From: a phage
Length of the DNA: 64,000 nt
Sequence record: OZ346175.1
Strand: one strand, 5' to 3'
Shown: piece by piece, positions 1-64,000 of the stretch
How the letters are laid out: the number at the start of each line of letters is the position of its first letter
How positions within the stretch are numbered: position 1 is the stretch's first letter
The notes under the pieces: generated by a model
Databases searched by the model: none
What the model was told of the DNA's origin: nothing
The model's input: the letters and a program-made list of their open reading frames with translations, nothing else
Position numbers and translations under genes: made by a program

Positions 1-55
1 TGGTGTTAATATTCTTTATGGGTATTCTCACCATCTTGGCTGATGAGGTGATTAA

Positions 56-250
56 ATGCCTACAATCCTAGCAATTCTTCTAAAAAATCTAGGTAGCTTC
101 TTCTGGAAACTCATTTTATCCCTTCTAAGTGAATACATGATTGAGAAAGTGTTCTTTAAGCTTGCAAGATACCTTGCGAGTAAAACAGACACACCTATTG
201 ATGATGAGTTCGTAGATAACTTAGAAAAAGCTTTTAAGGGGGAGAAATAA
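56..250 (+). CDS. hypothetical small hydrophobic protein
   Basis: 64-aa ORF, hydrophobic N-terminus; no recognisable motif. Confidence 0.3.
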   Translation: MPTILAILLKNLGSFFWKLILSLLSEYMIEKVFFKLARYLASKTDTPIDDEFVDNLEKAFKGEK

Positions 251-622
251 ATGAAGTGGCTAGAGGAAGCTTTTAAAAATAATATTGGTGCAATTGTAGT
301 TGGTATTTTTAGTGTTATTGGGATGTATACCACGATGCAAGTTTCGGATGGTAAACAAGAAGTGTCTATCACAACAAAGTTACAGCAGCTAGATAATTAT
401 TCCAAAAGTAATTATTCAGCTATTCGTGATTTACAGTCTGATATGAGGCTGCTTCAGCTAGGGATGGAGAACCAGAAAGTCCAGTTAGAGAATGTTAAGG
501 GAGAGAACGCAAAACTTACTAAGACTCTTGATAAATTCTCTGATAGTGTGAACAATCTGGCTCAATCAGTATCAGCCCTCCAAGCTATTACTGAGAAGAA
601 CACAAAGAATACTGAAAAATAA
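251..622 (+). CDS. hypothetical membrane-anchored coiled-coil protein
   Basis: 123-aa ORF; N-terminal hydrophobic segment (GAIVVGIFSVIGMY) then heptad-like Q/L/N-rich region; terminator follows. Confidence 0.45.
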   Translation: MKWLEEAFKNNIGAIVVGIFSVIGMYTTMQVSDGKQEVSITTKLQQLDNYSKSNYSAIRDLQSDMRLLQLGMENQKVQLENVKGENAKLTKTLDKFSDSVNNLAQSVSALQAITEKNTKNTEK

Positions 623-628
623 AATTTT

Positions 629-658
629 AAGGCTCCTTTTTACGGGAGCCTTTTTTGT
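629..658. terminator. rho-independent terminator between convergent genes
   Basis: ggctcc-loop-ggagcc hairpin followed by T-run; lies between + ORF ending 622 and - thyA ending 661. Confidence 0.5.
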
Positions 659-660
659 TT

Positions 661-1560
661 TTACTTACCTACTGATAAAGGTGCTTCAATCTTCCCTGCA
701 TGTTGGTAGTTGTTAATGCCACCAATAAAATCACTTGCAGTAAGGTGTTTTAGGTCACTTAAAGTATTAAGTTGTAGACCAATCTCAAAAGTTGGTGCAT
801 GGAACTCTTCATTGTTCATCAGTTCATAAACCTGCTTCATATGATTCTGATAAATCTGAGTATCTCCAAAGACACCTATCAAGTACCGTGGAGTGTATCC
901 AGTCATCTTACAAAGAACTTCCAGAATAAAACCATAAGATGCAATATTAAACGGAAGTCCTAAAAAGGTGTCTACTGAACGCTGATACCACTGTAAGTCA
1001 ACTTCACCCTCGTTAGTAATATAAATCTGAAACAGAACATGGCAAGGTGCTAGAGCCATTGAGTTTGCTGCAATATCTGCTGCATTCCAAGCATTCACAA
1101 GCATGTAACGGTCTGTGATATCACCCTTCATCTTCGTTACTAAGGTCTCTAGCTGGTCTACAACACAACCGTTATGACCTTCAAAGTTTCTCCACTGAAC
1201 TCCGTAGATTCTTCCACCTGCATCTTCTAACCAATCTTGTTCAGAGGAATAGTTAGAGCTTAACCAACGTTTAAAATCATCTGACCAGATAGTCCAGCGT
1301 TCCCCATCATTTTCACCCCAAGTACGGTAACGGAGTTCGCCAAGTTTATTCTCACCATTCAGGAACCATAAAGCTTCCCCAATAACTTGCCGCGTAAACA
1401 CCTGTTTAGAGGTTAAGAGTGGGAAACCAGTTCTCATATCAAAACGAAACTGTGGTGGAGCAAATGCAGAGATAACATCCCCAGTTCGTGTAGTACGCAG
1501 TTCACCAACAGATAGAACATGGTTCAGGATATTTTTGTAACTCAAATCAGCTTGTGACAT
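661..1560 (-). CDS. thyA: thymidylate synthase
   Basis: 299 aa; active-site region LAPCHVLFQ and overall ThyA-like sequence (FPLLTSK, DLQWYQRS). Confidence 0.9.
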   Translation of the reverse strand: MSQADLSYKNILNHVLSVGELRTTRTGDVISAFAPPQFRFDMRTGFPLLTSKQVFTRQVIGEALWFLNGENKLGELRYRTWGENDGERWTIWSDDFKRWLSSNYSSEQDWLEDAGGRIYGVQWRNFEGHNGCVVDQLETLVTKMKGDITDRYMLVNAWNAADIAANSMALAPCHVLFQIYITNEGEVDLQWYQRSVDTFLGLPFNIASYGFILEVLCKMTGYTPRYLIGVFGDTQIYQNHMKQVYELMNNEEFHAPTFEIGLQLNTLSDLKHLTASDFIGGINNYQHAGKIEAPLSVGK

Positions 1561-1561
1561 A

Positions 1562-2107
1562 TCAAAAGTGTCCTTTTACTTGTGGAACATAAATCTCAAA
1601 GGTTGCTTTACCATCATCTGAGGGTCTTGACTGCACCTTTGCAAATACACGGTTATCATACAGTTTATCGAAGAAGTTTTCAAAAGGTAAATACACAGTG
1701 GCCTCTTCAGTGACTTTATGGAAAACTGTATGGAAAACTACACCAGCATACGGTAAAGCATTGACAAGGACACCTGCACCACCAATTACAAAGACATCTT
1801 CATCAATAGAGCTATCAAGATACTTCAAAAATGCTCCAAATGACTCTTTACTGGCTTTAGCATACATTACATCATCTTTGCCAAAGTCTATGCCTAAGTA
1901 TGGTACAGAATTTGTTAAGATGAGGTTTGCACGTTCTGGTAAAGGTTTACTACCCAGAGTCTTAAAAGTCTCATTACCCATGACTACTAAGTTATTTTTA
2001 GTGAGTCTCTTAAACTCTTGCATGTCCTGTTTATGTCGAGGCCACGGCATACCAGTTGGAGTACCAAATTCACCGTTTTCACCACTTGCAAATATTAGCT
2101 TAATCAT
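1562..2107 (-). CDS. frd: dihydrofolate reductase
   Basis: 181 aa; N-terminal MIKLIFA...GMPW..K.D, VIGGAGV motif; adjacent to thyA as in T4/T5-type phages. Confidence 0.85.
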   Translation of the reverse strand: MIKLIFASGENGEFGTPTGMPWPRHKQDMQEFKRLTKNNLVVMGNETFKTLGSKPLPERANLILTNSVPYLGIDFGKDDVMYAKASKESFGAFLKYLDSSIDEDVFVIGGAGVLVNALPYAGVVFHTVFHKVTEEATVYLPFENFFDKLYDNRVFAKVQSRPSDDGKATFEIYVPQVKGHF

Positions 2108-2364
2108 TTTGTAAACCCTCTCTTAATGAACCAGTTGATGACACTCTTCACAACTTTACTACGATGGTAGATAAAATGTGGAGAGTGTTGGTATGAACCA
2201 TAAGCCCAGAAAGCGATAATTTCATTACACCCTGTGCATCGGGTACTTTCTTCAGCAATATGACCGTTGACTATTTCACTTACTTCACCTTGTAAGTCTG
2301 TACACCCACAATGTGGACATCGGATAGGTGTTCCATCAGACTCATAGCAGTGTTCAATTTTCAT
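2104..2364 (-). CDS. hypothetical zinc-ribbon protein
   Basis: 86 aa; CPHCGC...CTGC cysteine pairs; ATGA start/stop overlap with DHFR gene. Confidence 0.5.
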   Translation of the reverse strand: MKIEHCYESDGTPIRCPHCGCTDLQGEVSEIVNGHIAEESTRCTGCNEIIAFWAYGSYQHSPHFIYHRSKVVKSVINWFIKRGFTK

Positions 2365-2817
2365 CTATTTAACCTCAAAAACTGGTTCAAGAACCAATAT
2401 AAAGTCTACACAGTAATCTTCTTCATCCAGAATACCATCAAAGTTCTTAGGAACGAAGTCGAAGAGGCTCATAACAAAACAGTCAGAAGTGACCTTGATA
2501 GTTCCTCCCATGTTTTCTACAGTTAATATTGTACGGCTTTCTGTTACCTCCCTCAGAAGATTACCCACAAAGTCATCTAAGAAGTACTTCATTAGCGACT
2601 TGAAACCTTTAGGGTAATCTGTACCAGAGTATGTTTCAATCTGTGGTACAAGTTTAACATTTATACTAGTCTTTGTTAAGAACGTTTTAGAGAACATACT
2701 ATCAGGTAGCTTACAAACAGTCTTTCCAGTACCTTCATGCTCAATCTCAACAAAACCAGCTTCATCGCCACATGTAACTATTTTAAAAGATGCTTCATTC
2801 TCATACTGTGAAGCCAT
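2365..2817 (-). CDS. hypothetical protein
   Basis: 150-aa ORF co-oriented and tightly packed with neighbours. Confidence 0.5.
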   Translation of the reverse strand: MASQYENEASFKIVTCGDEAGFVEIEHEGTGKTVCKLPDSMFSKTFLTKTSINVKLVPQIETYSGTDYPKGFKSLMKYFLDDFVGNLLREVTESRTILTVENMGGTIKVTSDCFVMSLFDFVPKNFDGILDEEDYCVDFILVLEPVFEVK

Positions 2818-2892
2818 AAACTTTTAAGCATTTCTTTAAGGAAGTCTGCATGAGCATCTTGTAAGAAGATATCAATCATAGTTAATCACCTA

Positions 2893-3252
2893 TTATGGGA
2901 ACAAACACTTAATGTCATCGTTTTTGAAAACAAAACTTGTGTAATTATGACCATCAACATCCAGCCAAACAGCCTGAACATCTACACCATCAAGATTTTG
3001 GTAAAGCTCTTTGATGAAGTGGTCTTTCACAATCTGACTGCTAGTTGTTTCCAGCTTAATGTTCGAGATTGCTGAACCTACAGCCATATAGCCCATGACA
3101 CGTTTCTTCTCAGTATGCTTAATCTTACCATCTTTGTAAGCCATAATGAGATTGGAAAGAATCTTTACACCATAATACTTTTCAAGGTGAGTAGGTACAC
3201 CATAAAAGCCTAATGCGAAGTTTTCAGAGTGGATAATGTTTTCACGTTTCAT
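2893..3252 (-). CDS. hypothetical protein
   Basis: 119-aa ORF in leftward gene array. Confidence 0.5.
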   Translation of the reverse strand: MKRENIIHSENFALGFYGVPTHLEKYYGVKILSNLIMAYKDGKIKHTEKKRVMGYMAVGSAISNIKLETTSSQIVKDHFIKELYQNLDGVDVQAVWLDVDGHNYTSFVFKNDDIKCLFP

Positions 3253-3253
3253 A

Positions 3254-3553
3254 TTAGTCTGCCAACCTTAAATTGAAATTAACACCAAATTTTTCACATA
3301 CTTCCAACATATACTCAAGTGAAACATTCCCAGTGAGGTGGATTATGTTGGATACACGAGCTTGAGAGATACCACAAATTTTAGCAACTTGCTCTTGAGA
3401 AAGACCTCTGGATTTAATCTCTCTCTTAAAACGATGTGCAACGAAGTCTCTCATTTCGTCTACATCCATTGGACAAATATAACTCTCCATTTCAGCCTCT
3501 CTATCAGCCTCCCAATCATCTTGTGGGGCATAAGGGTCAAAAACCTCATTCAT
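3254..3553 (-). CDS. helix-turn-helix (XRE/Cro-like) DNA-binding protein
   Basis: HTH-like segment LSQEQVAKICGISQARVSNI; start trimmed to internal Met (MNEVF) of ORF 3254..3583. Confidence 0.55.
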   Translation of the reverse strand: MNEVFDPYAPQDDWEADREAEMESYICPMDVDEMRDFVAHRFKREIKSRGLSQEQVAKICGISQARVSNIIHLTGNVSLEYMLEVCEKFGVNFNLRLAD

Positions 3554-3758
3554 CTTTCTTCTTCCGTTTGCGTGAAGTGTCAATCAATGAATCTATGTTT
3601 GTAGCTCTAACCTTTTCACGTTCATCGTTAAGATAATCATCAAGAGCCTTTTCAATCTGTGAATCATCTTGACAGATGACTGTAAAGACTGTAAAGCCAT
3701 CTGTATCATCAATTATCTTACCATAACCGCTTCTGGGATGTAACTTTTTAAGAGCCAT
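3546..3758 (-). CDS. hypothetical protein
   Basis: 70-aa ORF, basic C-terminus. Confidence 0.4.
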   Translation of the reverse strand: MALKKLHPRSGYGKIIDDTDGFTVFTVICQDDSQIEKALDDYLNDEREKVRATNIDSLIDTSRKRKKKDE

Positions 3759-4143
3759 ACCAAATACCTGTGCAGCTTCTGTTTTCTAAGAAATACTCAA
3801 CACCGTACATAGCTTTTTGCATCAAATCTTCTTTAAACTGGATACGATGATTTAGCATAGCCTGTACATCAATATCTTCATGGTGCTTCTCTTTAATGTT
3901 TGCAGATTGCAGGAAATACTCTGCAAGAACACGATACTGATAGTCAGTTACTTTATCAGTCATCTCTGTCAAAGACTCTTCAGAGATTGGTTTAAGTAGC
4001 TCACCATTAGCTAGAGCAACACCTTTAACAATCTGGCAAGTGTCTTCTGGAACACCTGATAAGTCCACATTTGGAAGTTCTGTTGCATTAACTGGTAAAT
4101 TCATTGCCATAACCATTGCAGCAGCTAATAAAACCTTTTTCAT
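3748..4143 (-). CDS. hypothetical secreted protein
   Basis: 131 aa with N-terminal signal-peptide-like segment MKKVLLAAAMVMAMNLPVNA. Confidence 0.5.
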   Translation of the reverse strand: MKKVLLAAAMVMAMNLPVNATELPNVDLSGVPEDTCQIVKGVALANGELLKPISEESLTEMTDKVTDYQYRVLAEYFLQSANIKEKHHEDIDVQAMLNHRIQFKEDLMQKAMYGVEYFLENRSCTGIWYGS

Positions 4144-4731
4144 AATAACCTCAAAGTTATATTAAATTTTGTATTACATTGAGTATAAAAATAAGCTATA
4201 ACACCTGACTTGTCAACAGATTTTATAGCTTATTTGGCAGATTTTTTATAAGGCTACTGCCATCCTTCCATACCCTACCTTACCACACCCAACCATACCT
4301 AACCAAACTACACCATACAATACCTTATTAAAAGACCCTCTTAAAGACCTTTTAAAAAGGTAAGTCTCATTTTAATGTAGATGAGACTAACTACCCATAC
4401 CAAACAGCACCGCACTATGCCTTACCCCACCTCACCGAGCCTCGCCCCACATCACTTAAAAAACCCTTTTCAAAGACTCTTAAGTGATGTTGGTGAGTAC
4501 CCGTTGGTTTATGCTGCTCAGTATACTCACCAAATTTTCTATGTCAACAACTTTCTAATAAAGTTTTATGAAGATTTTGCTTAACAACCCGCCTCACATG
4601 CCTGTGCTCTTTCTTAATAAAGAGTGACCTCTTCTTGACAGAGCGCCTATTCTTGTAAGTATTACTAGGATACTTATCATGAACCGGACAACAGCTACCC
4701 GGATTGGTAAACTTGATAATCTCTCTTTTCA

Positions 4732-5832
4732 CTATTCATAATCCCTAATAACTAGCCCAACAGGGAACTGTAAAGACCCCTTACGAGTCATCTTCTGGAA
4801 CTGAACCGTTAAAGGCTTCCCGATAAACTCTTCAGGGTGTTCAGCAAGATACTGTTTCTTCTCATGAGTAGTCTTCCATGAGACATCTACAAAGACGTTA
4901 GGAAGAGTCTCTACAACGAACTTACCATGACCACGCTTATCGGTCTTTACACCAGTCACTTTAAACTCTTCAGTGTGCATCTTCTTGTGCTTAATCAAGA
5001 AGTATGAACGGTGACAACACTCATAGAAGGAGTCTTCAGAGATTGAACGGTACATTGCACCTTCAAACTTAGCTTCAACCCACTTATCATGGGCTTCATC
5101 AAACTCTTCCCAAGAATTTACACGGATAGTCTGTACAGGAACAACTCTACAGGTATCCCCAAGCTCAACAATAGGTGAGTTATCAATAACTTCACGACGT
5201 TCAGGCCAAGATTTTGAATTGTCGCAGATATCATACCAGTAGAATTTAAGAAGGTGACGGTCTGGATTGTCAGCATTCTTAATCATAGATACAATATCTT
5301 CTAAGTCCCAACCATGAGCATAAATCTCTCCATCAAAGTCTTCAACTTGCGGATGTAATTTAAGCAACAAAAGCAAATCTGGAATTAGTTCTGCTGGAAC
5401 GTTGTAAACAGTATTCTCACGAGAATAAGCTGTGAAACCGACTGAATCAGCATCTCTTGAAATTCTACAACGGACACCATCAAGCTTTGGTTGAGCATCA
5501 GCAGGGAACTTCAGATACTTTGCATGGCTAACCTTTGCAGCATCATGAGCAAGCTGTACACCTACTTTCTCAGTATTCTTTGCAGACTCTTTTGTGTAAG
5601 CGTAGCCTTTACGGTCAACTTGCTTTTTATACTTAGCAGCAACTTCAAAGAGAGCTTGCTGTTCAGCGTTACGCTCATTCTTTTTACCGATGTTTTTCGG
5701 TTCTGCTGTGTACTCTTCAAACATCATCTTGCCATTTTCTTTACCATAGGTTGTAATAACTTTGTCACCTACAGCAACGCATGACCAGACGTTGAAAGAG
5801 CCATCTTTATTTTGTTTGTATAGGATTGTCAT
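4732..5832 (-). CDS. ATP-dependent DNA ligase
   Basis: Nucleotidyltransferase motif I K-x-D-G (PKLDGVRC); size and layout like T7-type ligase; start set at MTILYKQ. Confidence 0.85.
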   Translation of the reverse strand: MTILYKQNKDGSFNVWSCVAVGDKVITTYGKENGKMMFEEYTAEPKNIGKKNERNAEQQALFEVAAKYKKQVDRKGYAYTKESAKNTEKVGVQLAHDAAKVSHAKYLKFPADAQPKLDGVRCRISRDADSVGFTAYSRENTVYNVPAELIPDLLLLLKLHPQVEDFDGEIYAHGWDLEDIVSMIKNADNPDRHLLKFYWYDICDNSKSWPERREVIDNSPIVELGDTCRVVPVQTIRVNSWEEFDEAHDKWVEAKFEGAMYRSISEDSFYECCHRSYFLIKHKKMHTEEFKVTGVKTDKRGHGKFVVETLPNVFVDVSWKTTHEKKQYLAEHPEEFIGKPLTVQFQKMTRKGSLQFPVGLVIRDYE

Positions 5833-5834
5833 TT

Positions 5835-6026
5835 TTATTCCTCTGAGTGATACCAAGTATTGCAAGCATTACATGCGTAAAGCTCTAAGTCATTTTTATC
5901 TGGTTTATGAAAACAGTTTGCTCCGCAGTGGCAACGAAATGGCTTTCCACCAACTGTCAGGACGAAGGACTGAATCTTTCCATCAGGAGTCCGTACAGCA
6001 TTTTTATGCTTATCTTCTTTGTTCAT
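5835..6026 (-). CDS. hypothetical zinc-finger protein
   Basis: 63 aa; CHC...C and CNAC cysteine clusters. Confidence 0.4.
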   Translation of the reverse strand: MNKEDKHKNAVRTPDGKIQSFVLTVGGKPFRCHCGANCFHKPDKNDLELYACNACNTWYHSEE

Positions 6027-6229
6027 TTCCTCTTGCCACCAATTTCTACGTCAATAACTTGAACATCACCAGCAACATCAAACTTATGAATGATGCTTTC
6101 CACAGTGTAAGTCCAACCATCAATGCGAACCAACTCACCTTCTCGTGGGACGATTGGGTTACGTTGAGCTACCGTTGTAGTAGAGTGAACAACATCATAA
6201 CAATAGATATAGTTTACTAGGACTTCCAT
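6023..6229 (-). CDS. hypothetical protein
   Basis: ORF 6023..6328 trimmed to internal Met (MEVLV) preceded by GAGGG, avoiding overlap with upstream lipoprotein gene. Confidence 0.35.
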   Translation of the reverse strand: MEVLVNYIYCYDVVHSTTTVAQRNPIVPREGELVRIDGWTYTVESIIHKFDVAGDVQVIDVEIGGKRK

Positions 6230-6239
6230 CGTGAAACCC

Positions 6240-6476
6240 TCACTCAATAACCGTAGTGTGTGATTGACCATTTTTGCCATAGCTATAAGATGTTGTTGTT
6301 TGGGAGTTTGGACATCTGACAACAACAATATCTCTGCTTATAGCATCACCATGTAACTTGTATACTCTGCAATCTTGCATCTCTGGTGGGAGGCTGTAAG
6401 AAGCATTTTTATCTTCATAAGAAGGGTTGCAGCCAGATAGAAAAATAACACCAAGCGCAATTACTGATTTCCACAT
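6240..6476 (-). CDS. putative lipoprotein
   Basis: Signal peptide with lipobox-like LSGC (MWKSVIALGVIFLSGC). Confidence 0.5.
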   Translation of the reverse strand: MWKSVIALGVIFLSGCNPSYEDKNASYSLPPEMQDCRVYKLHGDAISRDIVVVRCPNSQTTTSYSYGKNGQSHTTVIE

Positions 6477-6663
6477 AATACACCCCTGTTTACTGTTCAC
6501 GATGCTCTACTTCTCTGTATGTACGTCGATAATGAATGATAAGTGGTGCTAATTCATTGCTTTTAACATTTGAGCGTAACAGTTGCCAGTCAAAACCTTT
6601 ACCAACTCTTCCATATAAATTAAAAAACTTAACTTTGCGTTTCATTTTCGGTATCTCCAATAT

Positions 6664-6891
6664 TCAGAGGTTAATATTAATACGTTCGCCCTTAAGGACT
6701 CCAGTACGGTCCCTTGCAATCTTACCATCAACAATAAGGATATGCGCAGACCTTAAAGAGTCATTATTAAAACCTTTTACGAACTTACTAGGCATCACTA
6801 CAATAAGCATCTCCTGAATCAACTCTGGAGTATAGCAGTTATCATGAAGTTGTTGGATAACGTCTGCAAGTGTCATTTTTGATGTCTCCAA
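6664..6891 (-). CDS. hypothetical protein
   Basis: 75-aa ORF. Confidence 0.4.
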   Translation of the reverse strand: METSKMTLADVIQQLHDNCYTPELIQEMLIVVMPSKFVKGFNNDSLRSAHILIVDGKIARDRTGVLKGERININL

Positions 6892-7082
6892 TACTCAATG
6901 TCAATAAGTTCTTGTGCAATGCTTTTCAGATTACCTTTCAAGAAAACCTTCTCAGAACCTGAAAGAGATGAATTGTCAATTAACCTGTTCATTCTCTCAA
7001 ACAACTTCTGCTTACGGTTCTTGATAGTTTCCTTTGAAGCGCCTTTCATCATCGCTGCATGGGTTCTTCCACGATGGCTCAT
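6873..7082 (-). CDS. hypothetical protein
   Basis: 69-aa basic ORF. Confidence 0.4.
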   Translation of the reverse strand: MSHRGRTHAAMMKGASKETIKNRKQKLFERMNRLIDNSSLSGSEKVFLKGNLKSIAQELIDIEYWRHQK

Positions 7083-7133
7083 AAGTCCTCCTATACAAGA
7101 TATTGTATAAGGTACTCTTCCCTGAGCACCTTG

Positions 7134-7661
7134 TCAACTTAGTTTTGCAAACTCTCCGTGGAGTTTAATAGCAGCTTCACAGTAAGCTTTATGGGCTTCT
7201 TCAGGTGTGTCATGGTAACCTAAAAACATCTTCTTACCTTTATAACTTATCTGTGCGACCCACTTACCAGACTTCTTCTTCAGGCTTACACCCTTATAGC
7301 CTGATTTATTGGTGGATAGTTTGCTTTTATTCCAAGCACTTTGGTAGTCATCTGCTTCTCTTAAGTTTACAATCCTGTTATCAAGGGAGTCTCCATTAAT
7401 ATGGTCAATAACACCTTTCGGCAACCTACCATACATGTACAGCCATGCGAGTCTGTGTGCTTTATGTGCTTTCTTGTCAAAATAGATAGTAATCTGCTTA
7501 TGACCAGTTGAGTCAATCTGGATGCTCCCCGCTACCTGTCCTGCGTACTGACTATTAAAAACTTTAACAGCCTTTGAGTCGCCCTCTCTACGAAGCCAAG
7601 TAAAGACCCCTGTTTCGGGGTCATAGTGTAGTAGTTCCTTTAAACGTTCTTTTGTAATCAT
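7134..7661 (-). CDS. HNH homing endonuclease with AP2-type DNA-binding domain
   Basis: HNH region (HINGDSLDNRIVNLR) plus AP2-like segment (YKGVS...GKWVAQI...GYHDTPEEA); free-standing immediately downstream of intron-containing polymerase gene. Confidence 0.8.
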   Translation of the reverse strand: MITKERLKELLHYDPETGVFTWLRREGDSKAVKVFNSQYAGQVAGSIQIDSTGHKQITIYFDKKAHKAHRLAWLYMYGRLPKGVIDHINGDSLDNRIVNLREADDYQSAWNKSKLSTNKSGYKGVSLKKKSGKWVAQISYKGKKMFLGYHDTPEEAHKAYCEAAIKLHGEFAKLS

Positions 7662-7671
7662 TTTGTCACCA

Positions 7672-8228
7672 TTAATGCACTTCCAACCACGATTTACCAA
7701 CCTTTGCTGTACCAGTTACAAGTGTTTCTTTCCTCAAACCTAAGTTTTTTGAAGCTTGTCCATACATCCAGTCAGCAATTGCTTTCATATCATGTGTCAT
7801 ACCCTCTGGACATTCCCAACTATTTTCATCGTGATATGCCAGAAGTAACCTTGCTCCGATAGCTGGTTTTCGAGCATTCAGTTTTGTCAGGCCATCTTCA
7901 CAGGCTTTTCTTGCTGCTAGGTTGATGGCCTCATTCTGAATCTGTGCTTCCGAACTCATCAGGAGGTAGTTCAGTAGTTTATGTGGAGATTTGCACCATA
8001 TCCATGCTCCAGCGACCCTGATATAACCACCTTTAGCAATTGAAGAATTCTTCCCAAAAACCTCTTCCAGAGCCTTTTTAGACGCCTTAAAATCGGCTTC
8101 TAAGCTATCAAGTAACTTCTTAATCTTTGGCAGACGCATATAGTAAGTTTGTTTAGTTAATGCACCTTCCTCTGTAGAAGCTGCCTTAATGGTTTTGGCA
8201 AACTTCTCATCACCTGCACCGAACAATA
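7672..8228 (-). CDS. DNA polymerase, family A (T7 gp5-like), exon 2
   Basis: Begins LFGAGDEK (second half of motif B), contains YHDE motif C, ends ...SWLEVH like family-A polymerases. Confidence 0.9.
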
Positions 8229-8496
8229 CATCTGGTCAATACACTCGCAAGGTGTACCAGTTCTCTTATGAACTTCTCCGCATTTCTACGGAGTGTCGGA
8301 CTATATCACGTAGTAGTAATACTACCGTTGCACTTGGGAATGGTCATTGGCTTACCACCCTACTCTACTCAGTTCATACGTTAAGTATGCTTTTCGATAG
8401 TCTCTGAACGTTCCTCTTAAGAGGCTTCGCTGCTGATTACCATATCTTTACAGACTTAGGCTTCCAGCAATTCACAACGTTTTACATGCGCCACTG
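8229..8496 (-). mobile_element. group I self-splicing intron (ORF-less) in DNA polymerase gene
   Basis: Minus-strand P (aattgctggaag), Q (aatcagcagcg), R (gttcagagacta) and S (gatatagtcc) elements; exon ends in U pairing with gcgcau guide just inside intron; intron ends in G; splicing restores IYALLFGAGDEK. Confidence 0.85.
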
Positions 8497-10639
8497 ACGC
8501 ATAAATGCCATTTTTGGCTTTCTTACGACCTTTTGTAATCTCGTGGAGAAGTTCCTCATCCTGTGTCTCCCTACAACGAACAATATCTTCTTCCTTGTTC
8601 AGACCAAAGTAAATACTGTTCAGTGTATGCGCATCAGTCCCTGTGTAGACTTCATAGAGGTCGTTCTCAGCATCATAACGAAGATACTTGTCAGTTTCTG
8701 GATTAAGGTGCTTATCAAGATGTTTGCAATAATATCTCCCATCTTCTTGCTTGGTAAATTCTACTGACTCTTTACCTTCAGTTACTGCTTTAGTGAACTC
8801 TTTATCACCCATAAAGTTACACAGTAAAACAAGCTGTGCAGAGTTCTGGTCAACAGAAACAATGTTAGTCCCCTCTTCACAAATCCACACTGCCCTCATA
8901 GGTGCTCCATAGACAGCAGCACCAGACGGTACGTTTACAATACCATATTGTGTCATACGTCCAGTTGAAGTACCAAACACCATTGCACCAGCACTAAGGC
9001 GACCATCAGGACGAATCTGGTTCAACCAACCTTTTTCATCATCCTTTGAGTTCTCAATAGTTCTGCGTCGGTGCATCAAAGTATAGTACTTAGCAATCTT
9101 CTGTCCAAGCTCACCTTCAATCGTATCATAAGATGATTCAGTAAGTTTTGGTGAAGTACGGATTAAGCAAGGCTCAAGCAAATCTGTGTACTTCTTCACA
9201 GACCAGTTATGCTCAATGTACTGTACACCTTCATGTTCAACATAACTCAAACCACACCGCTCAACCATTTCCTGCCACTTAGGATGTTTTGTAATCATCT
9301 TTTTATTGTCTTTGAAACGACAAACTTTGACAGGGCGACCATCTGAATCTTTCTTGTAGTTCCAGTCATCTGGAATCCAACCAACTGATTTCAAGTAGTC
9401 TTTAACAACTGCTACCTGAGTCATATGAGAAACTTCAAACTCAATTGGTGTATATGGTGCATCAATCAAACCTGTGTAGCGACTTGACTCAAGTTCAAAG
9501 TGATTGACAACGTGACTGTTATAGTACTTCACAGTCTTGACTGTTTTTACTGGTTTCCAGTCTTTGCATTTTTTGCCAATCTTTGCATTCAACTCGTTGC
9601 AGATTGCACGAGCATCCTTCATCGCTACAAAACCCTCTTTGTACTCTTCACCAGTTACAGAGTTGGTTGGTGTATAGCAATTTCTCTTTTCAATGTTAAA
9701 AATCTTTGTAGTTGGCTTACCAAATGGCTTGATTTCATATGTCTGCATCTCACCATTACGTACCTGCTGACGATACTTTGTCTTAGGGTACTTGGTAATT
9801 CTTTTCAGTCCATCTGCATGACCAAATGCTTCAACATACTCATTCCAAGCTTTTGCAAACTCTTCTCCAGTGACTTTACCTTTGGTCTTAATAGTTGGAG
9901 GTAGATGTGGTTCAACCTCTGAAGCAAGCTCATTAGTCAACTTGTCAAGCTCCTTTACATGGAACTCCATAAGCTCTTTATCAGCTTTCCAACCATTGAT
10001 AGCTTGTTGACTCATCCAGAAAGATGTTTCTTTAGCTCGCATGTAAGTTTCATAAGTGTCTATGCCACACTTCTTAAGCTTGAGATACTCGTTATCAAGT
10101 GCCCGTTTAGTTTTGGCGTTAATACGGATATCTTCTACAACACGAGTGAAGATTTCTGCATTCCACACACCCCAATGCTCAATCTCTGGCTTACGAACAC
10201 CAACACGAGCACCCCATGCAGCCAAGCCATGAGCACCTTTATAACCCTTTGGAGTTGGTCTATCCATCCACTGAACACGAGACTGGATAAGAGAATCCTG
10301 AAAGAAATTACTCCACGGCTTACACTTTGGATTATCAAAGTTCCATAAATCAGGTGCAATGTGATTAAAAACCCACCAGTCATAACCGAGACCGTTATGG
10401 ATGCAAAGACGTTTTGCCTTTAACGCAAATTCAACACCTTCACGTAAGCCACCCTTAATGTACTTGGTATACTTGTGACCGAGGATAGGTTCATCCGTAA
10501 AGACCCATACAGGTGGCTCTTCATCGTCAGATTTATAGTCTGCGAAAGCCATTACGTGCACTTTAGTGAACTCAAGGAGTAAACCATCAGTTTCTGTATC
10601 ACCAACTAAATGTAAGTTTTTAAAATCTACGTTTTCCAT
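8497..10639 (-). CDS. DNA polymerase, family A (T7 gp5-like), exon 1
   Basis: N-terminal 3'-5' exonuclease motif DTETDG, T7 gp5-like blocks, ends in first half of motif B (RKKAKNGIYA); start at MENVDF with GAGGGAG RBS. Confidence 0.9.
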
Positions 10640-10702
10640 TTTTACTCCCTCTAAAATCATTAACCTCATACATTACTGCAAAAAATTATAAAAAGCAAGT
10701 TG

Positions 10703-10727
10703 ACAATGCACTTGACAAGGTGTTAAT
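10703..10727 (+). promoter_or_regulatory. conserved tandem TTGACA element (putative promoter/operator)
   Basis: gttgacaatgcacttgacaaggtgt; near-identical 25-mer recurs at 56041..56065, core acttgacaaggtg also at 26454..26466. Confidence 0.4.
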
Positions 10728-10896
10728 CTTTGCGAAGTGGGTTTTTACTTAAAAGGTTACTTAACAGTTTAACTATACAGATACTTTAAAACTCTTAAAA
10801 GATTATTTAATAGCTTTTAAAAAGCTTTAAAGTATAACGTATAGAATACGTTAAGATAAAAGATTAAAACTTAATAGTTACTTAAAAGAGGCTTAC

Positions 10897-11319
10897 ATGC
10901 AGAAAATGTTTGTTCACCCAGACATAGCTGACTTTGTTAGAGCTTTGCAGAAGTTGGAAGAACTTGACATTGCTGCTCAACGGGAATATGCTCACCATCA
11001 CAGGAGAATGGTTGATATACAACATGAAATAGAGTTATCTGAAAACTATGAAGATGACTTAAAATGCTCTGTGTTTGAGCATATGAAAGATGTTGCTACA
11101 GCGAGACGTAAAGCTAAAGACACAGTTGCTTTACTAGACTCTCTTAAAAAGAGGTTGCAAAGTGGTACAGACCTGTGTAATCTAGCGTCACTGATTAACG
11201 ATGTTGAAACTTCTTGGGATAGGCACTATTATCCACGTTCTGAAAAGACACTTGACTTTTCTTCATCCGAAAACTTAAAATGTTCTAGAAAGAAACTTAA
11301 CCAACTGAGAGAGAAATAA
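10897..11319 (+). CDS. hypothetical protein
   Basis: 140-aa ORF, first gene of rightward block. Confidence 0.5.
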   Translation: MQKMFVHPDIADFVRALQKLEELDIAAQREYAHHHRRMVDIQHEIELSENYEDDLKCSVFEHMKDVATARRKAKDTVALLDSLKKRLQSGTDLCNLASLINDVETSWDRHYYPRSEKTLDFSSSENLKCSRKKLNQLREK

Positions 11320-11320
11320 T

Positions 11321-12121
11321 ATGAATATCAATGTAGAAAAGATGCTTGAAGAAAAAGGTATTGACGAAGCATTTTTAATCAATGCCGTAGAAAGCATGGC
11401 TATGATTCTTCGTGGGAACAACTACACAGAACAGTTTATGCCTTCAAGCTATAACTTGCCTGAAGACAAGTCTGATAATGGTGCTTTTGCAGAACAGGTT
11501 AACATGATGTTGACAGACACTACACTTGCTTTAGCATCTATAGTCGTAGGTGTTGATGCTCTTGCAGAGTTCATTTTTAAGGAGATGCAGAAAAATGACT
11601 ATATCTCCCTTAACTCTGAAGAAAAGGACTTATTACTGTCATTAGGTAATAATGAGTTAATTTCCATGATAATTTCATCAACAAGTGCTGTTATGGCTGC
11701 TCTTGAGAAGCGAATGGGAGAGAAGCTGTCACGATATGAAAAACTTGATTGGGGGGTAGAAGAACTAAACCCACGAATCCAAGAAATTATCCAGCAAACC
11801 AAAGATTCTTTGGAAGAAGCTGTTGAAAATGACTCTGTAGCTGATATAGAACCACTTCAGGTGAAAGTTGCACTGATGATTCCAGCTATCTCTACAATGA
11901 TGAATATCGTTGCACTAATCCAACTTTCACAGATGATGGGTGTAAGTATTGAGTTCATTGAGGAGATGACTGGTGGCGTTAGTATGCAAGCAATCAATGA
12001 TGTTTTGGTGAATATTGGTGCTTCAATCATTGAAGAGAAACTACGCATTAACTTCGGTGATGATTTTGTGAAGCAAATCTCAGCTATGGCTGAAAAAGAG
12101 TCTGCTGAGCAACTGCACTAA
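11321..12121 (+). CDS. hypothetical protein
   Basis: 266-aa acidic ORF, 1-nt spacing to upstream gene. Confidence 0.5.
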   Translation: MNINVEKMLEEKGIDEAFLINAVESMAMILRGNNYTEQFMPSSYNLPEDKSDNGAFAEQVNMMLTDTTLALASIVVGVDALAEFIFKEMQKNDYISLNSEEKDLLLSLGNNELISMIISSTSAVMAALEKRMGEKLSRYEKLDWGVEELNPRIQEIIQQTKDSLEEAVENDSVADIEPLQVKVALMIPAISTMMNIVALIQLSQMMGVSIEFIEEMTGGVSMQAINDVLVNIGASIIEEKLRINFGDDFVKQISAMAEKESAEQLH

Positions 12122-12182
12122 GTCTTTATAAATCTTACAAGCCTCCTTAGTTGGGGGCTTTTTAGTAATTAAGGGAGATAAA

Positions 12183-12926
12183 ATGAGTAATATTATCGCA
12201 TTTACTGGAAAGGCACGTTCTGGAAAAGACACCTCATGTTCTATTGTGAAGAACATCTTAGAGGATGAGTACGGCTACAATGTTGCTGTAATGGCCTTTG
12301 CAGACAACCTTAAACTGTCTGCATCAAAGATATTTGACCTGACTTGGAATGACCTGTATGGTGAAACTAAAGAGACTCCACGGGTATTTAACTTATCATA
12401 TCCTGAACTGATGTTTAAAGTTACGGAAGCCATGAAGTTCACCTTCAGAGATGAACGTTACCATATGGACTTCAAGCTTATGTCAGAGTTAACCGGACGA
12501 TTAATCATGGAGCTTAAGAAGGTTGCTAAACCGACTCTATTGACACGTCTGGGGTTTAGCAAAAAGTATAAATTCTCATCAAGACAAATTCAACAGGTTT
12601 GGGGCACTGAAGTTGTCCGTAAAGTAATGGGCGACAAGTTCTGGTCTAAAGACCTTGAAAAAAGAATGGTTAGATTCCATGAAATGTGCTCACTTAGAAA
12701 TCAATATGGTTTTGTATTAATCAGTGATTTAAGATTTGACTCTGAAGCTGAATGGCTGAGTAGATTTGCACACCAAACTATTGAAGTAAAAAGAGACAAT
12801 GTGGACAAAGTTTCATCACATGTTTCAGAAAATGGGATTTCTACAAAATATGAGCGTGACATTATTCATAATAATGGTACTCTTGCAGACCTTGAGAACA
12901 AGCTAAGAGCCATCATTAAAGTTTAA
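12183..12926 (+). CDS. deoxynucleoside monophosphate kinase-like protein
   Basis: N-terminal P-loop FTGKARSGKDT resembling T4 gp1-type dNMP kinase. Confidence 0.65.
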   Translation: MSNIIAFTGKARSGKDTSCSIVKNILEDEYGYNVAVMAFADNLKLSASKIFDLTWNDLYGETKETPRVFNLSYPELMFKVTEAMKFTFRDERYHMDFKLMSELTGRLIMELKKVAKPTLLTRLGFSKKYKFSSRQIQQVWGTEVVRKVMGDKFWSKDLEKRMVRFHEMCSLRNQYGFVLISDLRFDSEAEWLSRFAHQTIEVKRDNVDKVSSHVSENGISTKYERDIIHNNGTLADLENKLRAIIKV

Positions 12927-12934
12927 AAGAGAGA

Positions 12935-13135
12935 ATGAAGATGAGAGTAAAAGACAATTTTAAAGTTATTGACCACCGTTTAGTGGAACTCTCATCTCTT
13001 TCCAGTGAGGTAATGATTGAACGTCTTAAGAGAGTTGAATCACGAAGGAAAGAGATTGCAGATGAAATTCATGAACTGGACAAGATTGAAAATGGATTGA
13101 AGGCAGAACTACAACGAAGAGGTGCTAATGTCTAA
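12935..13135 (+). CDS. hypothetical protein
   Basis: 66-aa coiled-coil-like ORF. Confidence 0.4.
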   Translation: MKMRVKDNFKVIDHRLVELSSLSSEVMIERLKRVESRRKEIADEIHELDKIENGLKAELQRRGANV

Positions 13136-15113
13136 AGGTCGTAAATTGAAAGAGGCTGGTCAGTTTGTTGGTCATTGCGCATGTCCACGTTGTGGTTCAT
13201 CAGATGCTGGTTCAATCTATCACCATGACGATGATTCTTATTCAATGACTTGCTTTAGTTGTAACAAAGGTTTCCCAGAGTGGGATTTTGATAAAGGACA
13301 AATCGTGAGCACTTATTCTACTGGTTCAGACAATAAAAACCGTACTTTCCGTGGAATGGATTTAGACGATGTAAAAGAAAACCTAGAAGCAATGGACTTG
13401 AAAGATAGGAAGATTCCTGCAAAAGTTCTTGAGCGTTTGGGTATTAAGGTTGACATTGACAGTGATGGTGAAATTGACGCACATTTCTACCCAACTTACA
13501 AACGTAATGAAGATGGTAAGCTAGAACATGTTGGCTACCGTGTTCGTCACCGTTACCCAGAAGACCATCCAAAAGAGCACCTACGTGGTAAGCTAAAAGA
13601 CTTTTCTGGTGGTGTTGGAGACATTAAAGGTGAACTGGCAATGTTTGGTTCATGGATTGCTCCAGAAGGTGGTAACCGTCTATTCATCTGGGAAGGTGAG
13701 ATGGAATGTGCGACAGCAATCTACATGACCTCTTTGGCGATTAAAGATAAGTCTCGTCGTAAGAATTACTGTCACGTATCTGTCCCATCGGGTGCAAACA
13801 TTAAGTCTATCAAAGACAACTATCAGTACATCACATCATTTGATGAGATTTACTTGTGCTTTGATAATGATGAAGCAGGTGCTAAAGCTACCAAAGAGGC
13901 TGCTGGCATTCTCCCTATCGAGAAGGTTCGTTTATTCCAGTATCCAGAAGGTGTAAAAGACCTTAACGAATGGTGGACAAAGTTCTATAAAGAGAAAGAT
14001 ACAGTTCTGGAAGGATTTAAGCAGCGTATCTACAATGCACCTCGTTACTGTCCTGCTGGTATCAAGAACTTCGCAGATGGTTTTGAGGCAATGAAGAATC
14101 GTGGTCAGATTCCATTGATTCCTTTCCCAGAATCATTCGGAGATTTGAACAGACTGACTTATGGTGGTTATGGACTAGGTGAGATTACAACTCTGGCAGC
14201 ACCATCTTCAGTGGGTAAATCAGCATACACTCGTGAAATGATTTACACAGCTTGGAAAGAAACCGATTACAATATTGGTGTAATTCCTGTAGAAGATACC
14301 TATGAAGAGTTGATGGAGATGCTCTGTGCAATCCACCTGAGCAAGCAGATTTCTGAGATTCCTTATGACGAACGTGATTGGGATGAATTGAAGGGAGCGC
14401 ACGCAGAACTATCTAAAGGTCGTCGTATCCACATCGTAGACCATCAAGGGGCAATTGACCAAGATAACTTACTGGAGTTTGTTGACTATCTTGTTAATAG
14501 CTTAGACTGTAAGATTATTATTCTTGACCCTATTACGTTGGCTCTGTCACGTTCAGATACGGATGAAGAGGAAGTTTTGTCTGAGCTATTGCGTCGTTGC
14601 AAACGCTACCAGTATGCACAAGTGAACGTCTGTCACGTTCGTAAGAGTGCAGGTGGTCAGAAGGCTAACTCTGAAGGTGGAGATATCTCTGAAGAGGATA
14701 TTAAAGGCTCTGGTGCGTATTTCCAGATTTCTATGAACAACATTCTGTTAATGCGTAACAAGGTTGACCCAGACCCTGTTAAGAAAAACTTGACAAAAAT
14801 CAAGCTAACTAAATGTCGTCGTCACGGTAAGTCAACGGGTATTGCTGGTCATACTTGGTACAATCCAGATACAGGACGCCTCATCAAAGCATCTGGTTGC
14901 GGAGTTGACATTGATGGTGCAGCAGAAAATATTCGCCAACAGTTTGGTATTGGTGAAGCTGAAGACCATTACGATGACTCTTTGCCACATTATGAGGATG
15001 AAGTGTTTGACCGTGAGACTGGTGAAGTCTATACTGAAGAGCAGCGTCAAAGCTCAACGATTCCACCTGTATTAAGTGAGGATGCAGATGACTGCCCATT
15101 CGAAACTGAGTGA
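13122..15113 (+). CDS. DNA primase-helicase (T7 gp4-like)
   Basis: N-terminal Cys4 zinc ribbon (CPRCGSSD...CFSCNKG), central primase region, C-terminal helicase with Walker-A-like AAPSSVGKS. Confidence 0.85.
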   Translation: MLMSKGRKLKEAGQFVGHCACPRCGSSDAGSIYHHDDDSYSMTCFSCNKGFPEWDFDKGQIVSTYSTGSDNKNRTFRGMDLDDVKENLEAMDLKDRKIPAKVLERLGIKVDIDSDGEIDAHFYPTYKRNEDGKLEHVGYRVRHRYPEDHPKEHLRGKLKDFSGGVGDIKGELAMFGSWIAPEGGNRLFIWEGEMECATAIYMTSLAIKDKSRRKNYCHVSVPSGANIKSIKDNYQYITSFDEIYLCFDNDEAGAKATKEAAGILPIEKVRLFQYPEGVKDLNEWWTKFYKEKDTVLEGFKQRIYNAPRYCPAGIKNFADGFEAMKNRGQIPLIPFPESFGDLNRLTYGGYGLGEITTLAAPSSVGKSAYTREMIYTAWKETDYNIGVIPVEDTYEELMEMLCAIHLSKQISEIPYDERDWDELKGAHAELSKGRRIHIVDHQGAIDQDNLLEFVDYLVNSLDCKIIILDPITLALSRSDTDEEEVLSELLRRCKRYQYAQVNVCHVRKSAGGQKANSEGGDISEEDIKGSGAYFQISMNNILLMRNKVDPDPVKKNLTKIKLTKCRRHGKSTGIAGHTWYNPDTGRLIKASGCGVDIDGAAENIRQQFGIGEAEDHYDDSLPHYEDEVFDRETGEVYTEEQRQSSTIPPVLSEDADDCPFETE

Positions 15114-15369
15114 TAGTTATAAAAGAGAGGGGTTCACACCCTTCTTTGAAGAAAAAAGTTTAAATAAATTTCAGGAAGAGTGTTTGACAAAGATTGATAG
15201 ATTCTATAGAATGCTCCTCATGAAATGCGATGGAGAGGTTGAGATAAAAGAAGATTTTCACCAGAGCATGATTACAGTCATCATTGCGCTGCCTCAGCAT
15301 AATATTAGTTGGCTGTTTATAATTAAAGAAAATGTGTTTGAATATCAAGTATATCGGAGAATATCATGA
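15076..15369 (+). CDS. hypothetical protein
   Basis: 97-aa ORF overlapping end of primase-helicase gene. Confidence 0.35.
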   Translation: MRMQMTAHSKLSDSYKREGFTPFFEEKSLNKFQEECLTKIDRFYRMLLMKCDGEVEIKEDFHQSMITVIIALPQHNISWLFIIKENVFEYQVYRRIS

Positions 15370-15515
15370 AACACTCTAAAGCATTTGAAAAAGTTTTTGG
15401 GGATTCCTTAAAAGCCACTGCTGGAAAACCAGCAAAATACTATGAAGAAAAACGTGTAAGAACTGGAAAAACTGCACGTAAAGCAGCTTCTAAAGATAAG
15501 CACAACTTCCAGTAA
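15366..15515 (+). CDS. hypothetical small basic protein
   Basis: 49-aa ORF (MKHSKAFEKVFG...) with ATGA overlap to upstream ORF; below ORF-track size cut-off. Confidence 0.3.
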   Translation: MKHSKAFEKVFGDSLKATAGKPAKYYEEKRVRTGKTARKAASKDKHNFQ

Positions 15516-15522
15516 TTAGTAT

Positions 15523-15551
15523 TTGACAATAGAGTATCAACAAATTAGAAT
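15523..15551 (+). promoter_or_regulatory. sigma70-type promoter
   Basis: TTGACA-N17-TAGAAT upstream of SSB gene. Confidence 0.5.
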
Positions 15552-15587
15552 TGGTACTCTTCATAAATTGAGATAGAGGTTTAAATA

Positions 15588-16445
15588 ATGTCTAAAGTTG
15601 TTAAAATGAAAGCTCCGGTAGAGAAGTACAACGGTACTGAACGTCAAACTCTGCGTTACCTGCTGAAAGATGTCTGGTTTTATTACCTGAACACTTCACC
15701 ACGTCCGGGAAAAGGTAAGTCTATTGATAAAAAATTCCCAGGAAAAGATTGTAACTACAGCGTATCAATTCTGGCAGAAGACGGTAACAAACTCTTTAAA
15801 GAGTTTACTAAGTCTAAGAAAAATCCAGAAGGCTGGGATAAAGTTACTACTGAAGCAGTTGACGCAGATGACTTTGAAGAGAAGTTTGGTTGTAAGCCAC
15901 CTTTTGAAGCAGACACTTACTACATCTTGAAAGTAAGTCGTGCAGCAGCTTATAAAGATGGTGCTGTATGGACAGCTAAACAGTCATTCCCTGTAATGCT
16001 GATTGAAGAAGTGAATGGTAAGCGTGTAGCTGTTAAGCAGCCGATGAAGAAAATCAAAGCTCAAGCATCTGATAAACATGAAGATGACAAGAACTATGAT
16101 GTAATTCATCCAGATATCGCAGTTGGTAACGGTTCTTTTGGTAGTGTGATTCTTTCTACTCACTTCTACACTTTTGAGAACAATGTTCTGACAAAACCTA
16201 TTCAGGAACAGTTTATCATCGATACCCTTGTACCTTACACTGGTGGTAACGGTGCTAATGGTGAACCTGAACTGGATGAAGATGAACTGGCTATGCTTGG
16301 TCTTGATGGTGTCGAAGATAACGGTGAAATCACTGAAGAAGACGCAACAGACCATAAATCTTCGAATGATTCTGATGATGGTGATGATGAAGATTTGCCA
16401 GACCCAGATGACGAAGAAGATGAAGACTTCGATACAGAAGACTAA
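15588..16445 (+). CDS. single-stranded DNA-binding protein (T7 gp2.5-like)
   Basis: 285 aa with strongly acidic C-terminal tail (DDGDDEDLPDPDDEEDEDFDTED). Confidence 0.7.
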   Translation: MSKVVKMKAPVEKYNGTERQTLRYLLKDVWFYYLNTSPRPGKGKSIDKKFPGKDCNYSVSILAEDGNKLFKEFTKSKKNPEGWDKVTTEAVDADDFEEKFGCKPPFEADTYYILKVSRAAAYKDGAVWTAKQSFPVMLIEEVNGKRVAVKQPMKKIKAQASDKHEDDKNYDVIHPDIAVGNGSFGSVILSTHFYTFENNVLTKPIQEQFIIDTLVPYTGGNGANGEPELDEDELAMLGLDGVEDNGEITEEDATDHKSSNDSDDGDDEDLPDPDDEEDEDFDTED

Positions 16446-16507
16446 TCTCTAAAAGTTACTTTAAAGCCCTGTACTTAGTATGGGGCTTTTTCATATGGAG
16501 AGCCATA

Positions 16508-17554
16508 ATGGAGAAGTACACATTAACAAAGCTTCCCGATTCAGTTACACATGTCTTTATTGACTCTGACAGTATTGCCTATAAAGGTGCTTGTGTAGTT
16601 GAGAAAGCAAAATATAAATATGTCAATAAACTCACAGCAGAAGAATCTGATTCGTTTGATAATGCGAAAGATGCTGCAAGATGGTTAGCAGACCAGAGAA
16701 TCCTTGTGGAAGAACTTGGCCTGACATTTGATGAAGATGAATGGGAAAGACAGACTTGGAAAGAAGCTAAGAGTGAAAAAGAAGCTATCATGGCTACTCA
16801 ACAGGTTCTTCAGGAATGGCTTAAGGTTGTTGGTAAAGAGAGAACTTGGGTAGGCTATTTAACAGAGAAAGGTGTGCATAAGCATAAAGACATTAAAGGT
16901 CTTGAGCACCAATATCAAGGTAACCGTAAAGATGCTGTCACACCAACACACTTAGTTGCTTGTCGTGAGTATCTTCTGTCAAGACCAGAGTTCAAACTAA
17001 TTCTTGATGGATTTGAAGCCGACTCTATCGTTATTGCTAAAGCTGAAAAGATGGGTAAAAAGGCTGCCTTAATGAGTATTGATAAAGACCTTCGCCAAGC
17101 TGAAGGGACTTACTGCATTGATATGACCTATGAAAAGTCACCTTTGATTTTCATTGCTGATAACAACGTTGGTGAAATTTGGGATTGCCCAATAAAATCG
17201 ACACCAAAAGCTAAGAAGACAGTTGGGGTAGGTTTTAAATTTCTTTGTTACCAAGCTGTGGCTGGTGATAATGCTGATAATTATTTTGGTTTAAAGGGCG
17301 TTGGTAAGGCTACTGTAATGAAAGCTCTTGAAGGTAAAACCACCTACAAAGAGTGTCTTGATGCAATTTATGAGCTTTATGCTAAGAAAGAGTCATACAC
17401 TTATGTCTCGTGGGATGGTCAAACAATTACCAGAACACCTTTAGAGTTAATGCAGCAACACTTTTTCTTAGCTTATCAGGAAAGAAACAAGAAAGACGAT
17501 TTTACTTTTGATAAGTATGGGTGGACACCAAATGTTAACTCAACAAACTCTTAA
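16508..17554 (+). CDS. 5'-3' exonuclease / flap endonuclease-like protein
   Basis: 348 aa; acidic-cluster N-terminus (HVFIDSDSIAYK) and position next to SSB/primase genes. Confidence 0.55.
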   Translation: MEKYTLTKLPDSVTHVFIDSDSIAYKGACVVEKAKYKYVNKLTAEESDSFDNAKDAARWLADQRILVEELGLTFDEDEWERQTWKEAKSEKEAIMATQQVLQEWLKVVGKERTWVGYLTEKGVHKHKDIKGLEHQYQGNRKDAVTPTHLVACREYLLSRPEFKLILDGFEADSIVIAKAEKMGKKAALMSIDKDLRQAEGTYCIDMTYEKSPLIFIADNNVGEIWDCPIKSTPKAKKTVGVGFKFLCYQAVAGDNADNYFGLKGVGKATVMKALEGKTTYKECLDAIYELYAKKESYTYVSWDGQTITRTPLELMQQHFFLAYQERNKKDDFTFDKYGWTPNVNSTNS

Positions 17555-18023
17555 AGAGTACCTACATTATGACCCCGAAACAGGGGTCTTTACTTGGATT
17601 AAGAAATCTGCTAGACACACAAAAATTGGCTCTGTTGCAGGTACAAACTTAAGAGGGTATACCAGAATTTATTTGTTTGGTAAGGGCTATTATGCACATA
17701 CCCTAGCCGTTCTGTATATGGATGGATACCTACCTGAGTGTGTTGACCATAAAAATCATGTAACACTAGACAATCGCTGGGTAAATCTTAGGGCATGTAC
17801 GTTATCAGAGAACCAATGTAATAGGTTGCTCAATAAGAACAATAAATCAGGTGTTAAAGGTGTGTACTACAAAAAACAGTATGGTAAGTGGTCTACACAG
17901 ATAACTTTTAAGAAGAGGGTCTACTTCTTCGGCAACTATGACACTATTGATGAAGCAGCAGAGGTTGTAAATAGGGAACGTCAACGTTTACACAAAGAGT
18001 TTGCTAATAAAGGTGATGAATGA
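17508..18023 (+). CDS. HNH homing endonuclease with AP2-type domain
   Basis: Paralogous to 7134..7661 (LHYDPETGVFTW..., VDHKNHVTLDNRWVNLR, GVKGVYY...GKWSTQI); likely starts at internal Met. Confidence 0.8.
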   Translation: MISMGGHQMLTQQTLKEYLHYDPETGVFTWIKKSARHTKIGSVAGTNLRGYTRIYLFGKGYYAHTLAVLYMDGYLPECVDHKNHVTLDNRWVNLRACTLSENQCNRLLNKNNKSGVKGVYYKKQYGKWSTQITFKKRVYFFGNYDTIDEAAEVVNRERQRLHKEFANKGDE

Positions 18024-18520
18024 GAAAAATAAAAGGTTTTGGCAATTGCCCTGAATATGGACATTGGGTTTCACTATGTGGTGAAGTTGACCCAGCAAAG
18101 CACTTTGGTTTTGTCTACCTAGTGTACTGCAAAAAGACTGGACAGTACTATTTGGGTAAGAAACAGTTTAACAGTGTGACCAAAAGAAAAGTTGCTGGGA
18201 AGACTCGGAAGAAGATAGTCACTAAGGAAAGTGATTGGATGACTTATGAGACTTCTTCTGAGTATATTAAAAAAGATATTGAGAGTTTTGGAAAAGAATT
18301 TTTTGACTTTTACATTATTCAGACCTACTACACAAAAGGTGGCCTAGCCTATGGTGAAGCAAACCTTCAACATAAATTCGATGTAATGACAAAAAGGATT
18401 GACTCTAAGCTCAGACTCTTCTACAATGCCAATATTGCAGCAATTAAGTTTATCACTAAAGAAACTTATGAAGATGCTGAAAAAAGAATCCATAAGGTCA
18501 TGAAAGCAAATTGTGCTTGA
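18020..18520 (+). CDS. putative GIY-YIG-like endonuclease
   Basis: N-terminal FGFVYLVY...TGQYYLGKK resembles GIY-YIG motif; weak call. Confidence 0.4.
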   Translation: MRKIKGFGNCPEYGHWVSLCGEVDPAKHFGFVYLVYCKKTGQYYLGKKQFNSVTKRKVAGKTRKKIVTKESDWMTYETSSEYIKKDIESFGKEFFDFYIIQTYYTKGGLAYGEANLQHKFDVMTKRIDSKLRLFYNANIAAIKFITKETYEDAEKRIHKVMKANCA

Positions 18521-18526
18521 TAACTA

Positions 18527-18790
18527 TTGAGAGAGAATAAAATGTTTAACAAAAGTAAAGCTGTGAGTCATGTAGCAAAAGTTGACAGCAAGATTGAAGA
18601 ACTTGAGCGCGTTCTTACAAATGCCAGAGAGTCAATAATTAAAGAGGTTGAAGCTGTTGAATCTCAAATGCAGCACCTAATGCTTAAACGTCAAGAGCTA
18701 CGTGAGCATCTAGAATATATTGAAACACGAGAGCTAAAGGTTAACAAATATTTTAAGGAGTCCGAATGTTTAACTCAAGAGAATCAGTAA
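18527..18790 (+). CDS. hypothetical protein
   Basis: 87-aa coiled-coil-like ORF. Confidence 0.4.
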   Translation: MRENKMFNKSKAVSHVAKVDSKIEELERVLTNARESIIKEVEAVESQMQHLMLKRQELREHLEYIETRELKVNKYFKESECLTQENQ

Positions 18791-19521
18791 AAAACTGGAA
18801 CCTTCGTTGTGGAAACACTCAAAAGCAACCTTACAGTGATGAGTATTGGGAATCTTTAAAATCTCAATCTCTGTGTATGCTTGAAGAAGCAAAAGAGCTT
18901 GTAAAAGCAATTGAAGAGAAAGACCCCATTGAGACACTGGATGCTCAGGCAGATTTGCAATATGTTCTTGACGGTTTGATTTACCTGTCACAACATGACC
19001 ATAACGGTGCTATGAAAGCTGTTTGCCATAATAATGACCTGAAATACACAGATGACTATGAAGAGGCTTTAAAACGTCTTGCAGACATTGAAAAGCGTAC
19101 TGGTCAAGAGTGTATTATCAGAATGTCAGTAGTTGATGGTAAAGAGTGGTATGCGATTGTTCGTGCAGCCGATGGGAAGATTATGAAGCAATCAAATCTC
19201 CCTAAAGTACAGCTTGGTGAATACATTGTAGAACTTGAAAGCCAAGAACTTTTTGTGGTAGTATCTGAGACATGCGTTATCTGCAAAGGTATTGTAGGTA
19301 GCTTAAAGGATTTGGGTGTAGATGGTTTTGTAGAAGTTAATCCAATTACCTCTAAAGCAGATAAAGACTTCTGTAAAGAGAACGGACTATGGATTGCAGA
19401 TATTGTCTACTATGATGGTGAGCAGTTCCATGTAACCTCATACCCGAAACTGAATTATGATGCTAATAACCTGAAGTGCTGGTTAAAAGGGGTTGGTTAT
19501 AATGGATTCACAGAACATTAA
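18766..19521 (+). CDS. hypothetical protein
   Basis: 251-aa ORF. Confidence 0.45.
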   Translation: MFNSRESVKNWNLRCGNTQKQPYSDEYWESLKSQSLCMLEEAKELVKAIEEKDPIETLDAQADLQYVLDGLIYLSQHDHNGAMKAVCHNNDLKYTDDYEEALKRLADIEKRTGQECIIRMSVVDGKEWYAIVRAADGKIMKQSNLPKVQLGEYIVELESQELFVVVSETCVICKGIVGSLKDLGVDGFVEVNPITSKADKDFCKENGLWIADIVYYDGEQFHVTSYPKLNYDANNLKCWLKGVGYNGFTEH

Positions 19522-19825
19522 TAAAGAAGGCGTGGCTCAAAAGAGCCACTTCTCAAACTACAATATCTCTATGACGGTGTTTATGAATGACCCGTTACTT
19601 GAGAAGTATGGTGAGACTCCAGATACACTTCTGGATAATGAACAAGTTTTAAAAGCAGTTCTGTACAAATACGGGATTGATATTGAGAAAGAGTATTCTT
19701 TTGAAATCTGCCAACACAGAAATACTTTCGGTAAAGTTGTGATGGCTCCGCTCTTTATGGGTGTAGAAAGGACTGACTATGGTTGGTTGTATCTGAAAAG
19801 AAACTTGGAGAAATACCGTGTCTAA
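19493..19825 (+). CDS. hypothetical protein
   Basis: 110-aa ORF. Confidence 0.4.
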   Translation: MVIMDSQNINKEGVAQKSHFSNYNISMTVFMNDPLLEKYGETPDTLLDNEQVLKAVLYKYGIDIEKEYSFEICQHRNTFGKVVMAPLFMGVERTDYGWLYLKRNLEKYRV

Positions 19826-20153
19826 AGCAAAAAAGCTATCTTATGATGACATTATCTCAGGTGCTAAGTTAGGTGTTGATAGTATCGGACAAGATGTTAA
19901 GCACGGAGACACAGTCATGTACTGTGATGACCGAAGAGGTAGAAGTGCAATCTTGTTTGGAAGAATTGTTTGCAAGATGAGAGGTAATTACGTTGTTGCA
20001 GACATGGATGTGAACGTTACACAAAAACTTGAAGCAATTATGGATGCTAGCGCACCATCATGGTTCCTAAATTGTATGCACACCTCGTCAGTCACAAAAG
20101 TAAGTGATAAGTTTTACGATATGTGGCAGAATGAGCAAATTTTCAAGATTTAA
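19818..20153 (+). CDS. hypothetical protein
   Basis: 111-aa ORF followed by terminator. Confidence 0.45.
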   Translation: MSKAKKLSYDDIISGAKLGVDSIGQDVKHGDTVMYCDDRRGRSAILFGRIVCKMRGNYVVADMDVNVTQKLEAIMDASAPSWFLNCMHTSSVTKVSDKFYDMWQNEQIFKI

Positions 20154-20158
20154 ACTAG

Positions 20159-20183
20159 GGAGCCTCTTCGGAGGCTCTTTTCA
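20159..20183 (+). terminator. rho-independent terminator
   Basis: gggagcctc-ttcg-gaggctc hairpin followed by T-run. Confidence 0.6.
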
Positions 20184-20199
20184 TCTGTAGGATTCAAAA

Positions 20200-22434
20200 A
20201 TGATTAAGACAATTAAAAAATCAAACGGTACAGTAGTAAACTTTGACCCAGAAAGACTGAATAAGTGGGCATCATGGGCAGATAAGCGTGGGATTATCTG
20301 GTCAGAAGTCACTATGGAAGCTATGAAACGTGTCTATGAAGGTTGCACTACAAAAGAGATGCACCAAGCCATGATTGATGTTTGTGTTGATAAACAAACT
20401 CAAGAGTACTCAGACATGGCTGGACGGCTACTTCTGGGGATTATCTACAAAGAAGCCTTTGGAGGCTTTACTAAGGTTCCTATGCTGGTTACCTTCGTTA
20501 AAAATATGGAGAGAGCAGGACTTTGGGAGAAGATGGATTATTCACAGGAAGAGCTTGAATACCTGCAAGGTTACATCGTACACTCAAAAGATATCTCTTA
20601 CGGTTATGCAGTCTTGAAACAGTTCAGAGACAAGTATGGTATCCGTGATATTAAAACGGGAAGACTTTTTGAGTCACCACAATTTATGTTTATGGGTATG
20701 GCTATGAAAGCTTTTGAGAAGCAACCAAAGCACCGTAGACTGCAAGATGTTATCAAGCTGTACACTTATCTATCTGACCTGAAGATTAATGCTCCCACAC
20801 CTTATTTAAACGGTTTAAGAGCTACTAAATCAGGTTATGCGTCATGCTGTTTGATTAAGGCGAACGATACTGCTGAATCTCTAGGTATTGCTGCAAAGGT
20901 TGCCTATGACATGACCACAAAGCAAGCTGGTATTGGGATGCTGATGGAGACTCGCACTATTGGTGATGGCATCCGTCAAAATACTATTGAACACATGGGT
21001 AAGCTGCCTTATTATAAGCTTGTACGTTCATCTGTAGAGGCAAACAAACAGAAGAGTCGTGGTGGTTCAGCTAATAACTTCTACACTGCTCTAGACCCGC
21101 AGATTGAAGATTTACTGCGTTTGAAGCACCCTACAACGGTTCCTTCTAAACGTATTAATGAGATGGACTACTCATTCGGCACAAACGATTATTTCTGGCA
21201 GTGTGTTCAGTATGATACAGATTGGTTGCTATTCTCTTACAAAGATGCACCAAAACTCTATGACATGTTCTACACAGCATCTGCTGATGAGTTTGCTATG
21301 GCAGTTGGTCACGCAGTACATACAGGAGTTAAGCACAGACGAGTAAAGGCTCGTGAAATTGCTAAGCTGTTTATTCAACAGCGTTATGCTACAGGTCGTG
21401 TGTATCCATTCTTCACTAACAATGCAAACACACATACACCATTTAAAGAACCATTGAAGATGTCAAATCTTTGTATGGAAATTGTATTGCCAGTGTATGG
21501 TTTTGAGAAAGAGACAGACCTTTACAGAGACGATGCTGTGAAAGAGGATGGTGAGGTGGCTCTTTGCTTCCTAGCTAGTTTGGTTGCAGGGAGAATTTCA
21601 GAAGATGAATACGCTGACGTTGCTTATTATGCTCTTGCAATGGTTGACTCCGTTATTGACCTTATGGATTATCCGTATCCGTCGATGTGTAACCATGTTC
21701 AGAAGCGTCGTTCTGTTGGGATTGGCCTTACAAATGTGGCTCATTACCTTGCGAAGAACTACGTGAACTACTCTTCACGAGCAGGTAAAACGAAACTTCA
21801 TGAACTTGCAGAGATGCACTCTTACTATCTGCATGAAGCCTCTCTGAGACTTGCTAAAGAGCGTGGCGTTCCAGAGTACATGAAGTTCACTAAGTATCCT
21901 GAAGGCTGGGTTCCTCCAAAGACAGCTAACAAGAAGATTGATGAAAAGCATGATGCAAAACTACGATATGATTGGGATGACTTAGCACAACGTATCAAAG
22001 AAAATGGTGGAATCCGAAACTCTGTATTAGAAGCTTACATGCCTAATGAGAGTTCTTCACTAGCAACTAATACGACAAACGGCTTGTACCCAATTCGTGA
22101 CTTTATTTTAACTAAAAAGTCTGCAACCGGTAACGTACTGTTTATTGTTCCAGATTATGAAGAACTGAAGTATGTCTATGAAATTGCTTGGGATATTGAC
22201 ACCTTTGATATGATTGATTGTTATGCAATTGTTCAAAAGTTCACTGGTCAGGCTATCTCTTCAGACTTCTATGTTGACTATGCAAAGTCTAAGAAGGTAT
22301 CATTGGCTCAAGCTTTGAAGTACATGATTTATGCCAACTCGGTAGGTATGAAAACCATGTACTACCTTAACAGTCGCATTGGTGTAGGTAAATCTGCACT
22401 GCAAGATGCTTATTGCGAGGGTTGTGGTGTTTAG
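20200..22434 (+). CDS. nrdA: ribonucleotide reductase class I large subunit
   Basis: 744 aa; class I RNR large-subunit-like sequence; followed by small subunit and glutaredoxin genes. Confidence 0.9.
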   Translation: MIKTIKKSNGTVVNFDPERLNKWASWADKRGIIWSEVTMEAMKRVYEGCTTKEMHQAMIDVCVDKQTQEYSDMAGRLLLGIIYKEAFGGFTKVPMLVTFVKNMERAGLWEKMDYSQEELEYLQGYIVHSKDISYGYAVLKQFRDKYGIRDIKTGRLFESPQFMFMGMAMKAFEKQPKHRRLQDVIKLYTYLSDLKINAPTPYLNGLRATKSGYASCCLIKANDTAESLGIAAKVAYDMTTKQAGIGMLMETRTIGDGIRQNTIEHMGKLPYYKLVRSSVEANKQKSRGGSANNFYTALDPQIEDLLRLKHPTTVPSKRINEMDYSFGTNDYFWQCVQYDTDWLLFSYKDAPKLYDMFYTASADEFAMAVGHAVHTGVKHRRVKAREIAKLFIQQRYATGRVYPFFTNNANTHTPFKEPLKMSNLCMEIVLPVYGFEKETDLYRDDAVKEDGEVALCFLASLVAGRISEDEYADVAYYALAMVDSVIDLMDYPYPSMCNHVQKRRSVGIGLTNVAHYLAKNYVNYSSRAGKTKLHELAEMHSYYLHEASLRLAKERGVPEYMKFTKYPEGWVPPKTANKKIDEKHDAKLRYDWDDLAQRIKENGGIRNSVLEAYMPNESSSLATNTTNGLYPIRDFILTKKSATGNVLFIVPDYEELKYVYEIAWDIDTFDMIDCYAIVQKFTGQAISSDFYVDYAKSKKVSLAQALKYMIYANSVGMKTMYYLNSRIGVGKSALQDAYCEGCGV

Positions 22435-22489
22435 TTTTAATAACTATGAGGGTCGTAAAAGACCCTCTAAAAATAACTTTGGAGAGACC

Positions 22490-22747
22490 ATGAAAGATTT
22501 AATAGAAAAACATGAGCGACCTATATACTTGCTCCACAAGCCTCGGAAAACGATGTACTATGTGAGTAGCACAGACATGATGATAAAACAAAAGGATGAC
22601 TCATGGGTTGCTGGTATATCTTACATCTCTACAGCAGATGGTAAAATCTACGCAAGACCTTATGAGATGTTCAATGAAGAAAATTGGGAAGTTTTAGACA
22701 GAAAACAAGCCTTAGAAATGATAAAGAAAGGAGAAATCACACTATGA
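22490..22747 (+). CDS. hypothetical protein
   Basis: ORF 22406..22747 trimmed to Met preceded by GGAGAG; sits between nrdA and nrdB. Confidence 0.4.
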   Translation: MKDLIEKHERPIYLLHKPRKTMYYVSSTDMMIKQKDDSWVAGISYISTADGKIYARPYEMFNEENWEVLDRKQALEMIKKGEITL

Positions 22748-23817
22748 TTAACCAGTACCCAATCTTTTTAGGCGGTGAGAGAAAAACTTTTGACTCACTT
22801 AATAAGCACTACCCAAAAATCTTTGAACTTTATAAACAACAAAAAGCACAAGACTGGTCAGAAGATGAGTTCCCTTTTGAGCAATCACGTCTTGATTTTG
22901 AGAGTGTGCCAGCATCAATGTCAGGTGTAATGCTTGAGATTCTTAAGTGGCAGTGGGAAGCAGATACCCAAGTTGCTAAGAGCTTGGCATTCGCCTTTGC
23001 ACCATTCATCTCTGATGATATTTATGCAACTGCAATTATGAAGCAGTCTGAGATTGAAAACCTACATGCTCTAACTTACTCGGAGATTGTAAGGCAATGT
23101 ATTAAAAATCCTGAAACAATCTTAGATGAGATTAACCAGAACGTTGCTGTACAAGACCGATTAAAAACTGTGAATCGTGTTCTTGAAGAATTACTAGATG
23201 AAGGTATAAACTACCGACTGAGTTATGTCCGTGGCTCACTTCTGGACAAAGACCCTTTACACTTCCATAAAGTGATTCTGAAAGGTCTATTTGCAGTGAC
23301 TGCACTGGAAGGTATATCTTTTATGGCATCCTTTGCATGTACTTTTGCACTTGATGCTCAAGATAAATTTCAGGGTATTGCTCAAGCGGTACAGAAAATT
23401 ATGCTTGACGAAATCCTTCACACTAAAATTGATATTGAAGTTTTAAAAGAAACTTTAAGAGATGATGAGTGGCAGAAAGCTTTTCAACAAATTCTTCCAG
23501 AGATTAAAGTAATCTTAGATGAAGTAGTTGAAAGTGAAGAGAAATGGTCGTATTATATCTTCTCCGAAGGACGTGCTGTAGTTGGCTTAAATACAAAGCT
23601 TCTTCATGAGTGGGTTTACTATAATGCTGCCCCGCTGTATGACATGTTTGGCATTCAAAGAGATTTTGTAGCTCCTAAAGAACCACCTTTGAAGTACATG
23701 ATTAAGAAGATGGAAATTGATAAAGAGCAGAATGCTAATCAGGAGCAACAGAACGGTGCGTACCTGTTGAATACTGTTGTAGACGATTTGAATAGTGGAT
23801 TTTTAGAGGTTCCTTAA
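22744..23817 (+). CDS. nrdB: ribonucleotide reductase class I small subunit
   Basis: 357 aa from internal Met (MINQYPIFLGG) with ATGA overlap to upstream ORF; ferritin-like RNR small-subunit sequence. Confidence 0.85.
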   Translation: MINQYPIFLGGERKTFDSLNKHYPKIFELYKQQKAQDWSEDEFPFEQSRLDFESVPASMSGVMLEILKWQWEADTQVAKSLAFAFAPFISDDIYATAIMKQSEIENLHALTYSEIVRQCIKNPETILDEINQNVAVQDRLKTVNRVLEELLDEGINYRLSYVRGSLLDKDPLHFHKVILKGLFAVTALEGISFMASFACTFALDAQDKFQGIAQAVQKIMLDEILHTKIDIEVLKETLRDDEWQKAFQQILPEIKVILDEVVESEEKWSYYIFSEGRAVVGLNTKLLHEWVYYNAAPLYDMFGIQRDFVAPKEPPLKYMIKKMEIDKEQNANQEQQNGAYLLNTVVDDLNSGFLEVP

Positions 23818-24059
23818 TGACTTATGTAATTTACTCCAAAACTGGATGCCCTCAGTGTGAGACTGCAAAGAATTTTGCAAAAGTTCGTGGTATTGACCAC
23901 GTTGTGAGAATGTTAGGGCAGGATTATGAGCTATCAGACCTGATGGATATTGCACAGATGCCAGTTCGTCAGATGCCATTCATCATGAAAACTGATGGAC
24001 AAAACCTAAAACCTGTTGGTACGCTACAGAATTTTATGGCAGAGGTGAATAATGCTTAA
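23817..24059 (+). CDS. glutaredoxin-like protein
   Basis: 80 aa; CPQC active-site motif near N-terminus; downstream of nrdAB. Confidence 0.7.
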   Translation: MTYVIYSKTGCPQCETAKNFAKVRGIDHVVRMLGQDYELSDLMDIAQMPVRQMPFIMKTDGQNLKPVGTLQNFMAEVNNA

Positions 24060-24258
24060 ACGCCTTTGGGAAGGTTTGGTTGTTGATGCACCAGCTATTG
24101 TGATTGGTATGCTTATTGTTAACCTATTTACTGACTTTGAACAAGGTTCATTGTTTGGAGCCATGTTACTATGGGTTATCTTTGAAATATTAGAGATACA
24201 GTTAGGTATCACTGAAAAACTAAGAGAACTCTTTGCGAAGTTTTCTAAAAAGATTTAA
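24052..24258 (+). CDS. hypothetical small membrane protein
   Basis: 68 aa, hydrophobic. Confidence 0.35.
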   Translation: MLKRLWEGLVVDAPAIVIGMLIVNLFTDFEQGSLFGAMLLWVIFEILEIQLGITEKLRELFAKFSKKI

Positions 24259-24265
24259 AATGAAA

Positions 24266-24286
24266 GGGTCTCTTCGGAGACCTTTT
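24266..24286 (+). terminator. rho-independent terminator
   Basis: gggtctc-ttcg-gagacc hairpin followed by T-run. Confidence 0.55.
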
Positions 24287-24306
24287 TAGCATGTAAAGGG
24301 GCAATA

Positions 24307-26451
24307 ATGAACAAAGTACAGATTATTAAAAAGAATGGCTCACTCGAAGAACCTGATATCAAAAAAGTTTTAGCAGCAGTCACAAAGTCAGCTAATAGGG
24401 TTGGGTATAAAGAACTTCCACCAGATGTTACCCAAGCTCTTGAGTCAGCATTTATGAGGATTCTGGTAAAATCTACTAAGCAGAATAATTTACTCATTTC
24501 AGTAAATGATATTCACAGTATTGTTGAGGGTGCTTTGGCAGAAGTCAATCACGAGATTTATGAGTCTTACTCAACATATAGAAATTACCGTAAAGAGGTT
24601 GCTCAAAATTGGGACGAGCTTTACCAAAAGACTAGGGATACACTCTTCTTAGGTGACCGTGAAAATGCTAACTTTGACAGTAGTTTAATTTCTACAAAAG
24701 GCTCAATTATTCGTGGTTACTTGACTAAAGAAATCTTTAAACAGTACCATTTAACACCAGAGGAACTTGAAGCCATTGAAAAAGGGTTTATCTACATCCA
24801 TGACTTAAGAGACCTAATTTTTGGTGGTATCAACTGTTGCCTGTTTGACATCGGCAAAGTACTGAAAGGTGGCTTTGAAATGTCTGGTATCGAATATTGT
24901 GAACCAAAGTCTGTGCTGTCAGCCTTACAGGTTATTGGTGATGTAGTTCTTTCAGCAACTGCACAGCAATTTGGTGGCTTTACTTTAGCAGAGATTGATA
25001 AGGTACTTGTGCCGTATGCTAAAAAATCTTTAGTGTACCACTCAGAGAAAGCTGAAGAGTACGGAATCCCTAAAGAGCAACACTATAATTACGTAATGGA
25101 GCAATTACAGAATGAGTTAACACAAGGTTTCCAATCTCTTGAAATGAAACTCAACACTGTTCCTTGCAGTCGCGGTGATTTTGCATTTACTACTCTGACA
25201 TTTGGCCTGTTGGAACCAGATATGCACAATGAAGATAACCGTCTTCAGTTTATGATTGCTAATACAATCCTTAATGTAAGGATGAACGGGCAAGGGAAAA
25301 GCAAAAAACCTGTTGTTTTTCCTAAACTTGTGTATATCTATGAAGAGACAAGACATAAACTTGATGTATGCCAAGCAAGGTTGTTTGAAAAAGCTATTGA
25401 GTGTTGCTCTAAAGCGATGTATCCAGATTTCTTAAGTGTATCTGGTCATGGTGCTGTAGCAGATGCTTTTGAGCGTTCTGGTAAGGTGATTTCACCGATG
25501 GGTTGCAGAGCTTTCTTGTCTCCATATCTTAACGAGAATGGGGAAGAGTTCTATGTAGGTCGTGCTAACATTGGTGCTGTATCTTTGAACTTGCCAATGA
25601 TTTACCAGTATTCTAAAGAGAATGGTTTAGATTTCTGGAAAGAGCTTGATAAGTACCTAGAGATGATTCGCAGCTTCCACAAGAAACGCTACGAAATGAT
25701 TGCTAATATGCCAGCAAGCTCTAACCCTCTTGCATTCACACAAGGTGGCCTGTACAAAGGGACTAAGAAATCTACCGACAAGGTTGGCTGGGATATCGTG
25801 AAGTCCTTCACAGCTTCTTTTGGAGTTACTGCGCTTGATGAGCTATCTGTTCTTGCTGAAGGTAAACGACTTCATGAAGTTGGGAGCTATAGTTTTGCAT
25901 ACGATGTTCTGGCATACATCAACATGAAGACTGAAGAGTTTAAAAATGAAGATGGCTTCTTATATGCAGTCTATGGCACTCCAGCAGAATCACTTTGTGG
26001 AACTCAGCTAAAACAGTTCAGAGATATGTTTGGCGTTATCAAAGGCGTTTCTGACAAGGAATACTTTACAAACAGTTTCCATATGAATGTTGCAGCAGAT
26101 ATTACACCATTTGAGAAGCAGGACTTAGAAGAGCCATTCTTCCATATCTGTAGAGGTGGCAGAATCCAGTATGTCAGGGTAGCTAACCCAGAAAACTTAA
26201 CAGCACTTAAGAGTTGTATTACAAGAGGGATGTTGAAAGGTTTTTATCAGGGACTTAACTTTGACCTAGCAATTTGTGAGCATTGTGGTAGCAGACCAAA
26301 GGCTGATGTTGAAGAATGTGAGGTTTGCCATTCACATGATATCTCTGTGATTAACAGGGTGTGTGGGTATCTTGGGTGGACTAAGATTAAAGGTGAATCA
26401 CGAATGAACGATGCAAAAATTGCTGAGATTCGTGATAGAGTCTCTATGTAA
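24307..26451 (+). CDS. nrdD: anaerobic ribonucleotide reductase (class III)
   Basis: 714 aa; C-terminal Cys4 cluster (CEHCGS...CEVC) and glycyl-radical motif RVCGYLG. Confidence 0.9.
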   Translation: MNKVQIIKKNGSLEEPDIKKVLAAVTKSANRVGYKELPPDVTQALESAFMRILVKSTKQNNLLISVNDIHSIVEGALAEVNHEIYESYSTYRNYRKEVAQNWDELYQKTRDTLFLGDRENANFDSSLISTKGSIIRGYLTKEIFKQYHLTPEELEAIEKGFIYIHDLRDLIFGGINCCLFDIGKVLKGGFEMSGIEYCEPKSVLSALQVIGDVVLSATAQQFGGFTLAEIDKVLVPYAKKSLVYHSEKAEEYGIPKEQHYNYVMEQLQNELTQGFQSLEMKLNTVPCSRGDFAFTTLTFGLLEPDMHNEDNRLQFMIANTILNVRMNGQGKSKKPVVFPKLVYIYEETRHKLDVCQARLFEKAIECCSKAMYPDFLSVSGHGAVADAFERSGKVISPMGCRAFLSPYLNENGEEFYVGRANIGAVSLNLPMIYQYSKENGLDFWKELDKYLEMIRSFHKKRYEMIANMPASSNPLAFTQGGLYKGTKKSTDKVGWDIVKSFTASFGVTALDELSVLAEGKRLHEVGSYSFAYDVLAYINMKTEEFKNEDGFLYAVYGTPAESLCGTQLKQFRDMFGVIKGVSDKEYFTNSFHMNVAADITPFEKQDLEEPFFHICRGGRIQYVRVANPENLTALKSCITRGMLKGFYQGLNFDLAICEHCGSRPKADVEECEVCHSHDISVINRVCGYLGWTKIKGESRMNDAKIAEIRDRVSM

Positions 26452-26604
26452 AACTTGACAAGGTGGTGTGGGTCTTGGTAGGCTTACATCACCTTTTTAT
26501 TGGGTGTTAGATATGGCAGATAGTATTGTTGGGTTGTTCATAGGTTCTGTCTTACTAGGGTTCTTTTTAGGACTCTCCTATTGTGAGTTGAGAGATAAGT
26601 TAAA

Positions 26605-26805
26605 ATGTTTAAAATACCAAAAACGTTGATACACATACTCCACATACTAATCTTCTTCTTTGGGGTTAGTGTTATGGTATGGGGTTTTTCAGACCCACAA
26701 TGGAGTTTCGCATATCATGGTCAGATGGATTTATGGTCATGCTTCAAACCATTTTTAGGGTTAGCTATAGCATTCAGTGCATTGCCAACTAAGGTGAAAT
26801 TATGA
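26605..26805 (+). CDS. hypothetical small membrane protein
   Basis: 66 aa, two hydrophobic segments. Confidence 0.4.
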   Translation: MFKIPKTLIHILHILIFFFGVSVMVWGFSDPQWSFAYHGQMDLWSCFKPFLGLAIAFSALPTKVKL

Positions 26806-27197
26806 TTAAGTTGAACAAAAAACAGTTAGAGTGGATTAAAGATTACGCCTCAGAGTGTGGCTCTTGCGAAAAGAGTCACGTAAGATATTCAATATTCCAT
26901 ACAACCTTCACATTGTATATCAGTGACAACGTTCTAAGTGATTCCGTAGAAGACGGTGTAGCATTAACTAATGAGTTACTTGATAAACTAGCTGTAGTCA
27001 CTGGAACTTGGTCTGAAGAAGACGGTCATGAATTATCTGACAATGTTGTCTTCTACACCATTGAAAACATTATGAACCCAGAGTATATTGCACTCATGAC
27101 TTGTGCACAAGACTGTGTGCTCTTACAAGACTTCATTAAAGAGCACTGTGAAGAGTTTATTACTAAATATGTTCCTTGTCAGGTGGTGTTTGAATGA
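26802..27197 (+). CDS. hypothetical protein
   Basis: 131-aa ORF with ATGA overlap. Confidence 0.45.
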   Translation: MIKLNKKQLEWIKDYASECGSCEKSHVRYSIFHTTFTLYISDNVLSDSVEDGVALTNELLDKLAVVTGTWSEEDGHELSDNVVFYTIENIMNPEYIALMTCAQDCVLLQDFIKEHCEEFITKYVPCQVVFE

Positions 27198-27493
27198 GTA
27201 AAACAATTCGAAGAAAAGGTTTAAAGAACGTTCACGGACTCTATGAGTGGAGAAATGAGGTACGTAACAGAGAAAATGCTTCAGATGTCTACTTCCATTC
27301 TGATATGATGTCCAGAAAAGGTGGCTCTTATGACTTTACAAGTCAGCCTTGTAGAGAGATTAAGAAGGTTACTAAACGTCTTACAAGAACACAAATCAGG
27401 CAGCTTTCTAAGACATCCTTCTTAGATGAGGACTTTGACATTGACAGCAAGTCTCCAAAGAAAGCTGCTCAGAACACTTATATGTATTGGTGA
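27194..27493 (+). CDS. hypothetical protein
   Basis: 99-aa basic ORF. Confidence 0.45.
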   Translation: MSKTIRRKGLKNVHGLYEWRNEVRNRENASDVYFHSDMMSRKGGSYDFTSQPCREIKKVTKRLTRTQIRQLSKTSFLDEDFDIDSKSPKKAAQNTYMYW

Positions 27494-27502
27494 GGTAACT
27501 AG

Positions 27503-27988
27503 ATGAATTACATGGAGATTAGGCCATTTGACACAGCTAATGGTGAAGGGGTTCGTGTAAGCCTCTTTGTAGCTGGTTGTAAGCATCACTGTGAAGGCTG
27601 CTTCAACAGGGAGTCTTGGAAGTTTAATGCTGGTAAAGAGTTTACTTATGCAAACCTCTACGGCATCATTAAGTTAATGGATGATGAGGCCATAAGTGGA
27701 TTATCAATACTCGGTGGAGAACCTCTGGATGATAGAAATATTCGAGAGGTCACCAACATTTGTAAACGTATTAAAACTGTTTACCCAGAAAAGTCTATCT
27801 GGCTCTGGACAGGTTTTCAGTTACACGAAAAAATTCACTTAGATGTGATGAAATATGTTGACGTAGTGATTGATGGTAAGTATGATTCATCTAAACCAAC
27901 AGTTAAACCTTATCGTGGTTCTGATAACCAAACCCTCTGGAGAAAAGAGTATGGGTGGCAAGGTGATTGTCAATGGCGAGCAGAATGA
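27503..27988 (+). CDS. nrdG: anaerobic ribonucleotide reductase activating protein
   Basis: 161 aa; radical-SAM Cys cluster GCKHHCEGC near N-terminus. Confidence 0.85.
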   Translation: MNYMEIRPFDTANGEGVRVSLFVAGCKHHCEGCFNRESWKFNAGKEFTYANLYGIIKLMDDEAISGLSILGGEPLDDRNIREVTNICKRIKTVYPEKSIWLWTGFQLHEKIHLDVMKYVDVVIDGKYDSSKPTVKPYRGSDNQTLWRKEYGWQGDCQWRAE

Positions 27989-28226
27989 TTATTCTGGCAA
28001 GTGGACTTACGACATCAACAAGTTAGATGCTTGGATGATTTATACAAGAGAAAAATTTGGCGAACGTTCATTATGTGCTCTTGCAACAATGGTGAAGAAC
28101 GTTACCTTTGTCATTCATGAATCAGATAAGTTTGGAGACTTCTACAGGATTCAAAACATTAGAGAAGGTATAACTCCAATCGGTATCACTGAAGAAGAAC
28201 TCCATAAGTTCTGTATTAAACTTTAA
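27951..28226 (+). CDS. hypothetical protein
   Basis: ORF 27870..28226 trimmed to internal Met; overlaps end of nrdG in another frame. Confidence 0.4.
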   Translation: MGGKVIVNGEQNDYSGKWTYDINKLDAWMIYTREKFGERSLCALATMVKNVTFVIHESDKFGDFYRIQNIREGITPIGITEEELHKFCIKL

Positions 28227-28241
28227 TGAGAGAGACTAAAA

Positions 28242-28508
28242 ATGGGAATTTTAGGTAATATGAAAGCTGGCTTCTTGAAGGCACTGGCAAAAGCAGCAGC
28301 AATCATTTCTATGACTGGAAAGCAGGTTGGTGTAGATGCTTCAGCAATTGCACAGGTTCTTGCAAGCCAAATTGAACAGCAGCCTTACATCCACGTTGGA
28401 CGTGGCAAAGGTGGTAAGAAACAAGCACATCGACCAACTGGTGCAGCAGCAATTAAACGTGCAGCTAAAAAAGCTCGTAACCGTAAACGTAATAAGAAGG
28501 CTAAATAA
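28242..28508 (+). CDS. hypothetical protein with basic C-terminal tail
   Basis: 88 aa; Lys/Arg-rich C-terminus (KRAAKKARNRKRNKKAK). Confidence 0.45.
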   Translation: MGILGNMKAGFLKALAKAAAIISMTGKQVGVDASAIAQVLASQIEQQPYIHVGRGKGGKKQAHRPTGAAAIKRAAKKARNRKRNKKAK

Positions 28509-28510
28509 TC

Positions 28511-28831
28511 ATGAGCAAAGTTTATAACACTCGTAAATTACAGATTTTCGTACTGTGCCAGTTTATGGCTAAAGAGTATAACTACTACTACTGTGGTACA
28601 GGGTTCATCAGCGATGATGACGGTTCATACCTACCATTTAAAGAAGCTGTGAAGCTCTTTAATGAAGAGAAAAACTCTAAGAAAGATATTGAAAAGGTTA
28701 AGCTAACCTACAGCAAGAAAGATAAGAAGATTATCTGCCTAGATAACTTTGTAAAAGTTACTGGAGAAGCAAAAGAGTTTATGGATGAGAGTGAGATTTC
28801 ATTCACAAGCATCTTGAAAGTAGCTCAGTAA
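28511..28831 (+). CDS. hypothetical protein
   Basis: 106-aa ORF followed by terminator. Confidence 0.45.
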   Translation: MSKVYNTRKLQIFVLCQFMAKEYNYYYCGTGFISDDDGSYLPFKEAVKLFNEEKNSKKDIEKVKLTYSKKDKKIICLDNFVKVTGEAKEFMDESEISFTSILKVAQ

Positions 28832-28844
28832 ACAGATACTATAA

Positions 28845-28868
28845 GGGAACTGTAAAGGTTCCCTTTTT
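28845..28868 (+). terminator. rho-independent terminator
   Basis: gggaac-loop-gttccc hairpin followed by T-run. Confidence 0.55.
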
Positions 28869-28882
28869 ATTTTGGAGATAAT

Positions 28883-29398
28883 ATGTACCTGTCAAATCTG
28901 AAACGTTCTGCTGCAATGTCAGTGTTAAGACTCAGTTTTGAGGAACGTCAAGAGTTCATTGACTCCCACCAATACGACCCTTCTAACTCCAATCACATGA
29001 TTCTCTGGAATCGTGACAGTACTCGTGAAAGAGCACTATTCCGTTACTACCCACATTACACCATAGACAAATTGTATGAATGTTTTGTTGTGAAGAACAC
29101 CATTACAGTACTCAATAAACTTTGCAGATACACAGGTAGTCAATCCTTCACATTAGGCCACCACAAACCCGTTACAAAGGGTGGTGAGCATCACTGTGCA
29201 AACTGGTTTATCCAGACTAAACTTGATAACCAGAAGCAAGGGGATAACCTCCTAAGCACACCTAAGATGACCTATGAAGAGCAAGAGAAATATATCAAAA
29301 ATAATATGCCAGATGTGCTTGACAACAACTATACAGATTTGGCAATATCTCTCCTGTTGAAGTTCGAGACAGTTTATAGGGCAACTTACAATGGCTAA
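28883..29398 (+). CDS. putative HNH endonuclease
   Basis: HNH-like segment LGHHKPVTKGGEHHCANW. Confidence 0.5.
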   Translation: MYLSNLKRSAAMSVLRLSFEERQEFIDSHQYDPSNSNHMILWNRDSTRERALFRYYPHYTIDKLYECFVVKNTITVLNKLCRYTGSQSFTLGHHKPVTKGGEHHCANWFIQTKLDNQKQGDNLLSTPKMTYEEQEKYIKNNMPDVLDNNYTDLAISLLLKFETVYRATYNG

Positions 29399-29669
29399 AG
29401 AGAAGTGGGAGATTTTACCATTAGTCAGTGAAGGCGGTAATGGTTGTGAAATGTACATGATACGTGGGCATGTTCCAGAACCAATTGCACTTGAGATGGT
29501 AAACAACTTTACAGATGGCTCTTACAAAGACTTAGGGGAGCCAAATATAAAGCAGCAATGGGTAAAGCCTGTACCAGACAGCACAGGTAACTGTAGTGTA
29601 CTTTATCACGTTGTAGACCCTGCAAAATGCAAATCTGCAATGGCAGTAACAAACGTAACTTTTGATTGA
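29391..29669 (+). CDS. hypothetical protein
   Basis: 92-aa ORF. Confidence 0.4.
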   Translation: MAKEKWEILPLVSEGGNGCEMYMIRGHVPEPIALEMVNNFTDGSYKDLGEPNIKQQWVKPVPDSTGNCSVLYHVVDPAKCKSAMAVTNVTFD

Positions 29670-29680
29670 GAGAGAAAACT

Positions 29681-30562
29681 ATGAAAACTGTTATTGAAGC
29701 CGTCGTCACCGCTCAAGAGAAATTCTTCCACACAGAAAAATTTAATATCATTCAATTCCCATCTGGAGAGATTGGTGGAAACTTCTCTGAAGATTTTGTT
29801 AAGTTTACTGAGCGTAATGCTGGTAAGATTGATAATGTTATAATTACTGTACAGGGATATGACAAAGATACACTGTTTGCATTAGCTTTGGCTAAGGATG
29901 CCGTTGACAGTCTTGTTCCCCAGAAATCAGCGATGAAAACCGTTGTTTTCGGGTTCTTACCAAATGCTCGATATGACCGCCACATGTTCAAAGGTGATGC
30001 AGCAGCACTGAAAGTCTTTGCCAACCTAGTTAATGCAATGGGTTTTGATGCAGTATGTGCTCTTGACCCTCACAGTAATGTTGCAGAAAACTTATTTAAG
30101 TGCTTTCAAAGCATGAAGCAAAAAGATGTGGCAGTACACTTTGCAAGTGACCCACGCATTGATTTCTTGGTAGCCCCAGATGCAGGTGCAGCTAAGAAGA
30201 CTGAAGATACCGCTAAAGAGGTGGATAAACCGTATATCACAATGTCTAAGGTGCGCAATCTTAAGACTGGAGAAATCACTGGTATGCGAATCCTTGACGA
30301 TGTTGATTTGACCGATAAAACTGTCATGATTCTTGATGATATCTGTGATGGTGGTCGAACCTTCGTAGAGGCAGCTAAACACCTACGTGAAGCAGGTGCA
30401 AAACGTGTGGAACTCTATGTAACTCATGGTATTTTCTCTAAAGGTGTTGAAAACTTGCTTGACAACGGTATTGACCATATCTACACTACAAACACTTTAG
30501 GTGAAGCTAAAGACCGTGGCTTAACACATTACGCCCAAGTTACTGTAGCAACCATTGATTGA
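29681..30562 (+). CDS. prs: ribose-phosphate pyrophosphokinase (PRPP synthetase)-like protein
   Basis: PRPP-binding motif MILDDICDGGRTF and ALDPHS segment; start set at MKTVIEAV; directly upstream of NAMPT. Confidence 0.6.
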   Translation: MKTVIEAVVTAQEKFFHTEKFNIIQFPSGEIGGNFSEDFVKFTERNAGKIDNVIITVQGYDKDTLFALALAKDAVDSLVPQKSAMKTVVFGFLPNARYDRHMFKGDAAALKVFANLVNAMGFDAVCALDPHSNVAENLFKCFQSMKQKDVAVHFASDPRIDFLVAPDAGAAKKTEDTAKEVDKPYITMSKVRNLKTGEITGMRILDDVDLTDKTVMILDDICDGGRTFVEAAKHLREAGAKRVELYVTHGIFSKGVENLLDNGIDHIYTTNTLGEAKDRGLTHYAQVTVATID

Positions 30563-30572
30563 AACTTTATAG

Positions 30573-30594
30573 GGGCTTGAAAGCCCCATTTTGA
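30573..30594 (+). terminator. rho-independent terminator
   Basis: ggggctt-gaa-aagcccc hairpin followed by T-rich tract. Confidence 0.5.
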
Positions 30595-30607
30595 GAGAGA
30601 TTAAAAG

Positions 30608-32389
30608 ATGACTAAATCGCTTTACGCAGTACCAGCAGGTTTAAACGCAGATGCTTACAAATCTGGTCATGTTTACCAGTACCCTAGTGCAACAGAATAC
30701 TTGATGTTCAACCTGACACCACGTAGTGACAAATGGTTTAACAGCCCCTTAGCAATTGATGGTGTAGTAGCTTTTGGTATTCAACGTTTCGTTAAAGATT
30801 ACCTGATAGACCACTGGAACGCCACTTTCTTTGAACGTGATAAAAAAGAAGCAGTTGACGAAATCTTAGAAGTCATGAATGGTGTTCTGGGTAAAGATGC
30901 TATTGGTCGAGAGCATTGGGAAGCACTTCACGATTTAGGCTATCTACCAGTTGAAGTATACGCTGTAGAAGAAGGTACAGTTGTTCCTATGCGTGTTCCA
31001 ATGATTGTCTTCCAGAACACTGTTTCAGGTTTCCATTGGGTAGCAGGTTATCTGGAAGATGCTTTCTCTGCTGAGATTTGGAAGACTTGCACCATTGCAA
31101 CTATTGCATTGCACTACAAACGTATCTGTAAGAAGTGGGCTGACCTTACTTGCGACAATGACTTACATTTACCTTATCAGTGCCATGACTTTGCTATGCG
31201 TGGTATGTCCGGCTTTACCGATGACGCATTTAATGCTGTAGGTCACTTAACCAGCTTTAAAGGAACTGATAGCTTCCCTGCTGTATACACGGCTAAACGC
31301 ATCTATGGACAGTCTTACCCAATTTCTGATATTGGTAGTTCTGTACCAGCCACTGAACACTCTGTAATGTGTGCAAACATTGCTTGGGAAGGTGGTAATG
31401 AATTGATTGAAGAGGAAAGACGCTTTAAAGGTGAGTTGCAAACCTTCCGTCGTTTCTTAACAGAAACTTACCCAACTGGTATTGCAAGTATTGTTTCAGA
31501 TACTTATAACTTCTGGAGAACTGTGTCAGAAATCTTACCAGCACTTCGTAAAGAAATTATGGAACGTGATGGTAAGCTGGTAATTCGCCCTGACTCTGGA
31601 GACCCTGTACATATTGTCACAGGCTATAAAGCAATCCACTTAGAGTGTGCTAAGAAGGCTTATTATGAGCACATAAGCAAGCTGGAAGCTAGTGACACAA
31701 TGTTGAATGCTGTTCTGAACATGAAGCTTGAAAACATCAACTATGGTATTGCTGGATGGCTACTGTCAGAAGGCTACGAAATGGTTGTTGACAGAGAAGA
31801 CTTTGAAGTTGCTGATACAGTGATGTTGAAAAATGCTTATATGGTTGGCTCTGCAAACGTTGTAACACGTCCTGTAGCAGAGATTGATGGAGCTATTAAG
31901 ACCCTGTACAACATCTTCGGAGGGACTATTAACTCTAAAGGGTTTAAGGTACTGGATGAGCACATCGGCCTTATCTATGGTGACTCTATCACGCTGGAAC
32001 GTGCAAACGAAATCCTGAAGCGTCTGTATGAAATGGGTTTTGCAAGCTCTAACGTAGTGTTTGGTGTAGGCTCTTACACTTACCAGTACATGACTCGTGA
32101 CACCTTTGCATTTGCTGTCAAAGCAACTCTTGCAAGCATTGGTGGTAAAGAGATTATGCTTGCAAAAGACCCTAAAACAGATAGTGGTGTTAAGAAATCT
32201 GCCTTTGGTGGTGTAGCACCTATGTGGGATGGTGATAAGCTGAAAGCTGTAGATGGCTATGGATTCCAGAGTTTTGCAGATGTACTTGACCACCAAGCTT
32301 GTGCTTTACGTTTAGTCTTTAGCGACTCTGAGCAGTTCGGTTATACAACTCTTGGAGATATTCGAAATAATATTGACAAGCAGCTTTAA
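30608..32389 (+). CDS. nadV: nicotinamide phosphoribosyltransferase
   Basis: 593 aa; NAMPT-like blocks (ADAYKSGH..QYP; HDFAMRGMSGF...SFKGTDSFPA). Confidence 0.85.
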   Translation: MTKSLYAVPAGLNADAYKSGHVYQYPSATEYLMFNLTPRSDKWFNSPLAIDGVVAFGIQRFVKDYLIDHWNATFFERDKKEAVDEILEVMNGVLGKDAIGREHWEALHDLGYLPVEVYAVEEGTVVPMRVPMIVFQNTVSGFHWVAGYLEDAFSAEIWKTCTIATIALHYKRICKKWADLTCDNDLHLPYQCHDFAMRGMSGFTDDAFNAVGHLTSFKGTDSFPAVYTAKRIYGQSYPISDIGSSVPATEHSVMCANIAWEGGNELIEEERRFKGELQTFRRFLTETYPTGIASIVSDTYNFWRTVSEILPALRKEIMERDGKLVIRPDSGDPVHIVTGYKAIHLECAKKAYYEHISKLEASDTMLNAVLNMKLENINYGIAGWLLSEGYEMVVDREDFEVADTVMLKNAYMVGSANVVTRPVAEIDGAIKTLYNIFGGTINSKGFKVLDEHIGLIYGDSITLERANEILKRLYEMGFASSNVVFGVGSYTYQYMTRDTFAFAVKATLASIGGKEIMLAKDPKTDSGVKKSAFGGVAPMWDGDKLKAVDGYGFQSFADVLDHQACALRLVFSDSEQFGYTTLGDIRNNIDKQL

Positions 32390-32404
32390 AAGTATATGAT
32401 AAGA

Positions 32405-32425
32405 GGCTCCTACGGGAGCCTTTTT
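32405..32425 (+). terminator. rho-independent terminator
   Basis: ggctcc-tacg-ggagcc hairpin followed by T-run. Confidence 0.6.
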
Positions 32426-32442
32426 AATTTCTGGAGAAGATT

Positions 32443-32778
32443 ATGAAAATCAAAGAAATGAACATTAACGTTGTCCTAGAAGAACGTTGGGAGAACATTA
32501 AGAAACCTGAAGATGGTAAAAAGTTCCTTAACAAAATTTTAGTAGCAGCTAAAGAAGAACTGACTGGCAAGATTGCAGCAGCAATCACAATAAAAATCTG
32601 TGTAAAAGGTCTTCCACAACATCACCAATTTGCACTTGACGAGTTTAAAGGAAGCTTCTACAATCCAAACAAACAGATGCTTGAAAGTAACTTTGCAGTG
32701 TCTACAAGTATCGTTCATGACAGAAGCTTTATCCTTTACAAGAATATGAGAGGTGAGTCATGCAAGCATATTGGATAG
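32443..32778 (+). CDS. hypothetical protein
   Basis: 111-aa ORF. Confidence 0.45.
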   Translation: MKIKEMNINVVLEERWENIKKPEDGKKFLNKILVAAKEELTGKIAAAITIKICVKGLPQHHQFALDEFKGSFYNPNKQMLESNFAVSTSIVHDRSFILYKNMRGESCKHIG

Positions 32779-32936
32779 AAATTTTACTGTCACTCGGTAG
32801 TGTAGCAGTCCTTGTTTATCTTCTTTGTAAGTACTTTGCAGAACACAAGAAGTGTGACTACTGTAACGGAGAAGGGTATACAAGAGCAGGTTGTTGCCCT
32901 ATGTGTGGTGGTTCTGGTAAAATGTTTAATAAGTAA
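32760..32936 (+). CDS. hypothetical membrane-anchored zinc-ribbon protein
   Basis: 58-aa ORF (MQAYWIEILLSLGSVAVLVYLL...CDYCNGEGY...CPMCGGSGK); below ORF-track size cut-off. Confidence 0.3.
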   Translation: MQAYWIEILLSLGSVAVLVYLLCKYFAEHKKCDYCNGEGYTRAGCCPMCGGSGKMFNK

Positions 32937-32964
32937 TTTAACAGTAAACTAAGAGGAAAGTATT

Positions 32965-33711
32965 ATGCGCATGGTAAATGACCACGCAGAAGTGATTAAG
33001 AGTTCAACTTCTTTAGAGACGTCTCAAGCACAGATTACAATGACACCTGAGATGTTCAGCCTTTTGAGTTCTGGTGTATACACCTTTAAAGAAAGGGCAG
33101 TGATTCGTGAACTGTCATGTAACGCAGTAGATGCTCAGAAAGAAGCTGGAAAAGAGAACATCCCATTCCATGTGCATTTACCTACTCGTTTTGAGCCTTA
33201 CTTCGAAGTTCGTGATTTTGGAACTGGATTGACTCATGATAAAGTAATGAGTTTGTATCTGAACTATGGGGCTTCTACGAAGAATGACTCCAATGATTAC
33301 ATTGGTGCAATGGGTATCGGCTCAAAATCCCCATTTGCAATTGCTCAGTCATTCACAGTATCTAGCTATGTTGATGGTGTTGTTAATAAGTACTCTGTTT
33401 ACCTTGAGAATGGTATCCCTCAAGTAACTAAGCTTACTACCAACCCAACAAATGAACCCAATGGTTTAGCTGTACGTGTGGCAGTTGCTGACCATCGTAT
33501 TTCAAAGTTCTTTGAAGAGGCTGGTCACGTATACTCATACTTTGCTGTAAAACCAGAAAGTAACATTGTATATGATGATGTATTAGCAGATATGAATGTC
33601 ATTGCCCGTGAAGAGGGTGTTTATGATGCTATGATTCATAAGCAAAGCTGGCGTTCTAGTGGCAACAGGACAGAGTTTAATGTGGTGATGGGTAATATTG
33701 CCACCCAGTGA
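32965..33711 (+). CDS. rIIA: rIIA-like protein, N-terminal GHKL ATPase part
   Basis: GHKL-type motifs (ELSCNAVDAQ; RDFGTGLT; GAMGIGSKS); ends 4 nt into the next ORF, which continues the rIIA-sized product. Confidence 0.55.
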   Translation: MRMVNDHAEVIKSSTSLETSQAQITMTPEMFSLLSSGVYTFKERAVIRELSCNAVDAQKEAGKENIPFHVHLPTRFEPYFEVRDFGTGLTHDKVMSLYLNYGASTKNDSNDYIGAMGIGSKSPFAIAQSFTVSSYVDGVVNKYSVYLENGIPQVTKLTTNPTNEPNGLAVRVAVADHRISKFFEEAGHVYSYFAVKPESNIVYDDVLADMNVIAREEGVYDAMIHKQSWRSSGNRTEFNVVMGNIATQ

Positions 33712-35330
33712 ACATGGAAGCATTACTTGGTGATGATTTCTTCAAAGTCTTGCCAGAGTTTTTCCGTAGGAGCGTAGACCTTGTAAACATCTACATGCCT
33801 ATTGGTTCAGTTGCTATTGCAGCTTCTCGTGAAGCATTGCAGATGAATGACACGACAAAAAATGTTATCATTGAGGCTACTAAAAAGATAACTGAAGCCA
33901 TTACAAAGGATGTTATCAAGAAAGTTAATAGCCAACCTACACTCATGGATGCTGCACAGGCTTATGCTGAGTTACGTTTGAACTCACGAGAGATGTTTAA
34001 TGCTGTGTGTCCAAAGCTAGAGTGGGGTGGCGTTAAGCTTGATTCTCTGGAAGAAGAATTGCTAAACATTCGTCGTGGAATTATCTACGCAGAAGACGGC
34101 TCAGTCATTTACGAACGTGACGGTAAAGGTAATATTAAGGTTGATAGGAACGGGAACAATATCCCTAAAGTAGATTATCTTTATGACCCAGTTGCTTATG
34201 TCAAGTTTAACTCTTTAGAGAGTAAGATTCGTGCAACAGCACTATCCTACACTCAAGAGGCGAGCATGTTCAACATCTTTGGTGCAATGCGCAAAAGCCA
34301 GATTGGACAGTTTTTGTTCGTGATTAATGACCGTCGAAATAAAAATGGCACTGAGAAGACTGTTGGGCGTAACCAAATCTTGCGTGGTGCATGTCGAGAC
34401 TATGCAAGTGAGTCTAGTCTGTTTCACAGATACAATGGTATTGTCTTTGTATTCTCGACTGAAAAAGAGTTAGATGACTTAATCAATCTGCACAAACTTG
34501 ATAAAAGCTTGCTAAAGATTGTGAAAATGTCTGATAAGGAACACCATTACCAGCGTAAAGAAGCTGTAAGAGGTGTTGTAAAACTCTGGAAAGCTGTTCC
34601 AGCAGAAGGTGTAGCCTCCTACAAAGAGGTGTCAGAGGACTTAGACACAATTGAAGAACCTCAGCTTTACATTAAGGCAATTGGTGACACAGTTGATGGC
34701 GAATGTTTTTGCTCATCTCCAGAAGATGTAGCTAAGTCAGTTGCCAATGTCATTGAAAAGACAGTCTATGTTTTCCGAAAAGCAAATTGGAAAAAGATAC
34801 CAGAAGACTGGATTGAAGTAGATGAGAAGCTCTTGAGCAACAGCTTAACTAATGTTCACTGGATTAATCATAACAGGTATATGACACGTATCTATATGAA
34901 TGGTGTCCTAGACCTGACAAGCAGTTGGATTATTGCCAGAAACTTTACGTTCAATAACAGGAAGATTTCTCGTGGCTATTGCTATTCACGGGATACAAAC
35001 AAAACTATCTTCCTAGAAGGTAATGAAGAGGCTGTAGAGGCAATGTTTGGTAAAATCCAGTATGTTGCTGCACCATTTGCATACACTTACACTATTAGTG
35101 TGTTGAAAACTTTGAAAGATTGTCTTGACAACGATACAAAGCTTTACAAGAAAATTAAGAAAGCTGGTGACCGTATGGTTATTAAGGTGACAAACTACCT
35201 TTCAAAAAGAAAACAAGAAAACTTCTTGCTTTCCCATTTAGATTGGAATAAAGTGTCACCCATCGAAGTGAGTAAGTTCTTAGGTTTTGATGTGAAGTGT
35301 GTTCCAGAAGGAACTACAGTTTACGATTAA
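33708..35330 (+). CDS. rIIA: rIIA-like protein, C-terminal part
   Basis: 540-aa ORF starting at GTG 33708 (ATG at 33714) overlapping the upstream stop; followed by rIIB-like gene. Confidence 0.5.
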   Translation: MNMEALLGDDFFKVLPEFFRRSVDLVNIYMPIGSVAIAASREALQMNDTTKNVIIEATKKITEAITKDVIKKVNSQPTLMDAAQAYAELRLNSREMFNAVCPKLEWGGVKLDSLEEELLNIRRGIIYAEDGSVIYERDGKGNIKVDRNGNNIPKVDYLYDPVAYVKFNSLESKIRATALSYTQEASMFNIFGAMRKSQIGQFLFVINDRRNKNGTEKTVGRNQILRGACRDYASESSLFHRYNGIVFVFSTEKELDDLINLHKLDKSLLKIVKMSDKEHHYQRKEAVRGVVKLWKAVPAEGVASYKEVSEDLDTIEEPQLYIKAIGDTVDGECFCSSPEDVAKSVANVIEKTVYVFRKANWKKIPEDWIEVDEKLLSNSLTNVHWINHNRYMTRIYMNGVLDLTSSWIIARNFTFNNRKISRGYCYSRDTNKTIFLEGNEEAVEAMFGKIQYVAAPFAYTYTISVLKTLKDCLDNDTKLYKKIKKAGDRMVIKVTNYLSKRKQENFLLSHLDWNKVSPIEVSKFLGFDVKCVPEGTTVYD

Positions 35331-35335
35331 AGTGT

Positions 35336-35365
35336 TTGACAAGGGGCTTCAAAGCCCCTTAGAAT
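35336..35365 (+). promoter_or_regulatory. sigma70-type promoter with palindromic spacer
   Basis: TTGACA-N18-TAGAAT; spacer is the inverted repeat aggggcttcaaagcccct. Confidence 0.45.
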
Positions 35366-35409
35366 ATCCTCAAAAAATGATTTATTAACTAACAAGAGAG
35401 AGTAATAAG

Positions 35410-36492
35410 ATGACTACTAAAACTAAAGCACAGATTGACGCAGAAATTTACAAACTGGTTAAAGAAGGTAAGCTGACTAAAACAGCTATTGCACAGAAAT
35501 TTAATACTTCAACCCGTTCAGTCGGTCGTGCTGTAGAGCGTCATGAAGCAATATTAAAAGGGAATAAGAAGGTAACTTCTACACCAGCTACGAAGACTTT
35601 GAAGCAAGTTGCTAAGACCTTTAAAAAGAAAGCTGACAAACCAGTTGAAAAGGTTGTTAAAGATTCTGTACAGAAAGCTCCAGTAAATAAACTGCACGAA
35701 GCTATGCAGAAAGATGACAAGATTGAGTACATGATTACTGGTGACTCTGTAATTATGACTTACGGTTCAGAATCTGAAATTGTTGAGTCTACTCATCCGA
35801 ACTATCAAGAGATTGTAGTTCATGTTGTGAAAGGTGAGTTCAAGAAAGCCTTTGAACTGATGAACATTCGTAAGTCTATCGAAAACTTCACGCAGGGAGC
35901 TATCACAATCAAAGGTGATAAGCTATTCTACGGTGCTGTTGAGATGCGTTCTACTCTGGTTGACCGTATACTTCACATGATGAAAACTGGTGATAAAGGT
36001 TTTGAACGACTTGTAATGTTCTTCGAAAAACTGATGGAAAACCCATCTAAAGATTCTGTAGAACAACTTTGGGGATTCATATCTCACCTTGATGTTGAAA
36101 TTGATGAAGAAGGCTACATCATTGGTTGGAAGAAAGTCTCTACTCGTGAAGGCAAGCTGGTTGACTCCCGCACCTGCAAAGTACCTAATGATTTGGGTAA
36201 CATTGTAGAAATGCCACGTTGGATGGTTGATAATAACCGTAACGTGACTTGCTCTCAAGGTCTTCACGTTGGTGCTTGGGATTATGTTCGTTACTTCTCA
36301 GGTGATACAATTCTGAAGGTTCGTGTCCATCCACGAGACGTTGTATCCGTACCAACTGATTACAACGATATGAAGATGCGTTCGTCTCGTTATGAAGTTG
36401 CAGCAATCGTTGATAATCAACGTAAAGTGCTGAAAGAATGGGATGGCAAGACTGAAGCTTTGCATGACGTAAACGTGAAATCTAATAAGTAA
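35410..36492 (+). CDS. rIIB: rIIB-like protein
   Basis: 360 aa; C-terminal blocks (LFYGAVEMRSTLVDRIL; CSQGLHVG; VHPRDVVSVPTDYNDMKMR) match recalled T4 rIIB. Confidence 0.7.
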   Translation: MTTKTKAQIDAEIYKLVKEGKLTKTAIAQKFNTSTRSVGRAVERHEAILKGNKKVTSTPATKTLKQVAKTFKKKADKPVEKVVKDSVQKAPVNKLHEAMQKDDKIEYMITGDSVIMTYGSESEIVESTHPNYQEIVVHVVKGEFKKAFELMNIRKSIENFTQGAITIKGDKLFYGAVEMRSTLVDRILHMMKTGDKGFERLVMFFEKLMENPSKDSVEQLWGFISHLDVEIDEEGYIIGWKKVSTREGKLVDSRTCKVPNDLGNIVEMPRWMVDNNRNVTCSQGLHVGAWDYVRYFSGDTILKVRVHPRDVVSVPTDYNDMKMRSSRYEVAAIVDNQRKVLKEWDGKTEALHDVNVKSNK

Positions 36493-36501
36493 TTTCTTAA
36501 A

Positions 36502-36526
36502 AGGCTGCTTCGGCGGCCTTTTTTAT
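36502..36526 (+). terminator. rho-independent terminator
   Basis: aggctgc-ttcg-gcggcct hairpin followed by T-run. Confidence 0.55.
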
Positions 36527-36585
36527 TTGTATTTTGTGCAGAGTGCTGTATAATTGTTGTCACGATAAACTAAACAGGAGAACCA

Positions 36586-37134
36586 ATGAAGAAATTGATT
36601 CTAGGTTTGTGCTTAATGTTTACAGCACACTTATCTTATGCAGTTGACTGCCCAGAGCTATCAATTAGCCAAAAAGTAAACATGTTAAAAGCTTACCAGT
36701 ATGGTGAGAATAACATGGGTAAAGGTTGGGGTATCACTCTAGCTGCTATAGCCTTACAAGAGTCAGAGTTAGGTCTGAAGGTAGAGAATAAAAAGACACA
36801 TGATTATGGTATCTTCCAGAATCACTTGAAGACTGTTGTAAAGCGTAACAAAATCAGTCCTAATGTGGCTAAAAAGAAACTCTTAAAAGACTTTGACTAT
36901 GCTGCTAAGGAAACTCACAAAGAGCTTGAGTTTTGGACAAAGGTGCATGGTCAGCCAAAGTCAAAGAAGACTTTACAAAAAGTCTTAGCATCATATAATG
37001 CTGGGTATTCGTACAGAATCCCTAAAGCTAAGAAATATTCTCAAGATGTTTATAACAATATGAAAGTAATTGCTCAATGTGAATTTGCAACAAACATTTC
37101 TAAGGTAAACCATGAAAAAATTAAGAAAGTCTGA
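36586..37134 (+). CDS. secreted lytic transglycosylase-like protein
   Basis: Signal peptide (MKKLILGLCLMFTAHLSYA) and SLT-like motifs (QESELG; DYGIFQ; SYNAGYS). Confidence 0.55.
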   Translation: MKKLILGLCLMFTAHLSYAVDCPELSISQKVNMLKAYQYGENNMGKGWGITLAAIALQESELGLKVENKKTHDYGIFQNHLKTVVKRNKISPNVAKKKLLKDFDYAAKETHKELEFWTKVHGQPKSKKTLQKVLASYNAGYSYRIPKAKKYSQDVYNNMKVIAQCEFATNISKVNHEKIKKV

Positions 37135-37807
37135 TGAAGTATTGTGCCATGCTTATGACTTACATCCTCATGAGTTAGTTCTTGATTCCTGTGTATGGAC
37201 TCCAGAACAGTGCAGGGATTTTGAAGACACCGCAAGAGAAGTTGTATGTTCACTTGAAGAGTTCCACACATCAGAGCCAATTGTGAATGTTGTAGATAAA
37301 GAGACTGGACAAACTATAGGTGTAAGTCGTGATAGCTTAGTCATAGTCAATAAAGACCTTGTAGAAAAAGGTAACCTCATCTTAGCAGATATTGATGGTG
37401 TTCTTACAAATTTTAATCACGAAGATTGCTCAACGGAATTGACTGATGGGTCATTCTCACAGTACACTAATCTTCTTGACTCTGTAAGAGCAAAACCAAC
37501 GTATGTCTTTAGTATTATTGATGCAATTACTAATCATGCTGCCATTGGACTCTTGACAGCGAGAGGTGAATCTCAGAGAATACCTACTGAGATGTTTTTA
37601 AGGCACAATATAGAGCATGATTACTTGCTTTTTATGCGTGGTTTTGGAACTAACTCTATAAGTGCAGAAAGTTTGAAAGTGAGGATGATTCAATCTTGCA
37701 TTCTTCCTTACTTTAATATAGTATGTTTTATAGAAGATACAGAGAAGAATGTTCAGAAGGTAAACAGAATACTTCCACACATCAAAACCATGTTAGTTAA
37801 ACATTGA
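37112..37807 (+). CDS. HAD-superfamily phosphatase-like protein
   Basis: HAD motif I-like ILADIDGVL; true start may be an internal Met. Confidence 0.4.
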   Translation: MKKLRKSDEVLCHAYDLHPHELVLDSCVWTPEQCRDFEDTAREVVCSLEEFHTSEPIVNVVDKETGQTIGVSRDSLVIVNKDLVEKGNLILADIDGVLTNFNHEDCSTELTDGSFSQYTNLLDSVRAKPTYVFSIIDAITNHAAIGLLTARGESQRIPTEMFLRHNIEHDYLLFMRGFGTNSISAESLKVRMIQSCILPYFNIVCFIEDTEKNVQKVNRILPHIKTMLVKH

Positions 37808-37817
37808 GAGAAAACTT

Positions 37818-38282
37818 ATGAACAATATCATTACGGTAGCACTGGATGTTACGGCAAACAAATCTGAAGTAGTTCGTAACATTATCAAGAGCAACTTTGA
37901 GGGTAAAATTTTCCGTGCTGTCAACGTAAAAGCAGACGGTAACATCCGAGAGTATCGTGCTCTTTTGAATGTTAAGAAACACGTAAAAGGTTCTGGCTCA
38001 ACCACAGCACACAAAGAAAACCTGATGACTATCTATGATATGGGGATGGCTTCAGAATTAGGTGCTGAAGGTATCGTTAAAGAAGGTGCTCCGTATCGCT
38101 CTTTCAATCTGGAAACTGCTCTTATGCTTTCCTTTACAAGTGGTTCTAAAACAACTACTTATCTCTTTACTGATGCTGCAACGGTATCTGCTATCAAGGA
38201 TAGCACTGTCAAAGCTGGGGTAGCTGCTGCTGCAAAAGCTTCTTCGATGGCTGCAAATGTCCTTGCTAAAGTCCTCGGTTAA
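37818..38282 (+). CDS. hypothetical protein
   Basis: 154-aa ORF with good RBS spacing, followed by terminator. Confidence 0.5.
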   Translation: MNNIITVALDVTANKSEVVRNIIKSNFEGKIFRAVNVKADGNIREYRALLNVKKHVKGSGSTTAHKENLMTIYDMGMASELGAEGIVKEGAPYRSFNLETALMLSFTSGSKTTTYLFTDAATVSAIKDSTVKAGVAAAAKASSMAANVLAKVLG

Positions 38283-38294
38283 GGTTAAGATACA

Positions 38295-38315
38295 GGCTCC
38301 TTCGGGAGCCTTTTT
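38295..38315 (+). terminator. rho-independent terminator
   Basis: ggctcc-ttcg-ggagcc hairpin followed by T-run. Confidence 0.6.
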
Positions 38316-38334
38316 CATTTCAGGAGATTGTTAA

Positions 38335-38682
38335 ATGACATTTAAAGAGTTCTGTCAAGCTACTTTCATAATTGTTTTCTTAGTTGGGGCAGGTGTCTGG
38401 GGAGGATACTCTTACAGAGACTATCAAGTTGCTGAAGCTGAGCTAAATAATGAGAAACTAATAAGTGTTGCCAAAGATGCTTATCAGGAAGGTTTAGCCA
38501 CACTGAGCACCAATTACAAAAATGATTTGAAAGATGTGCTTGCTAAGAATAAGCATACAAAAGAGGTACTAACGTATGAAAAGACTAAGCCAGAGTTTTA
38601 TAATGTTTGTGTTACTGATAATTATGTCAGGGTGTTCAACGAACAAAGTGAGCAGTACATTCAAAAACTCCCAAGTAAGTGA
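38335..38682 (+). CDS. putative inner-membrane spanin (Rz-like)
   Basis: N-terminal transmembrane segment (FIIVFLVGAGVWGGY) then charged helical periplasmic region; lipoprotein gene embedded in its 3' end. Confidence 0.45.
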   Translation: MTFKEFCQATFIIVFLVGAGVWGGYSYRDYQVAEAELNNEKLISVAKDAYQEGLATLSTNYKNDLKDVLAKNKHTKEVLTYEKTKPEFYNVCVTDNYVRVFNEQSEQYIQKLPSK

Positions 38683-38845
38683 GAGTGATAAGTACACTCA
38701 AGAAGAATCACGGTATAGCATCAAAGGCAACACAGGTAGTGATGTAGCAGCAGCACTTGAGTTCTACCGTGACGGATTTTACCAGTGTACAATCAAAGCT
38801 AATAACCTTATTGACATGATTTTATTAGGGAATAAGCAGCAATGA
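38576..38845 (+). CDS. putative outer-membrane spanin lipoprotein (Rz1-like)
   Basis: Signal peptide with lipobox MSGC; starts inside the previous gene in another frame and extends past it. Confidence 0.45.
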   Translation: MKRLSQSFIMFVLLIIMSGCSTNKVSSTFKNSQVSESDKYTQEESRYSIKGNTGSDVAAALEFYRDGFYQCTIKANNLIDMILLGNKQQ

Positions 38846-39111
38846 CAGAGAACGAAGATACTTTCTATGTAGAAGGGTACTTACTGCTACCACGACCAAA
38901 AGAAACTTATATGCGGGTTGATTTCTCACCAACCATTATGGATAACGTGATGTGTCATATCTTTATGCAAGGTGTCACAGCACAACTTAAGCATGTTGGT
39001 AAAGAGTGCAAAATAAAGGTTGACACTCATCCAGAAATCAAAGAGAATCACTACACATGGTTCTTACCAGACTCTAAAGAAATCTTAGCAGTTCTTAAAA
39101 CGAGGAAGTAG
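38842..39111 (+). CDS. hypothetical protein
   Basis: 89-aa ORF. Confidence 0.4.
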   Translation: MTENEDTFYVEGYLLLPRPKETYMRVDFSPTIMDNVMCHIFMQGVTAQLKHVGKECKIKVDTHPEIKENHYTWFLPDSKEILAVLKTRK

Positions 39112-39113
39112 CT

Positions 39114-39368
39114 ATGCAGATTAATGGAAGAGACTTTGTAGCCGTTTACTATGATAACGATAAAGAAGTTGGTGTAGCACAGGTAACCTATGGCAATGGT
39201 AAGTGGCTATATGGAACAATCGCAGTAGTAGGAACAAGAAGTGATACAAAAACTTTTAAAGATTGTGTTGACCTTCTTGAAGAATCCATCCACAATCATT
39301 GGTGTCTGATATGGATGACTGACAATGAAGTGATGGAACGTTTCAAAAAAAAATTGATATCAACATAG
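39114..39368 (+). CDS. hypothetical protein
   Basis: 84-aa ORF. Confidence 0.4.
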   Translation: MQINGRDFVAVYYDNDKEVGVAQVTYGNGKWLYGTIAVVGTRSDTKTFKDCVDLLEESIHNHWCLIWMTDNEVMERFKKKLIST

Positions 39369-39416
39369 ACAGCATTGAGCATGTTGACTTGTATGAACTG
39401 ACTGAGAAGGTAAATT

Positions 39417-39644
39417 ATGAAAGTAATTCTAGCCAGAGATAAAAAGACACGGAAAATTATCCGGTCAGCAGTATTTATTGGAAGAAATGAAGTGATTCCT
39501 TTTACAGCAAATGATGCGATAGTCTACAGGAAAAAATTAGCATTCAGTTATTGCTTACGTGGCTTTATCTCCCAGCCATTGGAAGACTTTAAAAGTCGTT
39601 GTGGTAAAGGTATCATCATTCAAGAGGCAATTATCAATGGCTGA
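39417..39644 (+). CDS. hypothetical protein
   Basis: 75-aa ORF. Confidence 0.35.
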   Translation: MKVILARDKKTRKIIRSAVFIGRNEVIPFTANDAIVYRKKLAFSYCLRGFISQPLEDFKSRCGKGIIIQEAIING

Positions 39645-39837
39645 CTTCTGCAAAGACTGTTCTATCGAAATGTTTGGACGTGATACAGGTGACTTAAAAG
39701 GTCTTATCACTGAAGACGACTTTAAAGCTGGTTATGCAATGCCAGTAATCTGTGAAGGTTGTGGGTGTATCTGGGTAGACCACGAAGGGCAACGTGTAAA
39801 ACCTTCAGAGGATAAAGAATCTTGGGAGAGATGTTAA
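39637..39837 (+). CDS. hypothetical zinc-binding protein
   Basis: ORF 39559..39837 trimmed to MADFCKDCS...CEGCGC. Confidence 0.35.
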   Translation: MADFCKDCSIEMFGRDTGDLKGLITEDDFKAGYAMPVICEGCGCIWVDHEGQRVKPSEDKESWERC

Positions 39838-40623
39838 ATGGGTATTGTAAAAATCATCAATGGGGATATCTTCTCAGCATTTGATAAAGGTAAGTTTGAT
39901 ATTATTGGTCACGGTTGTAACTGTATGAACTTAATGGGTGCAGGTATCGCTGATAAGATTTCTAAACTTTACCCAAAAGCATATGAGACCGATACAGAAG
40001 TTTATCTGTATGCAGGTGGTATAAGTCACAAACCCTGTGAAAATTTGCTAGGCAATTTCTCTGTAGCACGTTTAAAACAAGGCCGTATAGCCAATCTTTA
40101 CACTCAGCTTAAGACTGGTAAAGATGCCCGATACAGTGATTTAGAGTCATCTTTGAAGCAACTTAACAGATACTGTGAAGTTAATCAGTTGAAGAAAGTT
40201 GGCTTACCTATGATTGGTGCAGGTATCGGCGGACTAGACCCTCAAGCCGTCACAGTTATCATTAATCAGGTGATGAAGAGTGTAGATGTTTATCTGTATG
40301 TCTACGAAGGAGAGATGTACCACAAGTTACGCTCAGGTTGGAAGAATTACTGTGAACCAGAATACTTTGCAGGTGTAGTAGTGTTCATAGACGACACAGT
40401 TACCCTCTTCAGACGAAGAAAAGGTAAGGTACATCAAAGTAACCCTCCGGTTGAAAAGATGTCTCTAAGTAACGCTCTAGTTACCCACCTGTCGAAGAGC
40501 AATCACAGGATTGCAGTAACATTTGGCAGTGATGCAGATACATATATCTATGCAAGAACTGATGAGGATATCGAGTTAATCTTCTCTTCACCAGAGCTTA
40601 CCTTCTTAGACGCAAAGAACTAA
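39838..40623 (+). CDS. macro-domain (ADP-ribose binding/processing) protein
   Basis: Macro-like motifs IIGHGCNCMNLMGAGIA and GLPMIGAGIGGLD in N-terminal 150 aa, plus about 110-aa C-terminal extension. Confidence 0.55.
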   Translation: MGIVKIINGDIFSAFDKGKFDIIGHGCNCMNLMGAGIADKISKLYPKAYETDTEVYLYAGGISHKPCENLLGNFSVARLKQGRIANLYTQLKTGKDARYSDLESSLKQLNRYCEVNQLKKVGLPMIGAGIGGLDPQAVTVIINQVMKSVDVYLYVYEGEMYHKLRSGWKNYCEPEYFAGVVVFIDDTVTLFRRRKGKVHQSNPPVEKMSLSNALVTHLSKSNHRIAVTFGSDADTYIYARTDEDIELIFSSPELTFLDAKN

Positions 40624-40692
40624 GAAACTTCGTAGTAAATTCACAATAGACTAAGCCTTTCTTATCTGGTAAATTTTTCAGGTAAGGAGGGC

Positions 40693-40880
40693 TTTTTCAT
40701 TTCAGATTTGTGCAGGTAGAGTTCTGTAGAGAAATCTATAGAGAAAATTTTGAACTCCAAAGAGAAAATTCATTCTCAAACTGTGCAGGTAATCTCCAAA
40801 GAGCTTTTTCATTTTCAAAACGTGCAGACCCCGCTCAGGTCGGGCAAGAAAAATCATTTTAGAATTGTGCAGGTAGGTGG
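40693..40880. repeat. iteron-like direct repeats (4-5 copies)
   Basis: Repeated unit tttcatt(t)tca(a/g)a-N2-3-gtgcaggta near 40693, 40765, 40803, 40848, with an extra gtgcaggtgg at 40878. Confidence 0.6.
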
Positions 40881-41051
40881 GTGCAGGTGGGGATGTCGCC
40901 ATTTCTCACAAGGCTACCACATCTGGAAATAAAAGTCAACAGAAAAATTTGTAGCGGATTGAAAAATAATTCTTGATTGTAGTTCTGTTTTGTGGTAGTC
41001 GTGCGCGCCCGTTTCATTCCATTTTTGCCAAAAATATTTTAAAAATTTTTA

Positions 41052-41080
41052 TTGACTCTTTGAACGGGTTTTTATAGTAT
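41052..41080 (+). promoter_or_regulatory. sigma70-type promoter
   Basis: TTGACT-N17-TAGTAT in AT-rich region upstream of first small ORF. Confidence 0.5.
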
Positions 41081-41133
41081 TTGCATCAGACGGGGCGACA
41101 AGCTCACTACCTTAAACTAGGAGAATCTAAAAA

Positions 41134-41340
41134 ATGCTTTACAGTCGTGAATTGATGGTTACAACCAACGTTAATACAAATGTAAAACGCTTTTACATGC
41201 AAATTTGTGGCGTATGGTCTAGAATATCAGAAGCTGACTATTGCAACTATGTAGAAACAGCTATAAACTCTAATTGCTACCTTACAAGAAATACTAAGAA
41301 GTTTACAAGGCAAACAGCGATTTACTATTACGATAAATAA
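41134..41340 (+). CDS. hypothetical small protein
   Basis: 68 aa; preceded by conserved leader taaactaggaga-N8-ATG. Confidence 0.45.
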   Translation: MLYSRELMVTTNVNTNVKRFYMQICGVWSRISEADYCNYVETAINSNCYLTRNTKKFTRQTAIYYYDK

Positions 41341-41428
41341 AAAGTACTTTACAAGGGGCTTATAGTTCGATAAAGTAAGCCCCAGATAAAGAGCTTTACT
41401 AACTAACCTTAAACTAGGAGATTCAAAA
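41341..41428 (+). repeat. intergenic cassette family A, copy 1
   Basis: aaagtactttacaaggggctta-loop-taagcccc-agataaagagctttac...cttaaactaggagattcaaaaATG. Confidence 0.7.
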
Positions 41429-41812
41429 ATGGCTTATCGTGCACCGAAATTCATCAACAAAGACAACTTTCGCAAAGTACTGGAGAAGTCACTTGATGAA
41501 AATTTTAAAGGTAACATTATCGTTGTTCACGCATTCAATTTTAAGTATGATGTAAACGGGAATAGAATCAACCATTACACGGCAACCATGTTAGATGGTA
41601 CACTTTCAAGTGAAAAAGCCGTACTAAATGCACTGGCAGGACGTGGAAAGGTATTAGTAAGATGTGATAAGAGACGTTATCAGGGCGGCGCATATGGTTA
41701 TAATGATGCTGTTTACCATCTTGAAAATATGGGCTATCAAGTAGAAAAAGCTGGAGCATCACAAATCATCGGCAGCGATGGTTATGTAACAATCTTCAAA
41801 ATTAACGAATAA
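41429..41812 (+). CDS. hypothetical protein
   Basis: 127 aa; cassette-preceded. Confidence 0.5.
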   Translation: MAYRAPKFINKDNFRKVLEKSLDENFKGNIIVVHAFNFKYDVNGNRINHYTATMLDGTLSSEKAVLNALAGRGKVLVRCDKRRYQGGAYGYNDAVYHLENMGYQVEKAGASQIIGSDGYVTIFKINE

Positions 41813-41897
41813 AGTACTTTACAAGGGGCTTAAAAGTTGATATCTTAAGCCCCAGATAAAGAGCTTTACCACTAAATCCTAAACTGGAGATTCTAAA
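41811..41897 (+). repeat. intergenic cassette family A, copy 2
   Basis: Same cassette; stem ggggcttaa/ttaagcccc with different loop. Confidence 0.7.
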
Positions 41898-42410
41898 ATG
41901 AAAACTGTAGACGCTACCTTTGAAGTTGTAAAAGAAAAATTCACCATTATTTATGAAGCTGTCAATTGCTTTGAAGCAAGCCATAATCTTGATAATTGGA
42001 AGTTTACAGATGACCATCAAGGCGGTGTGACGATTAAAAATCCTAACTGTCAGCGTAATGATTTTAAATATGCAATCCCTTTACATTACAGCCTTAAACA
42101 GCTTTCTAGTGACTATGCAAAACAAGGCCGGGAAAATCCATCAAAAGAGGCTTACGCAAGCTTACAGAAAGAACTAGAAAGAGATTTAGAGGCTTCAGAG
42201 TACAACCTTGCCGCGAAAGTTGTGGATGCAAACGGTAACACGGTTTTAGAAAGTTTTTATCTTGGTTATGCTTTCGATTGGTGCTATCGTGACGGTGAGG
42301 ATTTAGAAGATAGACTAAAAGAAGAGGTGAGCAATTCAGACGCAGAGGCTGAAGTATTAGAACGTTTGGAAGCATTAAAAGATTCAGTGATGAATATCTT
42401 TAAGAACTAA
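41898..42410 (+). CDS. hypothetical protein
   Basis: 170 aa; cassette-preceded; acidic C-terminus. Confidence 0.5.
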   Translation: MKTVDATFEVVKEKFTIIYEAVNCFEASHNLDNWKFTDDHQGGVTIKNPNCQRNDFKYAIPLHYSLKQLSSDYAKQGRENPSKEAYASLQKELERDLEASEYNLAAKVVDANGNTVLESFYLGYAFDWCYRDGEDLEDRLKEEVSNSDAEAEVLERLEALKDSVMNIFKN

Positions 42411-42500
42411 ATAGACCTCTTTACACGGGGCTAACAAGCTGATATGATAGCCCCAGATAAAGAGCTTTACCACTCAATCCTTAAACTAGGAGACTCAAAA
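42411..42500 (+). repeat. intergenic cassette family A, copy 3
   Basis: Stem ggggcta/tagcccc with compensatory change relative to copies 1 and 2. Confidence 0.65.
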
Positions 42501-42797
42501 ATGAAATTATCGAATAAAGTTCGTGAAAATCTAAGCAAGTTACTCAACAAAATTGATTTTATCGAGACATCAAGAAATAGCCATGATGTTATGGAATGGT
42601 TACACGGAAAAATAAAAGGTCATCGTGTAGTGATTTGCTTATGGAATAGTTGCAGGGAGTATAAAAACCCTGTATTGCAAGTCAATATTTACGATGATAC
42701 TTTTAAAAGTCCAGTAAAGTCTAAAAGTGACTTATTAGAAGCCTATGAGATAACTGTAAACGGCAAAGTGTCACGTAAAGAGGAAACACCATGTTAA
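42501..42797 (+). CDS. hypothetical protein
   Basis: ORF 42444..42797 trimmed to Met (MKLSNKV) placed after cassette RBS. Confidence 0.5.
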   Translation: MKLSNKVRENLSKLLNKIDFIETSRNSHDVMEWLHGKIKGHRVVICLWNSCREYKNPVLQVNIYDDTFKSPVKSKSDLLEAYEITVNGKVSRKEETPC

Positions 42798-43123
42798 TGA
42801 CTGGTATCACTGCAATCATTGCCATTCTCGCGCTGTATAAGGCATATAAAGCCTATAATCTAGCAAATAAGGCAATCACACAGCAGGTTAGCAATAACCT
42901 CGTAGAGAGCTTTCTAGGGCGTCTCAGTGATGAGCAAATAAAGCGGCTAGAGATGAGCTTCAGATATAAAGCGAAAACCTATCAGATAAGTGACATCTTC
43001 AAAGATGATTTTCAGTTAGTCGATGATTATAATTCTCTGATAAATGCTTTAAATATCAGTGACTTAAAAGACTACTACGCTGTAATTGTTCAAGAATTGA
43101 GCAAACGGAAACAAAATGTTTGA
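42791..43123 (+). CDS. hypothetical protein
   Basis: 110 aa; hydrophobic N-terminus (ITAIIAILALY). Confidence 0.45.
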   Translation: MLMTGITAIIAILALYKAYKAYNLANKAITQQVSNNLVESFLGRLSDEQIKRLEMSFRYKAKTYQISDIFKDDFQLVDDYNSLINALNISDLKDYYAVIVQELSKRKQNV

Positions 43124-43149
43124 CACTGGTTTTTAGATAGGTTAAATTA

Positions 43150-43212
43150 CACATCAACGGGGAGGGAATGACCTTCCCCACTAAATAAAGTCCTAAACTG
43201 GAGATTCAAAAA
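43150..43212 (+). repeat. intergenic cassette family B, copy 1
   Basis: atcaacggggagggaatgaccttccccactaaataaagtcctaaactggagattcaaaaaATG. Confidence 0.65.
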
Positions 43213-43380
43213 ATGTTTTGTGCAGGTGATAAAGTTGTCTGGAATGATATAGATGACGGTTTATGTACGAAAGTTGTTGTTATCTTAGAAATTGATTATA
43301 TCACTGGTGTTGCAACTGTAGCAGATAATGATATAATCTTTGACGTCTTAATTAGTGAACTGTCAAAATAAAATCCTTAA
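43213..43380 (+). CDS. hypothetical small protein
   Basis: 55-aa ORF (MFCAGDKVVWNDIDDG...) after family B cassette; below ORF-track size cut-off. Confidence 0.4.
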
Positions 43381-43396
43381 ACTAGGAGCTTTTAAA

Positions 43397-43669
43397 ATGT
43401 ATACTACTAACAACGGTCGCACCTTAAACGTAACCCTTCGTCACTATGTGAACGGTGTAATGCACTTCGAGGATTTACAAGCCGAACAACATATCTTAGA
43501 TTGGCAACTTGCAGGACTACAAAAAACTGCTACAGGATACGGGAAAAAGATTCCAACCAGTTGGAAAGTATACTACGAAGGCCGTTTGCGCAGAATTTAT
43601 CAGGATGTGCAAAGCAATAGCGCATCGAGTTACATCATAGTAAAAGGTAAAAAGCTGCATTTAGTGTAA
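43397..43669 (+). CDS. hypothetical protein
   Basis: ORF 43355..43669 trimmed to Met (MYTTNNGR) after taaactaggag leader. Confidence 0.45.
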   Translation: MYTTNNGRTLNVTLRHYVNGVMHFEDLQAEQHILDWQLAGLQKTATGYGKKIPTSWKVYYEGRLRRIYQDVQSNSASSYIIVKGKKLHLV

Positions 43670-43755
43670 AGTACTTTACAAGGGGCTTATAGTTCGATAA
43701 AGTAAGCCCCAGATAAAGAGCTTTACCACTAAATCCTAAATTGGAGAACTTAAAA
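43668..43755 (+). repeat. intergenic cassette family A, copy 4
   Basis: Near-identical to copy 1. Confidence 0.7.
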
Positions 43756-44160
43756 ATGGCTATTAATAACCGTGAGTTATCAATCTTAAAAGCACGTTTG
43801 ACCGTTAACCGGATTAATGTTATCACGTCATCAGCGCCTGATGAGACATTGCACAACATTATTGGGAAGATTCAAAGCGTTATCTTAGACGTTGAAAACG
43901 TAAAAAACTCATTGACTGACGTTGCAGCAGGTATCACGCTAGACGGTGCACAATATGAAATGACCGACATGTTAGGCAAATCTAAGGTAATGAATAAAGA
44001 GCTTGATTTGAAAATGTTTCGGTTTGCTGTTAAAGTGTGGCTATCTGTCGAGTATGACGCTAACTTTGCAATCGCTGACTTTTTCGCCACTTGGTTACAA
44101 CGTAATTTGACAAATCATGATTTTCGTGGTATCTGTGATGCAATTTATGCAGAACTCTAA
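43756..44160 (+). CDS. hypothetical protein
   Basis: ORF 43741..44160 trimmed to Met (MAINNRE) after cassette. Confidence 0.5.
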   Translation: MAINNRELSILKARLTVNRINVITSSAPDETLHNIIGKIQSVILDVENVKNSLTDVAAGITLDGAQYEMTDMLGKSKVMNKELDLKMFRFAVKVWLSVEYDANFAIADFFATWLQRNLTNHDFRGICDAIYAEL

Positions 44161-44194
44161 AAATTTATCTTGATTTTGGTTTTTAAAACAAGTA

Positions 44195-44261
44195 AATTAC
44201 TAATCAACGGGAGGTAATAGCCTCCCCACTAAACAAAGTCCTTAAACTAGGAGATTCAAAA
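44195..44261 (+). repeat. intergenic cassette family B, copy 2
   Basis: Variant stem gggagg-taatag-cctccc (compensatory relative to copy 1). Confidence 0.65.
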
Positions 44262-44465
44262 ATGGCTATTATTAACGGTTTAACCATTGAAACTACACAC
44301 ATCAAAGATATTAAAGTCGGTGATGTAGTTCTCTTTCACGGCGTAGAAAAAACCGTCACGGCGAAAGATATTACAGAGGACTCCTTCATGGGTAGGTCAC
44401 TCTTCGGTGATTCTTATTGCTTAGGTTACCGTGCAGTTTTAAAAGTTGTAAAAAATAACCGATAA
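44262..44465 (+). CDS. hypothetical small protein
   Basis: 67 aa; cassette-preceded. Confidence 0.45.
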   Translation: MAIINGLTIETTHIKDIKVGDVVLFHGVEKTVTAKDITEDSFMGRSLFGDSYCLGYRAVLKVVKNNR

Positions 44466-44550
44466 AGTACTTTACAAGGGGCTTATAGTTCGATAAAGTA
44501 AGCCCCAGATAAAGAGCTTTACCACTAAATCCTAAACTGGAGATTCTAAA
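44462..44550 (+). repeat. intergenic cassette family A, copy 5
   Basis: Near-identical to copy 1. Confidence 0.7.
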
Positions 44551-45093
44551 ATGAAATGCTTTCACGGTACTACCCAAGAAAATTTCCTCAACCTGATTAA
44601 TAACGGTGACAAGCCATCAGGTGCATGGAATTGTTCGGATATGGACGGCAATTTTTACGTGTACCCAGAAAATAAAATCTATGGCGACGATGAGGAAGAG
44701 ATAATCTCTGAAGGTATCCAGCAAGCGTTAGGTAATGCCACTATTACGGCCGCTTTCCAGATGAAAACCCAAAATATTGTTATCTTAGAACTTGATATCC
44801 CAGAGGATGACCTAAATGACGATTATTCTTGTGATAATATGTCTGGCGTAGCAAGTTTTACAGAATACTTCGATTTAAATTGGATTAAAAAGGTTTACGT
44901 AACAGAGTTTAACGCTATGTATTCGCCTTTTTGTCTTCCTTCATTGGATAACCCAAATTTAAATTATCTTGATGAGTCTCTGGAGCTTCTTGCTAAAAGT
45001 GTCCAACAGTCGGGCAGTATTCAGGTTTTTTGTGACATCATGGACACACTAACGGGAAACATCGCAGAAGAGGATTTAAAGAGCTTTTTCTAA
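44551..45093 (+). CDS. hypothetical acidic protein
   Basis: 180 aa, Asp/Glu-rich; cassette-preceded. Confidence 0.5.
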   Translation: MKCFHGTTQENFLNLINNGDKPSGAWNCSDMDGNFYVYPENKIYGDDEEEIISEGIQQALGNATITAAFQMKTQNIVILELDIPEDDLNDDYSCDNMSGVASFTEYFDLNWIKKVYVTEFNAMYSPFCLPSLDNPNLNYLDESLELLAKSVQQSGSIQVFCDIMDTLTGNIAEEDLKSFF

Positions 45094-45159
45094 AAACCTA
45101 TGCAATCGCCTTATAAACACTGATTAGCCCCTCACAGGGGCTTTTAAGAGGCTTAAATC

Positions 45160-45393
45160 ATGCTTACAACCGTTTATCTTATCCTTTCTATTTGTAATGG
45201 TCATTCATGTGATTTTAAAGGGCTTGAGGAGTTTACAGGAAGTAAAGAAAATGCTGTTCAGGTCTGTCAGATAGCAAGGCAAGACTACCCCGCCAGTGAT
45301 GACATACAATGTTACTTTAAGACAGAAGATGAAGATGGTATCTATTTCGATAGTGTAGACGGTCAATATGAAATAATTATAGAAAAAGACTAG
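45160..45393 (+). CDS. hypothetical small protein
   Basis: 77 aa; preceded by small hairpin gcccctcacaggggc. Confidence 0.4.
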   Translation: MLTTVYLILSICNGHSCDFKGLEEFTGSKENAVQVCQIARQDYPASDDIQCYFKTEDEDGIYFDSVDGQYEIIIEKD

Positions 45394-45409
45394 ACAAGCC
45401 TGATAAAAA

Positions 45410-45483
45410 TCTGTAAATTACTAATCAACGGGGAGGGAATGACCTTCCCCACTAAACAAAATCCTAAACTGGAGATTTAAAAA
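45410..45483 (+). repeat. intergenic cassette family B, copy 3
   Basis: ctgtaaattactaatcaacggggagggaatgaccttcccc...ctaaactggagatttaaaaaATG. Confidence 0.65.
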
Positions 45484-45825
45484 ATGGCTTATGTAACCGT
45501 AATTACTGATAAAGAGGGTTCATCTTGGTCAACTCAGGTTAGTGATAAGATGTCGCCTATGCAGTGCCTAAAATACTTTGAACAGTGGAACAAAGGCGAG
45601 GACACAAGCCCCTTTCAAGTGATGAAGATTATCCATGTAGACAATGAAGGGAAGAAAACGACTTTAAACAGTGAGTTCTATGCAACCCGATTTGAAACGA
45701 GATGTAAAACGATGAAGTTATTACGTGAATCCGGTTATGCCCATATCGCCGCGTTAATCTGGGATGACCTGCTAAAAAGTCAGCGTATCAGCTATGTAAA
45801 ACCTGAAAAAATATTCATCAGTTAA
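45484..45825 (+). CDS. hypothetical protein
   Basis: 113 aa; cassette-preceded. Confidence 0.5.
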   Translation: MAYVTVITDKEGSSWSTQVSDKMSPMQCLKYFEQWNKGEDTSPFQVMKIIHVDNEGKKTTLNSEFYATRFETRCKTMKLLRESGYAHIAALIWDDLLKSQRISYVKPEKIFIS

Positions 45826-45857
45826 TCAATAACTTACAAAAAACTTTCAAAAAAGTA

Positions 45858-45886
45858 TTGACAACGCCCCTTGACATTGGTAGATT
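45858..45886 (+). promoter_or_regulatory. sigma70-type promoter
   Basis: TTGACA-N17-TAGATT. Confidence 0.45.
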
Positions 45887-45984
45887 TGTTCGAGGGGGTT
45901 TATCTAAAAGGGATTAACTTAAAAGATTCTTTATAGATAAACTTAAAAAAATTGCTTGCAATCAGATATCAAAACAAGTAAATT

Positions 45985-46046
45985 ACTAATCAACGGGATG
46001 TAATAGCCTCCCCACTAAACAAAGTCCTTAAACTAGGAGATTCAAA
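45985..46046 (+). repeat. intergenic cassette family B, copy 4
   Basis: Same as copy 2 with one loop substitution. Confidence 0.65.
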
Positions 46047-46577
46047 ATGAACAAATTTCAAGCTATCAACTACATTCGCTCAAATGCTGTAATGTCTAAG
46101 CCTGTTAAAGATACCTATGAATTTCGCTGCAATGGGGTACACTTTGCAACCATCACTAAATCAGAAAACGGGGCTTATTACGTTCATCGTCGTAATGTTG
46201 CAACCGTTGTAGTCTCTCACTTTATGCAAGCTGTAGCAGAGTTATTACCGCTATTCTTAGGGATTTACTTGGATGAGTGTAAAAACGTTCACAACCACGT
46301 TAAAAACCTTTTAAACGGTTATAAAATGGCTTATGAACGTTCTATCAAGTCCTTAAACAAGTTCTATAAAGCCCCTGTAAATACTGTTTCAATGGCCTAC
46401 GCTGCAAATGGTGAAAGAGTAAACCTATCCAATGTGGAAGATATCGAGCTTTACGACCATCGGCCTAACGGTTACTCTCAGACACTCGGTGAAGGTTTAA
46501 CGTTCAATATCAAGAACTTAGAAAAAACTTTAAAAGATATTGAAAAAGATATTGACGAGACAATCAAAAATCTGTAA
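46047..46577 (+). CDS. hypothetical protein
   Basis: 176 aa; cassette-preceded. Confidence 0.5.
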   Translation: MNKFQAINYIRSNAVMSKPVKDTYEFRCNGVHFATITKSENGAYYVHRRNVATVVVSHFMQAVAELLPLFLGIYLDECKNVHNHVKNLLNGYKMAYERSIKSLNKFYKAPVNTVSMAYAANGERVNLSNVEDIELYDHRPNGYSQTLGEGLTFNIKNLEKTLKDIEKDIDETIKNL

Positions 46578-46645
46578 ATTGTCAATCAACGGGGAGGGAA
46601 TGACCTTCCCCCCTAAATAAAATCCTTAAACTAGGAGATTCAAAA
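46575..46645 (+). repeat. intergenic cassette family B, copy 5
   Basis: ctgtaaattgtcaatcaacggggagggaatgaccttcccc... Confidence 0.65.
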
Positions 46646-46894
46646 ATGGCAACTATCCGCGCAACTGTTAACGAATTTGGCTTCTACTCTCTGGATGTTA
46701 AATTTGACCTTGTAGGCACTGACAACGCCTTTGAAATGGTGAAAGGTCTTATCAGTCAGACCATCAAGGACTATAATCCTTCTGATGAGTTCTGGAAAGA
46801 AACAAAACAGGAAGTTCTCAAAGAGGGTTATTCTTATCACTATTGGGGTGAAAAAATTGTCTCTCTGTACTACGACAAAGAAGGCACTAACTAA
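46646..46894 (+). CDS. hypothetical protein
   Basis: 82 aa; last gene of rightward block. Confidence 0.5.
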   Translation: MATIRATVNEFGFYSLDVKFDLVGTDNAFEMVKGLISQTIKDYNPSDEFWKETKQEVLKEGYSYHYWGEKIVSLYYDKEGTN

Positions 46895-46932
46895 ACGCCG
46901 CAACGGGGCTAAATAGCCCCAGATACCTTTAC

Positions 46933-46955
46933 AGCCCCTTAAATGGGGCTTTTTT
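46933..46955 (+). terminator. rho-independent terminator
   Basis: agcccctt-aaat-ggggct hairpin followed by TTTTTT. Confidence 0.6.
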
Positions 46956-46965
46956 ACGTCTTATC

Positions 46966-48570
46966 AAACCCCTTATACAACCCTTTCCCTTTCCTTTCCT
47001 TTCCTTTCCAGAATCTTATCAGACCTTAAAAAGCAATAACTTTACAGCCTTTTACTAAGTCAATTAATTGGCCTTATTAATAAGCCCTTAAACATAAGCC
47101 AATAACCCCAGAAAGGGGGCAACCCATTTAAACGCCATATAAAGCCCTATAACGGCCTTTTTAACCTAACTTAAGGGATTGCATTACCTCACCCTTAAAA
47201 GCCCTTTATAAAGCTTCACAGAGCCTTAAAAGAATCTTATAAGGGTGTAAGCTTTATTATCTCGTTAGCTATCTTGTGAACTACTAAACAACCCCCTTGA
47301 TAGTAACTGAAAAGTATGTTATAGGGGCTTTAAAGTTACTTTGAAGTAGCTTAAAAGTTACGTAAATGCTAGCCCCCTTAACATTTTCTTAACAATTTCT
47401 TAACAAACTCTACATAGTTATGCTTGTTAGGGACTTGTTAGCCCCTTGTTAAATCTCTGTTACAACCATGTAAAAGCCTTGTAAGAGTCTTTGACATAGC
47501 CTTTAAAGCCCCTGTAAAGCCCTATAAAGAGCTTTCTACATAGTTGGGGTGTAATTACTAGGAAGAGGCTTAAAAGAGCTTACAAGGAGCTATAGAGAGC
47601 TTTTAAGAGGTATGTTAAGAGAATCACTAAGAGGGAAAGGGAACGATAAGAAAAGAGATAGTGACCATGTAATAGCTTGTTAAAAAGGTTAAACACTTGT
47701 TAGGAACTTGTTAATTGTCTTAACAAAATAACCCTTTAAAATTAACTTGTTAGCTCTTGTTAGTCATCTGTTAAGCATCTGTAAAGACTATTCAGCACTT
47801 GTTAATTGGTATTGTTACCAATCCCTAGAAAACTGTTAAGCCCTTGTTAGTTCTGTTAAGAAACTGTTAAGACCTTTGAAGAGTTGTTAAGAAGATGTGA
47901 GAGCTGTTAAGAGATTGTTAAGGATATTTTAAAATTTTGCAAAGTACTTGTAAGGGAGTTGTTAAGGGCTACCAAGCAGATATACATCCTAATCAGATAT
48001 TTTTCAGTTCCTTCAAAGACCCTAAAAAATGACTTGATAGTCCTATTTTATAAAAATTTTAAGATTCTGAATAATTACCTAGACAGTCTTTTAAAAATAC
48101 AGGTAATAACAGGCTTATAAGATACCTTGTTAGTACCGTGTTAGACCTTGTGAGATAAGGTCTGTAAAGATATTCCTGTTAAGTTTGTTAAAACAGTCTA
48201 TATAGAGGCTTAGTAATACCTAGTGAACACCTATAGAGAGTCACATAGCTAACCTAGAGATTAAGAGGTGTATAGGAGCTTCTAAGAGTGTGTAGAGAGA
48301 TGATTAAGGTGATTGTATAGGTTGTTTAGAAGGCTTGTTAGAAGAGTGTTTAGAGGGCTATTTAGAAGGGCTATACAGAGGGCTATTAAGACCACTAGAT
48401 AGTTACTAAGATACTATATAGTACTATATAACTATATAGAGAGTAAGATTAAGAAGGTTGTTAAGGAGGATAGATACTTTGTTCACATATGATGGTGGCC
48501 CAGAGGTTGGGACAACCGATAAAATTTTATAAAAATTAAAAAGCCCCCAATTAAGGAGGCTCTTAAGATA
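46966..48570. repeat. ORF-free repeat-dense region between convergent transcription units
   Basis: No ORF of 60 aa or more in any frame; (CCTTT)n tract near 46980-47010; more than 20 copies of (c)ttgttag/(c)tgttaag around 47395-47930; gggctat(t/a)(t/c)aga(a/g)g and ctatata repeats around 48300-48450. Confidence 0.7.
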
Positions 48571-48573
48571 TTT

Positions 48574-49167
48574 TTAAATCAGTGTTTCCAGAACTGTTTT
48601 CAATGATGACTTGGTTGTCTGATAAAAATGAGTGAATCCATTGTTGTTATCGAATATCTGCATCATAACAGCATCTCCCTTGATTGGGTACACTCGGATA
48701 TCATAGTGAAACCCATTAAAGACAGCAGAACCATTACAGAATACACTAAAATCATCCACTGAGATGTACTCTTCATGTCCTGTGATTTTTATACAAACAC
48801 CTTTACTCGGTCTCTTAGGGTTGATATCTTCCATCACAGACATACTCTGTCCACCAAGAGATACCATAGTGACCACTTTACGGTTCTTCTGTTTAAAGTA
48901 CATCTTAACTTTCTGCAAAGTGTCTTCATAGAATGGATAAGACCTTTCTACAAAGATTCCTTCAAGTGGCTCTTTACCATTTTCAACTTCTCTGTTATGA
49001 CGTACTGCAAAGATAATTTGTTCAAACCAGTCAAGATTTTCTTCGGAGAGTGCTTCCCGAATATCATTCCAGTCAAGGACTAGATAGTTGCCTTCAACTT
49101 CTTTTAAGTTATCTTTTTCCATAGCTATCATACCATTATCGTAAAACTTGGTAATCCGGTACTGCAA
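48574..49167 (-). CDS. hypothetical protein
   Basis: 197-aa ORF, last gene of leftward operon. Confidence 0.45.
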   Translation of the reverse strand: MQYRITKFYDNGMIAMEKDNLKEVEGNYLVLDWNDIREALSEENLDWFEQIIFAVRHNREVENGKEPLEGIFVERSYPFYEDTLQKVKMYFKQKNRKVVTMVSLGGQSMSVMEDINPKRPSKGVCIKITGHEEYISVDDFSVFCNGSAVFNGFHYDIRVYPIKGDAVMMQIFDNNNGFTHFYQTTKSSLKTVLETLI

Positions 49168-49600
49168 ACTTGTTGTTGTTGTTCTTAATGAGGTCTTCTT
49201 CTGTTACTAAGAATGTAAGACCACACAAGTGTGTGTAGTGGCTATCATACTCAAATATTTTAAGTAAATATTTACCATCATGGTAAACAAATTCTACTAC
49301 ACCTTTTGCAACAATCTTTCCAGTCTTGAAGTCTTTAAGGCGGTATACATTACCAACTTTAGGAACTGTTTTCATCTCAGGTTCTTTTAGTTTCTCACCA
49401 ACTTCTACATCACCTAGTAAGTTAGAACTTTCAAAAGCTGCATGTTTCATATAAGCTTCTGAGCATTCCCAGATAAAGCAACTTACAAGAACCTTAGCAG
49501 CATGTCTTGAACAATTCAGCTTATCACAAATCTCTATGTACATTTCATGTTTAGTTGAATTGTTAAGCATGGCTTTTTGAACGACTTCTTTAATTTTCAT
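49136..49600 (-). CDS. hypothetical protein
   Basis: 154-aa ORF. Confidence 0.45.
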   Translation of the reverse strand: MKIKEVVQKAMLNNSTKHEMYIEICDKLNCSRHAAKVLVSCFIWECSEAYMKHAAFESSNLLGDVEVGEKLKEPEMKTVPKVGNVYRLKDFKTGKIVAKGVVEFVYHDGKYLLKIFEYDSHYTHLCGLTFLVTEEDLIKNNNNKFAVPDYQVLR

Positions 49601-50018
49601 AAGCTCTCCGAATAACCCTATTAAGCATCTCTAAAGTCAGCTTTCCAGATTCTAAATGTGGCATAATGAGCTTTAAAGCTTCTTCAACATCATGCACAAC
49701 ATCTATTATACCTTCTTCATAGGCTTCTACAAGGATATCTTTTACATTTTGTGATTTACCTTTTTGTGGTATCACTAGACGCATATCAAACTCATTTGCT
49801 TGAGGATGGTTCTTACCACGCCAGAAACCGTCCTTATCAAAGCTTATAAAGTTATCCTCATTAAAATTAATACCACAAACCTTAAACTTATCTAAAACTA
49901 TGCAGTTGAGAGGGTAATCATCACTTGCATCATTCATTCCAAGAAACTTAACAGTAGCTATATACCTCTGTGTCTTTGCATCTACAACGTCAAGCTCTTT
50001 ACCTATAAGTTCTTTCAT
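49590..50018 (-). CDS. hypothetical protein
   Basis: 142-aa ORF. Confidence 0.45.
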   Translation of the reverse strand: MKELIGKELDVVDAKTQRYIATVKFLGMNDASDDYPLNCIVLDKFKVCGINFNEDNFISFDKDGFWRGKNHPQANEFDMRLVIPQKGKSQNVKDILVEAYEEGIIDVVHDVEEALKLIMPHLESGKLTLEMLNRVIRRAYEN

Positions 50019-50071
50019 TTCGCTACCTTCTAAGTTTCTACAAAGGGGCTATCAAGTAACCCCTTAAGCTA

Positions 50072-50296
50072 TTACTCAGACTTTTCAGTCTTCTTATCAG
50101 ATTTCTTACTAGTCTTCTTCTCAGCTTTCTGTTCAGGCTCCTTCTCAGAAGTTGCCTTAATAACCATATCAAGAAGCTCTGATAAGTCACTCTTCAGCAA
50201 AGTAACAGGCTGCTCGTTGTAGAAGTTTTTGTCAAGATAAACTTTGAACTCTTCTATAGAAGGAAATCCAAAGATTGGTACAGGTGTCTTAATCAT
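50072..50296 (-). CDS. hypothetical protein
   Basis: 74-aa ORF with Lys-rich C-terminus. Confidence 0.4.
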   Translation of the reverse strand: MIKTPVPIFGFPSIEEFKVYLDKNFYNEQPVTLLKSDLSELLDMVIKATSEKEPEQKAEKKTSKKSDKKTEKSE

Positions 50297-50372
50297 TACT
50301 TAGTCTCTCCATAGGCATCTTTCAAGATTGCCTTGTTAATCATTTCAGCGATTGCAAAACGAACACATACAG

Positions 50373-50876
50373 CTATAATTGTAGGTTGCATTCTTTACTT
50401 ACCTCTTCAAGTTTAATCTCCGAGTCCTTAAGTCGTTTCTTATGAACTCTGAATCTTAGTAGTGAGATAATGATACCAGCTAAAGGAACAGCATACAAGT
50501 ACCATACATCATATACCTTTGCAGTAATCTGTGTGATAGTTAAATCTTGAGCTATGTAACTGATTGCTGATACGGCTAGTAATGTTGCTAAGAAGAAAAC
50601 CAGTATCATAGCAATATTCAGACAACCTCTGGCATGGTATTCATGCTTAATGCACTTATTCTTCTCTTCAACAACCCTGTTGTAGTCATTTGTAAAGTCT
50701 CTGTAGAAAGCTTTCAAGTATTCTTGAGTGTAGCCTTCAAAGCAACCTGTACCGTACCAATAGTCACCACCAAAGTGTGCTATGATACCGGTATCCCCAT
50801 TTGGTTTGGTTACTCTCAAAGAGGTGTGATGACGAGTATCCTGATAATCTATCTTATATCTTTCTTCGTAAATCAT
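50373..50876 (-). CDS. hypothetical membrane protein
   Basis: 167 aa with two hydrophobic segments. Confidence 0.45.
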   Translation of the reverse strand: MIYEERYKIDYQDTRHHTSLRVTKPNGDTGIIAHFGGDYWYGTGCFEGYTQEYLKAFYRDFTNDYNRVVEEKNKCIKHEYHARGCLNIAMILVFFLATLLAVSAISYIAQDLTITQITAKVYDVWYLYAVPLAGIIISLLRFRVHKKRLKDSEIKLEEVSKECNLQL

Positions 50877-51121
50877 TTTCCAATCCCTATCAATCGTTTA
50901 TTCCACTCAAGGTCAACAAGTCTTTGCAGGACTTTCCCTCTAGGTGTTACACCTTTTAAATCTGCATCATAGCAACGGTAAAAGTCACCTTCAGCGTGTT
51001 TACCATAGCATTTTCTGATATTCTGACTCCTACGATATTGTTCTAATAGAGACAGCTTGTAGTAATCTTCAACTGTAGTTAGTTTTTTCATTCTTTCACC
51101 GTAGTGTTTCTCTAGAAACAA
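50873..51121 (-). CDS. hypothetical protein
   Basis: 82-aa ORF. Confidence 0.4.
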   Translation of the reverse strand: MFLEKHYGERMKKLTTVEDYYKLSLLEQYRRSQNIRKCYGKHAEGDFYRCYDADLKGVTPRGKVLQRLVDLEWNKRLIGIGK

Positions 51122-51174
51122 AAAAGGGAACTACCTCTCGATAGCTCCCATCATAATCAGTGCTGTATACTTGG

Positions 51175-51756
51175 TCAAGAGTATTTTTTAGGCAGTAATG
51201 CACTACGCTTGTTACTCTCTTCACTCAACAGTGCAATGAAATCATCACTTTTACCTTTCCACGGGCTGAATGAAGGAATGTGTTCACGAATTGCTTCAAT
51301 CACTGTCTTCAGTGCTGTATTCTTCATCCACCAATCAGAGTCTGCTGATGCTACCACGTAGTATCCACCGTCATCAGTTAAAATTGGCTCTGAGATACAT
51401 GGCGAAATCAAAGTGGTAATGATTGAACCATTGTTCATGTAGTATGTGCGTTTCATAACCTTTTCAAGAAGCTTGTGAAGGTCACCAAACAATGTTACAA
51501 GTTCTTTGTGGTCAATATCTTTTTCGAGGCTTGCTCGATACTTCAATAGTGCAGCATCAACCTCTCTGTCATTGAACTTGAAATATTGAACTTCTTCCAC
51601 AAGGCAAACACTGATGTTGTTAACGTTCATAGTCAACTTACAAACTTTTACAGGAGAGTTGATATTTGGTTGAAAAAGTGCAACACACCCTTCAATGTTT
51701 CCAAAATGTTGTACTAGTGTTACTTGTGGAATGATATCCTGTTGCTCTTCGGACAT
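51175..51756 (-). CDS. hypothetical protein
   Basis: 193-aa ORF. Confidence 0.45.
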   Translation of the reverse strand: MSEEQQDIIPQVTLVQHFGNIEGCVALFQPNINSPVKVCKLTMNVNNISVCLVEEVQYFKFNDREVDAALLKYRASLEKDIDHKELVTLFGDLHKLLEKVMKRTYYMNNGSIITTLISPCISEPILTDDGGYYVVASADSDWWMKNTALKTVIEAIREHIPSFSPWKGKSDDFIALLSEESNKRSALLPKKYS

Positions 51757-52100
51757 TACAGTTTCCTCATTAAATACTTTTTAAGTTGTGTGTTAGGTTT
51801 CTCAAAAACTTCTATAGAAGATATCTTGACAGATTCACCACGCATACCTGTGTGTTTGAATATATAGTACTCTAACATCCCTATATACTTTGCTGGTAAG
51901 TCATGTTTGACATACACCGTTACAGAATCTTCAAATTCAACGACCTTTGTACCATCTTTGTAGTTAAACTCTTTAGGATGGTTGTAGTTGTCTATGTCGT
52001 ACATTAAAAAGAGTCTTTTACGTTGTAAGTCAAGCTTATTTGTTAAAGACTCTTTGATATCTGAGAAGTTTTTGTACACTGTGACATGGAGCTTACTCAT
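51756..52100 (-). CDS. hypothetical protein
   Basis: 114-aa ORF. Confidence 0.45.
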   Translation of the reverse strand: MSKLHVTVYKNFSDIKESLTNKLDLQRKRLFLMYDIDNYNHPKEFNYKDGTKVVEFEDSVTVYVKHDLPAKYIGMLEYYIFKHTGMRGESVKISSIEVFEKPNTQLKKYLMRKL

Positions 52101-52386
52101 CGTTAAACTCTCTGACGAAGAAATAGTTGACTTTGTTATTACCTACCATAAGGTCAAAGCAGGTATTCTCAAAAGGTTTGTTGTAGGCATCATATGAAAC
52201 ATATGGGTCAGCTACTTGCTTAGTGCTTAACTTCTTACTTGATGGGTTTAAGAGGCCACCATACAGTTTCTTGATAGCCTCTTCTACAACAGACCAGATG
52301 ATTTCGTCAGTAATTTCTTCGTACAGGTCAAGTTCACGCTCTAGTGAGAAGTCACAAATAGGGAAAATAACCTGCACTTTACTCAT
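52093..52386 (-). CDS. hypothetical protein
   Basis: 97-aa ORF. Confidence 0.45.
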   Translation of the reverse strand: MSKVQVIFPICDFSLERELDLYEEITDEIIWSVVEEAIKKLYGGLLNPSSKKLSTKQVADPYVSYDAYNKPFENTCFDLMVGNNKVNYFFVREFNDE

Positions 52387-52775
52387 TAACGGATAACCTG
52401 TGTGACTTGAATTGCTTCAGTTACTGACAAGTCACCTACTTTCTCTTCTTTGATAAAAGTGAAGGTGAGTTCAACAGGCTCTTGCTCTTCTTGCTCAACT
52501 GGAACACCGTTAAGCTCATCAAAGATTGATTGAGTTGTCCAGTCTTCTCCACCATCTGGATAATGGATGGCGTAACGAGGAAACTCCATATCATACCAGC
52601 CAAATACAGGGCAACCATCTTCATCATCTCGCATTCTGCGAAGGGTGCTACCTGAGCCTGTAAAGCGAAGACTAATATTCCCATTACACTCAAAAATCAC
52701 TGCGTCGGCAAGTCCAGCATCTTCTCGACCATCATGTCCAAAAGTGTCAACTTTTACTTGAATTTCTTTATTCAT
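52386..52775 (-). CDS. hypothetical protein
   Basis: 129-aa ORF. Confidence 0.45.
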   Translation of the reverse strand: MNKEIQVKVDTFGHDGREDAGLADAVIFECNGNISLRFTGSGSTLRRMRDDEDGCPVFGWYDMEFPRYAIHYPDGGEDWTTQSIFDELNGVPVEQEEQEPVELTFTFIKEEKVGDLSVTEAIQVTQVIR

Positions 52776-53166
52776 AAAAACCTCTCTCTGCTTGTTCGAT
52801 TTTTGCTCTTAAAACTTCACAACGTTCTATGTGATATCTGGCCTCATGCTCATGTGTTGCCAAAGTCCTTTCAAGAACTGTTTTATAGTAACTCGCAAGC
52901 TGCTCTCTTGTCAAGGGGTGTTCTGAAATAATATCAAGGCCACTTTCCCCTAGAGTATTAAACTGCCCGTGTTCATTTACATGGTAAGTCTCAAACTTGA
53001 ACAGGCCGTTGTTAGCAGATTCAATAGGTGAGAGTTCAGCCAACTCAACAGTGAACATTGTGTGTACCCTATCACCAATTGTGACAATGTTACTCCCAAT
53101 GATTCTCACCATTGAGCCATTACGAGTGTACTTAAAAGTCCCAACATCATCAGCCCAAAGTTTCAT
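52768..53166 (-). CDS. hypothetical protein
   Basis: 132-aa ORF. Confidence 0.45.
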   Translation of the reverse strand: MKLWADDVGTFKYTRNGSMVRIIGSNIVTIGDRVHTMFTVELAELSPIESANNGLFKFETYHVNEHGQFNTLGESGLDIISEHPLTREQLASYYKTVLERTLATHEHEARYHIERCEVLRAKIEQAERGFYE

Positions 53167-53180
53167 AGTTTTCTCCTTAG

Positions 53181-53208
53181 AAAATAAAAAAGGCTCCCGA
53201 AGGAGCCT
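53181..53208 (-). terminator. rho-independent terminator (minus strand)
   Basis: aggctcc-loop-ggagcct hairpin with U-run on the minus strand, after lysozyme gene. Confidence 0.55.
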
Positions 53209-53217
53209 ATGAAGATA

Positions 53218-53682
53218 TTACTTTGGATATACACTGTCAAGATAAATGTCAGCTTCCATTCTACGTCTGTTTTTCAGGCCGTTTGAAGTGACCTTCTTAC
53301 CTTTGACTGTGACCTTGTTCCACCACTGCATAGCTTCTGCACAACCAACCTTATTACCAGCATTGTGGCGCTTGATAAATGTGGAGTCCTGCATAGCCGT
53401 GATACCAATGTTGTATGTTTCACTTACAAGTGCATCAAACTCATTCTGAGAAGTTGGAACCTTGATAGCTTTGTTAACTGCTGCAACGAATTTTTCAACA
53501 TCTGCAAGAAGATACTGTTCAGCTTGTTCAGCCGTAATTTTCATACCCATCTTAACAGGCTTCCCACCAATACGGATTGTTCCATACCCAATTGTGGGGA
53601 TTCCAGCAGAATCTTCGTAAGCCTCTAGCTTAAGACCTTCAAAGAACTTAATAGCTTCTAAACCTTTTCTTGAGAGTTGCAT
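53218..53682 (-). CDS. T4-type lysozyme (glycoside hydrolase family 24-like endolysin)
   Basis: EGLKLEAYEDSAGIPTIGYG aligns with T4 lysozyme catalytic region. Confidence 0.8.
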   Translation of the reverse strand: MQLSRKGLEAIKFFEGLKLEAYEDSAGIPTIGYGTIRIGGKPVKMGMKITAEQAEQYLLADVEKFVAAVNKAIKVPTSQNEFDALVSETYNIGITAMQDSTFIKRHNAGNKVGCAEAMQWWNKVTVKGKKVTSNGLKNRRRMEADIYLDSVYPK

Positions 53683-54566
53683 TATGCCTCCCCTGCTGGA
53701 TTAACTGTAACTGTTGCCGCATTAGATGTTACAGAGCCGCCTGCACCAGTCACTACACAAGTGTAGCTTCCTGCATCAGCGGTTGTTGCACCTTCTTTGG
53801 TGTAAGTTGCAGTAGTTGCATCGAGGATGTCTTCCTCACCTTTCTTCCACTGGTAATCTGTCGCACCTGTTGCCACAACATTCAGCGTTAAGGTATCACC
53901 TTCAGTGATTTCTTGATTGGTTGGTTGCTGAGTGATTACCGGAAGTGCGTTCACAGTCACTGTTGCTGCATCTGAGGTAACACTTGTTCCACCCTCTCCA
54001 GATACAACACAAGTGTATGAACCAGCGTCAGAAGGTGCTACTGACTGTTTTGTGTAAGTTGCAGAATTGGCACTAGGGATATCCTCACCATCCTTCTTCC
54101 ACTGATATCCAGTGGCGTTAGTTGCTAGAATGCTTAGAGTAAGTGTGCCACCCTCATTGACTGTTTGACCTGTTGGTTGCTGAGTAATTGCTGGTGGCTT
54201 AATAGCATCCTTCAACTTAGCATTCAACATTGAGAACGGCTTAACTCTTGCCAACCATTCACAGTAAATTGTGTCAACATCTTTACCATTGATGATTGCA
54301 TACTGCAAATCCATGAAGAAATCAGCAGTTCTCATCTGTGCACCAACACTGTAAAGCAATTCATCACTAAATGGAACTTTGTAGTCTGGTTTGTAGTCAA
54401 ACTTCTCAACTTCTGCAATATCAGCTTCAGGCCAATATGAACTATAGGTAAGTGGTAAAATAGCCTCTTGATATGTTCTAAAATCATACCTCTTACCAGC
54501 CTTTACATTTGCAATGAAACCCTTCACAAACTCTTTGAAGTCTGGGTAAGTCTTTGCTTTAATCAT
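53682..54566 (-). CDS. hypothetical protein with two Ig-like domains
   Basis: N-terminal about 120 aa paralogous to next gene; two tandem Ig-like repeats (YQWKKDGEDI...AGSYTCVV). Confidence 0.55.
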   Translation of the reverse strand: MIKAKTYPDFKEFVKGFIANVKAGKRYDFRTYQEAILPLTYSSYWPEADIAEVEKFDYKPDYKVPFSDELLYSVGAQMRTADFFMDLQYAIINGKDVDTIYCEWLARVKPFSMLNAKLKDAIKPPAITQQPTGQTVNEGGTLTLSILATNATGYQWKKDGEDIPSANSATYTKQSVAPSDAGSYTCVVSGEGGTSVTSDAATVTVNALPVITQQPTNQEITEGDTLTLNVVATGATDYQWKKGEEDILDATTATYTKEGATTADAGSYTCVVTGAGGSVTSNAATVTVNPAGEA

Positions 54567-54934
54567 TTCTTTTTAGCCTCTAAATGTGCGTTTAGTCTAA
54601 AATAACCTTTGTGATGCGGAGATACATCACCAACAACAATACCTTTAACCTTATAGCCTTTACCAATTACATACTGGATATCCATAAGGAATCTTCCAAG
54701 TCCAACAATATGGAACATTGGATATAATAGGTTCTCAGAATCTGGAATATTGATTTCAGGTTTGTAGGTACGCTGTTCGATTGTTGGTGTAATATCTTCT
54801 TCAGGCCATTTGCTGAGTCTCCATGTCAAAGGTGTTGGGATAACATCATTAAGGTTGTACCTTTCACCATTTTGCACGGAATTGATATAGGATTGTAGGA
54901 AGCAATAAAAGTCTTTTGCACTCTTAGCTTTCAT
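54563..54934 (-). CDS. hypothetical protein (paralog of N-terminal domain of 53682..54566)
   Basis: Shares KAK..DF..YI..V..G.RY...PLT...WPE.DI...YKP...MDIQY.I pattern with downstream gene. Confidence 0.5.
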   Translation of the reverse strand: MKAKSAKDFYCFLQSYINSVQNGERYNLNDVIPTPLTWRLSKWPEEDITPTIEQRTYKPEINIPDSENLLYPMFHIVGLGRFLMDIQYVIGKGYKVKGIVVGDVSPHHKGYFRLNAHLEAKKK

Positions 54935-54981
54935 TAAATATCCTTATAAATAGTTAAAGGGGCATCAGCCCCTATTCACAC

Positions 54982-55572
54982 TTAAGCTTTGGTCTTAAGT
55001 AGGTTCTTAAGTTTTTTAAGATTCATACTCTCATCAAACTTAAAACCAAATCCATTGACATAATCAATGAACTCGGATTTCTTACTGAGTGACAATGCGT
55101 AACTCATATCAAAGTTCTTACTTGTTTCTGCGTCTGGACTAGAGTTCACATCAAATGAAATTTCTGTAGGCTCTTGCTTACTCTTTCTCATGTTATCAAC
55201 CAACAAACATGTATAATTTGCTGGATAGAAATTTACACTACCATCAACGTAGCTGTACTTATTATTATGGATAAGGTTGGAAAATACCTTAAGGAATGTT
55301 TCTGAGTCGTGGCAAACAAGTTTGAATTGGCTGCTCTCTCCAAGCGCAACTAATGAGTACGGACTTTCACTATCAAAGTCATAATTTTGATTCGATGCCG
55401 TTACTGTTGCACGCATCAAGTTATTAGCAATAGTCTTCTGTTTAAAAGAATTTTGAACATAGTGAAGACCTCTATCACACTGATTGACTAGCTCTTTAAG
55501 CAGGTCATTTGCATATGGTGAATTAATTGATACAGAGCCATCACTATTGTAATTAAAACTTACTGTTAACAT
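54982..55572 (-). CDS. hypothetical protein
   Basis: 196-aa ORF. Confidence 0.45.
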   Translation of the reverse strand: MLTVSFNYNSDGSVSINSPYANDLLKELVNQCDRGLHYVQNSFKQKTIANNLMRATVTASNQNYDFDSESPYSLVALGESSQFKLVCHDSETFLKVFSNLIHNNKYSYVDGSVNFYPANYTCLLVDNMRKSKQEPTEISFDVNSSPDAETSKNFDMSYALSLSKKSEFIDYVNGFGFKFDESMNLKKLKNLLKTKA

Positions 55573-55799
55573 TTTTCAGTTCTCCTGCGGTTTATAATTT
55601 TGCTGCAATAGAGAAACGAAGTAAACTCACTGGAAGAAACCATTAAGTGTTGTTCACTAGATTGAGCCATTGCCCTGAAATACATTCCAGTCAAAGCATC
55701 ATAGTGACTATTCTTTCCAATTGAGGTTATATAGCCATGACTCTTTGCAGTTTGATATAAATCTATAATATCTGCGATTTCTAATTGGGAACTACACAT
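55566..55799 (-). CDS. hypothetical protein
   Basis: 77-aa ORF. Confidence 0.4.
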   Translation of the reverse strand: MCSSQLEIADIIDLYQTAKSHGYITSIGKNSHYDALTGMYFRAMAQSSEQHLMVSSSEFTSFLYCSKIINRRRTEKC

Positions 55800-55963
55800 A
55801 GATAATCCTCTTGTCTTCTGTAATTTTGAAAGAACAGGTACAGACCAATTTCAGAGGACGAATAGTAGATTAATTCTACCATTTTTGATTCCTTACAGTG
55901 ATTGGTATTCTTACCTTTCTTCGGTTTATTTGATTTTCTCATTAAGTCTCCTTTGTAGAACAA
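55781..55963 (-). CDS. hypothetical small basic protein
   Basis: 60-aa ORF at head of leftward operon; weak. Confidence 0.25.
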   Translation of the reverse strand: MFYKGDLMRKSNKPKKGKNTNHCKESKMVELIYYSSSEIGLYLFFQNYRRQEDYLCVVPN

Positions 55964-56040
55964 GGCAGACCTACAGCTTTAAGTAAGATGGTACAGTAAT
56001 CCATACAACAAGTCAAGAACTATTGCAAGTTAAAAAAGTT

Positions 56041-56065
56041 GTTGACAAAGTACTTGACAAGGTGT
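56041..56065 (+). promoter_or_regulatory. conserved tandem TTGACA element (putative promoter/operator)
   Basis: gttgacaaagtacttgacaaggtgt; 23/25 identical to 10703..10727; in divergent intergenic region. Confidence 0.4.
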
Positions 56066-56191
56066 AGGCTTATAAATACTTAGAAGATAACTTAAAAGGT
56101 TCCTCTAAAAAGGCTATTTAAATAGATATCTTTCTGGATATCTATCTTTTATCTTAAAAGCCTTTTAAGAGGTCTTATAAGAGGCATACCA

Positions 56192-56563
56192 ATGAAAAAC
56201 AGAACAAACAAAGGCCAGTTTAAAAAAGGCCAGTCTGGAAACCCATCTGGAAGACCAAAAGGCTCTCGTAACAAAAGCTCACTCGTAAAAGCTCAACTGA
56301 CCATTGATAATTCTGCTGAGTTTGCTGCAAAGTTGTTTGAAGCGATTGTTACAAGGGATGCTGCTAAGCTTGCAGAGTTCGGTTTGACGACTGACGATGT
56401 AAACCTGAAGTCGATGATGGAAGCTGGTAAAACTATCATGACCCACTCAGCAGGTGAGATGAAAGCGATTGCAGCAGACACTAAGAAGACCCCTGATAAC
56501 GGTTGTCAAACCCAGACAGATAACAAACCAACGTTTTCTGCTGTAGCGACTCTCAAAAAATAA
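56192..56563 (+). CDS. hypothetical protein with GNPSGRPKG motif
   Basis: 123 aa; N-terminal KGQSGNPSGRPKGSRNK basic motif. Confidence 0.5.
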   Translation: MKNRTNKGQFKKGQSGNPSGRPKGSRNKSSLVKAQLTIDNSAEFAAKLFEAIVTRDAAKLAEFGLTTDDVNLKSMMEAGKTIMTHSAGEMKAIAADTKKTPDNGCQTQTDNKPTFSAVATLKK

Positions 56564-56645
56564 TTTTAAAAGGTGTTGACAGACTCTACAAAGTTGCTCT
56601 AAAGTCTGTCACATCAACAAACAAAATGAGAGAAGAGAGTAAAAT

Positions 56646-58061
56646 ATGAGCGAGTTATTTAAACATGCGCACCTTCATGCAGGTCGAACTGAAAATGGTG
56701 CTGTAAACCATACTTCATCAATGTCTGCTCTAGTAAACTTTTACAAAGCTGCTGGTTCAAGCCGTAGCAACGTAGAAATCTTACCAGACCTGTTCTACAA
56801 AGCTTTGCGTGAGGATGTTGATGTTGCAGTTCGTATTTTGCTTCATATGCGAGATGTACGAGAAGGTATGGGTGAGCGTAAAGCCTTCAGGACTGTTTTG
56901 CTTCAAGCAATTGAAGACAAAGTTTTAGAGTCTACGCAGGTTCTTCGCATTATGGATAAGATTGCAGAACTTGGTCGTTTTGATGACTTCAAAATCTTCG
57001 TAGGTACTCGTTTCGAGACAGATGCCTTCAAACATTTAGAAGCAGCATTACTAGACCCTGCAACAGAAGGTTTGGCGGCTAAGTGGTTACCACGAGTCAA
57101 ACCACGTCATAAGCAGTTTGTAAAACGTTTCTGCAAGTTTGCCAACTTGAGTGAGAAAGAGTACCGCACACTGTTGTCTGCACTATCTGATACAGTTGAG
57201 CAAAAAATCTCTGCTAATGAGTTTGGTAAGATTGACTACAGTAAGATTCCTTCACTTGCTGCTGCACGTTACCAAAAACTGTTTAACCGTAAAGATGGAG
57301 AGCGTTACAAAGCTTACATCGAGTCCTTATCAAAAGGTGAGACTAAGATTAACGCTGGTGCTGTTTACCCATACGATGTGATTAAATCTGTCAAGTATGG
57401 TAATGCAGATGTTGCTAATGAGCAGTGGAAAGCACTACCAAACTGGATGGCAGAAGGTGAAAACATCTTGTGTATGTCTGATGTATCAAGTTCAATGTCT
57501 TGGGTGAATTTTGGCTCCATTACTGCTCTGGATATTGGTGTATCACTTGCCTTGTATGTAGCAGAACGCAATACAGGTTGCTTTAAGAATGAGTTAATGG
57601 TTTATTCAACAAACCCTCACTTCATCGAACTGAGTGGTGATTTACGAAACCGTCATCGTCAGGTGATGCGACACGTTGAATATGGCTCAACTAACTTACA
57701 AGCAGCTTTTGACCGCATTCTTGAAACAGGTAAAAGAAACAACTTGACTCAGAAAGATATGCCAAGTAAGCTTATCATCTTCTCCGATATGGAGTTCAAT
57801 CAGGTTGATGGAGCTAACGGTCGTACAAACTTTGAAGCAATTCAGAGTAAGTACAAAAAAGCTGGATATGAGATGCCACAACTGGTATTCTGGTACTTAG
57901 CAAACCGTAATGGTACTTGCGAAGTATCTGTTAAGGATAACGGTGTAGCAATGGTATCAGGGTTCTCTCCAGCCACTTTAAAAGCTCTGCTTGGTGGTGA
58001 GAAGTTTGACCCAATCAGTGTAATGCTCAAAGCAGTAATGATTGACCGTTATATCTGGTAA
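56646..58061 (+). CDS. Ro60-like (TROVE + von Willebrand A) protein
   Basis: 471 aa; helical N-terminal region then vWA MIDAS DVSSSM in ILCMSDVSSSMSW, plus IIFSDMEF and C-terminal GFSPATL blocks matching recalled Ro60. Confidence 0.6.
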   Translation: MSELFKHAHLHAGRTENGAVNHTSSMSALVNFYKAAGSSRSNVEILPDLFYKALREDVDVAVRILLHMRDVREGMGERKAFRTVLLQAIEDKVLESTQVLRIMDKIAELGRFDDFKIFVGTRFETDAFKHLEAALLDPATEGLAAKWLPRVKPRHKQFVKRFCKFANLSEKEYRTLLSALSDTVEQKISANEFGKIDYSKIPSLAAARYQKLFNRKDGERYKAYIESLSKGETKINAGAVYPYDVIKSVKYGNADVANEQWKALPNWMAEGENILCMSDVSSSMSWVNFGSITALDIGVSLALYVAERNTGCFKNELMVYSTNPHFIELSGDLRNRHRQVMRHVEYGSTNLQAAFDRILETGKRNNLTQKDMPSKLIIFSDMEFNQVDGANGRTNFEAIQSKYKKAGYEMPQLVFWYLANRNGTCEVSVKDNGVAMVSGFSPATLKALLGGEKFDPISVMLKAVMIDRYIW

Positions 58062-58079
58062 AAAGTTTTAAAAAGGGTA

Positions 58080-58108
58080 TTGACAATGTGTTTAATACCC
58101 TTTAATAT
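58080..58108 (+). promoter_or_regulatory. sigma70-type promoter upstream of tRNA cluster
   Basis: TTGACA-N17-TAATAT; -35 sits inside inverted repeat aagggtatt...aataccctt. Confidence 0.5.
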
Positions 58109-58227
58109 GTTCTACATAGAAGCGAAATGAGAGCTTTTCTAAGATACTGAAAAATATTTTAAAAAAGTTCTTGACAATCACTAAAAAAATAATGTTAAAG
58201 TGGTTACATAGAGTTTGAAAAGTTTAT

Positions 58228-58304
58228 CTCTGTTTAGCTCAGCTTGGTAGAGCGTTCCGTTTGGGGCGGTAAGGCCGGAGGTTCAAGTCCTCCAACAGAG
58301 ACCA
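58228..58304 (+). tRNA. tRNA-Pro (anticodon TGG)
   Basis: Hand cloverleaf: acceptor ctctgtt/aacagag, anticodon loop ttTGGgg, T-arm ggagg-ttcaagt-cctcc, CCA encoded. Confidence 0.7.
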
Positions 58305-58311
58305 AATTAAT

Positions 58312-58389
58312 GTTCCAGTAGACAAAATGGTAAAGTCACCACTCTTTCAAAGTGGATATCTGAGGGTTCAAATCCCTTCTGGAACGCCA
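58312..58389 (+). tRNA. tRNA-Glu (anticodon TTC)
   Basis: Acceptor gttccag/ctggaac, anticodon stem ccact/agtgg, loop ctTTCaa, T-loop ttcaaat, CCA encoded. Confidence 0.6.
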
Positions 58390-58396
58390 GTTTTGA

Positions 58397-58469
58397 CAGA
58401 AGACCAATTACAGCAAACTTAATCTTATTCATCTGAAGGTAAATCGGACAAAGAAGAGATTTGGTCTGG
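58397..58469 (+). ncRNA. structured element A (cagaagacc...ggtctgg stem family)
   Basis: 5' cagaagaccaattacagcaa and 3' tggtctgg; stem agacca/tggtct; family member without tRNA-like module. Confidence 0.35.
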
Positions 58470-58480
58470 TCATTAAGAAT

Positions 58481-58557
58481 TGCGGGTATAGAGAAAGGGC
58501 GTCTCACATGTCTCATTAGCATGGTATCGGCAGGTTCGACTCCTGCACCCGCCTCCA
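58481..58557 (+). tRNA. tRNA-Met or Ile2 (anticodon CAT), non-canonical acceptor
   Basis: D-stem gaga/tctc, anticodon stem catgt/gcatg, loop ctCATta, T-arm gcagg-ttcgact-cctgc; acceptor pairing needs one mismatch. Confidence 0.5.
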
Positions 58558-58563
58558 AATTTG

Positions 58564-58624
58564 CAGAAGACCGTATTCAGCAACAAAATACTTTTTTGCG
58601 GATAAAAGAAAAAACACGGTCTGG
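58564..58624 (+). ncRNA. structured element B (cagaagacc...ggtctgg stem family)
   Basis: cagaagaccgtattcagcaa ... cggtctgg; stem agaccg/cggtct (compensatory relative to A). Confidence 0.35.
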
Positions 58625-58635
58625 CAATGTATTAA

Positions 58636-58712
58636 GGTTAGGAAGCACATAAGGTATGTGCGGTCGCCTGTTAAGCGAATGGCACAGGGTTCGAATCCCT
58701 GACTAACCGCCA
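58636..58712 (+). tRNA. tRNA-Asn (anticodon GTT)
   Basis: D-stem gcac/gtgc, anticodon loop ctGTTaa, T-arm caggg-ttcgaat-ccctg, CCA encoded; position 8 is A (atypical). Confidence 0.55.
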
Positions 58713-58720
58713 AATTAAAT

Positions 58721-58808
58721 GTGTCGTTATCCCGTAGATGGTAGCGGTGGGGACTGTAAATCCCTTGTCATTGAGACTCGGTAGGTTCGACTCCTACACG
58801 GCACACCA
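58721..58808 (+). tRNA. tRNA-Tyr (anticodon GTA)
   Basis: 88 nt with long variable arm; anticodon stem gggga/tccct, loop ctGTAaa; T-arm gtagg-ttcgact-cctac; CCA encoded. Confidence 0.7.
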
Positions 58809-58813
58809 ATAAA

Positions 58814-58890
58814 GGCTATGTAGTTTAACTGGAGAAAATACTCCCCTGTCACGGGAGATGATGTGAGTTCAAGTCTCATCGTAGCCGCCA
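58814..58890 (+). tRNA. tRNA-Asp (anticodon GTC)
   Basis: Acceptor ggctatg/cgtagcc, anticodon stem ctccc/gggag, loop ctGTCac, T-loop ttcaagt, CCA encoded. Confidence 0.75.
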
Positions 58891-58951
58891 ATTTTGAGAG
58901 GGCTATTTAGCCCCTCCCTTAAAGAGTTCTTACGAGTATTCTTTAAGGGAG

Positions 58952-59035
58952 CAGAAGACCAAATACAGCAAGAATGTATGAAATTTCAAGCCAATTTAAT
59001 TTTGAAAATTTAAAACTTGGTCTGGCTCAACAAAT
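58952..59035 (+). ncRNA. structured element C (cagaagacc...ggtctgg stem family)
   Basis: cagaagaccaaatacagcaa ... ttggtctgg; stem agaccaa/ttggtct. Confidence 0.35.
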
Positions 59036-59038
59036 TTA

Positions 59039-59170
59039 CAGAAGACCGTTTACAGCAAAACTTAAACAATCTATTTCTCCGGTAAAGAAAAGGCGAAGGT
59101 TCGATTCCTTCACTCGGCAGATGTCGAGTTGGTGTAATGGTAGCACTTAAGATGATAAACAACGGTCTGG
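59039..59170 (+). ncRNA. Y-RNA-like element D with circularly permuted tRNA-like module
   Basis: 8-bp closing stem agaccgtt/aacggtct; internally T-arm gaagg-ttcgatt-ccttc, acceptor-like stem actcggc-agat-gtcgagt closed by a loop, then D-arm gtg-taatggtag-cac. Confidence 0.5.
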
Positions 59171-59171
59171 T

Positions 59172-59315
59172 AATTATCTTTGTAGATAAGTTATTAAGCT
59201 TACCTGTGAGTATGCGACCACAAAGGGTGAAAGGGTAAATTCTAGATTTAAACCCAACAAGGCACATCGCTACAGACCTTAAGCAAGTCTGGGTAGCTTA
59301 TCTACAAAGATAATT
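59172..59315 (+). ncRNA. structured element closed by 19-bp perfect inverted repeat
   Basis: aattatctttgtagataag (59172-59190) exactly complementary to cttatctacaaagataatt (59297-59315); internal cagacc...gtctgg hairpin. Confidence 0.4.
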
Positions 59316-59319
59316 TAAT

Positions 59320-59395
59320 GGAAGTGTAGCAGAATGGTGATGCGGCAGACTTTTAATCTGACAGGCGATGGGTTCGAATCCCTCCACTTCTACCA
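59320..59395 (+). tRNA. tRNA-Lys (anticodon TTT)
   Basis: Acceptor ggaagtg/cacttct, anticodon loop ctTTTaa, T-loop ttcgaat (T-stem needs a bulge), CCA encoded. Confidence 0.55.
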
Positions 59396-59399
59396 ATAT

Positions 59400-59476
59400 G
59401 GTTCAGTCGCAGATAAGGTAATGCAAGGGTCTCATAAGCCCTATGAATGTTGGTTCGATTCCCATCTGAACCTCCA
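59400..59476 (+). tRNA. tRNA-Met (anticodon CAT)
   Basis: Acceptor ggttcag/ctgaacc, anticodon stem agggt/gccct, loop ctCATaa, T-loop ttcgatt, CCA encoded. Confidence 0.6.
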
Positions 59477-59477
59477 A

Positions 59478-59553
59478 GCTGGTATAGTTAAGAAGGTTAT
59501 AACACTCCCCTGATAAGGGAACATCGGTGGTTCGATTCCACCTACCAGTACCA
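59478..59553 (+). tRNA. tRNA-Ile (anticodon GAT)
   Basis: Acceptor gctggta/taccagt, D-stem gtta/taac, anticodon loop ctGATaa, T-arm ggtgg-ttcgatt-ccacc, CCA encoded. Confidence 0.75.
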
Positions 59554-59568
59554 ATTTCAATAAAGTTG

Positions 59569-59597
59569 TTGACATTGAGATGTGACTACTTTATAGT
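59569..59597 (+). promoter_or_regulatory. sigma70-type promoter internal to tRNA cluster
   Basis: TTGACA-N17-TATAGT. Confidence 0.5.
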
Positions 59598-59798
59598 AAC
59601 CTTAGTTTTCGTTGCGTAGCGTCTATTTTGCAAATTTAAAATAAATGCAAACGACAATGTTTTTCTGGCAGTAGCTTGATAGGCTAAACACCAGTGAGGT
59701 CTTCCAATCCCTCATCAAAGAATTTGGCGTACTCGCCCACGGTATGATTAATAAGGTGGGCATCTTTAAGGGCTTTCTAAGAGAGTCTTTAAAGATAA

Positions 59799-59876
59799 TG
59801 CACCCTTAGTTCAATTGGATAGAGCAACGGTCTTCTAAATCGTTAGTTACAGGTTCGAATCCTGTAGGGTGTACCA
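59799..59876 (+). tRNA. tRNA-Arg (anticodon TCT)
   Basis: Acceptor gcaccct/agggtgt, D-arm gttc-aattggata-gagc, anticodon stem acggt/atcgt, loop ctTCTaa, T-arm acagg-ttcgaat-cctgt, CCA encoded. Confidence 0.75.
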
Positions 59877-60018
59877 AATAGTTAGCAGATTACTTAGACG
59901 GCCTTAGCGGGTCTTCCTGTAGGGAGGTGGTCTGTATCTCATGTTTTCCAGAACATGTAAATAATCTGAGAAGAAGCTTGACAGTGTTGAGATAACAGGG
60001 TAAGCTTCGAATTATAAT

Positions 60019-60101
60019 ATGGGACGATGTTAAGACTCTAAGGCATGAGCAACGGCCTCCAAAACCGTTTCAAAGGGGTTCAACTCCTCCGTCCCATGCC
60101 A
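60019..60101 (+). tRNA. tRNA-like gene, probable Trp (anticodon CCA), atypical D region
   Basis: Acceptor atgggac/gtcccat, anticodon loop ctCCAaa, T-loop ttcaact, CCA encoded; D region about 7 nt longer than canonical. Confidence 0.45.
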
Positions 60102-60114
60102 AAGTCTTATTAGG

Positions 60115-60202
60115 GGTAGGTAGCGGCTAATGGCAGCCAAACAGTCTTGAAAACTGTTGCCACTGTAGAGATACGGTGAGGGTTCGACTCCTTTACTTAC
60201 CG
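60115..60202 (+). tRNA. tRNA-Ser (anticodon TGA)
   Basis: 88 nt with long variable arm; anticodon stem acagt/actgt, loop ctTGAaa; T-arm gaggg-ttcgact-ccttt; CCA not encoded. Confidence 0.7.
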
Positions 60203-60458
60203 CCTAATAAGATTTACTCCGTCCATGCTTGTTCGCATTGTCGGTTTATCCCTCGTGTATTGTCGTACACTGTCAAAGCACCTAGTAGGTGTCACGGAGA
60301 AGAGATAATATCAAGCTCTCCAAAGGTTCTAGTCACCGGATTAAACAAGACTATGCAAAGACCTATTTAGGTCTTTTTAGAGGGCTTCTAAGGTTATTAG
60401 TCGCTTGTTGTGGAACCTTGTTGCTCAGGTTCTTAGAAGTTCTCTAAAAAGATTTAAT

Positions 60459-60536
60459 GGGAGATTGACGGTAATTGGTAAACCTACCATCCTTAGAAGT
60501 TGGTGTTTGAGGGTTCGAATCCCTTGTCTCCTACCA
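60459..60536 (+). tRNA. tRNA with apparent anticodon TAG (Leu-type) on short-variable-arm scaffold
   Basis: Acceptor gggagat/gtctcct, anticodon loop ctTAGaa, T-arm gaggg-ttcgaat-ccctt, A73, CCA encoded; no long variable arm. Confidence 0.45.
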
Positions 60537-60543
60537 AATTAAT

Positions 60544-60619
60544 GCAGGTGTAGCAAAATGGTTATGCGGCTGACTCTTAATCAGTAAGACGATGGGTTCA
60601 ATTCCCTCCACCTGTACCA
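60544..60619 (+). tRNA. tRNA-Lys (anticodon CTT)
   Basis: Paralog of 59320..59395; acceptor gcaggtg/cacctgt, anticodon stem gctga/tcagt, loop ctCTTaa, T-loop ttcaatt, CCA encoded. Confidence 0.6.
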
Positions 60620-60625
60620 GACATC

Positions 60626-60702
60626 GGGGTCATAGTTTATATGGTTAAAATTCGAGTTTTGCAAACTTGGGAACTGAGTTCAATTCTCAGTGACTCCACC
60701 AA
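60626..60702 (+). tRNA. tRNA-Ala (anticodon TGC)
   Basis: Acceptor ggggtca/tgactcc, anticodon stem cgagt/acttg, loop ttTGCaa, T-arm ctgag-ttcaatt-ctcag, CCA encoded. Confidence 0.7.
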
Positions 60703-60708
60703 TTAGTG

Positions 60709-60781
60709 CATCCATAGTTTAAACGGGAAAATTACAGTCTTCCAAACTGAGGTTGAGGGTTCGATTCCCTCTGGATGCTCC
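60709..60781 (+). tRNA. tRNA-Gly (anticodon TCC)
   Basis: Acceptor gcatcca/tggatgc, anticodon loop ctTCCaa, T-arm gaggg-ttcgatt-ccctc. Confidence 0.65.
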
Positions 60782-60796
60782 AAATTAAGGTGTGAT

Positions 60797-61210
60797 ATGA
60801 AAATATGCAGTACTTGCAGAATACCAAAAGATGAAAGCTTATTCCATAAGAATAAGAACAAGAAAGATGGTCTTCAAAGTCAATGCAAAGACTGTGCAAG
60901 ACTTCGTGATGCAAAGAGTTATCAAGCAAATGATAAAAGGAAAGAGGCTATTAAAAGCACTCGTAACTTCAAGAGAGAGTATAACAAGACTCTAGCTAGA
61001 AGGTACAAAGCTTTATGCAAATGTCATATATGTGGTGAGAAAGAACCAGTTGCATTGGATTTACACCATACAGACCCTTCCCAGAAAGATTTGAATCCTG
61101 CATCACTTTATTCATACTCCACAAAAAGATTAAAAGATGAAATCAGAAAGTGCATTGTCTTGTGCGCTAACTGTCACAGAAAAGTACATGCTGGTATCAT
61201 AAAAGTTTAA
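60797..61210 (+). CDS. HNH endonuclease inside tRNA cluster
   Basis: 137 aa; zinc-binding Cys pairs and HNH motif (LDLHHTDP...CANCHRKVH); flanked by tRNA genes. Confidence 0.75.
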   Translation: MKICSTCRIPKDESLFHKNKNKKDGLQSQCKDCARLRDAKSYQANDKRKEAIKSTRNFKREYNKTLARRYKALCKCHICGEKEPVALDLHHTDPSQKDLNPASLYSYSTKRLKDEIRKCIVLCANCHRKVHAGIIKV

Positions 61211-61211
61211 T

Positions 61212-61288
61212 GCTGCTTTCGTATAATTGGCTATTACACATCCCTTGTAAGGATGGAAATGCAGGTTCAAGTCCTGTGAGCAGCACCA
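61212..61288 (+). tRNA. tRNA-Thr (anticodon TGT)
   Basis: Acceptor gctgctt/gagcagc, anticodon stem catcc/ggatg, loop ctTGTaa, T-arm gcagg-ttcaagt-cctgt, CCA encoded. Confidence 0.75.
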
Positions 61289-61292
61289 ATTC

Positions 61293-61379
61293 AGAGGTCA
61301 AGTGAAAGACCGCTTTGAGTCAACTGAAGACCGTAACAAATCCCACGGAGTTGAGTTAGCGGCACAACTCCAGACCTCT
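61293..61379 (+). ncRNA. structured element E between tRNA genes
   Basis: Closing stem agaggtc/gacctct; internal hairpin ggagttg-agttagcggca-caactcc; two gaagacc motifs. Confidence 0.35.
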
Positions 61380-61384
61380 TTCAT

Positions 61385-61459
61385 ACTCGCTTAGTTTATA
61401 TGGTAAAACATCACCCTTACAAGATGAAGAAAAAGGTTCAAGTCCTTTAGTGAGTACCA
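61385..61459 (+). tRNA. tRNA-Val (anticodon TAC)
   Basis: Acceptor actcgct/agtgagt, D-stem gttt/aaac, anticodon loop ctTACaa, T-arm aaagg-ttcaagt-ccttt, CCA encoded. Confidence 0.7.
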
Positions 61460-61460
61460 T

Positions 61461-61538
61461 GTTCCAGTATCCCAATTGGCAGAGGATGCAAGCTCAAACC
61501 TTGTATTAGTGACGGTTCGAATCCGTCTTGGAACACCA
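61461..61538 (+). tRNA. tRNA with apparent anticodon CAA (Leu-type) on short-variable-arm scaffold
   Basis: Acceptor gttccag/ttggaac, anticodon stem gcaag/cttgt, loop ctCAAac, T-arm gacgg-ttcgaat-ccgtc, A73, CCA encoded. Confidence 0.45.
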
Positions 61539-61543
61539 ATTTT

Positions 61544-61619
61544 GCAGGATTAGTTCAAATGGATAGAGCAACAGTCTACGAAGCTGTTAATAGGGGTTCG
61601 AATCCCTTATCCTGCGCCA
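61544..61619 (+). tRNA. tRNA-Arg (anticodon ACG)
   Basis: Acceptor gcaggat/atcctgc, D-arm gttc-aaatggata-gagc, anticodon stem acagt/gctgt, loop ctACGaa, T-loop ttcgaat, CCA encoded. Confidence 0.75.
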
Positions 61620-61638
61620 ATTTAAAGAGGCTATTTAG

Positions 61639-62196
61639 ATGAGATATTTGAAGTATGCTTCATGGATTTTTTTAGCTTTGTTAGAGCCATTTGCAGCAAT
61701 CTTAGCAGTTATCTTAGCACCTTTTGTAGTTCCATTCTACAGTGAGAAGAAAGGACACTTACCTTTCGGGTTCAGATGGATGGAGACATATGACAACCCA
61801 ATTGATGGTGATGAAGGTCACGTTAAAAGATGGGCTAATATTAGATGGATTGGTAAACTAGGTGTCTACATGCAAAGAGTCGGATGGCTCTGGAGAAACA
61901 AAGCTTATAACTTCTCTTACCATGTATTAGGAAGAGATGTAAGAGATGTTACTAAGTGGAAAGGTAATATCAACGTAAGTTCTGACCCCGAAGATAATCA
62001 GACAGGTTATCTCCTAATGTGGAACAGTAATGCTTGGGGATTATTCGCTTTTATCCCATCAATTAAAATCTTTGGTAAACAATTTTACTGGAGAATTTAT
62101 ATTGGATGGAAACTAAAAAGTGTTGTCCCAGAAGAAAGAGCATTCTCAAGGGAAAGAGTTATGTTGGCATTCTTTATTCATCCACTGAGAAAGTAA
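61639..62196 (+). CDS. hypothetical membrane protein
   Basis: 185 aa; hydrophobic N-terminus (WIFLALLEPFAAILAVILAPFVVPF), Trp-rich; embedded in tRNA cluster. Confidence 0.5.
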   Translation: MRYLKYASWIFLALLEPFAAILAVILAPFVVPFYSEKKGHLPFGFRWMETYDNPIDGDEGHVKRWANIRWIGKLGVYMQRVGWLWRNKAYNFSYHVLGRDVRDVTKWKGNINVSSDPEDNQTGYLLMWNSNAWGLFAFIPSIKIFGKQFYWRIYIGWKLKSVVPEERAFSRERVMLAFFIHPLRK

Positions 62197-62204
62197 AGAT
62201 TTAA

Positions 62205-62280
62205 AGGGGATTAGTTTACAAGGTTAAAACCTCGGTCTTTGAAATCGAAGAAGTTGGTTCAATTCCAACATCCCCCGCCA
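62205..62280 (+). tRNA. tRNA-Gln (anticodon TTG)
   Basis: Acceptor aggggat/atccccc with unpaired 1:72, anticodon stem tcggt/atcga, loop ctTTGaa, T-arm gttgg-ttcaatt-ccaac, CCA encoded. Confidence 0.65.
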
Positions 62281-62282
62281 AT

Positions 62283-62361
62283 GCTCCATTACTCCAATTG
62301 GCAGAGAGGCCAGACTTAAAATCTGTGTTATGTATCGGTTCGAATCCGATATGGAGTACCA
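62283..62361 (+). tRNA. tRNA with apparent anticodon TAA (Leu-type) on short-variable-arm scaffold
   Basis: Acceptor gctccat/atggagt, anticodon loop ctTAAaa, T-arm atcgg-ttcgaat-ccgat, A73, CCA encoded; variable region 7 nt. Confidence 0.45.
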
Positions 62362-62366
62362 AATTT

Positions 62367-62442
62367 AGCGGTATAGCATAACTGGCAATGCAGCAGCCTC
62401 TGAAGCTGTCCTATTAAGGTTCAAATCCTTATGCCGCTGCCA
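62367..62442 (+). tRNA. tRNA-Gln (anticodon CTG)
   Basis: Acceptor agcggta/tgccgct, D-stem gcat/atgc, anticodon stem gcagc/gctgt, loop ctCTGaa, T-arm taagg-ttcaaat-cctta, CCA encoded. Confidence 0.65.
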
Positions 62443-62473
62443 CTTCTAAGGATTCTTGCGAGAGTCCTTAAAT

Positions 62474-62549
62474 GTGGCCTTATCATAAACGGTAATGACC
62501 CATGCTGTGAACATGGTCTATACGGGTTCAAATCCCGTAGGTCACCCCA
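62474..62549 (+). tRNA. tRNA-His (anticodon GTG)
   Basis: Acceptor gtggcct/aggtcac, D-stem tcat/atga, anticodon stem ccatg/catgg, loop ctGTGaa, T-arm acggg-ttcaaat-cccgt, CCA encoded. Confidence 0.75.
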
Positions 62550-62554
62550 ATTTA

Positions 62555-62631
62555 TAGTCCAAGTAGCTTATATGGTTAAAGCGCGTGTCTGAAAAACATG
62601 AGAAGAGGGTTCAAATCCCACTGGACTACCA
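62555..62631 (+). tRNA. tRNA-Phe (anticodon GAA)
   Basis: Acceptor tagtcca/tggacta, D-stem gctt/aagc, anticodon stem cgtgt/acatg, loop ctGAAaa, T-loop ttcaaat; 3' end register ambiguous. Confidence 0.55.
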
Positions 62632-62647
62632 ATTTCAAAGGTGCTTA

Positions 62648-63382
62648 ATGAAAGAGATGACAGAACAAGGTAAGGAGATTTTTAATCTCTTAAAAACTGG
62701 TAAAGGGTTCTCTAACCCGCTTATTACTGGTGCAGCAGTTCTCGGTGGAACCGTAGCTGCTTCTACATCACTTGTAAGCTCTATTAGTTCTGTAACAGAC
62801 CCTACAATGAAAGAGAAACTTGTTGCTGCTGGACTTACAACAGTCCTTCTAAACAGCTTTACAACAAGCCTTACAAGCACTACAGCAACTACTAAAACTC
62901 TGACAGACTACGGTCAAAAATCTATTGATGAGTTTTCATCACGTATGCAGGTAGCAAAGGGGTATTCCAATGTTATGGGTGCAGCAGGAGAACAAGTTGG
63001 TTGTACACCATTCAGTGGTATCATGGGTGTTGCTACAGAGTATGGTCAAAAAGCTATTGACATGATGAACAGTACACTAGATAGTGTTAATGGTGTGTTA
63101 AGTGACTTACAAGATGCTATTGATAAGGGTCTTGATACTGTTTCTGATTTAGCTAACCAAGCTGTCAGTAAGATTAATGAAGGTATTTCAAAGATTACAG
63201 CTTATGCAGATGAAGTTGTGCAGATGATTGAAGAAGAAGCTGCCCCTATTGCAGAGTACCTTAAAACGAATATCAATGGGTTCTTAGCAGGTATCTTACC
63301 AGACTGGTTTGACGATGCTTGTAAAACTGGTGTGATTGACACTATTGCAACACCAGAAATGAAGAGCGCATTACAGAAATAA
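62648..63382 (+). CDS. hypothetical Ser/Thr-rich protein
   Basis: ORF 62585..63382 trimmed to MKEMTEQ to clear tRNA-Phe; Ser/Thr-rich low-complexity N-terminal half. Confidence 0.45.
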   Translation: MKEMTEQGKEIFNLLKTGKGFSNPLITGAAVLGGTVAASTSLVSSISSVTDPTMKEKLVAAGLTTVLLNSFTTSLTSTTATTKTLTDYGQKSIDEFSSRMQVAKGYSNVMGAAGEQVGCTPFSGIMGVATEYGQKAIDMMNSTLDSVNGVLSDLQDAIDKGLDTVSDLANQAVSKINEGISKITAYADEVVQMIEEEAAPIAEYLKTNINGFLAGILPDWFDDACKTGVIDTIATPEMKSALQK

Positions 63383-63383
63383 T

Positions 63384-63476
63384 GGAAGATTAACCCTAAA
63401 AGGTAAGGGAGCAGTTTGCTAAACTGCCAGTAGCTGAGAAATCGGTGTACCAGTTCAAGTCTGGTATCTTCCTCCA
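63384..63476 (+). tRNA. tRNA-Ser (anticodon GCT)
   Basis: 93 nt with 21-nt variable arm; acceptor ggaagat/atcttcc, D-stem ccc/ggg, anticodon stem gcagt/actgc, loop ttGCTaa, T-arm accag-ttcaagt-ctggt, CCA encoded. Confidence 0.75.
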
Positions 63477-63480
63477 ATTT

Positions 63481-63556
63481 GAATCCGTGACAGAAATGGA
63501 TATGTACCTGTCTGCAAAACAGGTTTATAAGGGTTCGAGTCCCTTCGGATTCTCCA
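63481..63556 (+). tRNA. tRNA-Cys (anticodon GCA)
   Basis: Acceptor gaatccg/cggattc, anticodon stem cctgt/acagg, loop ctGCAaa, T-loop ttcgagt, CCA encoded. Confidence 0.75.
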
Positions 63557-63593
63557 AGTTATTTTACTCTCTCTCAATTAAAATAATAATAAT

Positions 63594-63653
63594 GCCCTGC
63601 TATAAGTATTCTTCCTTTCGCTACCGAAGAGTATTTTTAGACAGGGCTTTTTT
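63594..63653 (+). terminator. putative terminator at end of tRNA cluster
   Basis: gccctg ... cagggc outer stem with internal hairpin, followed by TTTTTT. Confidence 0.45.
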
Positions 63654-63778
63654 ACAGAGTTATACTTTATAGGAAGACTTATACAGTATGTCTCTGACGT
63701 ACATTGTGGTTTCTCCTTGACGGTCTCTGTGCCGTCTTTTTTAAGGAGAAACATGGTTAATTATTTGGAGAAAACATA

Positions 63779-63979
63779 ATGAGTGAGACCGTTTATAAAG
63801 AACTTTATGAAGCTAACAAAAAGCTAGAATTTATGCAGAACACTATCATGGCAATTGCAGATAGATTATCTGTAGCAACAGGTATTGATATCAAAGAAGC
63901 CTCTATGGATGCACTTCTTGATGCTGTTGATGCAAAGTTCGAAGTTAAGAAAGAAGAGACTGCTACAGACTCTGAATAA
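63779..63979 (+). CDS. hypothetical small protein
   Basis: 66-aa ORF preceded by ggagaaa RBS. Confidence 0.45.
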   Translation: MSETVYKELYEANKKLEFMQNTIMAIADRLSVATGIDIKEASMDALLDAVDAKFEVKKEETATDSE

Positions 63980-64000
63980 TTCTATTTGCGGAGGTGCTTA

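What the first reader, a model, noticed from the sequence alone, without database searches (positions are those of the whole stretch)
32965..35330. rIIA-like gene present as two ORFs overlapping by 4 nt
The GHKL-ATPase part (248 aa) ends at TGA 33709-33711 and the remainder (540 aa) starts at GTG 33708 or ATG 33714 in another frame; together they approximate rIIA length, and an rIIB-like gene follows. This could be a genuine two-gene arrangement, a frameshift, or a sequencing error.
Basis: seen in the sequence. Interest (0 to 1): 0.45.

Follow-up and report, generated by a model that had tools for sequence, protein, structure and literature searches.

The report
rIIA gene broken by one-base deletion
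The two overlapping ORFs are one ordinary phage rIIA gene that has lost a single T, so this is a recent knockout mutation or a base-calling error, not a two-gene design or a recoding signal.

Summary
ORF1 (32965-33711, 248 aa) and ORF2 (33708 or 33714 to 35330, 540 or 538 aa) overlap in GTGA, and rIIB follows.

The window is a Felixounavirus (Felix O1-like coliphage). Its relatives encode rIIA as one 788-aa ORF, which equals 248+540. The split comes from one missing T between 33702 and 33703 (GCC^ACC; relatives have GCC TAC CC). This T is the first base of the invariant Tyr247 codon.

No other sequence examined carries the deletion, in any collection searched. With the T restored, the protein is 100% identical to the closest relative, LNA1 (13 synonymous and 0 non-synonymous differences), so the lesion is very recent or artefactual.

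- The break lies inside a confidently modelled beta-hairpin, next to invariant residues, not in a linker.
- ORF2 has no ribosome-binding site.
- There is no slippery site or homopolymer at the break.
- Other database records with a split rIIA break at different positions.

The adjacent rIIB also carries a private 34-nt deletion. rIIA and rIIB are dispensable on laboratory hosts in the related phage Bas63. I therefore favour a real rII-defective variant (about 0.55) over a consensus error (about 0.33). Only reads or Sanger sequencing can decide.

This is ordinary and of low interest.

The parts
32965..35330 (+). Whole rIIA locus: one gene of the RIIA family (788 codons when intact), here interrupted by a 1-nt deletion
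   Evidence: Collinear match of both ORFs to phrog_612. 99.3-99.4% DNA identity to the intact LNA1 gene, with one gap.
32965..33711 (+). 5' fragment ORF (248 aa). Residues 1-246 are authentic rIIA (Hsp90-like GHKL N-domain plus the start of the next domain), followed by out-of-frame Thr-Gln and TGA. Strong SD (AAGAGGAAA) upstream.
   Evidence: SD duplex -6.0 kcal/mol.
33702..33703 (+). Deletion junction. One T is missing between these bases (relatives: GCC TAC CCn; window: GCC ACC C). It removes the first base of the invariant Tyr247 codon and is not in a homopolymer.
   Evidence: Alignments. Invariant G243 and Y247 in 36 rIIA proteins.
33708..35330 (+). 3' fragment ORF (540 aa from GTG 33708, 538 aa from ATG 33714), equal to rIIA residues 249-788. 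The GTG and ATG are simply the Val249 and Met251 codons of the intact gene. No RBS of its own.
   Evidence: SD duplex -3.7 kcal/mol (badly spaced) for GTG and +0.4 for ATG, against -5.1 to -7.4 for neighbouring real starts.
35410..36492 (+). rIIB homologue, 360 aa instead of 369. The C-terminal 17 aa (VIVGTAGELISQRKREI) are replaced by 8 out-of-frame aa (DVNVKSNK).
36466..36467 (+). Junction of a private 34-nt deletion near the 3' end of rIIB
   Evidence: All best hits among 191 phage records match in two pieces spanning 115 nt for the 81-nt query, so they carry the 34 nt.
36499..36522 (+). Intrinsic-terminator-like hairpin plus T-run closing the rIIA-rIIB unit

Best explanation
This is a single canonical Felixounavirus rIIA gene carrying a very recent, private one-base deletion, and I take the deletion to be a real spontaneous mutation. 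The lost T is the first base of the Tyr247 codon. Translation from the normal rIIA start therefore ends two codons later. This yields a 248-aa fragment holding the ATP-binding N-domain but lacking the rest of the Hsp90-like protein, including the invariant I280/G281/R289/E290 block. The downstream 540-codon ORF is the out-of-frame remainder. It has no RBS, so at most it gets weak termination-reinitiation at the overlapping GTG or the ATG 3 nt after the stop. The neighbouring rIIB also carries a private 34-nt deletion. The phage is therefore most likely an rII-defective variant that is viable on permissive hosts. It is predicted to be sensitive to defences that RIIA/RIIB counter (QatABCD for the related Bas63; RexAB for T4).

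Shown: the deletion, its uniqueness, its recency, its position in conserved and structured sequence, and the absence of an RBS or slippery site. Inferred: that it is real rather than a consensus error, and that function is lost.
For: - The missing T is the only difference in length from four relatives, and the only gap in an 8.1-kb block aligned to LNA1 at 97.9% identity.
- The deletion allele was absent wherever I could check. The 60 best of 154 INPHARED junction matches all carry the T. There were 0 hits in IMG/VR, against 6 for the intact pattern. There were 0 hits in metagenome and genome contigs.
- The restored protein is identical to LNA1 rIIA, with 13 synonymous and 0 non-synonymous codon differences. 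Against UAB_Phi87 the counts are 95 and 18. The gene was therefore under purifying selection until very recently.
- G243, Y247, I280, G281, R289 and E290 are invariant across 36 rIIA proteins down to 24% identity.
- Residue 247 lies in strand E245-249 of a beta-hairpin, pLDDT about 83.
- There is no RBS for ORF2, and no promoter-like site scoring above 9/12 on the + strand in the 600 nt before it.

For a real mutation rather than an error:
- The site is not a homopolymer. All nine homopolymers of 5 or more bases in rIIA have the same length as in LNA1.
- rIIB, 2.8 kb away, carries a private 34-nt deletion, which base-calling errors do not produce.
- In Bas63, a Felixounavirus, the RIIA and RIIB genes (g85, g84) can each be deleted. 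The deletions matter only on a qatABCD host, with a 1e4-1e5 drop in plating efficiency (bioRxiv 10.1101/2024.10.10.617714).
- ULIM9's only frameshift in 45 kb is in rIIA.
- An independent Logan contig has both an rIIA 1-nt deletion and an rIIB 13-nt deletion, while its neighbouring genes are intact.
Against: - No reads are available.
- The window has two more private frameshifts in conserved small ORFs: T5->T4 at about 2821, and an A-run lengthened by 2 to A9 at 39345.
- Both sites are also hit in MET-P1-301, an assembly with 24 frameshift sites in 50 kb. The source consensus may therefore not be error-free.
- Zero non-synonymous change is what an artefact would also give.
- The altered rIIB tail lies beyond the profile-matched core (residues 3-338), so rIIB may still work. 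That weakens the 'double mutant' argument.
- The enrichment argument (2 of 4 private frame-disrupting lesions in about 6% of the sequence, binomial P about 0.02 by my own arithmetic) is post hoc.
Confidence: 0.55

Rival explanations
1. Sequencing or consensus artefact. The phage has an intact 788-codon rIIA, and the deposited or assembled sequence simply dropped one T.
For: - The restored gene encodes a protein identical to LNA1 rIIA.
- The allele is unique among all sequences searched.
- The window has two other private frameshifts at homopolymers, and these coincide with error sites of the error-laden MET-P1-301 record.
- Split rIIA annotations in other records arise from single-base differences at scattered positions: A5->A4 in MET-P1-301 and ULIM9, plus EC6 and ST11. 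One metagenome contig shows rIIA shattered into eight small ORFs.
Against: - The missing base is flanked by C and A, not in a run. Systematic consensus errors concentrate in homopolymers, and none of the nine runs of 5 or more bases in rIIA is affected.
- The overall indel load of the window is low: 3 coding frameshift sites in 64 kb, against 24 in 50 kb for a truly error-laden record.
- The neighbouring 34-nt rIIB deletion cannot be a base-calling error.
Confidence: 0.33
2. The deletion is real but function is retained. The two chains are both made, with ORF2 translated by termination-reinitiation at the GTGA overlap or the ATG 3 nt downstream, and they reassemble into a working split rIIA.
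For: The stop and the candidate starts overlap or lie within 3 nt. From general knowledge, this geometry permits translational coupling without a strong SD.
Against: - There is no SD.
- The cut removes invariant Tyr247 and lies inside a beta-strand of a confidently folded region, not in a linker.
- It separates the ATP-binding domain from the invariant 280-290 block.
- No relative has this arrangement.
- No selection has had time to act on it.
Confidence: 0.08
3. A conserved two-gene architecture, or programmed recoding (a -1 ribosomal frameshift, transcriptional slippage or a hop) that produces full-length rIIA.
For: Only the -1 frame relationship and the short overlap.
Against: - Relatives are in frame, so nothing is conserved to recode.
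- The 16-nt window between the upstream -1-frame stop (TAA 33693-33695) and TGA 33709 contains no X XXY YYZ heptamer and no run longer than CCC.
- None of the P-site codons GCC, ACC or CAG can re-pair in the -1 frame.
- Rfam finds no element there.
- ORF2 has no RBS.
Confidence: 0.02

Closest known systems
Intact Felixounavirus rIIA, e.g. UAB_Phi87 Phi87_63 (YP_009150114, 788 aa), LNA1, and Bas63/JohannRWettstein g85
   Same: Same gene, same position (NAMPT, two small ORFs, rIIA, rIIB), and the same length when the T is restored. Amino-acid identity to LNA1 is 100%.
   Different: The window lacks one T in codon 247, so the gene reads as 248 + 540 codons.
Classical T4 rII frameshift (r) mutants (Benzer; Crick, Barnett, Brenner and Watts-Tobin 1961)
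   Same: A single-base deletion in rIIA gives premature termination. The locus is dispensable on permissive hosts and needed against an abortive-infection system. This rests on my own knowledge, and is summarised in bioRxiv 10.1101/2025.10.21.683753 and 10.1101/2021.03.08.434280.
   Different: A different phage family. The phenotype is untested here. The known counter-defence target in this genus is QatABCD (Bas63), not demonstrably RexAB.
Phage contingency loci, e.g. the A6 run in T4 rIIA (bioRxiv 10.1101/2025.10.21.683753)
   Same: A frameshift that switches rIIA off. The A5->A4 events in ULIM9 and MET-P1-301 rIIA, and the A9 run at 39345 in this window, are of that slippage type.
   Different: The lesion studied here is not in a repeat (GCC-T-ACC). 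It is therefore not a high-frequency reversible switch.
Other database records with a split rIIA: ULIM9 OQ850288, MET-P1-301 PV700625, EC6 JX560968, ST11 MF370225, and Logan contig SRR27009557_3065
   Same: rIIA is annotated or called as 2-3 ORFs because of small indels.
   Different: Each break is at a different position (alignment columns 919 and 1499; residue 293 in the Logan contig). None is at codon 247, so the split is not inherited or conserved.
Hsp90 / HtpG / TRAP1 (GHKL chaperone ATPases)
   Same: The predicted fold of intact rIIA aligns over about 590-700 columns with full-length Hsp90s (E about 1e-17). A profile hit to the TRAP1 N-domain has E 3.5e-5.
   Different: Sequence identity is only 11-14% and TM-scores are low (0.3-0.48) because the domain arrangement differs. 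No chaperone activity is known for rIIA. A sequence search with the 264-346 segment found no Hsp90.

Membership tests
RIIA (T4-type rIIA, PHROG 612) | Full-length collinear similarity to the RIIA profile | tested here: met
   ORF1 matches profile positions 1-239 (E 3.6e-112) and ORF2 matches 250-716 (E 3.8e-66). The intact LNA1 protein matches 1-716 (E 9e-188).
RIIA (T4-type rIIA, PHROG 612) | N-terminal GHKL (Bergerat-fold) ATPase domain | tested here: met
   Homologues carry PF13589/PF02518. Profile hit to the TRAP1 N-domain, E 3.5e-5. Foldseek hits to Hsp90s, E about 1e-17. Pfam on the window ORF alone is sub-threshold (E 0.049, 14.5 bits against a cut-off of 26.4).
RIIA (T4-type rIIA, PHROG 612) | Adjacent downstream rIIB partner gene | tested here: met
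   35410-36492 matches RIIB PHROGs, E 9e-89 to 1e-25.
RIIA (T4-type rIIA, PHROG 612) | One uninterrupted reading frame | tested here: not met
   The window has 248 + 540 codons in two frames. Relatives have 788. This is a damaged member of the family, not a different family.
RIIA (T4-type rIIA, PHROG 612) | Function: counters abortive-infection or membrane-targeting defence (RexAB, QatABCD) | not testable with these tools
   Experimental only. Shown for Bas63 g85/g84 in bioRxiv 10.1101/2024.10.10.617714.
Genuine two-gene (split) rIIA | The split is shared by related phages | tested here: not met
Genuine two-gene (split) rIIA | The downstream gene has its own ribosome-binding site | tested here: not met
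Genuine two-gene (split) rIIA | The split falls at a domain boundary or variable linker | tested here: not met
   It removes invariant Tyr247 and lies inside beta-strand 245-249 (pLDDT about 83). The conserved N-terminal module runs to about residue 320-330.
Programmed -1 ribosomal frameshift | Slippery heptamer X XXY YYZ in the overlap, conserved together with the two-frame layout | tested here: not met
   Sequence 33693-33711. Relatives are in frame. No Rfam element.
Phage contingency locus (homopolymer SSR of 6 bases or more) | The indel lies within a homopolymer tract | tested here: not met
   The context is GCC[T]ACC. The only A6 run in the gene (33857) is unchanged.
Intron- or intein-interrupted gene | Inserted element between the two coding parts | tested here: not met
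   The window differs from the intact gene by 1 nt only. Rfam finds a group I intron elsewhere (8276-8559, in the DNA polymerase gene) but nothing here.

The most novel reading that the evidence does not exclude
rII lesions may be recurrently selected, not merely tolerated, in Felix O1-like phages. This window has rIIA delta-T plus rIIB delta-34. An independent Logan contig has rIIA delta-T plus rIIB delta-13, with intact neighbours. ULIM9's only frameshift in 45 kb is in rIIA. If this pattern is real, loss of RIIA/RIIB would be adaptive under some condition. Examples would be faster lysis during plaque purification, or escape from a defence system that senses RIIA/RIIB. It would parallel the classical r phenotype in a different phage family.
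Probability: 0.15. Interest if true: 0.4.

Novelty: already known. Interest (0 to 1): 0.12.

Why it matters
It matters mainly for annotation and for practical use of the phage. The two ORFs should be annotated as one disrupted rIIA (pseudogene or frameshifted), not as two genes.

If the deletion is real, this Felixounavirus isolate lacks a functional RIIA and perhaps RIIB. In the related phage Bas63, that loss costs 4-5 logs of plating efficiency on QatABCD-carrying hosts. This would be relevant if the phage is considered for therapy or biocontrol.

It does not reveal a new mechanism.

Tried and rejected
- **Exact-protein look-ups.** Look-ups of ORF1, ORF2 (ATG form) and the neighbouring NAMPT in the 153-billion-gene index found nothing. 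The source of the window and any sibling assemblies could not be identified.
- **Other collections.** Megablast of 33400-34000 against complete E. coli genomes and PLSDB plasmids gave no match.
- **Pfam.** Pfam gave no family above threshold for either ORF or for the intact protein.
- **First homologue search.** The search with ORF1 returned only short fragments from short contigs and was useless for a length survey. The search with the intact protein was informative.
- **Natural short rIIA.** I tested whether short GHKL-only hits in long contigs represent a natural split rIIA. P0034 sits in a contig where rIIA is shattered into about eight tiny ORFs, indicating an error-laden assembly. P0001 is another 1-nt deletion, this one destroying the invariant SRE motif. 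Neither supports a natural split.
- **Hsp90 catalytic loop.** A sequence search of the segment around the invariant AASRE motif against the PDB did not recover Hsp90. The resemblance to the Hsp90 catalytic loop (NLSRE, recalled from memory) remains an unverified lead.
- **Recoding mechanisms.** I considered and rejected programmed frameshifting, transcriptional slippage, translational bypass, suppressor tRNAs (a quadruplet decoder corrects insertions, not deletions), introns and inteins.

Full report
**What is in the sequence**

- An ORF runs from ATG 32965 to TGA 33709-33711 (248 aa). It is preceded by a strong Shine-Dalgarno sequence (AAGAGGAAA).
- A second ORF lies in the -1 frame. It runs from GTG 33708 (540 aa) or ATG 33714 (538 aa) to 35330.
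- The two overlap in GTGA.
- A 360-aa ORF follows at 35410-36492.

Against PHROGs, ORF1 matches positions 1-239 and ORF2 matches positions 250-716 of the same RIIA profile (phrog_612; E 4e-112 and 4e-66). The downstream ORF matches RIIB families (E 9e-89). Strong terminator-like hairpins at 32401-32424 and 36499-36522 bracket the unit.

**What the window is**

Megablast places the region in Felixounavirus, the Felix O1-like myoviruses of E. coli and Salmonella. There are 247 matching records, and the closest is Escherichia phage vB_EcoM_LNA1 at 99.3%. Across the 64 kb the window is a mosaic, 87-98% identical to LNA1.

In the RefSeq record UAB_Phi87, rIIA is one CDS of 2367 nt, or 788 codons. 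That equals 248+540.

**The cause of the split**

Aligning the junction with four relatives shows a single difference in length. Relatives read GGT AAY ATT GCN TAC CCN GTN AAC ATG GAA (…G N I A Y P V N M E…). The window lacks the T of TAC, between 33702 and 33703.
- After the deletion the frame reads Thr-Gln-stop.
- The 'start codons' of ORF2 are simply Val249 and Met251 of the intact protein.
- The deletion is the only gap in an 8.1-kb block aligned to LNA1.
- The site (GCC-T-ACC) is not a homopolymer.

**Is the split shared by relatives?**

No.
- *Junction search.* A 71-nt query across the junction matches 154 phage records. None is 99% identical or better, and all 60 listed span 72 nt, so they carry the T.
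- *Best full-length matches.* Of the 40 best, 38 have the intact length. The two exceptions, ULIM9 and MET-P1-301, have A5->A4 deletions at other positions (alignment columns 1499 and 919).
- *Spread sample.* 44 of 49 full-length rows have the intact length. The exceptions are MET-P1-301, EC6, GE_vB_B3, SflM_004 (+6) and ST11.
- *Pattern scans.* A degenerate pattern for the deletion allele finds nothing in IMG/VR, JGI metagenome contigs or GTDB genome contigs. The intact pattern finds 6 IMG/VR contigs, all single-frame in the portion held.
- *Protein database.* In the 5.8-billion-protein set, the 98%-identical cluster is 788 aa with 1411 members. All relatives down to 33% identity are 769-816 aa single proteins.

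**Age of the lesion**

With the T restored, the window's rIIA differs from LNA1 at 13 codons, all synonymous. Against UAB_Phi87 there are 95 synonymous and 18 non-synonymous differences. The gene was therefore under purifying selection essentially up to the present. The frameshift is either very recent or not real.

**Where the break falls in the protein**

An alignment of 36 rIIA proteins (24-98% identity) has G243, Y247, I280, G281, R289 and E290 invariant. The deleted base belongs to the Tyr247 codon.

An AlphaFold2 model of the 98%-identical P0042 has mean pLDDT 84.6. It places residue 247 in strand 245-249 of a beta-hairpin, with local pLDDT about 83.

The model matches full-length Hsp90-family structures (TRAP1, HtpG, GRP94) with E about 1e-17. 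A family profile hits the TRAP1 N-domain (E 3.5e-5). The 'GHKL ATPase' label is therefore justified.

The 248-aa ORF is not a domain, however. The N-terminal module shared by several RIIA PHROG families runs to about residue 320-330. The cut separates the nucleotide-binding domain from the invariant 280-290 block.

**Can ORF2 be expressed on its own?**

Neighbouring genuine starts have anti-SD duplex energies of -5.1 to -7.4 kcal/mol at proper spacing. GTG 33708 has -3.7 kcal/mol with poor spacing, and ATG 33714 has +0.4.
- No + strand promoter-like site scoring above 9/12 lies in the 600 nt upstream.
- The 16-nt window in which a frame change would have to occur has no slippery heptamer and no run longer than CCC.
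- Rfam finds no element there.

The only conceivable route to a C-terminal product is termination-reinitiation at the overlapping GTG or the nearby ATG. This is an inference, not a test.

**Real mutation or artefact?**

Points favouring an artefact:
- A tblastn scan with ORFs from LNA1 and UAB_Phi87 finds two other frameshifts in the window that both references agree on.
  - One is T5->T4 at about 2821, in the homologue of the 171-aa Phi87_113.
  - The other is an A-run lengthened by 2 nt to A9 at 39345, in the homologue of Phi87_54.
- Both are private to the window.
- Both are also hit in MET-P1-301, whose first 50 kb contains 24 frameshift sites, including in the DNA polymerase.
- The window's consensus may therefore contain homopolymer errors. 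Alternatively, these may be slippage-prone sites of the contingency-locus type described for T-even phages (bioRxiv 10.1101/2025.10.21.683753).

Points favouring a real mutation:
- The rIIA lesion is not in a repeat, and all nine runs of 5 or more bases in rIIA are unaltered.
- rIIB carries a private 34-nt deletion at 36466/36467 that replaces its last 17 residues. All best matches among 191 records carry those 34 nt.
- In Bas63, the rIIA and rIIB homologues (g85, g84) can each be deleted. They are needed only against QatABCD.
- ULIM9's single frameshift in 45 kb is in rIIA.
- A Logan contig from a more distant relative has a 1-nt deletion destroying the invariant SRE codons of rIIA. It also has a 13-nt deletion near the 3' end of rIIB, while the neighbouring ORFs are intact.

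On balance I put a real, recent loss-of-function mutation at about 0.55 and an artefact at about 0.33. A functional split has about 0.08, and a conserved or programmed arrangement about 0.02.

**Comparison with what is known**

This is a damaged allele of a well-known gene. It is the same kind of lesion that made T4 rII famous. It is not a contingency-locus event, not a recoding site and not a domain-wise gene fission.

The genuinely split gene in this window is the DNA polymerase, which is interrupted by a group I intron.

**Verdict**

This is ordinary, already known in kind, and of low interest. The locus should be annotated as one disrupted rIIA.

Noticed in passing
window 36466-36467 (rIIB, 35410-36492): A private 34-nt out-of-frame deletion near the 3' end of rIIB replaces the conserved tail VIVGTAGELISQRKREI with DVNVKSNK. 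All best-matching phage records carry the 34 nt. There is no obvious flanking microhomology.
   Followed up: yes
window 39345-39353 (+ strand ORF, about 39099-39440): An A9 run, the longest homopolymer in the window, where relatives have AAAAAGA. The net +2 nt frameshifts the homologue of the 118-aa Phi87_54. It is private among 14 matching records. The same site is frameshifted in MET-P1-301, so it is either a sequencing-error hot spot or a slippage-prone (contingency-type) tract.
   Followed up: partly
window 2821-2824 (- strand ORF, 2368-2879): A T5->T4 change (A5->A4 on the coding strand) splits the homologue of the conserved 171-aa Phi87_113 after residue 19. It is private among 152 records. 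The same site is hit in MET-P1-301.
   Followed up: partly
window 8276-8559 (- strand): A group I intron (Rfam RF00028, 64 bits, E 6e-14) interrupts the DNA polymerase gene. The 737-aa ORF at 8456-10669 covers residues 1-724 of the 909-aa UAB_Phi87 polymerase, and the remainder lies downstream. LNA1 shows the same split. This is a genuine split gene in the window.
   Followed up: partly
P0042 model (equivalent to window rIIA residues 280-300; window about 33802-33865): Intact rIIA is predicted to resemble full-length Hsp90/TRAP1/HtpG. Its invariant IGS…AASRExLQ block resembles, from memory, the Hsp90 middle-domain catalytic loop (NLSRE with the catalytic Arg). A sequence search did not confirm this.
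   Followed up: partly
L016 (Logan SRR27009557_3065), 588-2956 and 3027-4085: A phage whose rIIA N-terminal half is about 80% identical has rIIA split 293+496 aa by a 1-nt deletion in the AASRE codons. It also has a 13-nt deletion (flanked by CGT repeats) near the 3' end of rIIB. Neighbouring ORFs are intact. This is a second rII double lesion.
   Followed up: partly
L018 (PV700625.1, MET-P1-301), 1-50000: This GenBank record has 24 frameshift sites in 50 kb, affecting the DNA polymerase, NAMPT, PrsA, NrdB, thymidylate synthase and others. It is an error-laden assembly whose annotations, including its split rIIA, should not be trusted.
   Followed up: yes
PHROG phrog_609 ('RIIB lysis inhibitor', 1055 positions): The N-terminal part of this profile (positions 31-299) matches the rIIA GHKL domain, and its C-terminal part (755-1048) matches rIIB. 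This suggests that some phages encode a fused rIIA-N/rIIB-like protein, or that the family was mis-clustered.
   Followed up: no
window 58228-63553: A cluster of 24 tRNA genes on the + strand (Rfam tRNA hits), typical of Felix O1-like phages.
   Followed up: no

Follow-up and report, generated by a model that had tools for sequence, protein, structure and literature searches.

Only in 2025–2026 were two phage macro domains tied to a concrete function, namely countering the DNA-ADP-ribosylating defence DarTG2. The HIDEN-SEQ preprint identified tk.4 as the one gene that T4 conditionally needs on Escherichia coli expressing DarTG2, a requirement borne out by a clean knockout, and the gene was accordingly named adfM, for anti-DarT factor Macrodomain (10.1101/2025.11.20.689424); an unknown anti-DarTG2 factor had earlier been inferred in T-even phages (PMC11257639). 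What is known of Tk.4-type function comes from genetics, in T4 only. In an independent study a PhiKZ-type macro protein, gp104 of the chimalliviruses, is also named AdfM: it counters DarTG2, enters the phage nucleus and strips the DarT2-made ADP-ribose from DNA in vitro; it keeps the DarG-type catalytic Lys (K78), belongs to a different phage macro lineage and, as far as that paper describes it, has no appended orphan domain (PMC13309987).

Other precedents bear on how such a protein might work. The bacterial antitoxin DarG2 binds DarT through a separate domain, and the phage factors AdfA and AdfB work by binding the toxin (PMC11257639, PMC13309987). SCO6735 of Streptomyces coelicolor, a single-domain bacterial ALC1-like protein, protects against DarT and cleaves thymidine-linked ADP-ribose from DNA; where TARG1 has Lys84 and DarG the equivalent Lys80, it has Gln85, which is essential (Q85A and Q85E are inactive), and the chemistry proposed for it involves an activated water molecule (PMC9411070). 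Catalytically dead versions of SCO6735, DarG and TARG1 still inhibit DarT via interaction (PMC9411070). Human TARG1/OARD1 and yeast Poa1p, of the Macro_Poa1p-like group, are single-domain eukaryotic proteins whose substrates are Glu/Asp-linked protein ADP-ribose, O-acetyl-ADP-ribose or ADP-ribose-1''-phosphate.

The locus considered here lies in a 64,000-nucleotide stretch of phage DNA (the window; sequence record OZ346175.1), where the ORF list and the sequence give a complete coding sequence for a two-domain macro protein of 261 aa at 39838..40623 (+), with its ATG at 39838 and its stop codon at 40621–40623, exactly the frame that an earlier sequence-only reading of the window had singled out. 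The gene is 96% identical in nucleotide sequence to its counterpart in Escherichia phage skuden and 90–95% identical to those in ~200 Felixounavirus records, i.e., FelixO1-like myoviruses of Escherichia, Salmonella and Shigella. The window also carries, at 58228–63556 (+), 26 tRNA genes that between them serve most amino acids, with small ORFs interspersed, a FelixO1-like trait that agrees with the annotation of the close relative Bas63, in which the macro gene is bas63_0095. Copies of ~93% identity appear in GenBank GU169904.1 (Staphylococcus phage SA1, 128378–128683) and in one record labelled 'Campylobacter', both most likely chimeric or contaminated assemblies. The protein matches PHROG 335 ('phosphatase') over residues 1–260 (E 3e-110), and the gene in its relatives is variously labelled 'putative phosphatase', 'phosphatase', 'macro domain-containing protein', 'O-acetyl-ADP-ribose deacetylase (ymdB)' or 'hypothetical protein'. 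The macro domain as such is thus ordinary, already widely annotated by similarity, and no new discovery; what is new is that it can be assigned to the Tk.4/AdfM lineage with its Gln-type site, and that the orphan domain C-terminal to it is documented as fast-evolving and confined to Ounavirinae-like phages. The literature yielded no paper on the Felixounavirus macro protein, nor one in which any Ounavirinae phage was tried against ADP-ribosylating defences.

Residues 1–157 (39838..40308, +) constitute a macro domain of the TARG1/DarG/Poa1p (ALC1-like) class, with the three-layer alpha/beta/alpha fold of the superfamily ending at about residue 157: the TARG1 alignment reaches residue 156, and the last macro strand in the model spans residues 150–155. 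Pfam Macro (PF01661) matches residues 25–141 over profile positions 2–117 of 118 (E 6.5e-8), its 33 bits exceeding the gathering score of 22, and both glycine-rich motifs on which the sequence-only reading had based its macro-domain call are present, so that call holds. The loop-1 motif GHGCNCMNLMGAGIA (residues 24–38; 39907..39951, +), recognised by conservation and the TARG1/Tk.4 alignment as the loop binding the diphosphate and distal ribose of ADP-ribose, aligns with AHCISEDCRMGAGIA in TARG1 and HGCNCFHTMGSGVA in T4 Tk.4. The loop-2 motif GLPMIGAGIGGLD (residues 122–134; 40201..40239, +), by conservation and alignment the second glycine-rich, phosphate-binding loop, contains GLPMIGAGIGG (residues 122–132; nt 40201–40233), and its PxIGxG pattern is common to the Felixounavirus protein, TARG1 and Tk.4. 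Across 19 two-domain homologs, with overall identity down to ~33%, H25, G26, N28, C29, N31, M33, G34, A35, G36 and A38 of loop 1 and P124, G127, A128, G129, I130, G132, L133 and D134 of loop 2 are invariant, as are the segments MGAGIA (33–38) and IGAGIGG (126–132) that align with the TARG1 loops. A more distant macro relative, the 339-aa metagenomic protein P0026, is fused to a different domain (PF20274), a fusion from which it is plain that the lineage has gained appended domains of differing kinds more than once.

The nearest relatives in sequence and fold are TARG1, DarG and Poa1p rather than the MacroD, PARG or macroH2A types. The resemblance to DarG is restricted to the macro region: the DarG equivalog NF048014 matches with 51 bits against a cutoff of 250, over positions 4–154 of 338 only, which places the protein outside the DarG family proper, and the PADLOC DarG model is matched at positions 17–147 of 329. 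The DarT-binding domain that occupies the C-terminal ~180 profile positions of the 338-position DarG model has no sequence match in the Felixounavirus protein, and unlike the DarG2 of T. aquaticus or M. tuberculosis the gene has no adjacent darT. This class assignment bears on the idea that the protein undoes some other ADP-ribose-based defence output, such as ADP-ribosylated RNA or protein, or the TIR-derived gcADPR or His-ADPR of Thoeris. We consider that idea rather improbable: the closest folds and HMMs are those of DarG and TARG1, not of signal-binding macro domains, the literature gave no phage macro domain that cleaves Thoeris signals, and the NAD+ genes of the window, 7.4 kb off, have no known functional connection with macro domains. 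For the processing of NAD-derived signals, the other possibility named in the sequence-only reading, the analysis turned up no specific evidence.

Macro domains abound in phages; a tblastn search recovers macro relatives in about 2,780 records, T4 Tk.4 among them. Along its entire length the macro domain is 33–35% identical to Tk.4 of T4 and 33–36% to that of PP01 (pairwise E 3e-23), and it shares with the T4 protein the HGCNC, MGxG, NLYTQ and PxIGAGIG motifs, including a Gln at the catalytic-Lys position; both are encoded by non-structural genes of virulent Escherichia myoviruses. The differences lie elsewhere: Tk.4 is a single-domain protein of 155–159 aa, whereas the Felixounavirus protein bears an additional 104-aa orphan domain; T4 has Asn in place of D134 of the GGLD motif; and tk.4 adjoins vs and tk, while the Felixounavirus gene lies downstream of rIIA/rIIB and the spanins.

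The active site deserves particular attention. The segment NLYTQ (residues 86–90; 40093..40107, +) places Q90, by conservation and the TARG1 alignment, where TARG1 (K84) and DarG (K80) have their catalytic Lys. All five residues, N86, L87, Y88, T89 and Q90, are invariant in the 19 homologs, and the segment recurs identically in Tk.4 of T4 and PP01 and in phiEa104, aligned to YLITK of TARG1. The catalytic Lys of the TARG1–DarG–Poa1p class is therefore replaced here by an invariant Gln90; since TARG1 D125 likewise aligns with G131, both residues of the TARG1 dyad are absent (Lys84 to Gln, Asp125 to Gly). The missing dyad does not argue for inactivity: SCO6735, active with Gln85 at the same position, sets a precedent in mechanism for DNA ADP-ribosylglycohydrolases of the Gln type. 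The PDB sequence searches returned no direct match between SCO6735 and the Felixounavirus macro family, so that the shared Gln may be convergent.

Taken with the one-third identity to Tk.4 and the conserved motifs, these features make an AdfM-type protein, one that would erase DarT2-type ADP-ribosylation from phage ssDNA, the reading we favour, at roughly even chances; the broader claim, that the protein is an active counter-defence macro enzyme removing ADP-ribose, we regard as highly probable. The suggestion, already made from the letters of the window, that the protein might reverse an ADP-ribosylation-based host defence has thereby become the best-supported reading, through homology to T4 Tk.4/AdfM and the matches to DarG models, though it is one drawn from sequence comparison. 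Under the proposed mechanism, the macro domain, being of the DarG/TARG1 structural class, would bind ADP-ribose via its two glycine-rich loops and hydrolyse the bond between ADP-ribose and a macromolecule, most likely the thymidine-linked ADP-ribose with which the DarT2-type toxins of DarTG2 mark single-stranded phage DNA, and its removal would allow phage replication to resume. Given that an invariant Q90 occupies the catalytic-Lys position, catalysis would probably be Gln-dependent and water-activated as in SCO6735, and not Lys-dependent as in DarG and TARG1. The C-terminal 104 residues would act as a lineage-specific accessory domain packed onto the macro domain, possibly a targeting or partner-binding module for the toxin, DNA or replisome, in a role analogous to that of the DarT-binding domain of DarG, to which it is unrelated in sequence and fold.

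That orphan domain comprises residues 158–261 (40309..40620, +), i.e., 104 residues where the sequence-only reading had counted about 110 aa without assignment, and no Pfam or PADLOC family matches it. The AlphaFold2 model predicts a linker helix (158–167), six beta-strands (179–184, 187–194, 197–201, 213–215, 226–229 and 235–239) and a terminal helix (243–249), with pLDDT 80–89 for the domain in the full-length model and 85–89 for its core when modelled alone; the pTM of the full-length model, 0.83, is a sign that the two domains may pack against each other in a defined manner. The length of the region is kept in the 19 homologs, down to ~33% overall identity. That length conservation, the pLDDT of 80–89 and a dN/dS below 1 together establish the region as a real conserved domain.

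Outside this family no relative of the domain turned up. The sole Foldseek match in BFVD is a member of its own family from phage SUSP2, a profile of the domain finds no significant match among PDB sequences and only phrog_335 itself among PHROGs, and a fold search against solved structures, with DarG-containing ones in the library, returned no significant similarity. A word-indexed search with the C-terminal 107 aa alone gave no match, the query most likely being too short for the index; HMMER, run exhaustively over 1.84 billion representative proteins, gave 13 matches, of which the genuine ones are macro fusions or fragments thereof. Several candidates were discarded: the long multi-stretch profile matches (P0033–P0041, and BamB in the PDB) look like beta-propeller noise and were set aside as spurious, P0040, the one inspected, being a repetitive beta-propeller that hits a short beta-hairpin pattern; P0032 (114 aa), considered as a standalone copy, starts inside the last macro strand (VDVYLYVY) and is a truncated fusion; and an AAA ATPase match in Pfam (E 0.17–0.26, below cutoff) and one to phrog_10351 (E ~0.04, 2 of 16 members) are both noise. 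Within the phage collection the domain is present in 243 records, and among the matches listed these belong to the Ounavirinae (Felixounavirus, Suspvirus (mistaenkt) and the Moogle/Mordin/Sf14 groups), apart from two odd and probably contaminated records.

The two parts of the protein have evolved very differently. In a comparison of seven Felixounavirus alleles (the window gene at 39838–40623 against L001 and L008–L012), median dN/dS is 0.064 for the macro half and 0.44 for the C-terminal half. The 5' 157 codons are under very strong purifying selection (dS 0.17–0.54, dN up to 0.048), whereas the 3' 104 codons show a lower dS (0.03–0.22) with a higher dN (up to 0.087), a combination that suggests either recombination or mosaicism together with selection that is relaxed or diversifying, or constraint at the nucleotide level. 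Further out, the ortholog in the Kolesnikvirus Erwinia phage phiEa104 (L005, 2498–3280; 260 aa) has a macro domain that is 45% identical, while no similarity to the Felixounavirus domain is detected in its last ~100 aa (hhalign probability 0.1%), a result that reflects either a domain swap or extreme divergence. The orphan domain is thus real and foldable, constrained yet fast-evolving, restricted to one lineage, and found only as an appendage of the macro domain.

Such a pattern is also what would be expected of an interface with a variable host protein, and it lends something to an explanation in which the protein is mainly non-catalytic, i.e., a stoichiometric inhibitor of a DarT-like toxin (or a sequestering agent for ADP-ribose), with the orphan domain as its binding surface. 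The inhibition of DarT by dead macro proteins, the DarT-binding domain of DarG2, the toxin binding by AdfA and AdfB, and the joint absence of the catalytic Lys and the TARG1 Asp all point the same way. Even so, this explanation appears quite unlikely: the ADP-ribose-loop residues and Q90 are invariant and very strongly constrained, as suits an enzyme, SCO6735 depends for catalysis on a Gln at that very position (PMC9411070), and no similarity of the domain to a solved fold was found, DarG-containing library structures included.

For the favoured AdfM-type enzyme the same precedents, namely the DarT-binding domain of DarG2, toxin binding by AdfA and AdfB, and inactive macro proteins that inhibit DarT, offer a guide to the appendage, and from them we infer, as a working position, that the orphan domain may be an accessory targeting or partner-binding module. 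Nothing in its composition favours ssDNA binding or ssDNA mimicry, since its charge varies widely (pI 4.8–9.7). A bolder version, to which we attach little probability, has the domain as an independently evolved toxin-binding or substrate-targeting module, and the protein as a convergent, phage-built analogue of the two-domain DarG that both erases the modification and neutralises the toxin.

The genomic surroundings speak to what the protein may work with. The macro gene is the final member of a run of genes on the + strand. Immediately upstream, a 66-aa ORF (39637–39837, +) whose two CxxC pairs resemble a zinc ribbon ends in a TAA stop that abuts the macro ATG. An ORF in the matching place on the diverged contig L004 also has a CxxC...CxxC pattern in an unrelated sequence, and none is found in L003 or phiEa104; a conserved, translationally coupled zinc-ribbon partner was therefore rejected, the CxxC pairs occurring in two of four loci, with unrelated sequences, and being absent from the other two. 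Beyond the gene, 30 nt past the stop codon, a consensus scan picks out, as a pattern match only, a terminator-like hairpin with a 17-pair stem and an 8-nt loop followed by a T-run (40653..40704, +). Just downstream of it are two small ORFs on the opposite strand (40702–41017, −), hypothetical proteins in the Bas63 annotation, in a convergent arrangement that is consistent with a transcription unit ending at the hairpin; a promoter-like TTGACT-17-TAGTAT (41052–41080, +) precedes the next + strand genes.

Among metagenomic two-domain homologs the gene order is rIIA, rIIB, Dam-type methylase, SLT-like, HAD/PNKP-like, small genes and macro fusion, and two diverged orthologous loci keep as neighbours rIIA/rIIB, the Dam-type methylase and the HAD/PNKP-like gene; the shared order makes the diverged metagenomic homologs orthologs in Ounavirinae-like phages. 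The corresponding gene in the window (37112–37807, +) is annotated in Bas63 as a 'polynucleotide kinase' (PNKP-like) and has no Pfam match at E<=0.01; its orthologs in the diverged contigs give only weak or faint HAD_PNKP matches, with the place ~2 kb upstream of the macro gene conserved.

Another explanation is small-molecule processing, in which the protein, as an ADP-ribose-1''-phosphate phosphatase or O-acetyl-ADP-ribose deacetylase, might clear by-products of RNA repair or sirtuins, and the 'phosphatase' and 'YmdB' labels stem from such a reading. They are inherited annotation and not tests, however; the PNKP-like ORF is itself without a Pfam match at that threshold, and T4 Tk.4, the one phage homolog to have a phenotype, counters a toxin that ADP-ribosylates DNA. 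The annotation of the complete Bas63 genome, where many genes are hypothetical, lists no ADP-ribosyltransferase, DarT, Tpt1/KptA, 2H phosphoesterase or sirtuin, and Pfam finds no DarT or other ART among ten ORFs near the macro gene, whose neighbours are small hypothetical phage genes. The lack of annotated writer and RNA-repair enzymes in Bas63 argues both against a role in disposing of RNA-repair by-products and against a self-contained writer/eraser pair; small-molecule processing is accordingly unlikely as the main function.

The remaining alternative concerns NAD+. The window does contain a PRPP-synthetase-like ORF of 298 aa (29666–30562, +) and an unusually long NAMPT-like ORF of 593 aa with NAMPT_N and a split NAPRTase match (30608–32389, +), which together look like the NAMPT arm of an NARP2-type NAD+ reconstitution pathway; no NMN adenylyltransferase was identified alongside them. 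They precede the macro gene on its own strand, which invites the view that the protein belongs to a phage NAD+ salvage or reconstitution module, where it would either furnish free ADP-ribose or remove by-products as NAD+ is resynthesised. The nearness to NAD+ salvage genes remarked on in the sequence-only reading is correct as to the genes and only loosely so as to the distance, as they end 7.4 kb upstream, and the functional link is not supported: they occupy another part of the gene cluster, separated by more than ten genes, among them rIIA, rIIB, SLT-like, PNKP-like and spanin genes, the NARP1, NARP2 and NARP3 pathways as described use no macro domain, and the T4-type Tk.4 adjoins vs and tk and not NAD+ genes. 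Membership in such a module is thus very improbable. The two diverged orthologous loci extend only ~8 kb upstream and are therefore uninformative on NAMPT.

Returning to the AdfM-type reading, several consequences would follow if it holds. The Gln-for-Lys site common to T4 Tk.4, SCO6735 and the Felixounavirus protein would mark a mechanistically distinct class of DNA ADP-ribosylglycohydrolases. Were the protein also a DarG analogue, the fast evolution of its C-terminal domain and the replacement seen in Kolesnikvirus would be the signature of an arms race against the varied DarT-like toxins of the hosts, and the domain would represent a previously undescribed protein fold family. It is small and tractable, and its binding partner could reveal how phages tune a generic eraser to a host toxin or to their own replication machinery. 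If the Felixounavirus protein is indeed an AdfM, this counter-defence reaches a third major group of Escherichia and Salmonella phages, and resistance to DarTG2-carrying strains would be predicted for Felixounavirus, phages that have been widely proposed for biocontrol and therapy.

What the first reader, a model, noticed from the sequence alone, without database searches (positions are those of the whole stretch)
40693..40880. Iteron-like array upstream of the small-ORF block
Four to five copies of a unit of about 27 bp (tttcatt(t)tca(a/g)a-N-gtgcaggta) at irregular spacing, followed by an AT-rich stretch and a TTGACT-N17-TAGTAT promoter. This is the architecture of an iteron-type origin or of clustered operator sites.
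Basis: seen in the sequence. Interest (0 to 1): 0.55.

Follow-up and report, generated by a model that had tools for sequence, protein, structure and literature searches.

The report
Conserved protein-binding repeat array, Felix O1 phages
Four same-strand copies of a two-part DNA motif sit between a transcription terminator and a strong early promoter in a Felix O1-type phage; the array is kept across the whole phage subfamily, so it is almost certainly a docking site for an unidentified DNA-binding protein, but nothing found here shows it is a replication origin.

Summary
The core TCATTYY-N6-GTGCAG occurs exactly four times in the window, all on the + strand within 176 bp (0 expected by chance). 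There is also a fifth half-copy that relatives do not keep.

The window is a Felixounavirus. The array lies in the 510-bp gap between the macro-domain 'phosphatase' gene and the first small early ORF. Unit 1 is fused to the T-run of a strong intrinsic terminator.

The array sits at the same syntenic position in Felixounavirus, Suspvirus, Mooglevirus, Kolesnikvirus and one further lineage, with 3-5 units. Unit cores are less diverse than codon positions 1+2 of the neighbouring gene, while the spacers vary.

A whole-genome scan finds only one other site: a solitary unit spanning -38 to -20 of a promoter just after the rIIB terminator.

The 'AT-rich stretch' matches an RNA-polymerase UP element at -59 to -38 of the conserved TTGACT-N17-TAGTAT promoter, and it is not unusually easy to melt. 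No initiator gene lies nearby, and unit spacing is not in helical phase.

Best reading: a cluster of binding sites for an unidentified sequence-specific protein that controls transcription at an operon boundary. An iteron-type origin remains a live rival. Structured RNA, coding sequence and terminal repeat are rejected or unlikely. I found no description of the array in the literature.

The parts
40653..40697 (+). Intrinsic terminator ending the rIIB-distal operon (Felix O1 terminator t13). It has a 17-bp stem, an 8-nt loop and a T-run. The T-run is also the T5 tract of unit 1.
   Evidence: terminator scan. Relatives annotate it as a terminator. Whichard 2010 Table 2 lists it as t13, -21.8 kcal/mol.
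40693..40719 (+). Unit 1: T5 + TCATTTC + N6 + GTGCAGGTAG.
   Evidence: Nucleotide diversity pi=0.107 across 25 relatives.
40765..40792 (+). Unit 2: AAAAT + TCATTCT + N6 + GTGCAGGTAA. It is preceded by a repeated block, CTCCAAAGAG (40755-40764).
   Evidence: pi=0.074.
40805..40827 (+). Unit 3: T5 + TCATTTT + N6 + GTGCAG, with no GGTA tail. It is preceded by CTCCAAAGAG (40794-40803).
   Evidence: pi=0.064, with the core invariant in 25 sequences.
40849..40877 (+). Unit 4: A5 + TCATTTT + N6 + GTGCAGGTAGG. It is preceded by AGGTCGGGCAAG. This unit is the clear orthologue of unit 3 in Erwinia phages (AAGGTCTGGCAAGAAAAATCATTTTCGATTTGTGCATAG).
   Evidence: pi=0.053.
40881..40891 (+). Half-unit GTGCAGGTGGG. 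It belongs to the variable segment and is not conserved.
40878..40930 (.). Variable segment with two alleles among relatives. It is G-rich in this window. In Felix O1, SUSP2 and Mordin it is C-rich (CCCCTCTCCCCC...).
   Evidence: pi=0.396.
40931..41005 (.). Conserved non-coding block (AAAAGTCAA.AGAAAAATTTGTAG...TTCTTGATT...TTTTGTGGTAGTCGTG). Its function is unknown.
   Evidence: pi=0.101. Also present in Mordin.
41028..41049 (+). AT-rich stretch CCAAAAATATTTTAAAAATTTT at -59 to -38 of the promoter. It matches the UP-element consensus NNAAAWWTWTTTTNNNAAANNN at 16 of 17 specified positions.
   Evidence: Read from the sequence. The consensus is from my own knowledge (Estrem et al. 1998), not a tool result. 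The same 16-mer recurs at 58150-58165 upstream of a TTGACA.
41052..41080 (+). Sigma-70-type promoter TTGACT-N17-TAGTAT for the small-ORF block.
   Evidence: Both hexamers are conserved in 6 relatives, Mordin and Erwinia phages (TTGACT-N17-TATATT).
36499..36554 (+). Second locus of the same motif. The rIIB terminator (t2, 36499-36522) is followed by a solitary unit TTTTTTATTTGTATTTTGTGCAG (36519-36541). Seven nucleotides further on is a perfect TATAAT (36549-36554). The unit therefore spans about -38 to -20 of a promoter-like site.
   Evidence: (12.6 bits, about the 95th percentile of null maxima). In Mooglevirus the site scores 22-30 bits and the promoter reads TTGAAA-N16-TATAAT. TGTGCAG is kept in four lineages while the 5 nt on each side vary.
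3254..3583 (-). Candidate binding protein only; no link to the array is shown. It is the sole protein annotated as a transcriptional regulator in this kind of genome, with a Cro/C1-type HTH.
   Evidence: Pfam HTH_3, E=6.1e-10. The LinBro record annotates it as 'transcriptional regulator'.

Best explanation
The array is a cis-acting cluster of four recognition sites for one sequence-specific DNA-binding protein. That protein has not been identified and is probably phage-encoded.

Each site has an asymmetric two-block core, TCATTTT and GTGCAG. The block centres are about 12 bp apart, roughly one helical turn. A 5-bp A- or T-tract flanks the core on the 5' side. Inferred: one protein molecule, or two tandem domains, reads each ~19-bp core, and neighbouring units about 40 bp apart are filled cooperatively into a nucleoprotein complex.

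The complex would sit on the terminator that ends the 4.1-kb rIIB-distal operon. It would lie 185-360 bp upstream of the UP-element-bearing sigma-70 promoter of the early small-ORF block. The same protein would also bind a fifth site across -38 to -20 of the promoter that starts that operon.

Inferred function: a temporal transcription switch or insulator. It would set when the operon promoter fires, reinforce the operon boundary as a roadblock at the terminator, and modulate the adjacent early promoter.

Shown: the sites, their conservation, their positions relative to terminators and promoters, and their uniqueness in the genome. Inferred: that a protein binds, which protein it is, and the direction of regulation.
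For: - **Non-random array.** There are 4 exact cores against 0.00 expected, all on one strand.
- **Same position across genera.** The array sits between the macro-domain gene's terminator and the early promoter in Felixounavirus, Suspvirus, Mooglevirus (spacing 75/41/45), Kolesnikvirus (37/37/39) and a divergent 88-kb lineage with 5 units.
- **Footprint-like conservation.** Nucleotide diversity (pi) is 0.05-0.11 in units and 0.13-0.30 in spacers. In the neighbouring gene it is 0.17 at codon positions 1+2 and 0.29 at position 3. Between genera the spacers are unalignable while the cores persist.
- **DNA-level reading.** The 5' flank is T5 or A5 interchangeably. This fits recognition of DNA shape and not an RNA strand.
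- **Unique in the genome.** A position weight matrix scan of the window, the 24.5 kb of Felix O1 outside the window, and 45 kb of Mordin finds only the array plus one solitary site.
- **The solitary site is at a promoter.** It overlaps the -35/spacer region of a promoter with a perfect TATAAT. TGTGCAG is conserved there in four lineages amid variable flanks.
- **Not a structured RNA.** Fold z-scores are -0.98 and -0.83 and there is no Rfam hit.
- **Not a conserved ORF.** No ORF is consistent across genera, and the 37-bp spacing in Erwinia phages breaks the reading frame.
- **The gap is transcribed.** The former 'ORF14' in this gap gave an RT-PCR product.
Against: - No binding protein is identified. 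The neighbouring genes have no DNA-binding domain.
- The one annotated HTH regulator lies 37 kb away, with no unit near it.
- The four array units do not overlap any promoter element. They lie at -185 to -360, so simple repression or class I/II activation of the early promoter is not the geometry seen.
- The solitary promoter site scores only 12.6 bits in this window, about the 95th percentile of null maxima. It was not found in the Erwinia-phage loci, so the link to promoters may be lineage-specific.
- A regulator with only two target loci in an 87-kb genome is unusual.
- Units 1 and the solitary site could share sequence simply because both derive from duplicated terminator tails.
Confidence: 0.4

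Rival explanations
1. Iteron-type origin of replication. A phage initiator would bind the four direct repeats and open nearby DNA, or load the T7-like primase-helicase, possibly helped by transcription from the adjacent promoter.
For: - There are four same-orientation direct repeats of an asymmetric ~19-27-bp site, with A/T tracts as at lambda ori.
- It is a single cluster per genome.
- It is conserved across the subfamily.
- It lies in a long non-coding gap next to a strong promoter and an AT-rich tract.
- Copy number varies from 3 to 5 between lineages, as iteron arrays do.
- No origin has been described for Felix O1 in the papers searched.
Against: - Spacing of 37, 39, 41, 45 and 73-75 bp is not a multiple of the helical repeat and differs between genera.
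- The AT-rich tract is about 150 bp from the last unit, sits exactly where an UP element should, and recurs at the tRNA-block promoter.
- Its duplex stability ranks only in the least-stable 2.3% of 60-mers. It is not among the 15 least stable sites in the window.
- No Rep/O-like initiator is adjacent or annotated in a relative's genome.
- The replisome is T7-like (primase-helicase plus DNA polymerase). In T7 that type starts from promoters plus AT-rich DNA without iterons (my own knowledge).
- A fifth unit sits inside a promoter, which an origin does not explain.
Confidence: 0.2
2. RNA-level element. The units would act in a transcript, either read-through from the upstream operon or an antisense RNA. 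They would be linear binding sites for an RNA-binding protein, or a non-coding RNA.
For: All units share one strand, which is the sense strand of both flanking operons. The gap is transcribed (RT-PCR of former ORF14). A leftward TTGACG-N18-TATACT promoter-like site faces the array in Erwinia phages (read by eye).
Against: - No significant fold on either strand (z = -0.98 and -0.83).
- No Rfam match.
- The A5/T5 flank swaps between units and lineages, which is not strand-consistent.
- A strong terminator precedes the array.
- The leftward promoter-like site is poor in Felixounavirus and Mooglevirus (read by eye).
Confidence: 0.08
3. Injection-pause (first-step-transfer) signal. The array would mark the inner boundary of the terminal DNA segment that enters the cell first, as the injection-stop region does in phage T5.
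For: The direct terminal repeat maps to 47372-47973. The array is therefore 7.1-7.3 kb from the right physical end, about 8% of an ~88-kb genome. Everything between the array and that end is the promoter-rich small-ORF early block. T5 transfers about 8% first and has a repeat-rich stop region (my own knowledge).
Against: The match is purely positional. I found no report of two-step DNA transfer for Felix O1-type phages in the papers searched. It is unknown which end enters first. The fifth unit at the rIIB promoter is not explained.
Confidence: 0.05
4. No sequence-specific function. The units would be decayed duplications of a terminator tail, or intrinsically curved AT-rich DNA upstream of a promoter. 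Alternatively the region would encode a small protein.
For: - Unit 1 and the solitary unit both start in a terminator T-run. The 3' arm of the terminator (AGGTAAGGAGGGC) resembles the block ahead of Erwinia unit 4 (AGGTCTGGAGGGG).
- Several Felix O1 terminators end in T-run + YATTT.
- Some annotators call small ORFs here.
Against: - Unit cores are more conserved than codon positions 1+2 of the adjacent gene, and they survive between genera whose spacers are unalignable.
- GTGCA is invariant and is not needed for curvature.
- Several frames are open on both strands at once, the called ORFs differ between genera, and 37-bp spacing shifts the frame.
- The ORF products have no significant Pfam family match.
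Confidence: 0.07

Closest known systems
Iterons of lambda ori and of plasmid origins (F, P1, R6K, pPS10)
   Same: Several direct repeats of an asymmetric ~19-bp site lie in one orientation, with flanking A/T tracts. There is a single cluster per replicon, and copy number varies between relatives.
   Different: The period is about 37-45 bp and out of helical phase, not about 22 bp. No initiator gene overlaps or adjoins the array. The nearby AT-rich tract looks like a promoter UP element. One extra copy lies inside a promoter.
Asymmetric or direct-repeat operators of phage regulators (P1 C1 operators; lambda CII TTGC-N6-TTGC sites; T4 MotA boxes)
   Same: The site is asymmetric, with two short conserved blocks separated by 6 variable bases. 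The solitary copy covers the -35/spacer region of a promoter, as CII sites and MotA boxes do.
   Different: The known examples are scattered over many promoters. Here four of the five copies are clustered away from any promoter element, and no cognate protein is known. The comparison rests on my own knowledge, not on a tool test.
T5 injection-stop region at the end of the first-step-transfer DNA
   Same: It is a repeat-rich non-coding region about 8% of the genome length from one physical end. It bounds a block of small early genes that have host-type promoters.
   Different: The terminal repeat here is only about 0.6 kb, against about 10 kb in T5. No two-step transfer is known for this group. 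The repeat motifs are unrelated.
F-plasmid sopC-type centromere arrays
   Same: Head-to-tail repeats with a ~40-bp period, each holding one protein site.
   Different: This is a virulent phage with no ParAB-type genes annotated. The sopC sites are inverted repeats, whereas these are asymmetric.

Membership tests
Iteron-type replication origin | Three or more direct repeats of a 17-22-bp protein site in one orientation | tested here: met
   Four units on the + strand, with a 19-bp core and about 27 bp including flanks.
Iteron-type replication origin | Regular spacing that keeps the sites in helical phase (about 22 bp, or multiples of about 10.5 bp) | tested here: not met
   Spacing is 73/39/45 here, 75/41/45 in Mooglevirus and 37/37/39 in Erwinia phages.
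Iteron-type replication origin | An easily melted AT-rich unwinding element next to the repeats | tested here: inconclusive
   The nearest AT-rich tract starts about 150 bp after unit 4 and abuts the -35 hexamer. The 60-mer at 41025-41085 ranks in the least-stable 2.3% and is not among the window's 15 least stable sites. The same 16-mer occurs at another promoter.
Iteron-type replication origin | A cognate initiator gene overlapping or adjacent to the repeats | tested here: not met
   The 20 neighbouring ORFs scanned gave no DNA-binding or Rep-type family in Pfam or PHROGs. No initiator is annotated in LinBro. Many ORFs are of unknown function, so absence is not proven.
Iteron-type replication origin | Origin activity | not testable with these tools
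   Needs marker-frequency analysis, 2D gels or a plasmid amplification assay.
Operator cluster of a transcription factor | Repeated sites under stronger constraint than the surrounding DNA | tested here: met
   pi is 0.05-0.11 in units, 0.13-0.30 in spacers and 0.29 at third codon positions. The cores persist across genera.
Operator cluster of a transcription factor | Sites positioned on or next to promoter elements | tested here: inconclusive
   The solitary unit covers -38 to -20 of a TATAAT promoter. The four array units lie 185-360 bp upstream of the 41052 promoter and overlap none.
Operator cluster of a transcription factor | An identified cognate DNA-binding protein | tested here: inconclusive
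   The only candidate is the HTH_3 protein at 3254-3583(-). No evidence links it to the motif.
RNA polymerase UP element (the AT-rich stretch only) | Match to NNAAAWWTWTTTTNNNAAANNN at -59 to -38 of a sigma-70 promoter | tested here: met
   41028-41049 matches 16 of 17 specified positions at the right distance from TTGACT (sequence, promoter). The consensus is recalled from the literature, not from a tool.
Structured non-coding RNA | A fold more stable than shuffles, or a match to a known family | tested here: not met
   z = -0.98 (+) and -0.83 (-). No Rfam match reached a family's gathering score.
Direct terminal repeat / packaging site | Coincides with the physical genome ends | tested here: not met
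   The annotated 581-bp terminal repeat of Pr103Blw maps to window 47372-47973, about 6.5 kb downstream. The gap occurs once per record in 223 records.
T5-type injection-stop signal | Two-step DNA transfer that halts at the element | not testable with these tools
   Only the position (about 8% from the right end) could be checked.

The most novel reading that the evidence does not exclude
The array is a DNA-entry pause signal. The terminal ~7.2 kb (about 8% of the genome), which holds only the promoter-rich small-ORF block, would enter first and be expressed. A protein bound at the four units, or the DNA structure there, would hold back the rest of the genome until early proteins are made. That would be a T5-like two-step transfer in a myovirus with a 0.6-kb terminal repeat.
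Probability: 0.05. Interest if true: 0.8.

Novelty: new member of a known kind. Interest (0 to 1): 0.45.

Why it matters
Felix O1 is a classic diagnostic and biocontrol phage. Its relatives are used in phage therapy and in model collections. Even so, its genome paper states that how transcription is temporally regulated is not known, and I found no described origin.

This array is, with the adjacent 75-bp block, the most conserved non-coding feature examined at this locus. It is unique in the genome apart from one promoter-linked copy. It therefore gives a concrete handle: a 190-bp bait to fish out the binding protein, and a defined target to mutate. Whatever binds it is likely a key regulator or initiator for the whole Ounavirinae subfamily. 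The site also matters for engineering these phages, because insertions in this 'empty' gap could disrupt it.

Tried and rejected
1. **Terminal repeat or pac site: rejected.** The terminal repeat maps to 47372-47973. The UAB_Phi87 record does not start at its terminal repeat, so it gave no help.
2. **Known RNA family: none**. Stable RNA fold: none on either strand.
3. **Coding sequence: unlikely.** ORFs are inconsistent between genera and several frames are open at once. The ORF products have no significant Pfam match.
4. **Each unit as a sigma-70 promoter: rejected by eye.** There is no -10 hexamer at the spacing seen at the solitary site (GTGCAG-N7-TATAAT), and the scan tool calls none.
5. 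**Host-factor consensus sites, compared by eye from memory only.** I checked IHF, DnaA box, Fis, sigma-E, sigma-32, sigma-54, CsrA and the EcoKI site.
   - None fits all units.
   - Erwinia-phage units (TGTGCATAG) match the relaxed DnaA box at 8 of 9 positions, but Felixounavirus units (TGTGCAGGT) match only 6 of 9. I have therefore not claimed a DnaA site.
6. **Wider occurrence.**
   - The two-unit pattern in IMG/VR hit only ~84-94-kb Ounavirinae-type contigs or fragments of them, plus one unrelated 10-kb contig with a 50-bp tandem duplication upstream of a terminase operon.
   - In 185,579 bacterial and archaeal genomes it hit only unrelated tandem repeats in distant metagenome-assembled genomes, none in enterobacteria.
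7. **Tandem Repeats Finder.** It does not see the array in this window because the copies are too unlike. It does see a 37-bp period in the Erwinia phage.
8. **Literature.** Searches for a Felix O1 origin, iterons, transcription-start maps or a transcriptome found nothing on this element.
9. **Not attempted.** I did not compute DNA curvature, because I could not vouch for the model parameters from memory.

Full report
**What the window is.** The region matches 223 phage records at 80-97% identity, nearly all Felixounavirus (Felix O1-like myophages of Escherichia and Salmonella). The finding lies in a 510-bp non-coding gap, 40624-41133. Upstream is the macro-domain 'phosphatase' gene (39838-40623; Pfam Macro, PHROG phosphatase). 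Downstream is the first small ORF of a block of about 20 small genes of unknown function (41134-46900). In Felix O1 itself this is the gap between ORF13 and ORF15.

**Checking the observation.** The sequence and the repeat finder show four full units on the + strand.
- Each unit has a 5-bp T- or A-tract, then TCATTYY, six variable bases, and GTGCAG. Three of the four continue with GTAR.
- The exact pattern TCATTYY-N6-GTGCAG occurs four times in the 64-kb window on both strands. All four are here, and 100 shuffles gave none.
- GTGCAGGT occurs 11 times against 1.6 expected, four of them in the array. Of the other seven, three lie in ORFs and follow codon phase (sequence and ORF coordinates) and four have no unit-like upstream half.
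- The 'fifth copy' (GTGCAGGTGGG, 40881-40891) is only a half-unit inside a segment that differs between relatives. Four is the right count.
- The promoter TTGACT-N17-TAGTAT is at 41052-41080.

**Anatomy of the gap.** From left to right:
- A strong intrinsic terminator at 40653-40697, with a 17-bp stem. It is t13 in the Felix O1 paper. Its T-run is the T-tract of unit 1.
- Units 1-4, with start-to-start spacing of 73, 39 and 45 bp.
- A 53-bp variable segment with two alleles among relatives.
- A 75-bp conserved block of unknown role.
- An AT-rich stretch, then the promoter.

Units 2-4 are each preceded by a further repeated block, CTCCAAAGAG or AGGTCGGGCAAG. The true repeat is therefore a head-to-tail unit of about 40 bp.

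**Related sequences.**
- The array sits at the same syntenic position in five lineages: Felixounavirus and Suspvirus (spacing 73/39/45), a Felixounavirus subset with three units (75/45), Mooglevirus (75/41/45), Kolesnikvirus phages of Erwinia (a regular 37/37/39) and a divergent 88-kb IMG/VR lineage with five units.
- Between genera the spacers cannot be aligned. The core TCATTTT-N6-GTGCA persists; the next bases are GG in the Felix O1 group and TAG in the Erwinia group.
- The 5' tract is T5 in some units and A5 in others, in no fixed order.
- Across 25 alignable sequences, nucleotide diversity (pi) is 0.05-0.11 in the units and 0.13-0.30 in the spacers. It is 0.40 in the variable segment. In the neighbouring gene it is 0.17 at codon positions 1+2 and 0.29 at position 3. 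The downstream small ORF is far more variable, at 0.42-0.51.

This is the pattern of a phylogenetic footprint: short blocks under strong constraint in otherwise free DNA.

**Uniqueness and a fifth site.** I built a position weight matrix from 59 distinct units and scanned with it.
- The four array units score 32-41 bits. This is circular, because they helped build the matrix.
- The only other hit above 12 bits is at 36517, at 12.6 bits. That is about the 95th percentile of the maxima in shuffled sequence.
- This site lies directly after the rIIB terminator. It reads TTTTTTATTTGTATTTTGTGCAG and is followed after 7 nt by a perfect TATAAT. It therefore covers about -38 to -20 of a promoter-like site.
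- The same site is present in every Felixounavirus locus that covers this spot. In Mooglevirus it scores 22-30 bits, and the promoter there reads TTGAAA-N16-TATAAT.
- Across four lineages TGTGCAG is kept while the five bases on each side change.
- No further site exists in the 24.5 kb of Felix O1 that the window does not cover, nor in the first 45 kb of Mordin. The site was not found in the Erwinia-phage loci.
- The 4.1-kb operon from 36586 to 40623 therefore has one unit at its promoter and four at its terminator.

**Testing the origin reading.**
- The AT-rich stretch does not adjoin the repeats; it starts about 150 bp after unit 4.
- Bases 41028-41049 (CCAAAAATATTTTAAAAATTTT) lie at -59 to -38 of the promoter. 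They match the UP-element consensus at 16 of 17 specified positions. The consensus is from my own knowledge.
- The same 16-mer sits upstream of the TTGACA that precedes the tRNA block.
- By nearest-neighbour stability, the 60-mer covering it ranks in the least-stable 2.3% of the window but not among the 15 least stable sites.
- Unit spacing is not in helical phase.
- The 20 neighbouring ORFs scanned have no DNA-binding or initiator family. A PHROG-style annotated relative lists no initiator.
- The replisome is of the T7 type: primase-helicase and DNA polymerase.

None of this excludes an origin. Three of the five defining features of an iteron origin are not met or are unclear, and the one decisive feature, origin activity, cannot be tested here.

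**Other readings tested.**
- **Terminal repeat.** The 581-bp terminal repeat annotated in phage Pr103Blw maps to window 47372-47973, so the array is not at a genome end. This puts the array 7.1-7.3 kb from the right physical end, about 8% of the genome, with only the small-ORF block in between. That resembles the first-step-transfer segment of T5 (my own knowledge), but only in position.
- **RNA.** There is no Rfam family and no fold better than shuffles on either strand.
- **Coding.** Two or three frames are open on each strand at once. The ORFs that some annotators call differ between genera. The 37-bp period in Erwinia phages shifts the frame from unit to unit.
- **Host or plasmid counterparts.** A scan of 185,579 bacterial and archaeal genomes found only unrelated tandem repeats.

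**Conclusion.** The array is real, non-random and under strong purifying selection across the subfamily Ounavirinae.

The best-supported reading is a cluster of binding sites for one sequence-specific DNA-binding protein that acts on DNA. The promoter-embedded fifth copy and the fusion of unit 1 to a terminator both point to transcription control at an operon boundary. I put that specific reading at about 0.4. The broader claim, that a protein binds these units, I put at about 0.75.

An iteron-type origin is a serious rival at about 0.2. The binding protein is unknown. The only annotated regulator in this kind of genome is a Cro/C1-type HTH protein at 3254-3583 on the minus strand. It is a candidate and no more.

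I found no description of the array in the literature I could search. The Felix O1 genome paper lists other repeats but not this one.

Noticed in passing
window 47372-47973: The segment homologous to the annotated direct terminal repeat is packed with about 25 copies of CTTGTTAG/CTGTTAAG at roughly 11-bp spacing. Inverted copies (CTTAACA) sit at its left edge, 47377-47410. This may be a packaging or end-recognition array.
   Followed up: partly
L031 (minus strand), about 5620-5770 in the coordinates printed: In a divergent 88-kb lineage the five-unit array is followed directly by a run of about 10 TTAACA motifs. This is the same hexamer that fills the terminal repeat of the window's phage.
   Followed up: no
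window 41030-41045 and 58150-58165: An identical 16-mer, AAAAATATTTTAAAAA, lies just upstream of the -35 hexamers of two strong promoter-like sites: the small-ORF block and the tRNA block. It looks like a shared UP element.
   Followed up: partly
window 41100-46900 (copies near 43143, 44191, 45413, 45977): Each small ORF of the early block is preceded by a repeated 60-70-bp cassette carrying a TTTACA-N17-TAAAGT promoter-like site and a conserved ribosome-binding region. This resembles the promoter-early stem-loop cassettes that shuffle genes in T4-type phages.
   Followed up: no
window 40878-40930: The segment after unit 4 has two unrelated alleles among close relatives. The commoner one (Felix O1, SUSP2, Mordin) is CCCCTCTCCCCCTCTTACTCCCCCTCCCCCC, which could form a G-quadruplex on the minus strand.
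   Followed up: no
window 40931-41005: A 75-bp non-coding block between the array and the promoter is as conserved as the units (pi=0.10). It has no obvious promoter or repeat, and its function is unknown.
   Followed up: partly
window 3254-3583 (minus strand): A 109-aa protein with a Cro/C1-type helix-turn-helix (Pfam HTH_3, 6e-10). It is the only product annotated as a transcriptional regulator in a related genome.
   Followed up: partly
GenBank MG065664.1 and GU169904.1 (hits): Records named 'Campylobacter phage A132' and 'Staphylococcus phage SA1' carry this Felixounavirus region at 88-93% identity. They are probably mis-assigned or chimeric records.
   Followed up: no
window 48396-48455 and 48022-48081: The least stable 60-mers of the whole window lie just inside the left genome end, next to the terminal repeat. 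The first is rich in ACTATATA repeats.
   Followed up: no
window 41134-41340: The first small ORF after the gap is hypervariable among relatives (pi 0.42-0.51) and is missing or replaced in some (EcoM2, VpaE1_ev035). The conserved array thus marks a boundary between a stable module and a fast-changing one.
   Followed up: partly
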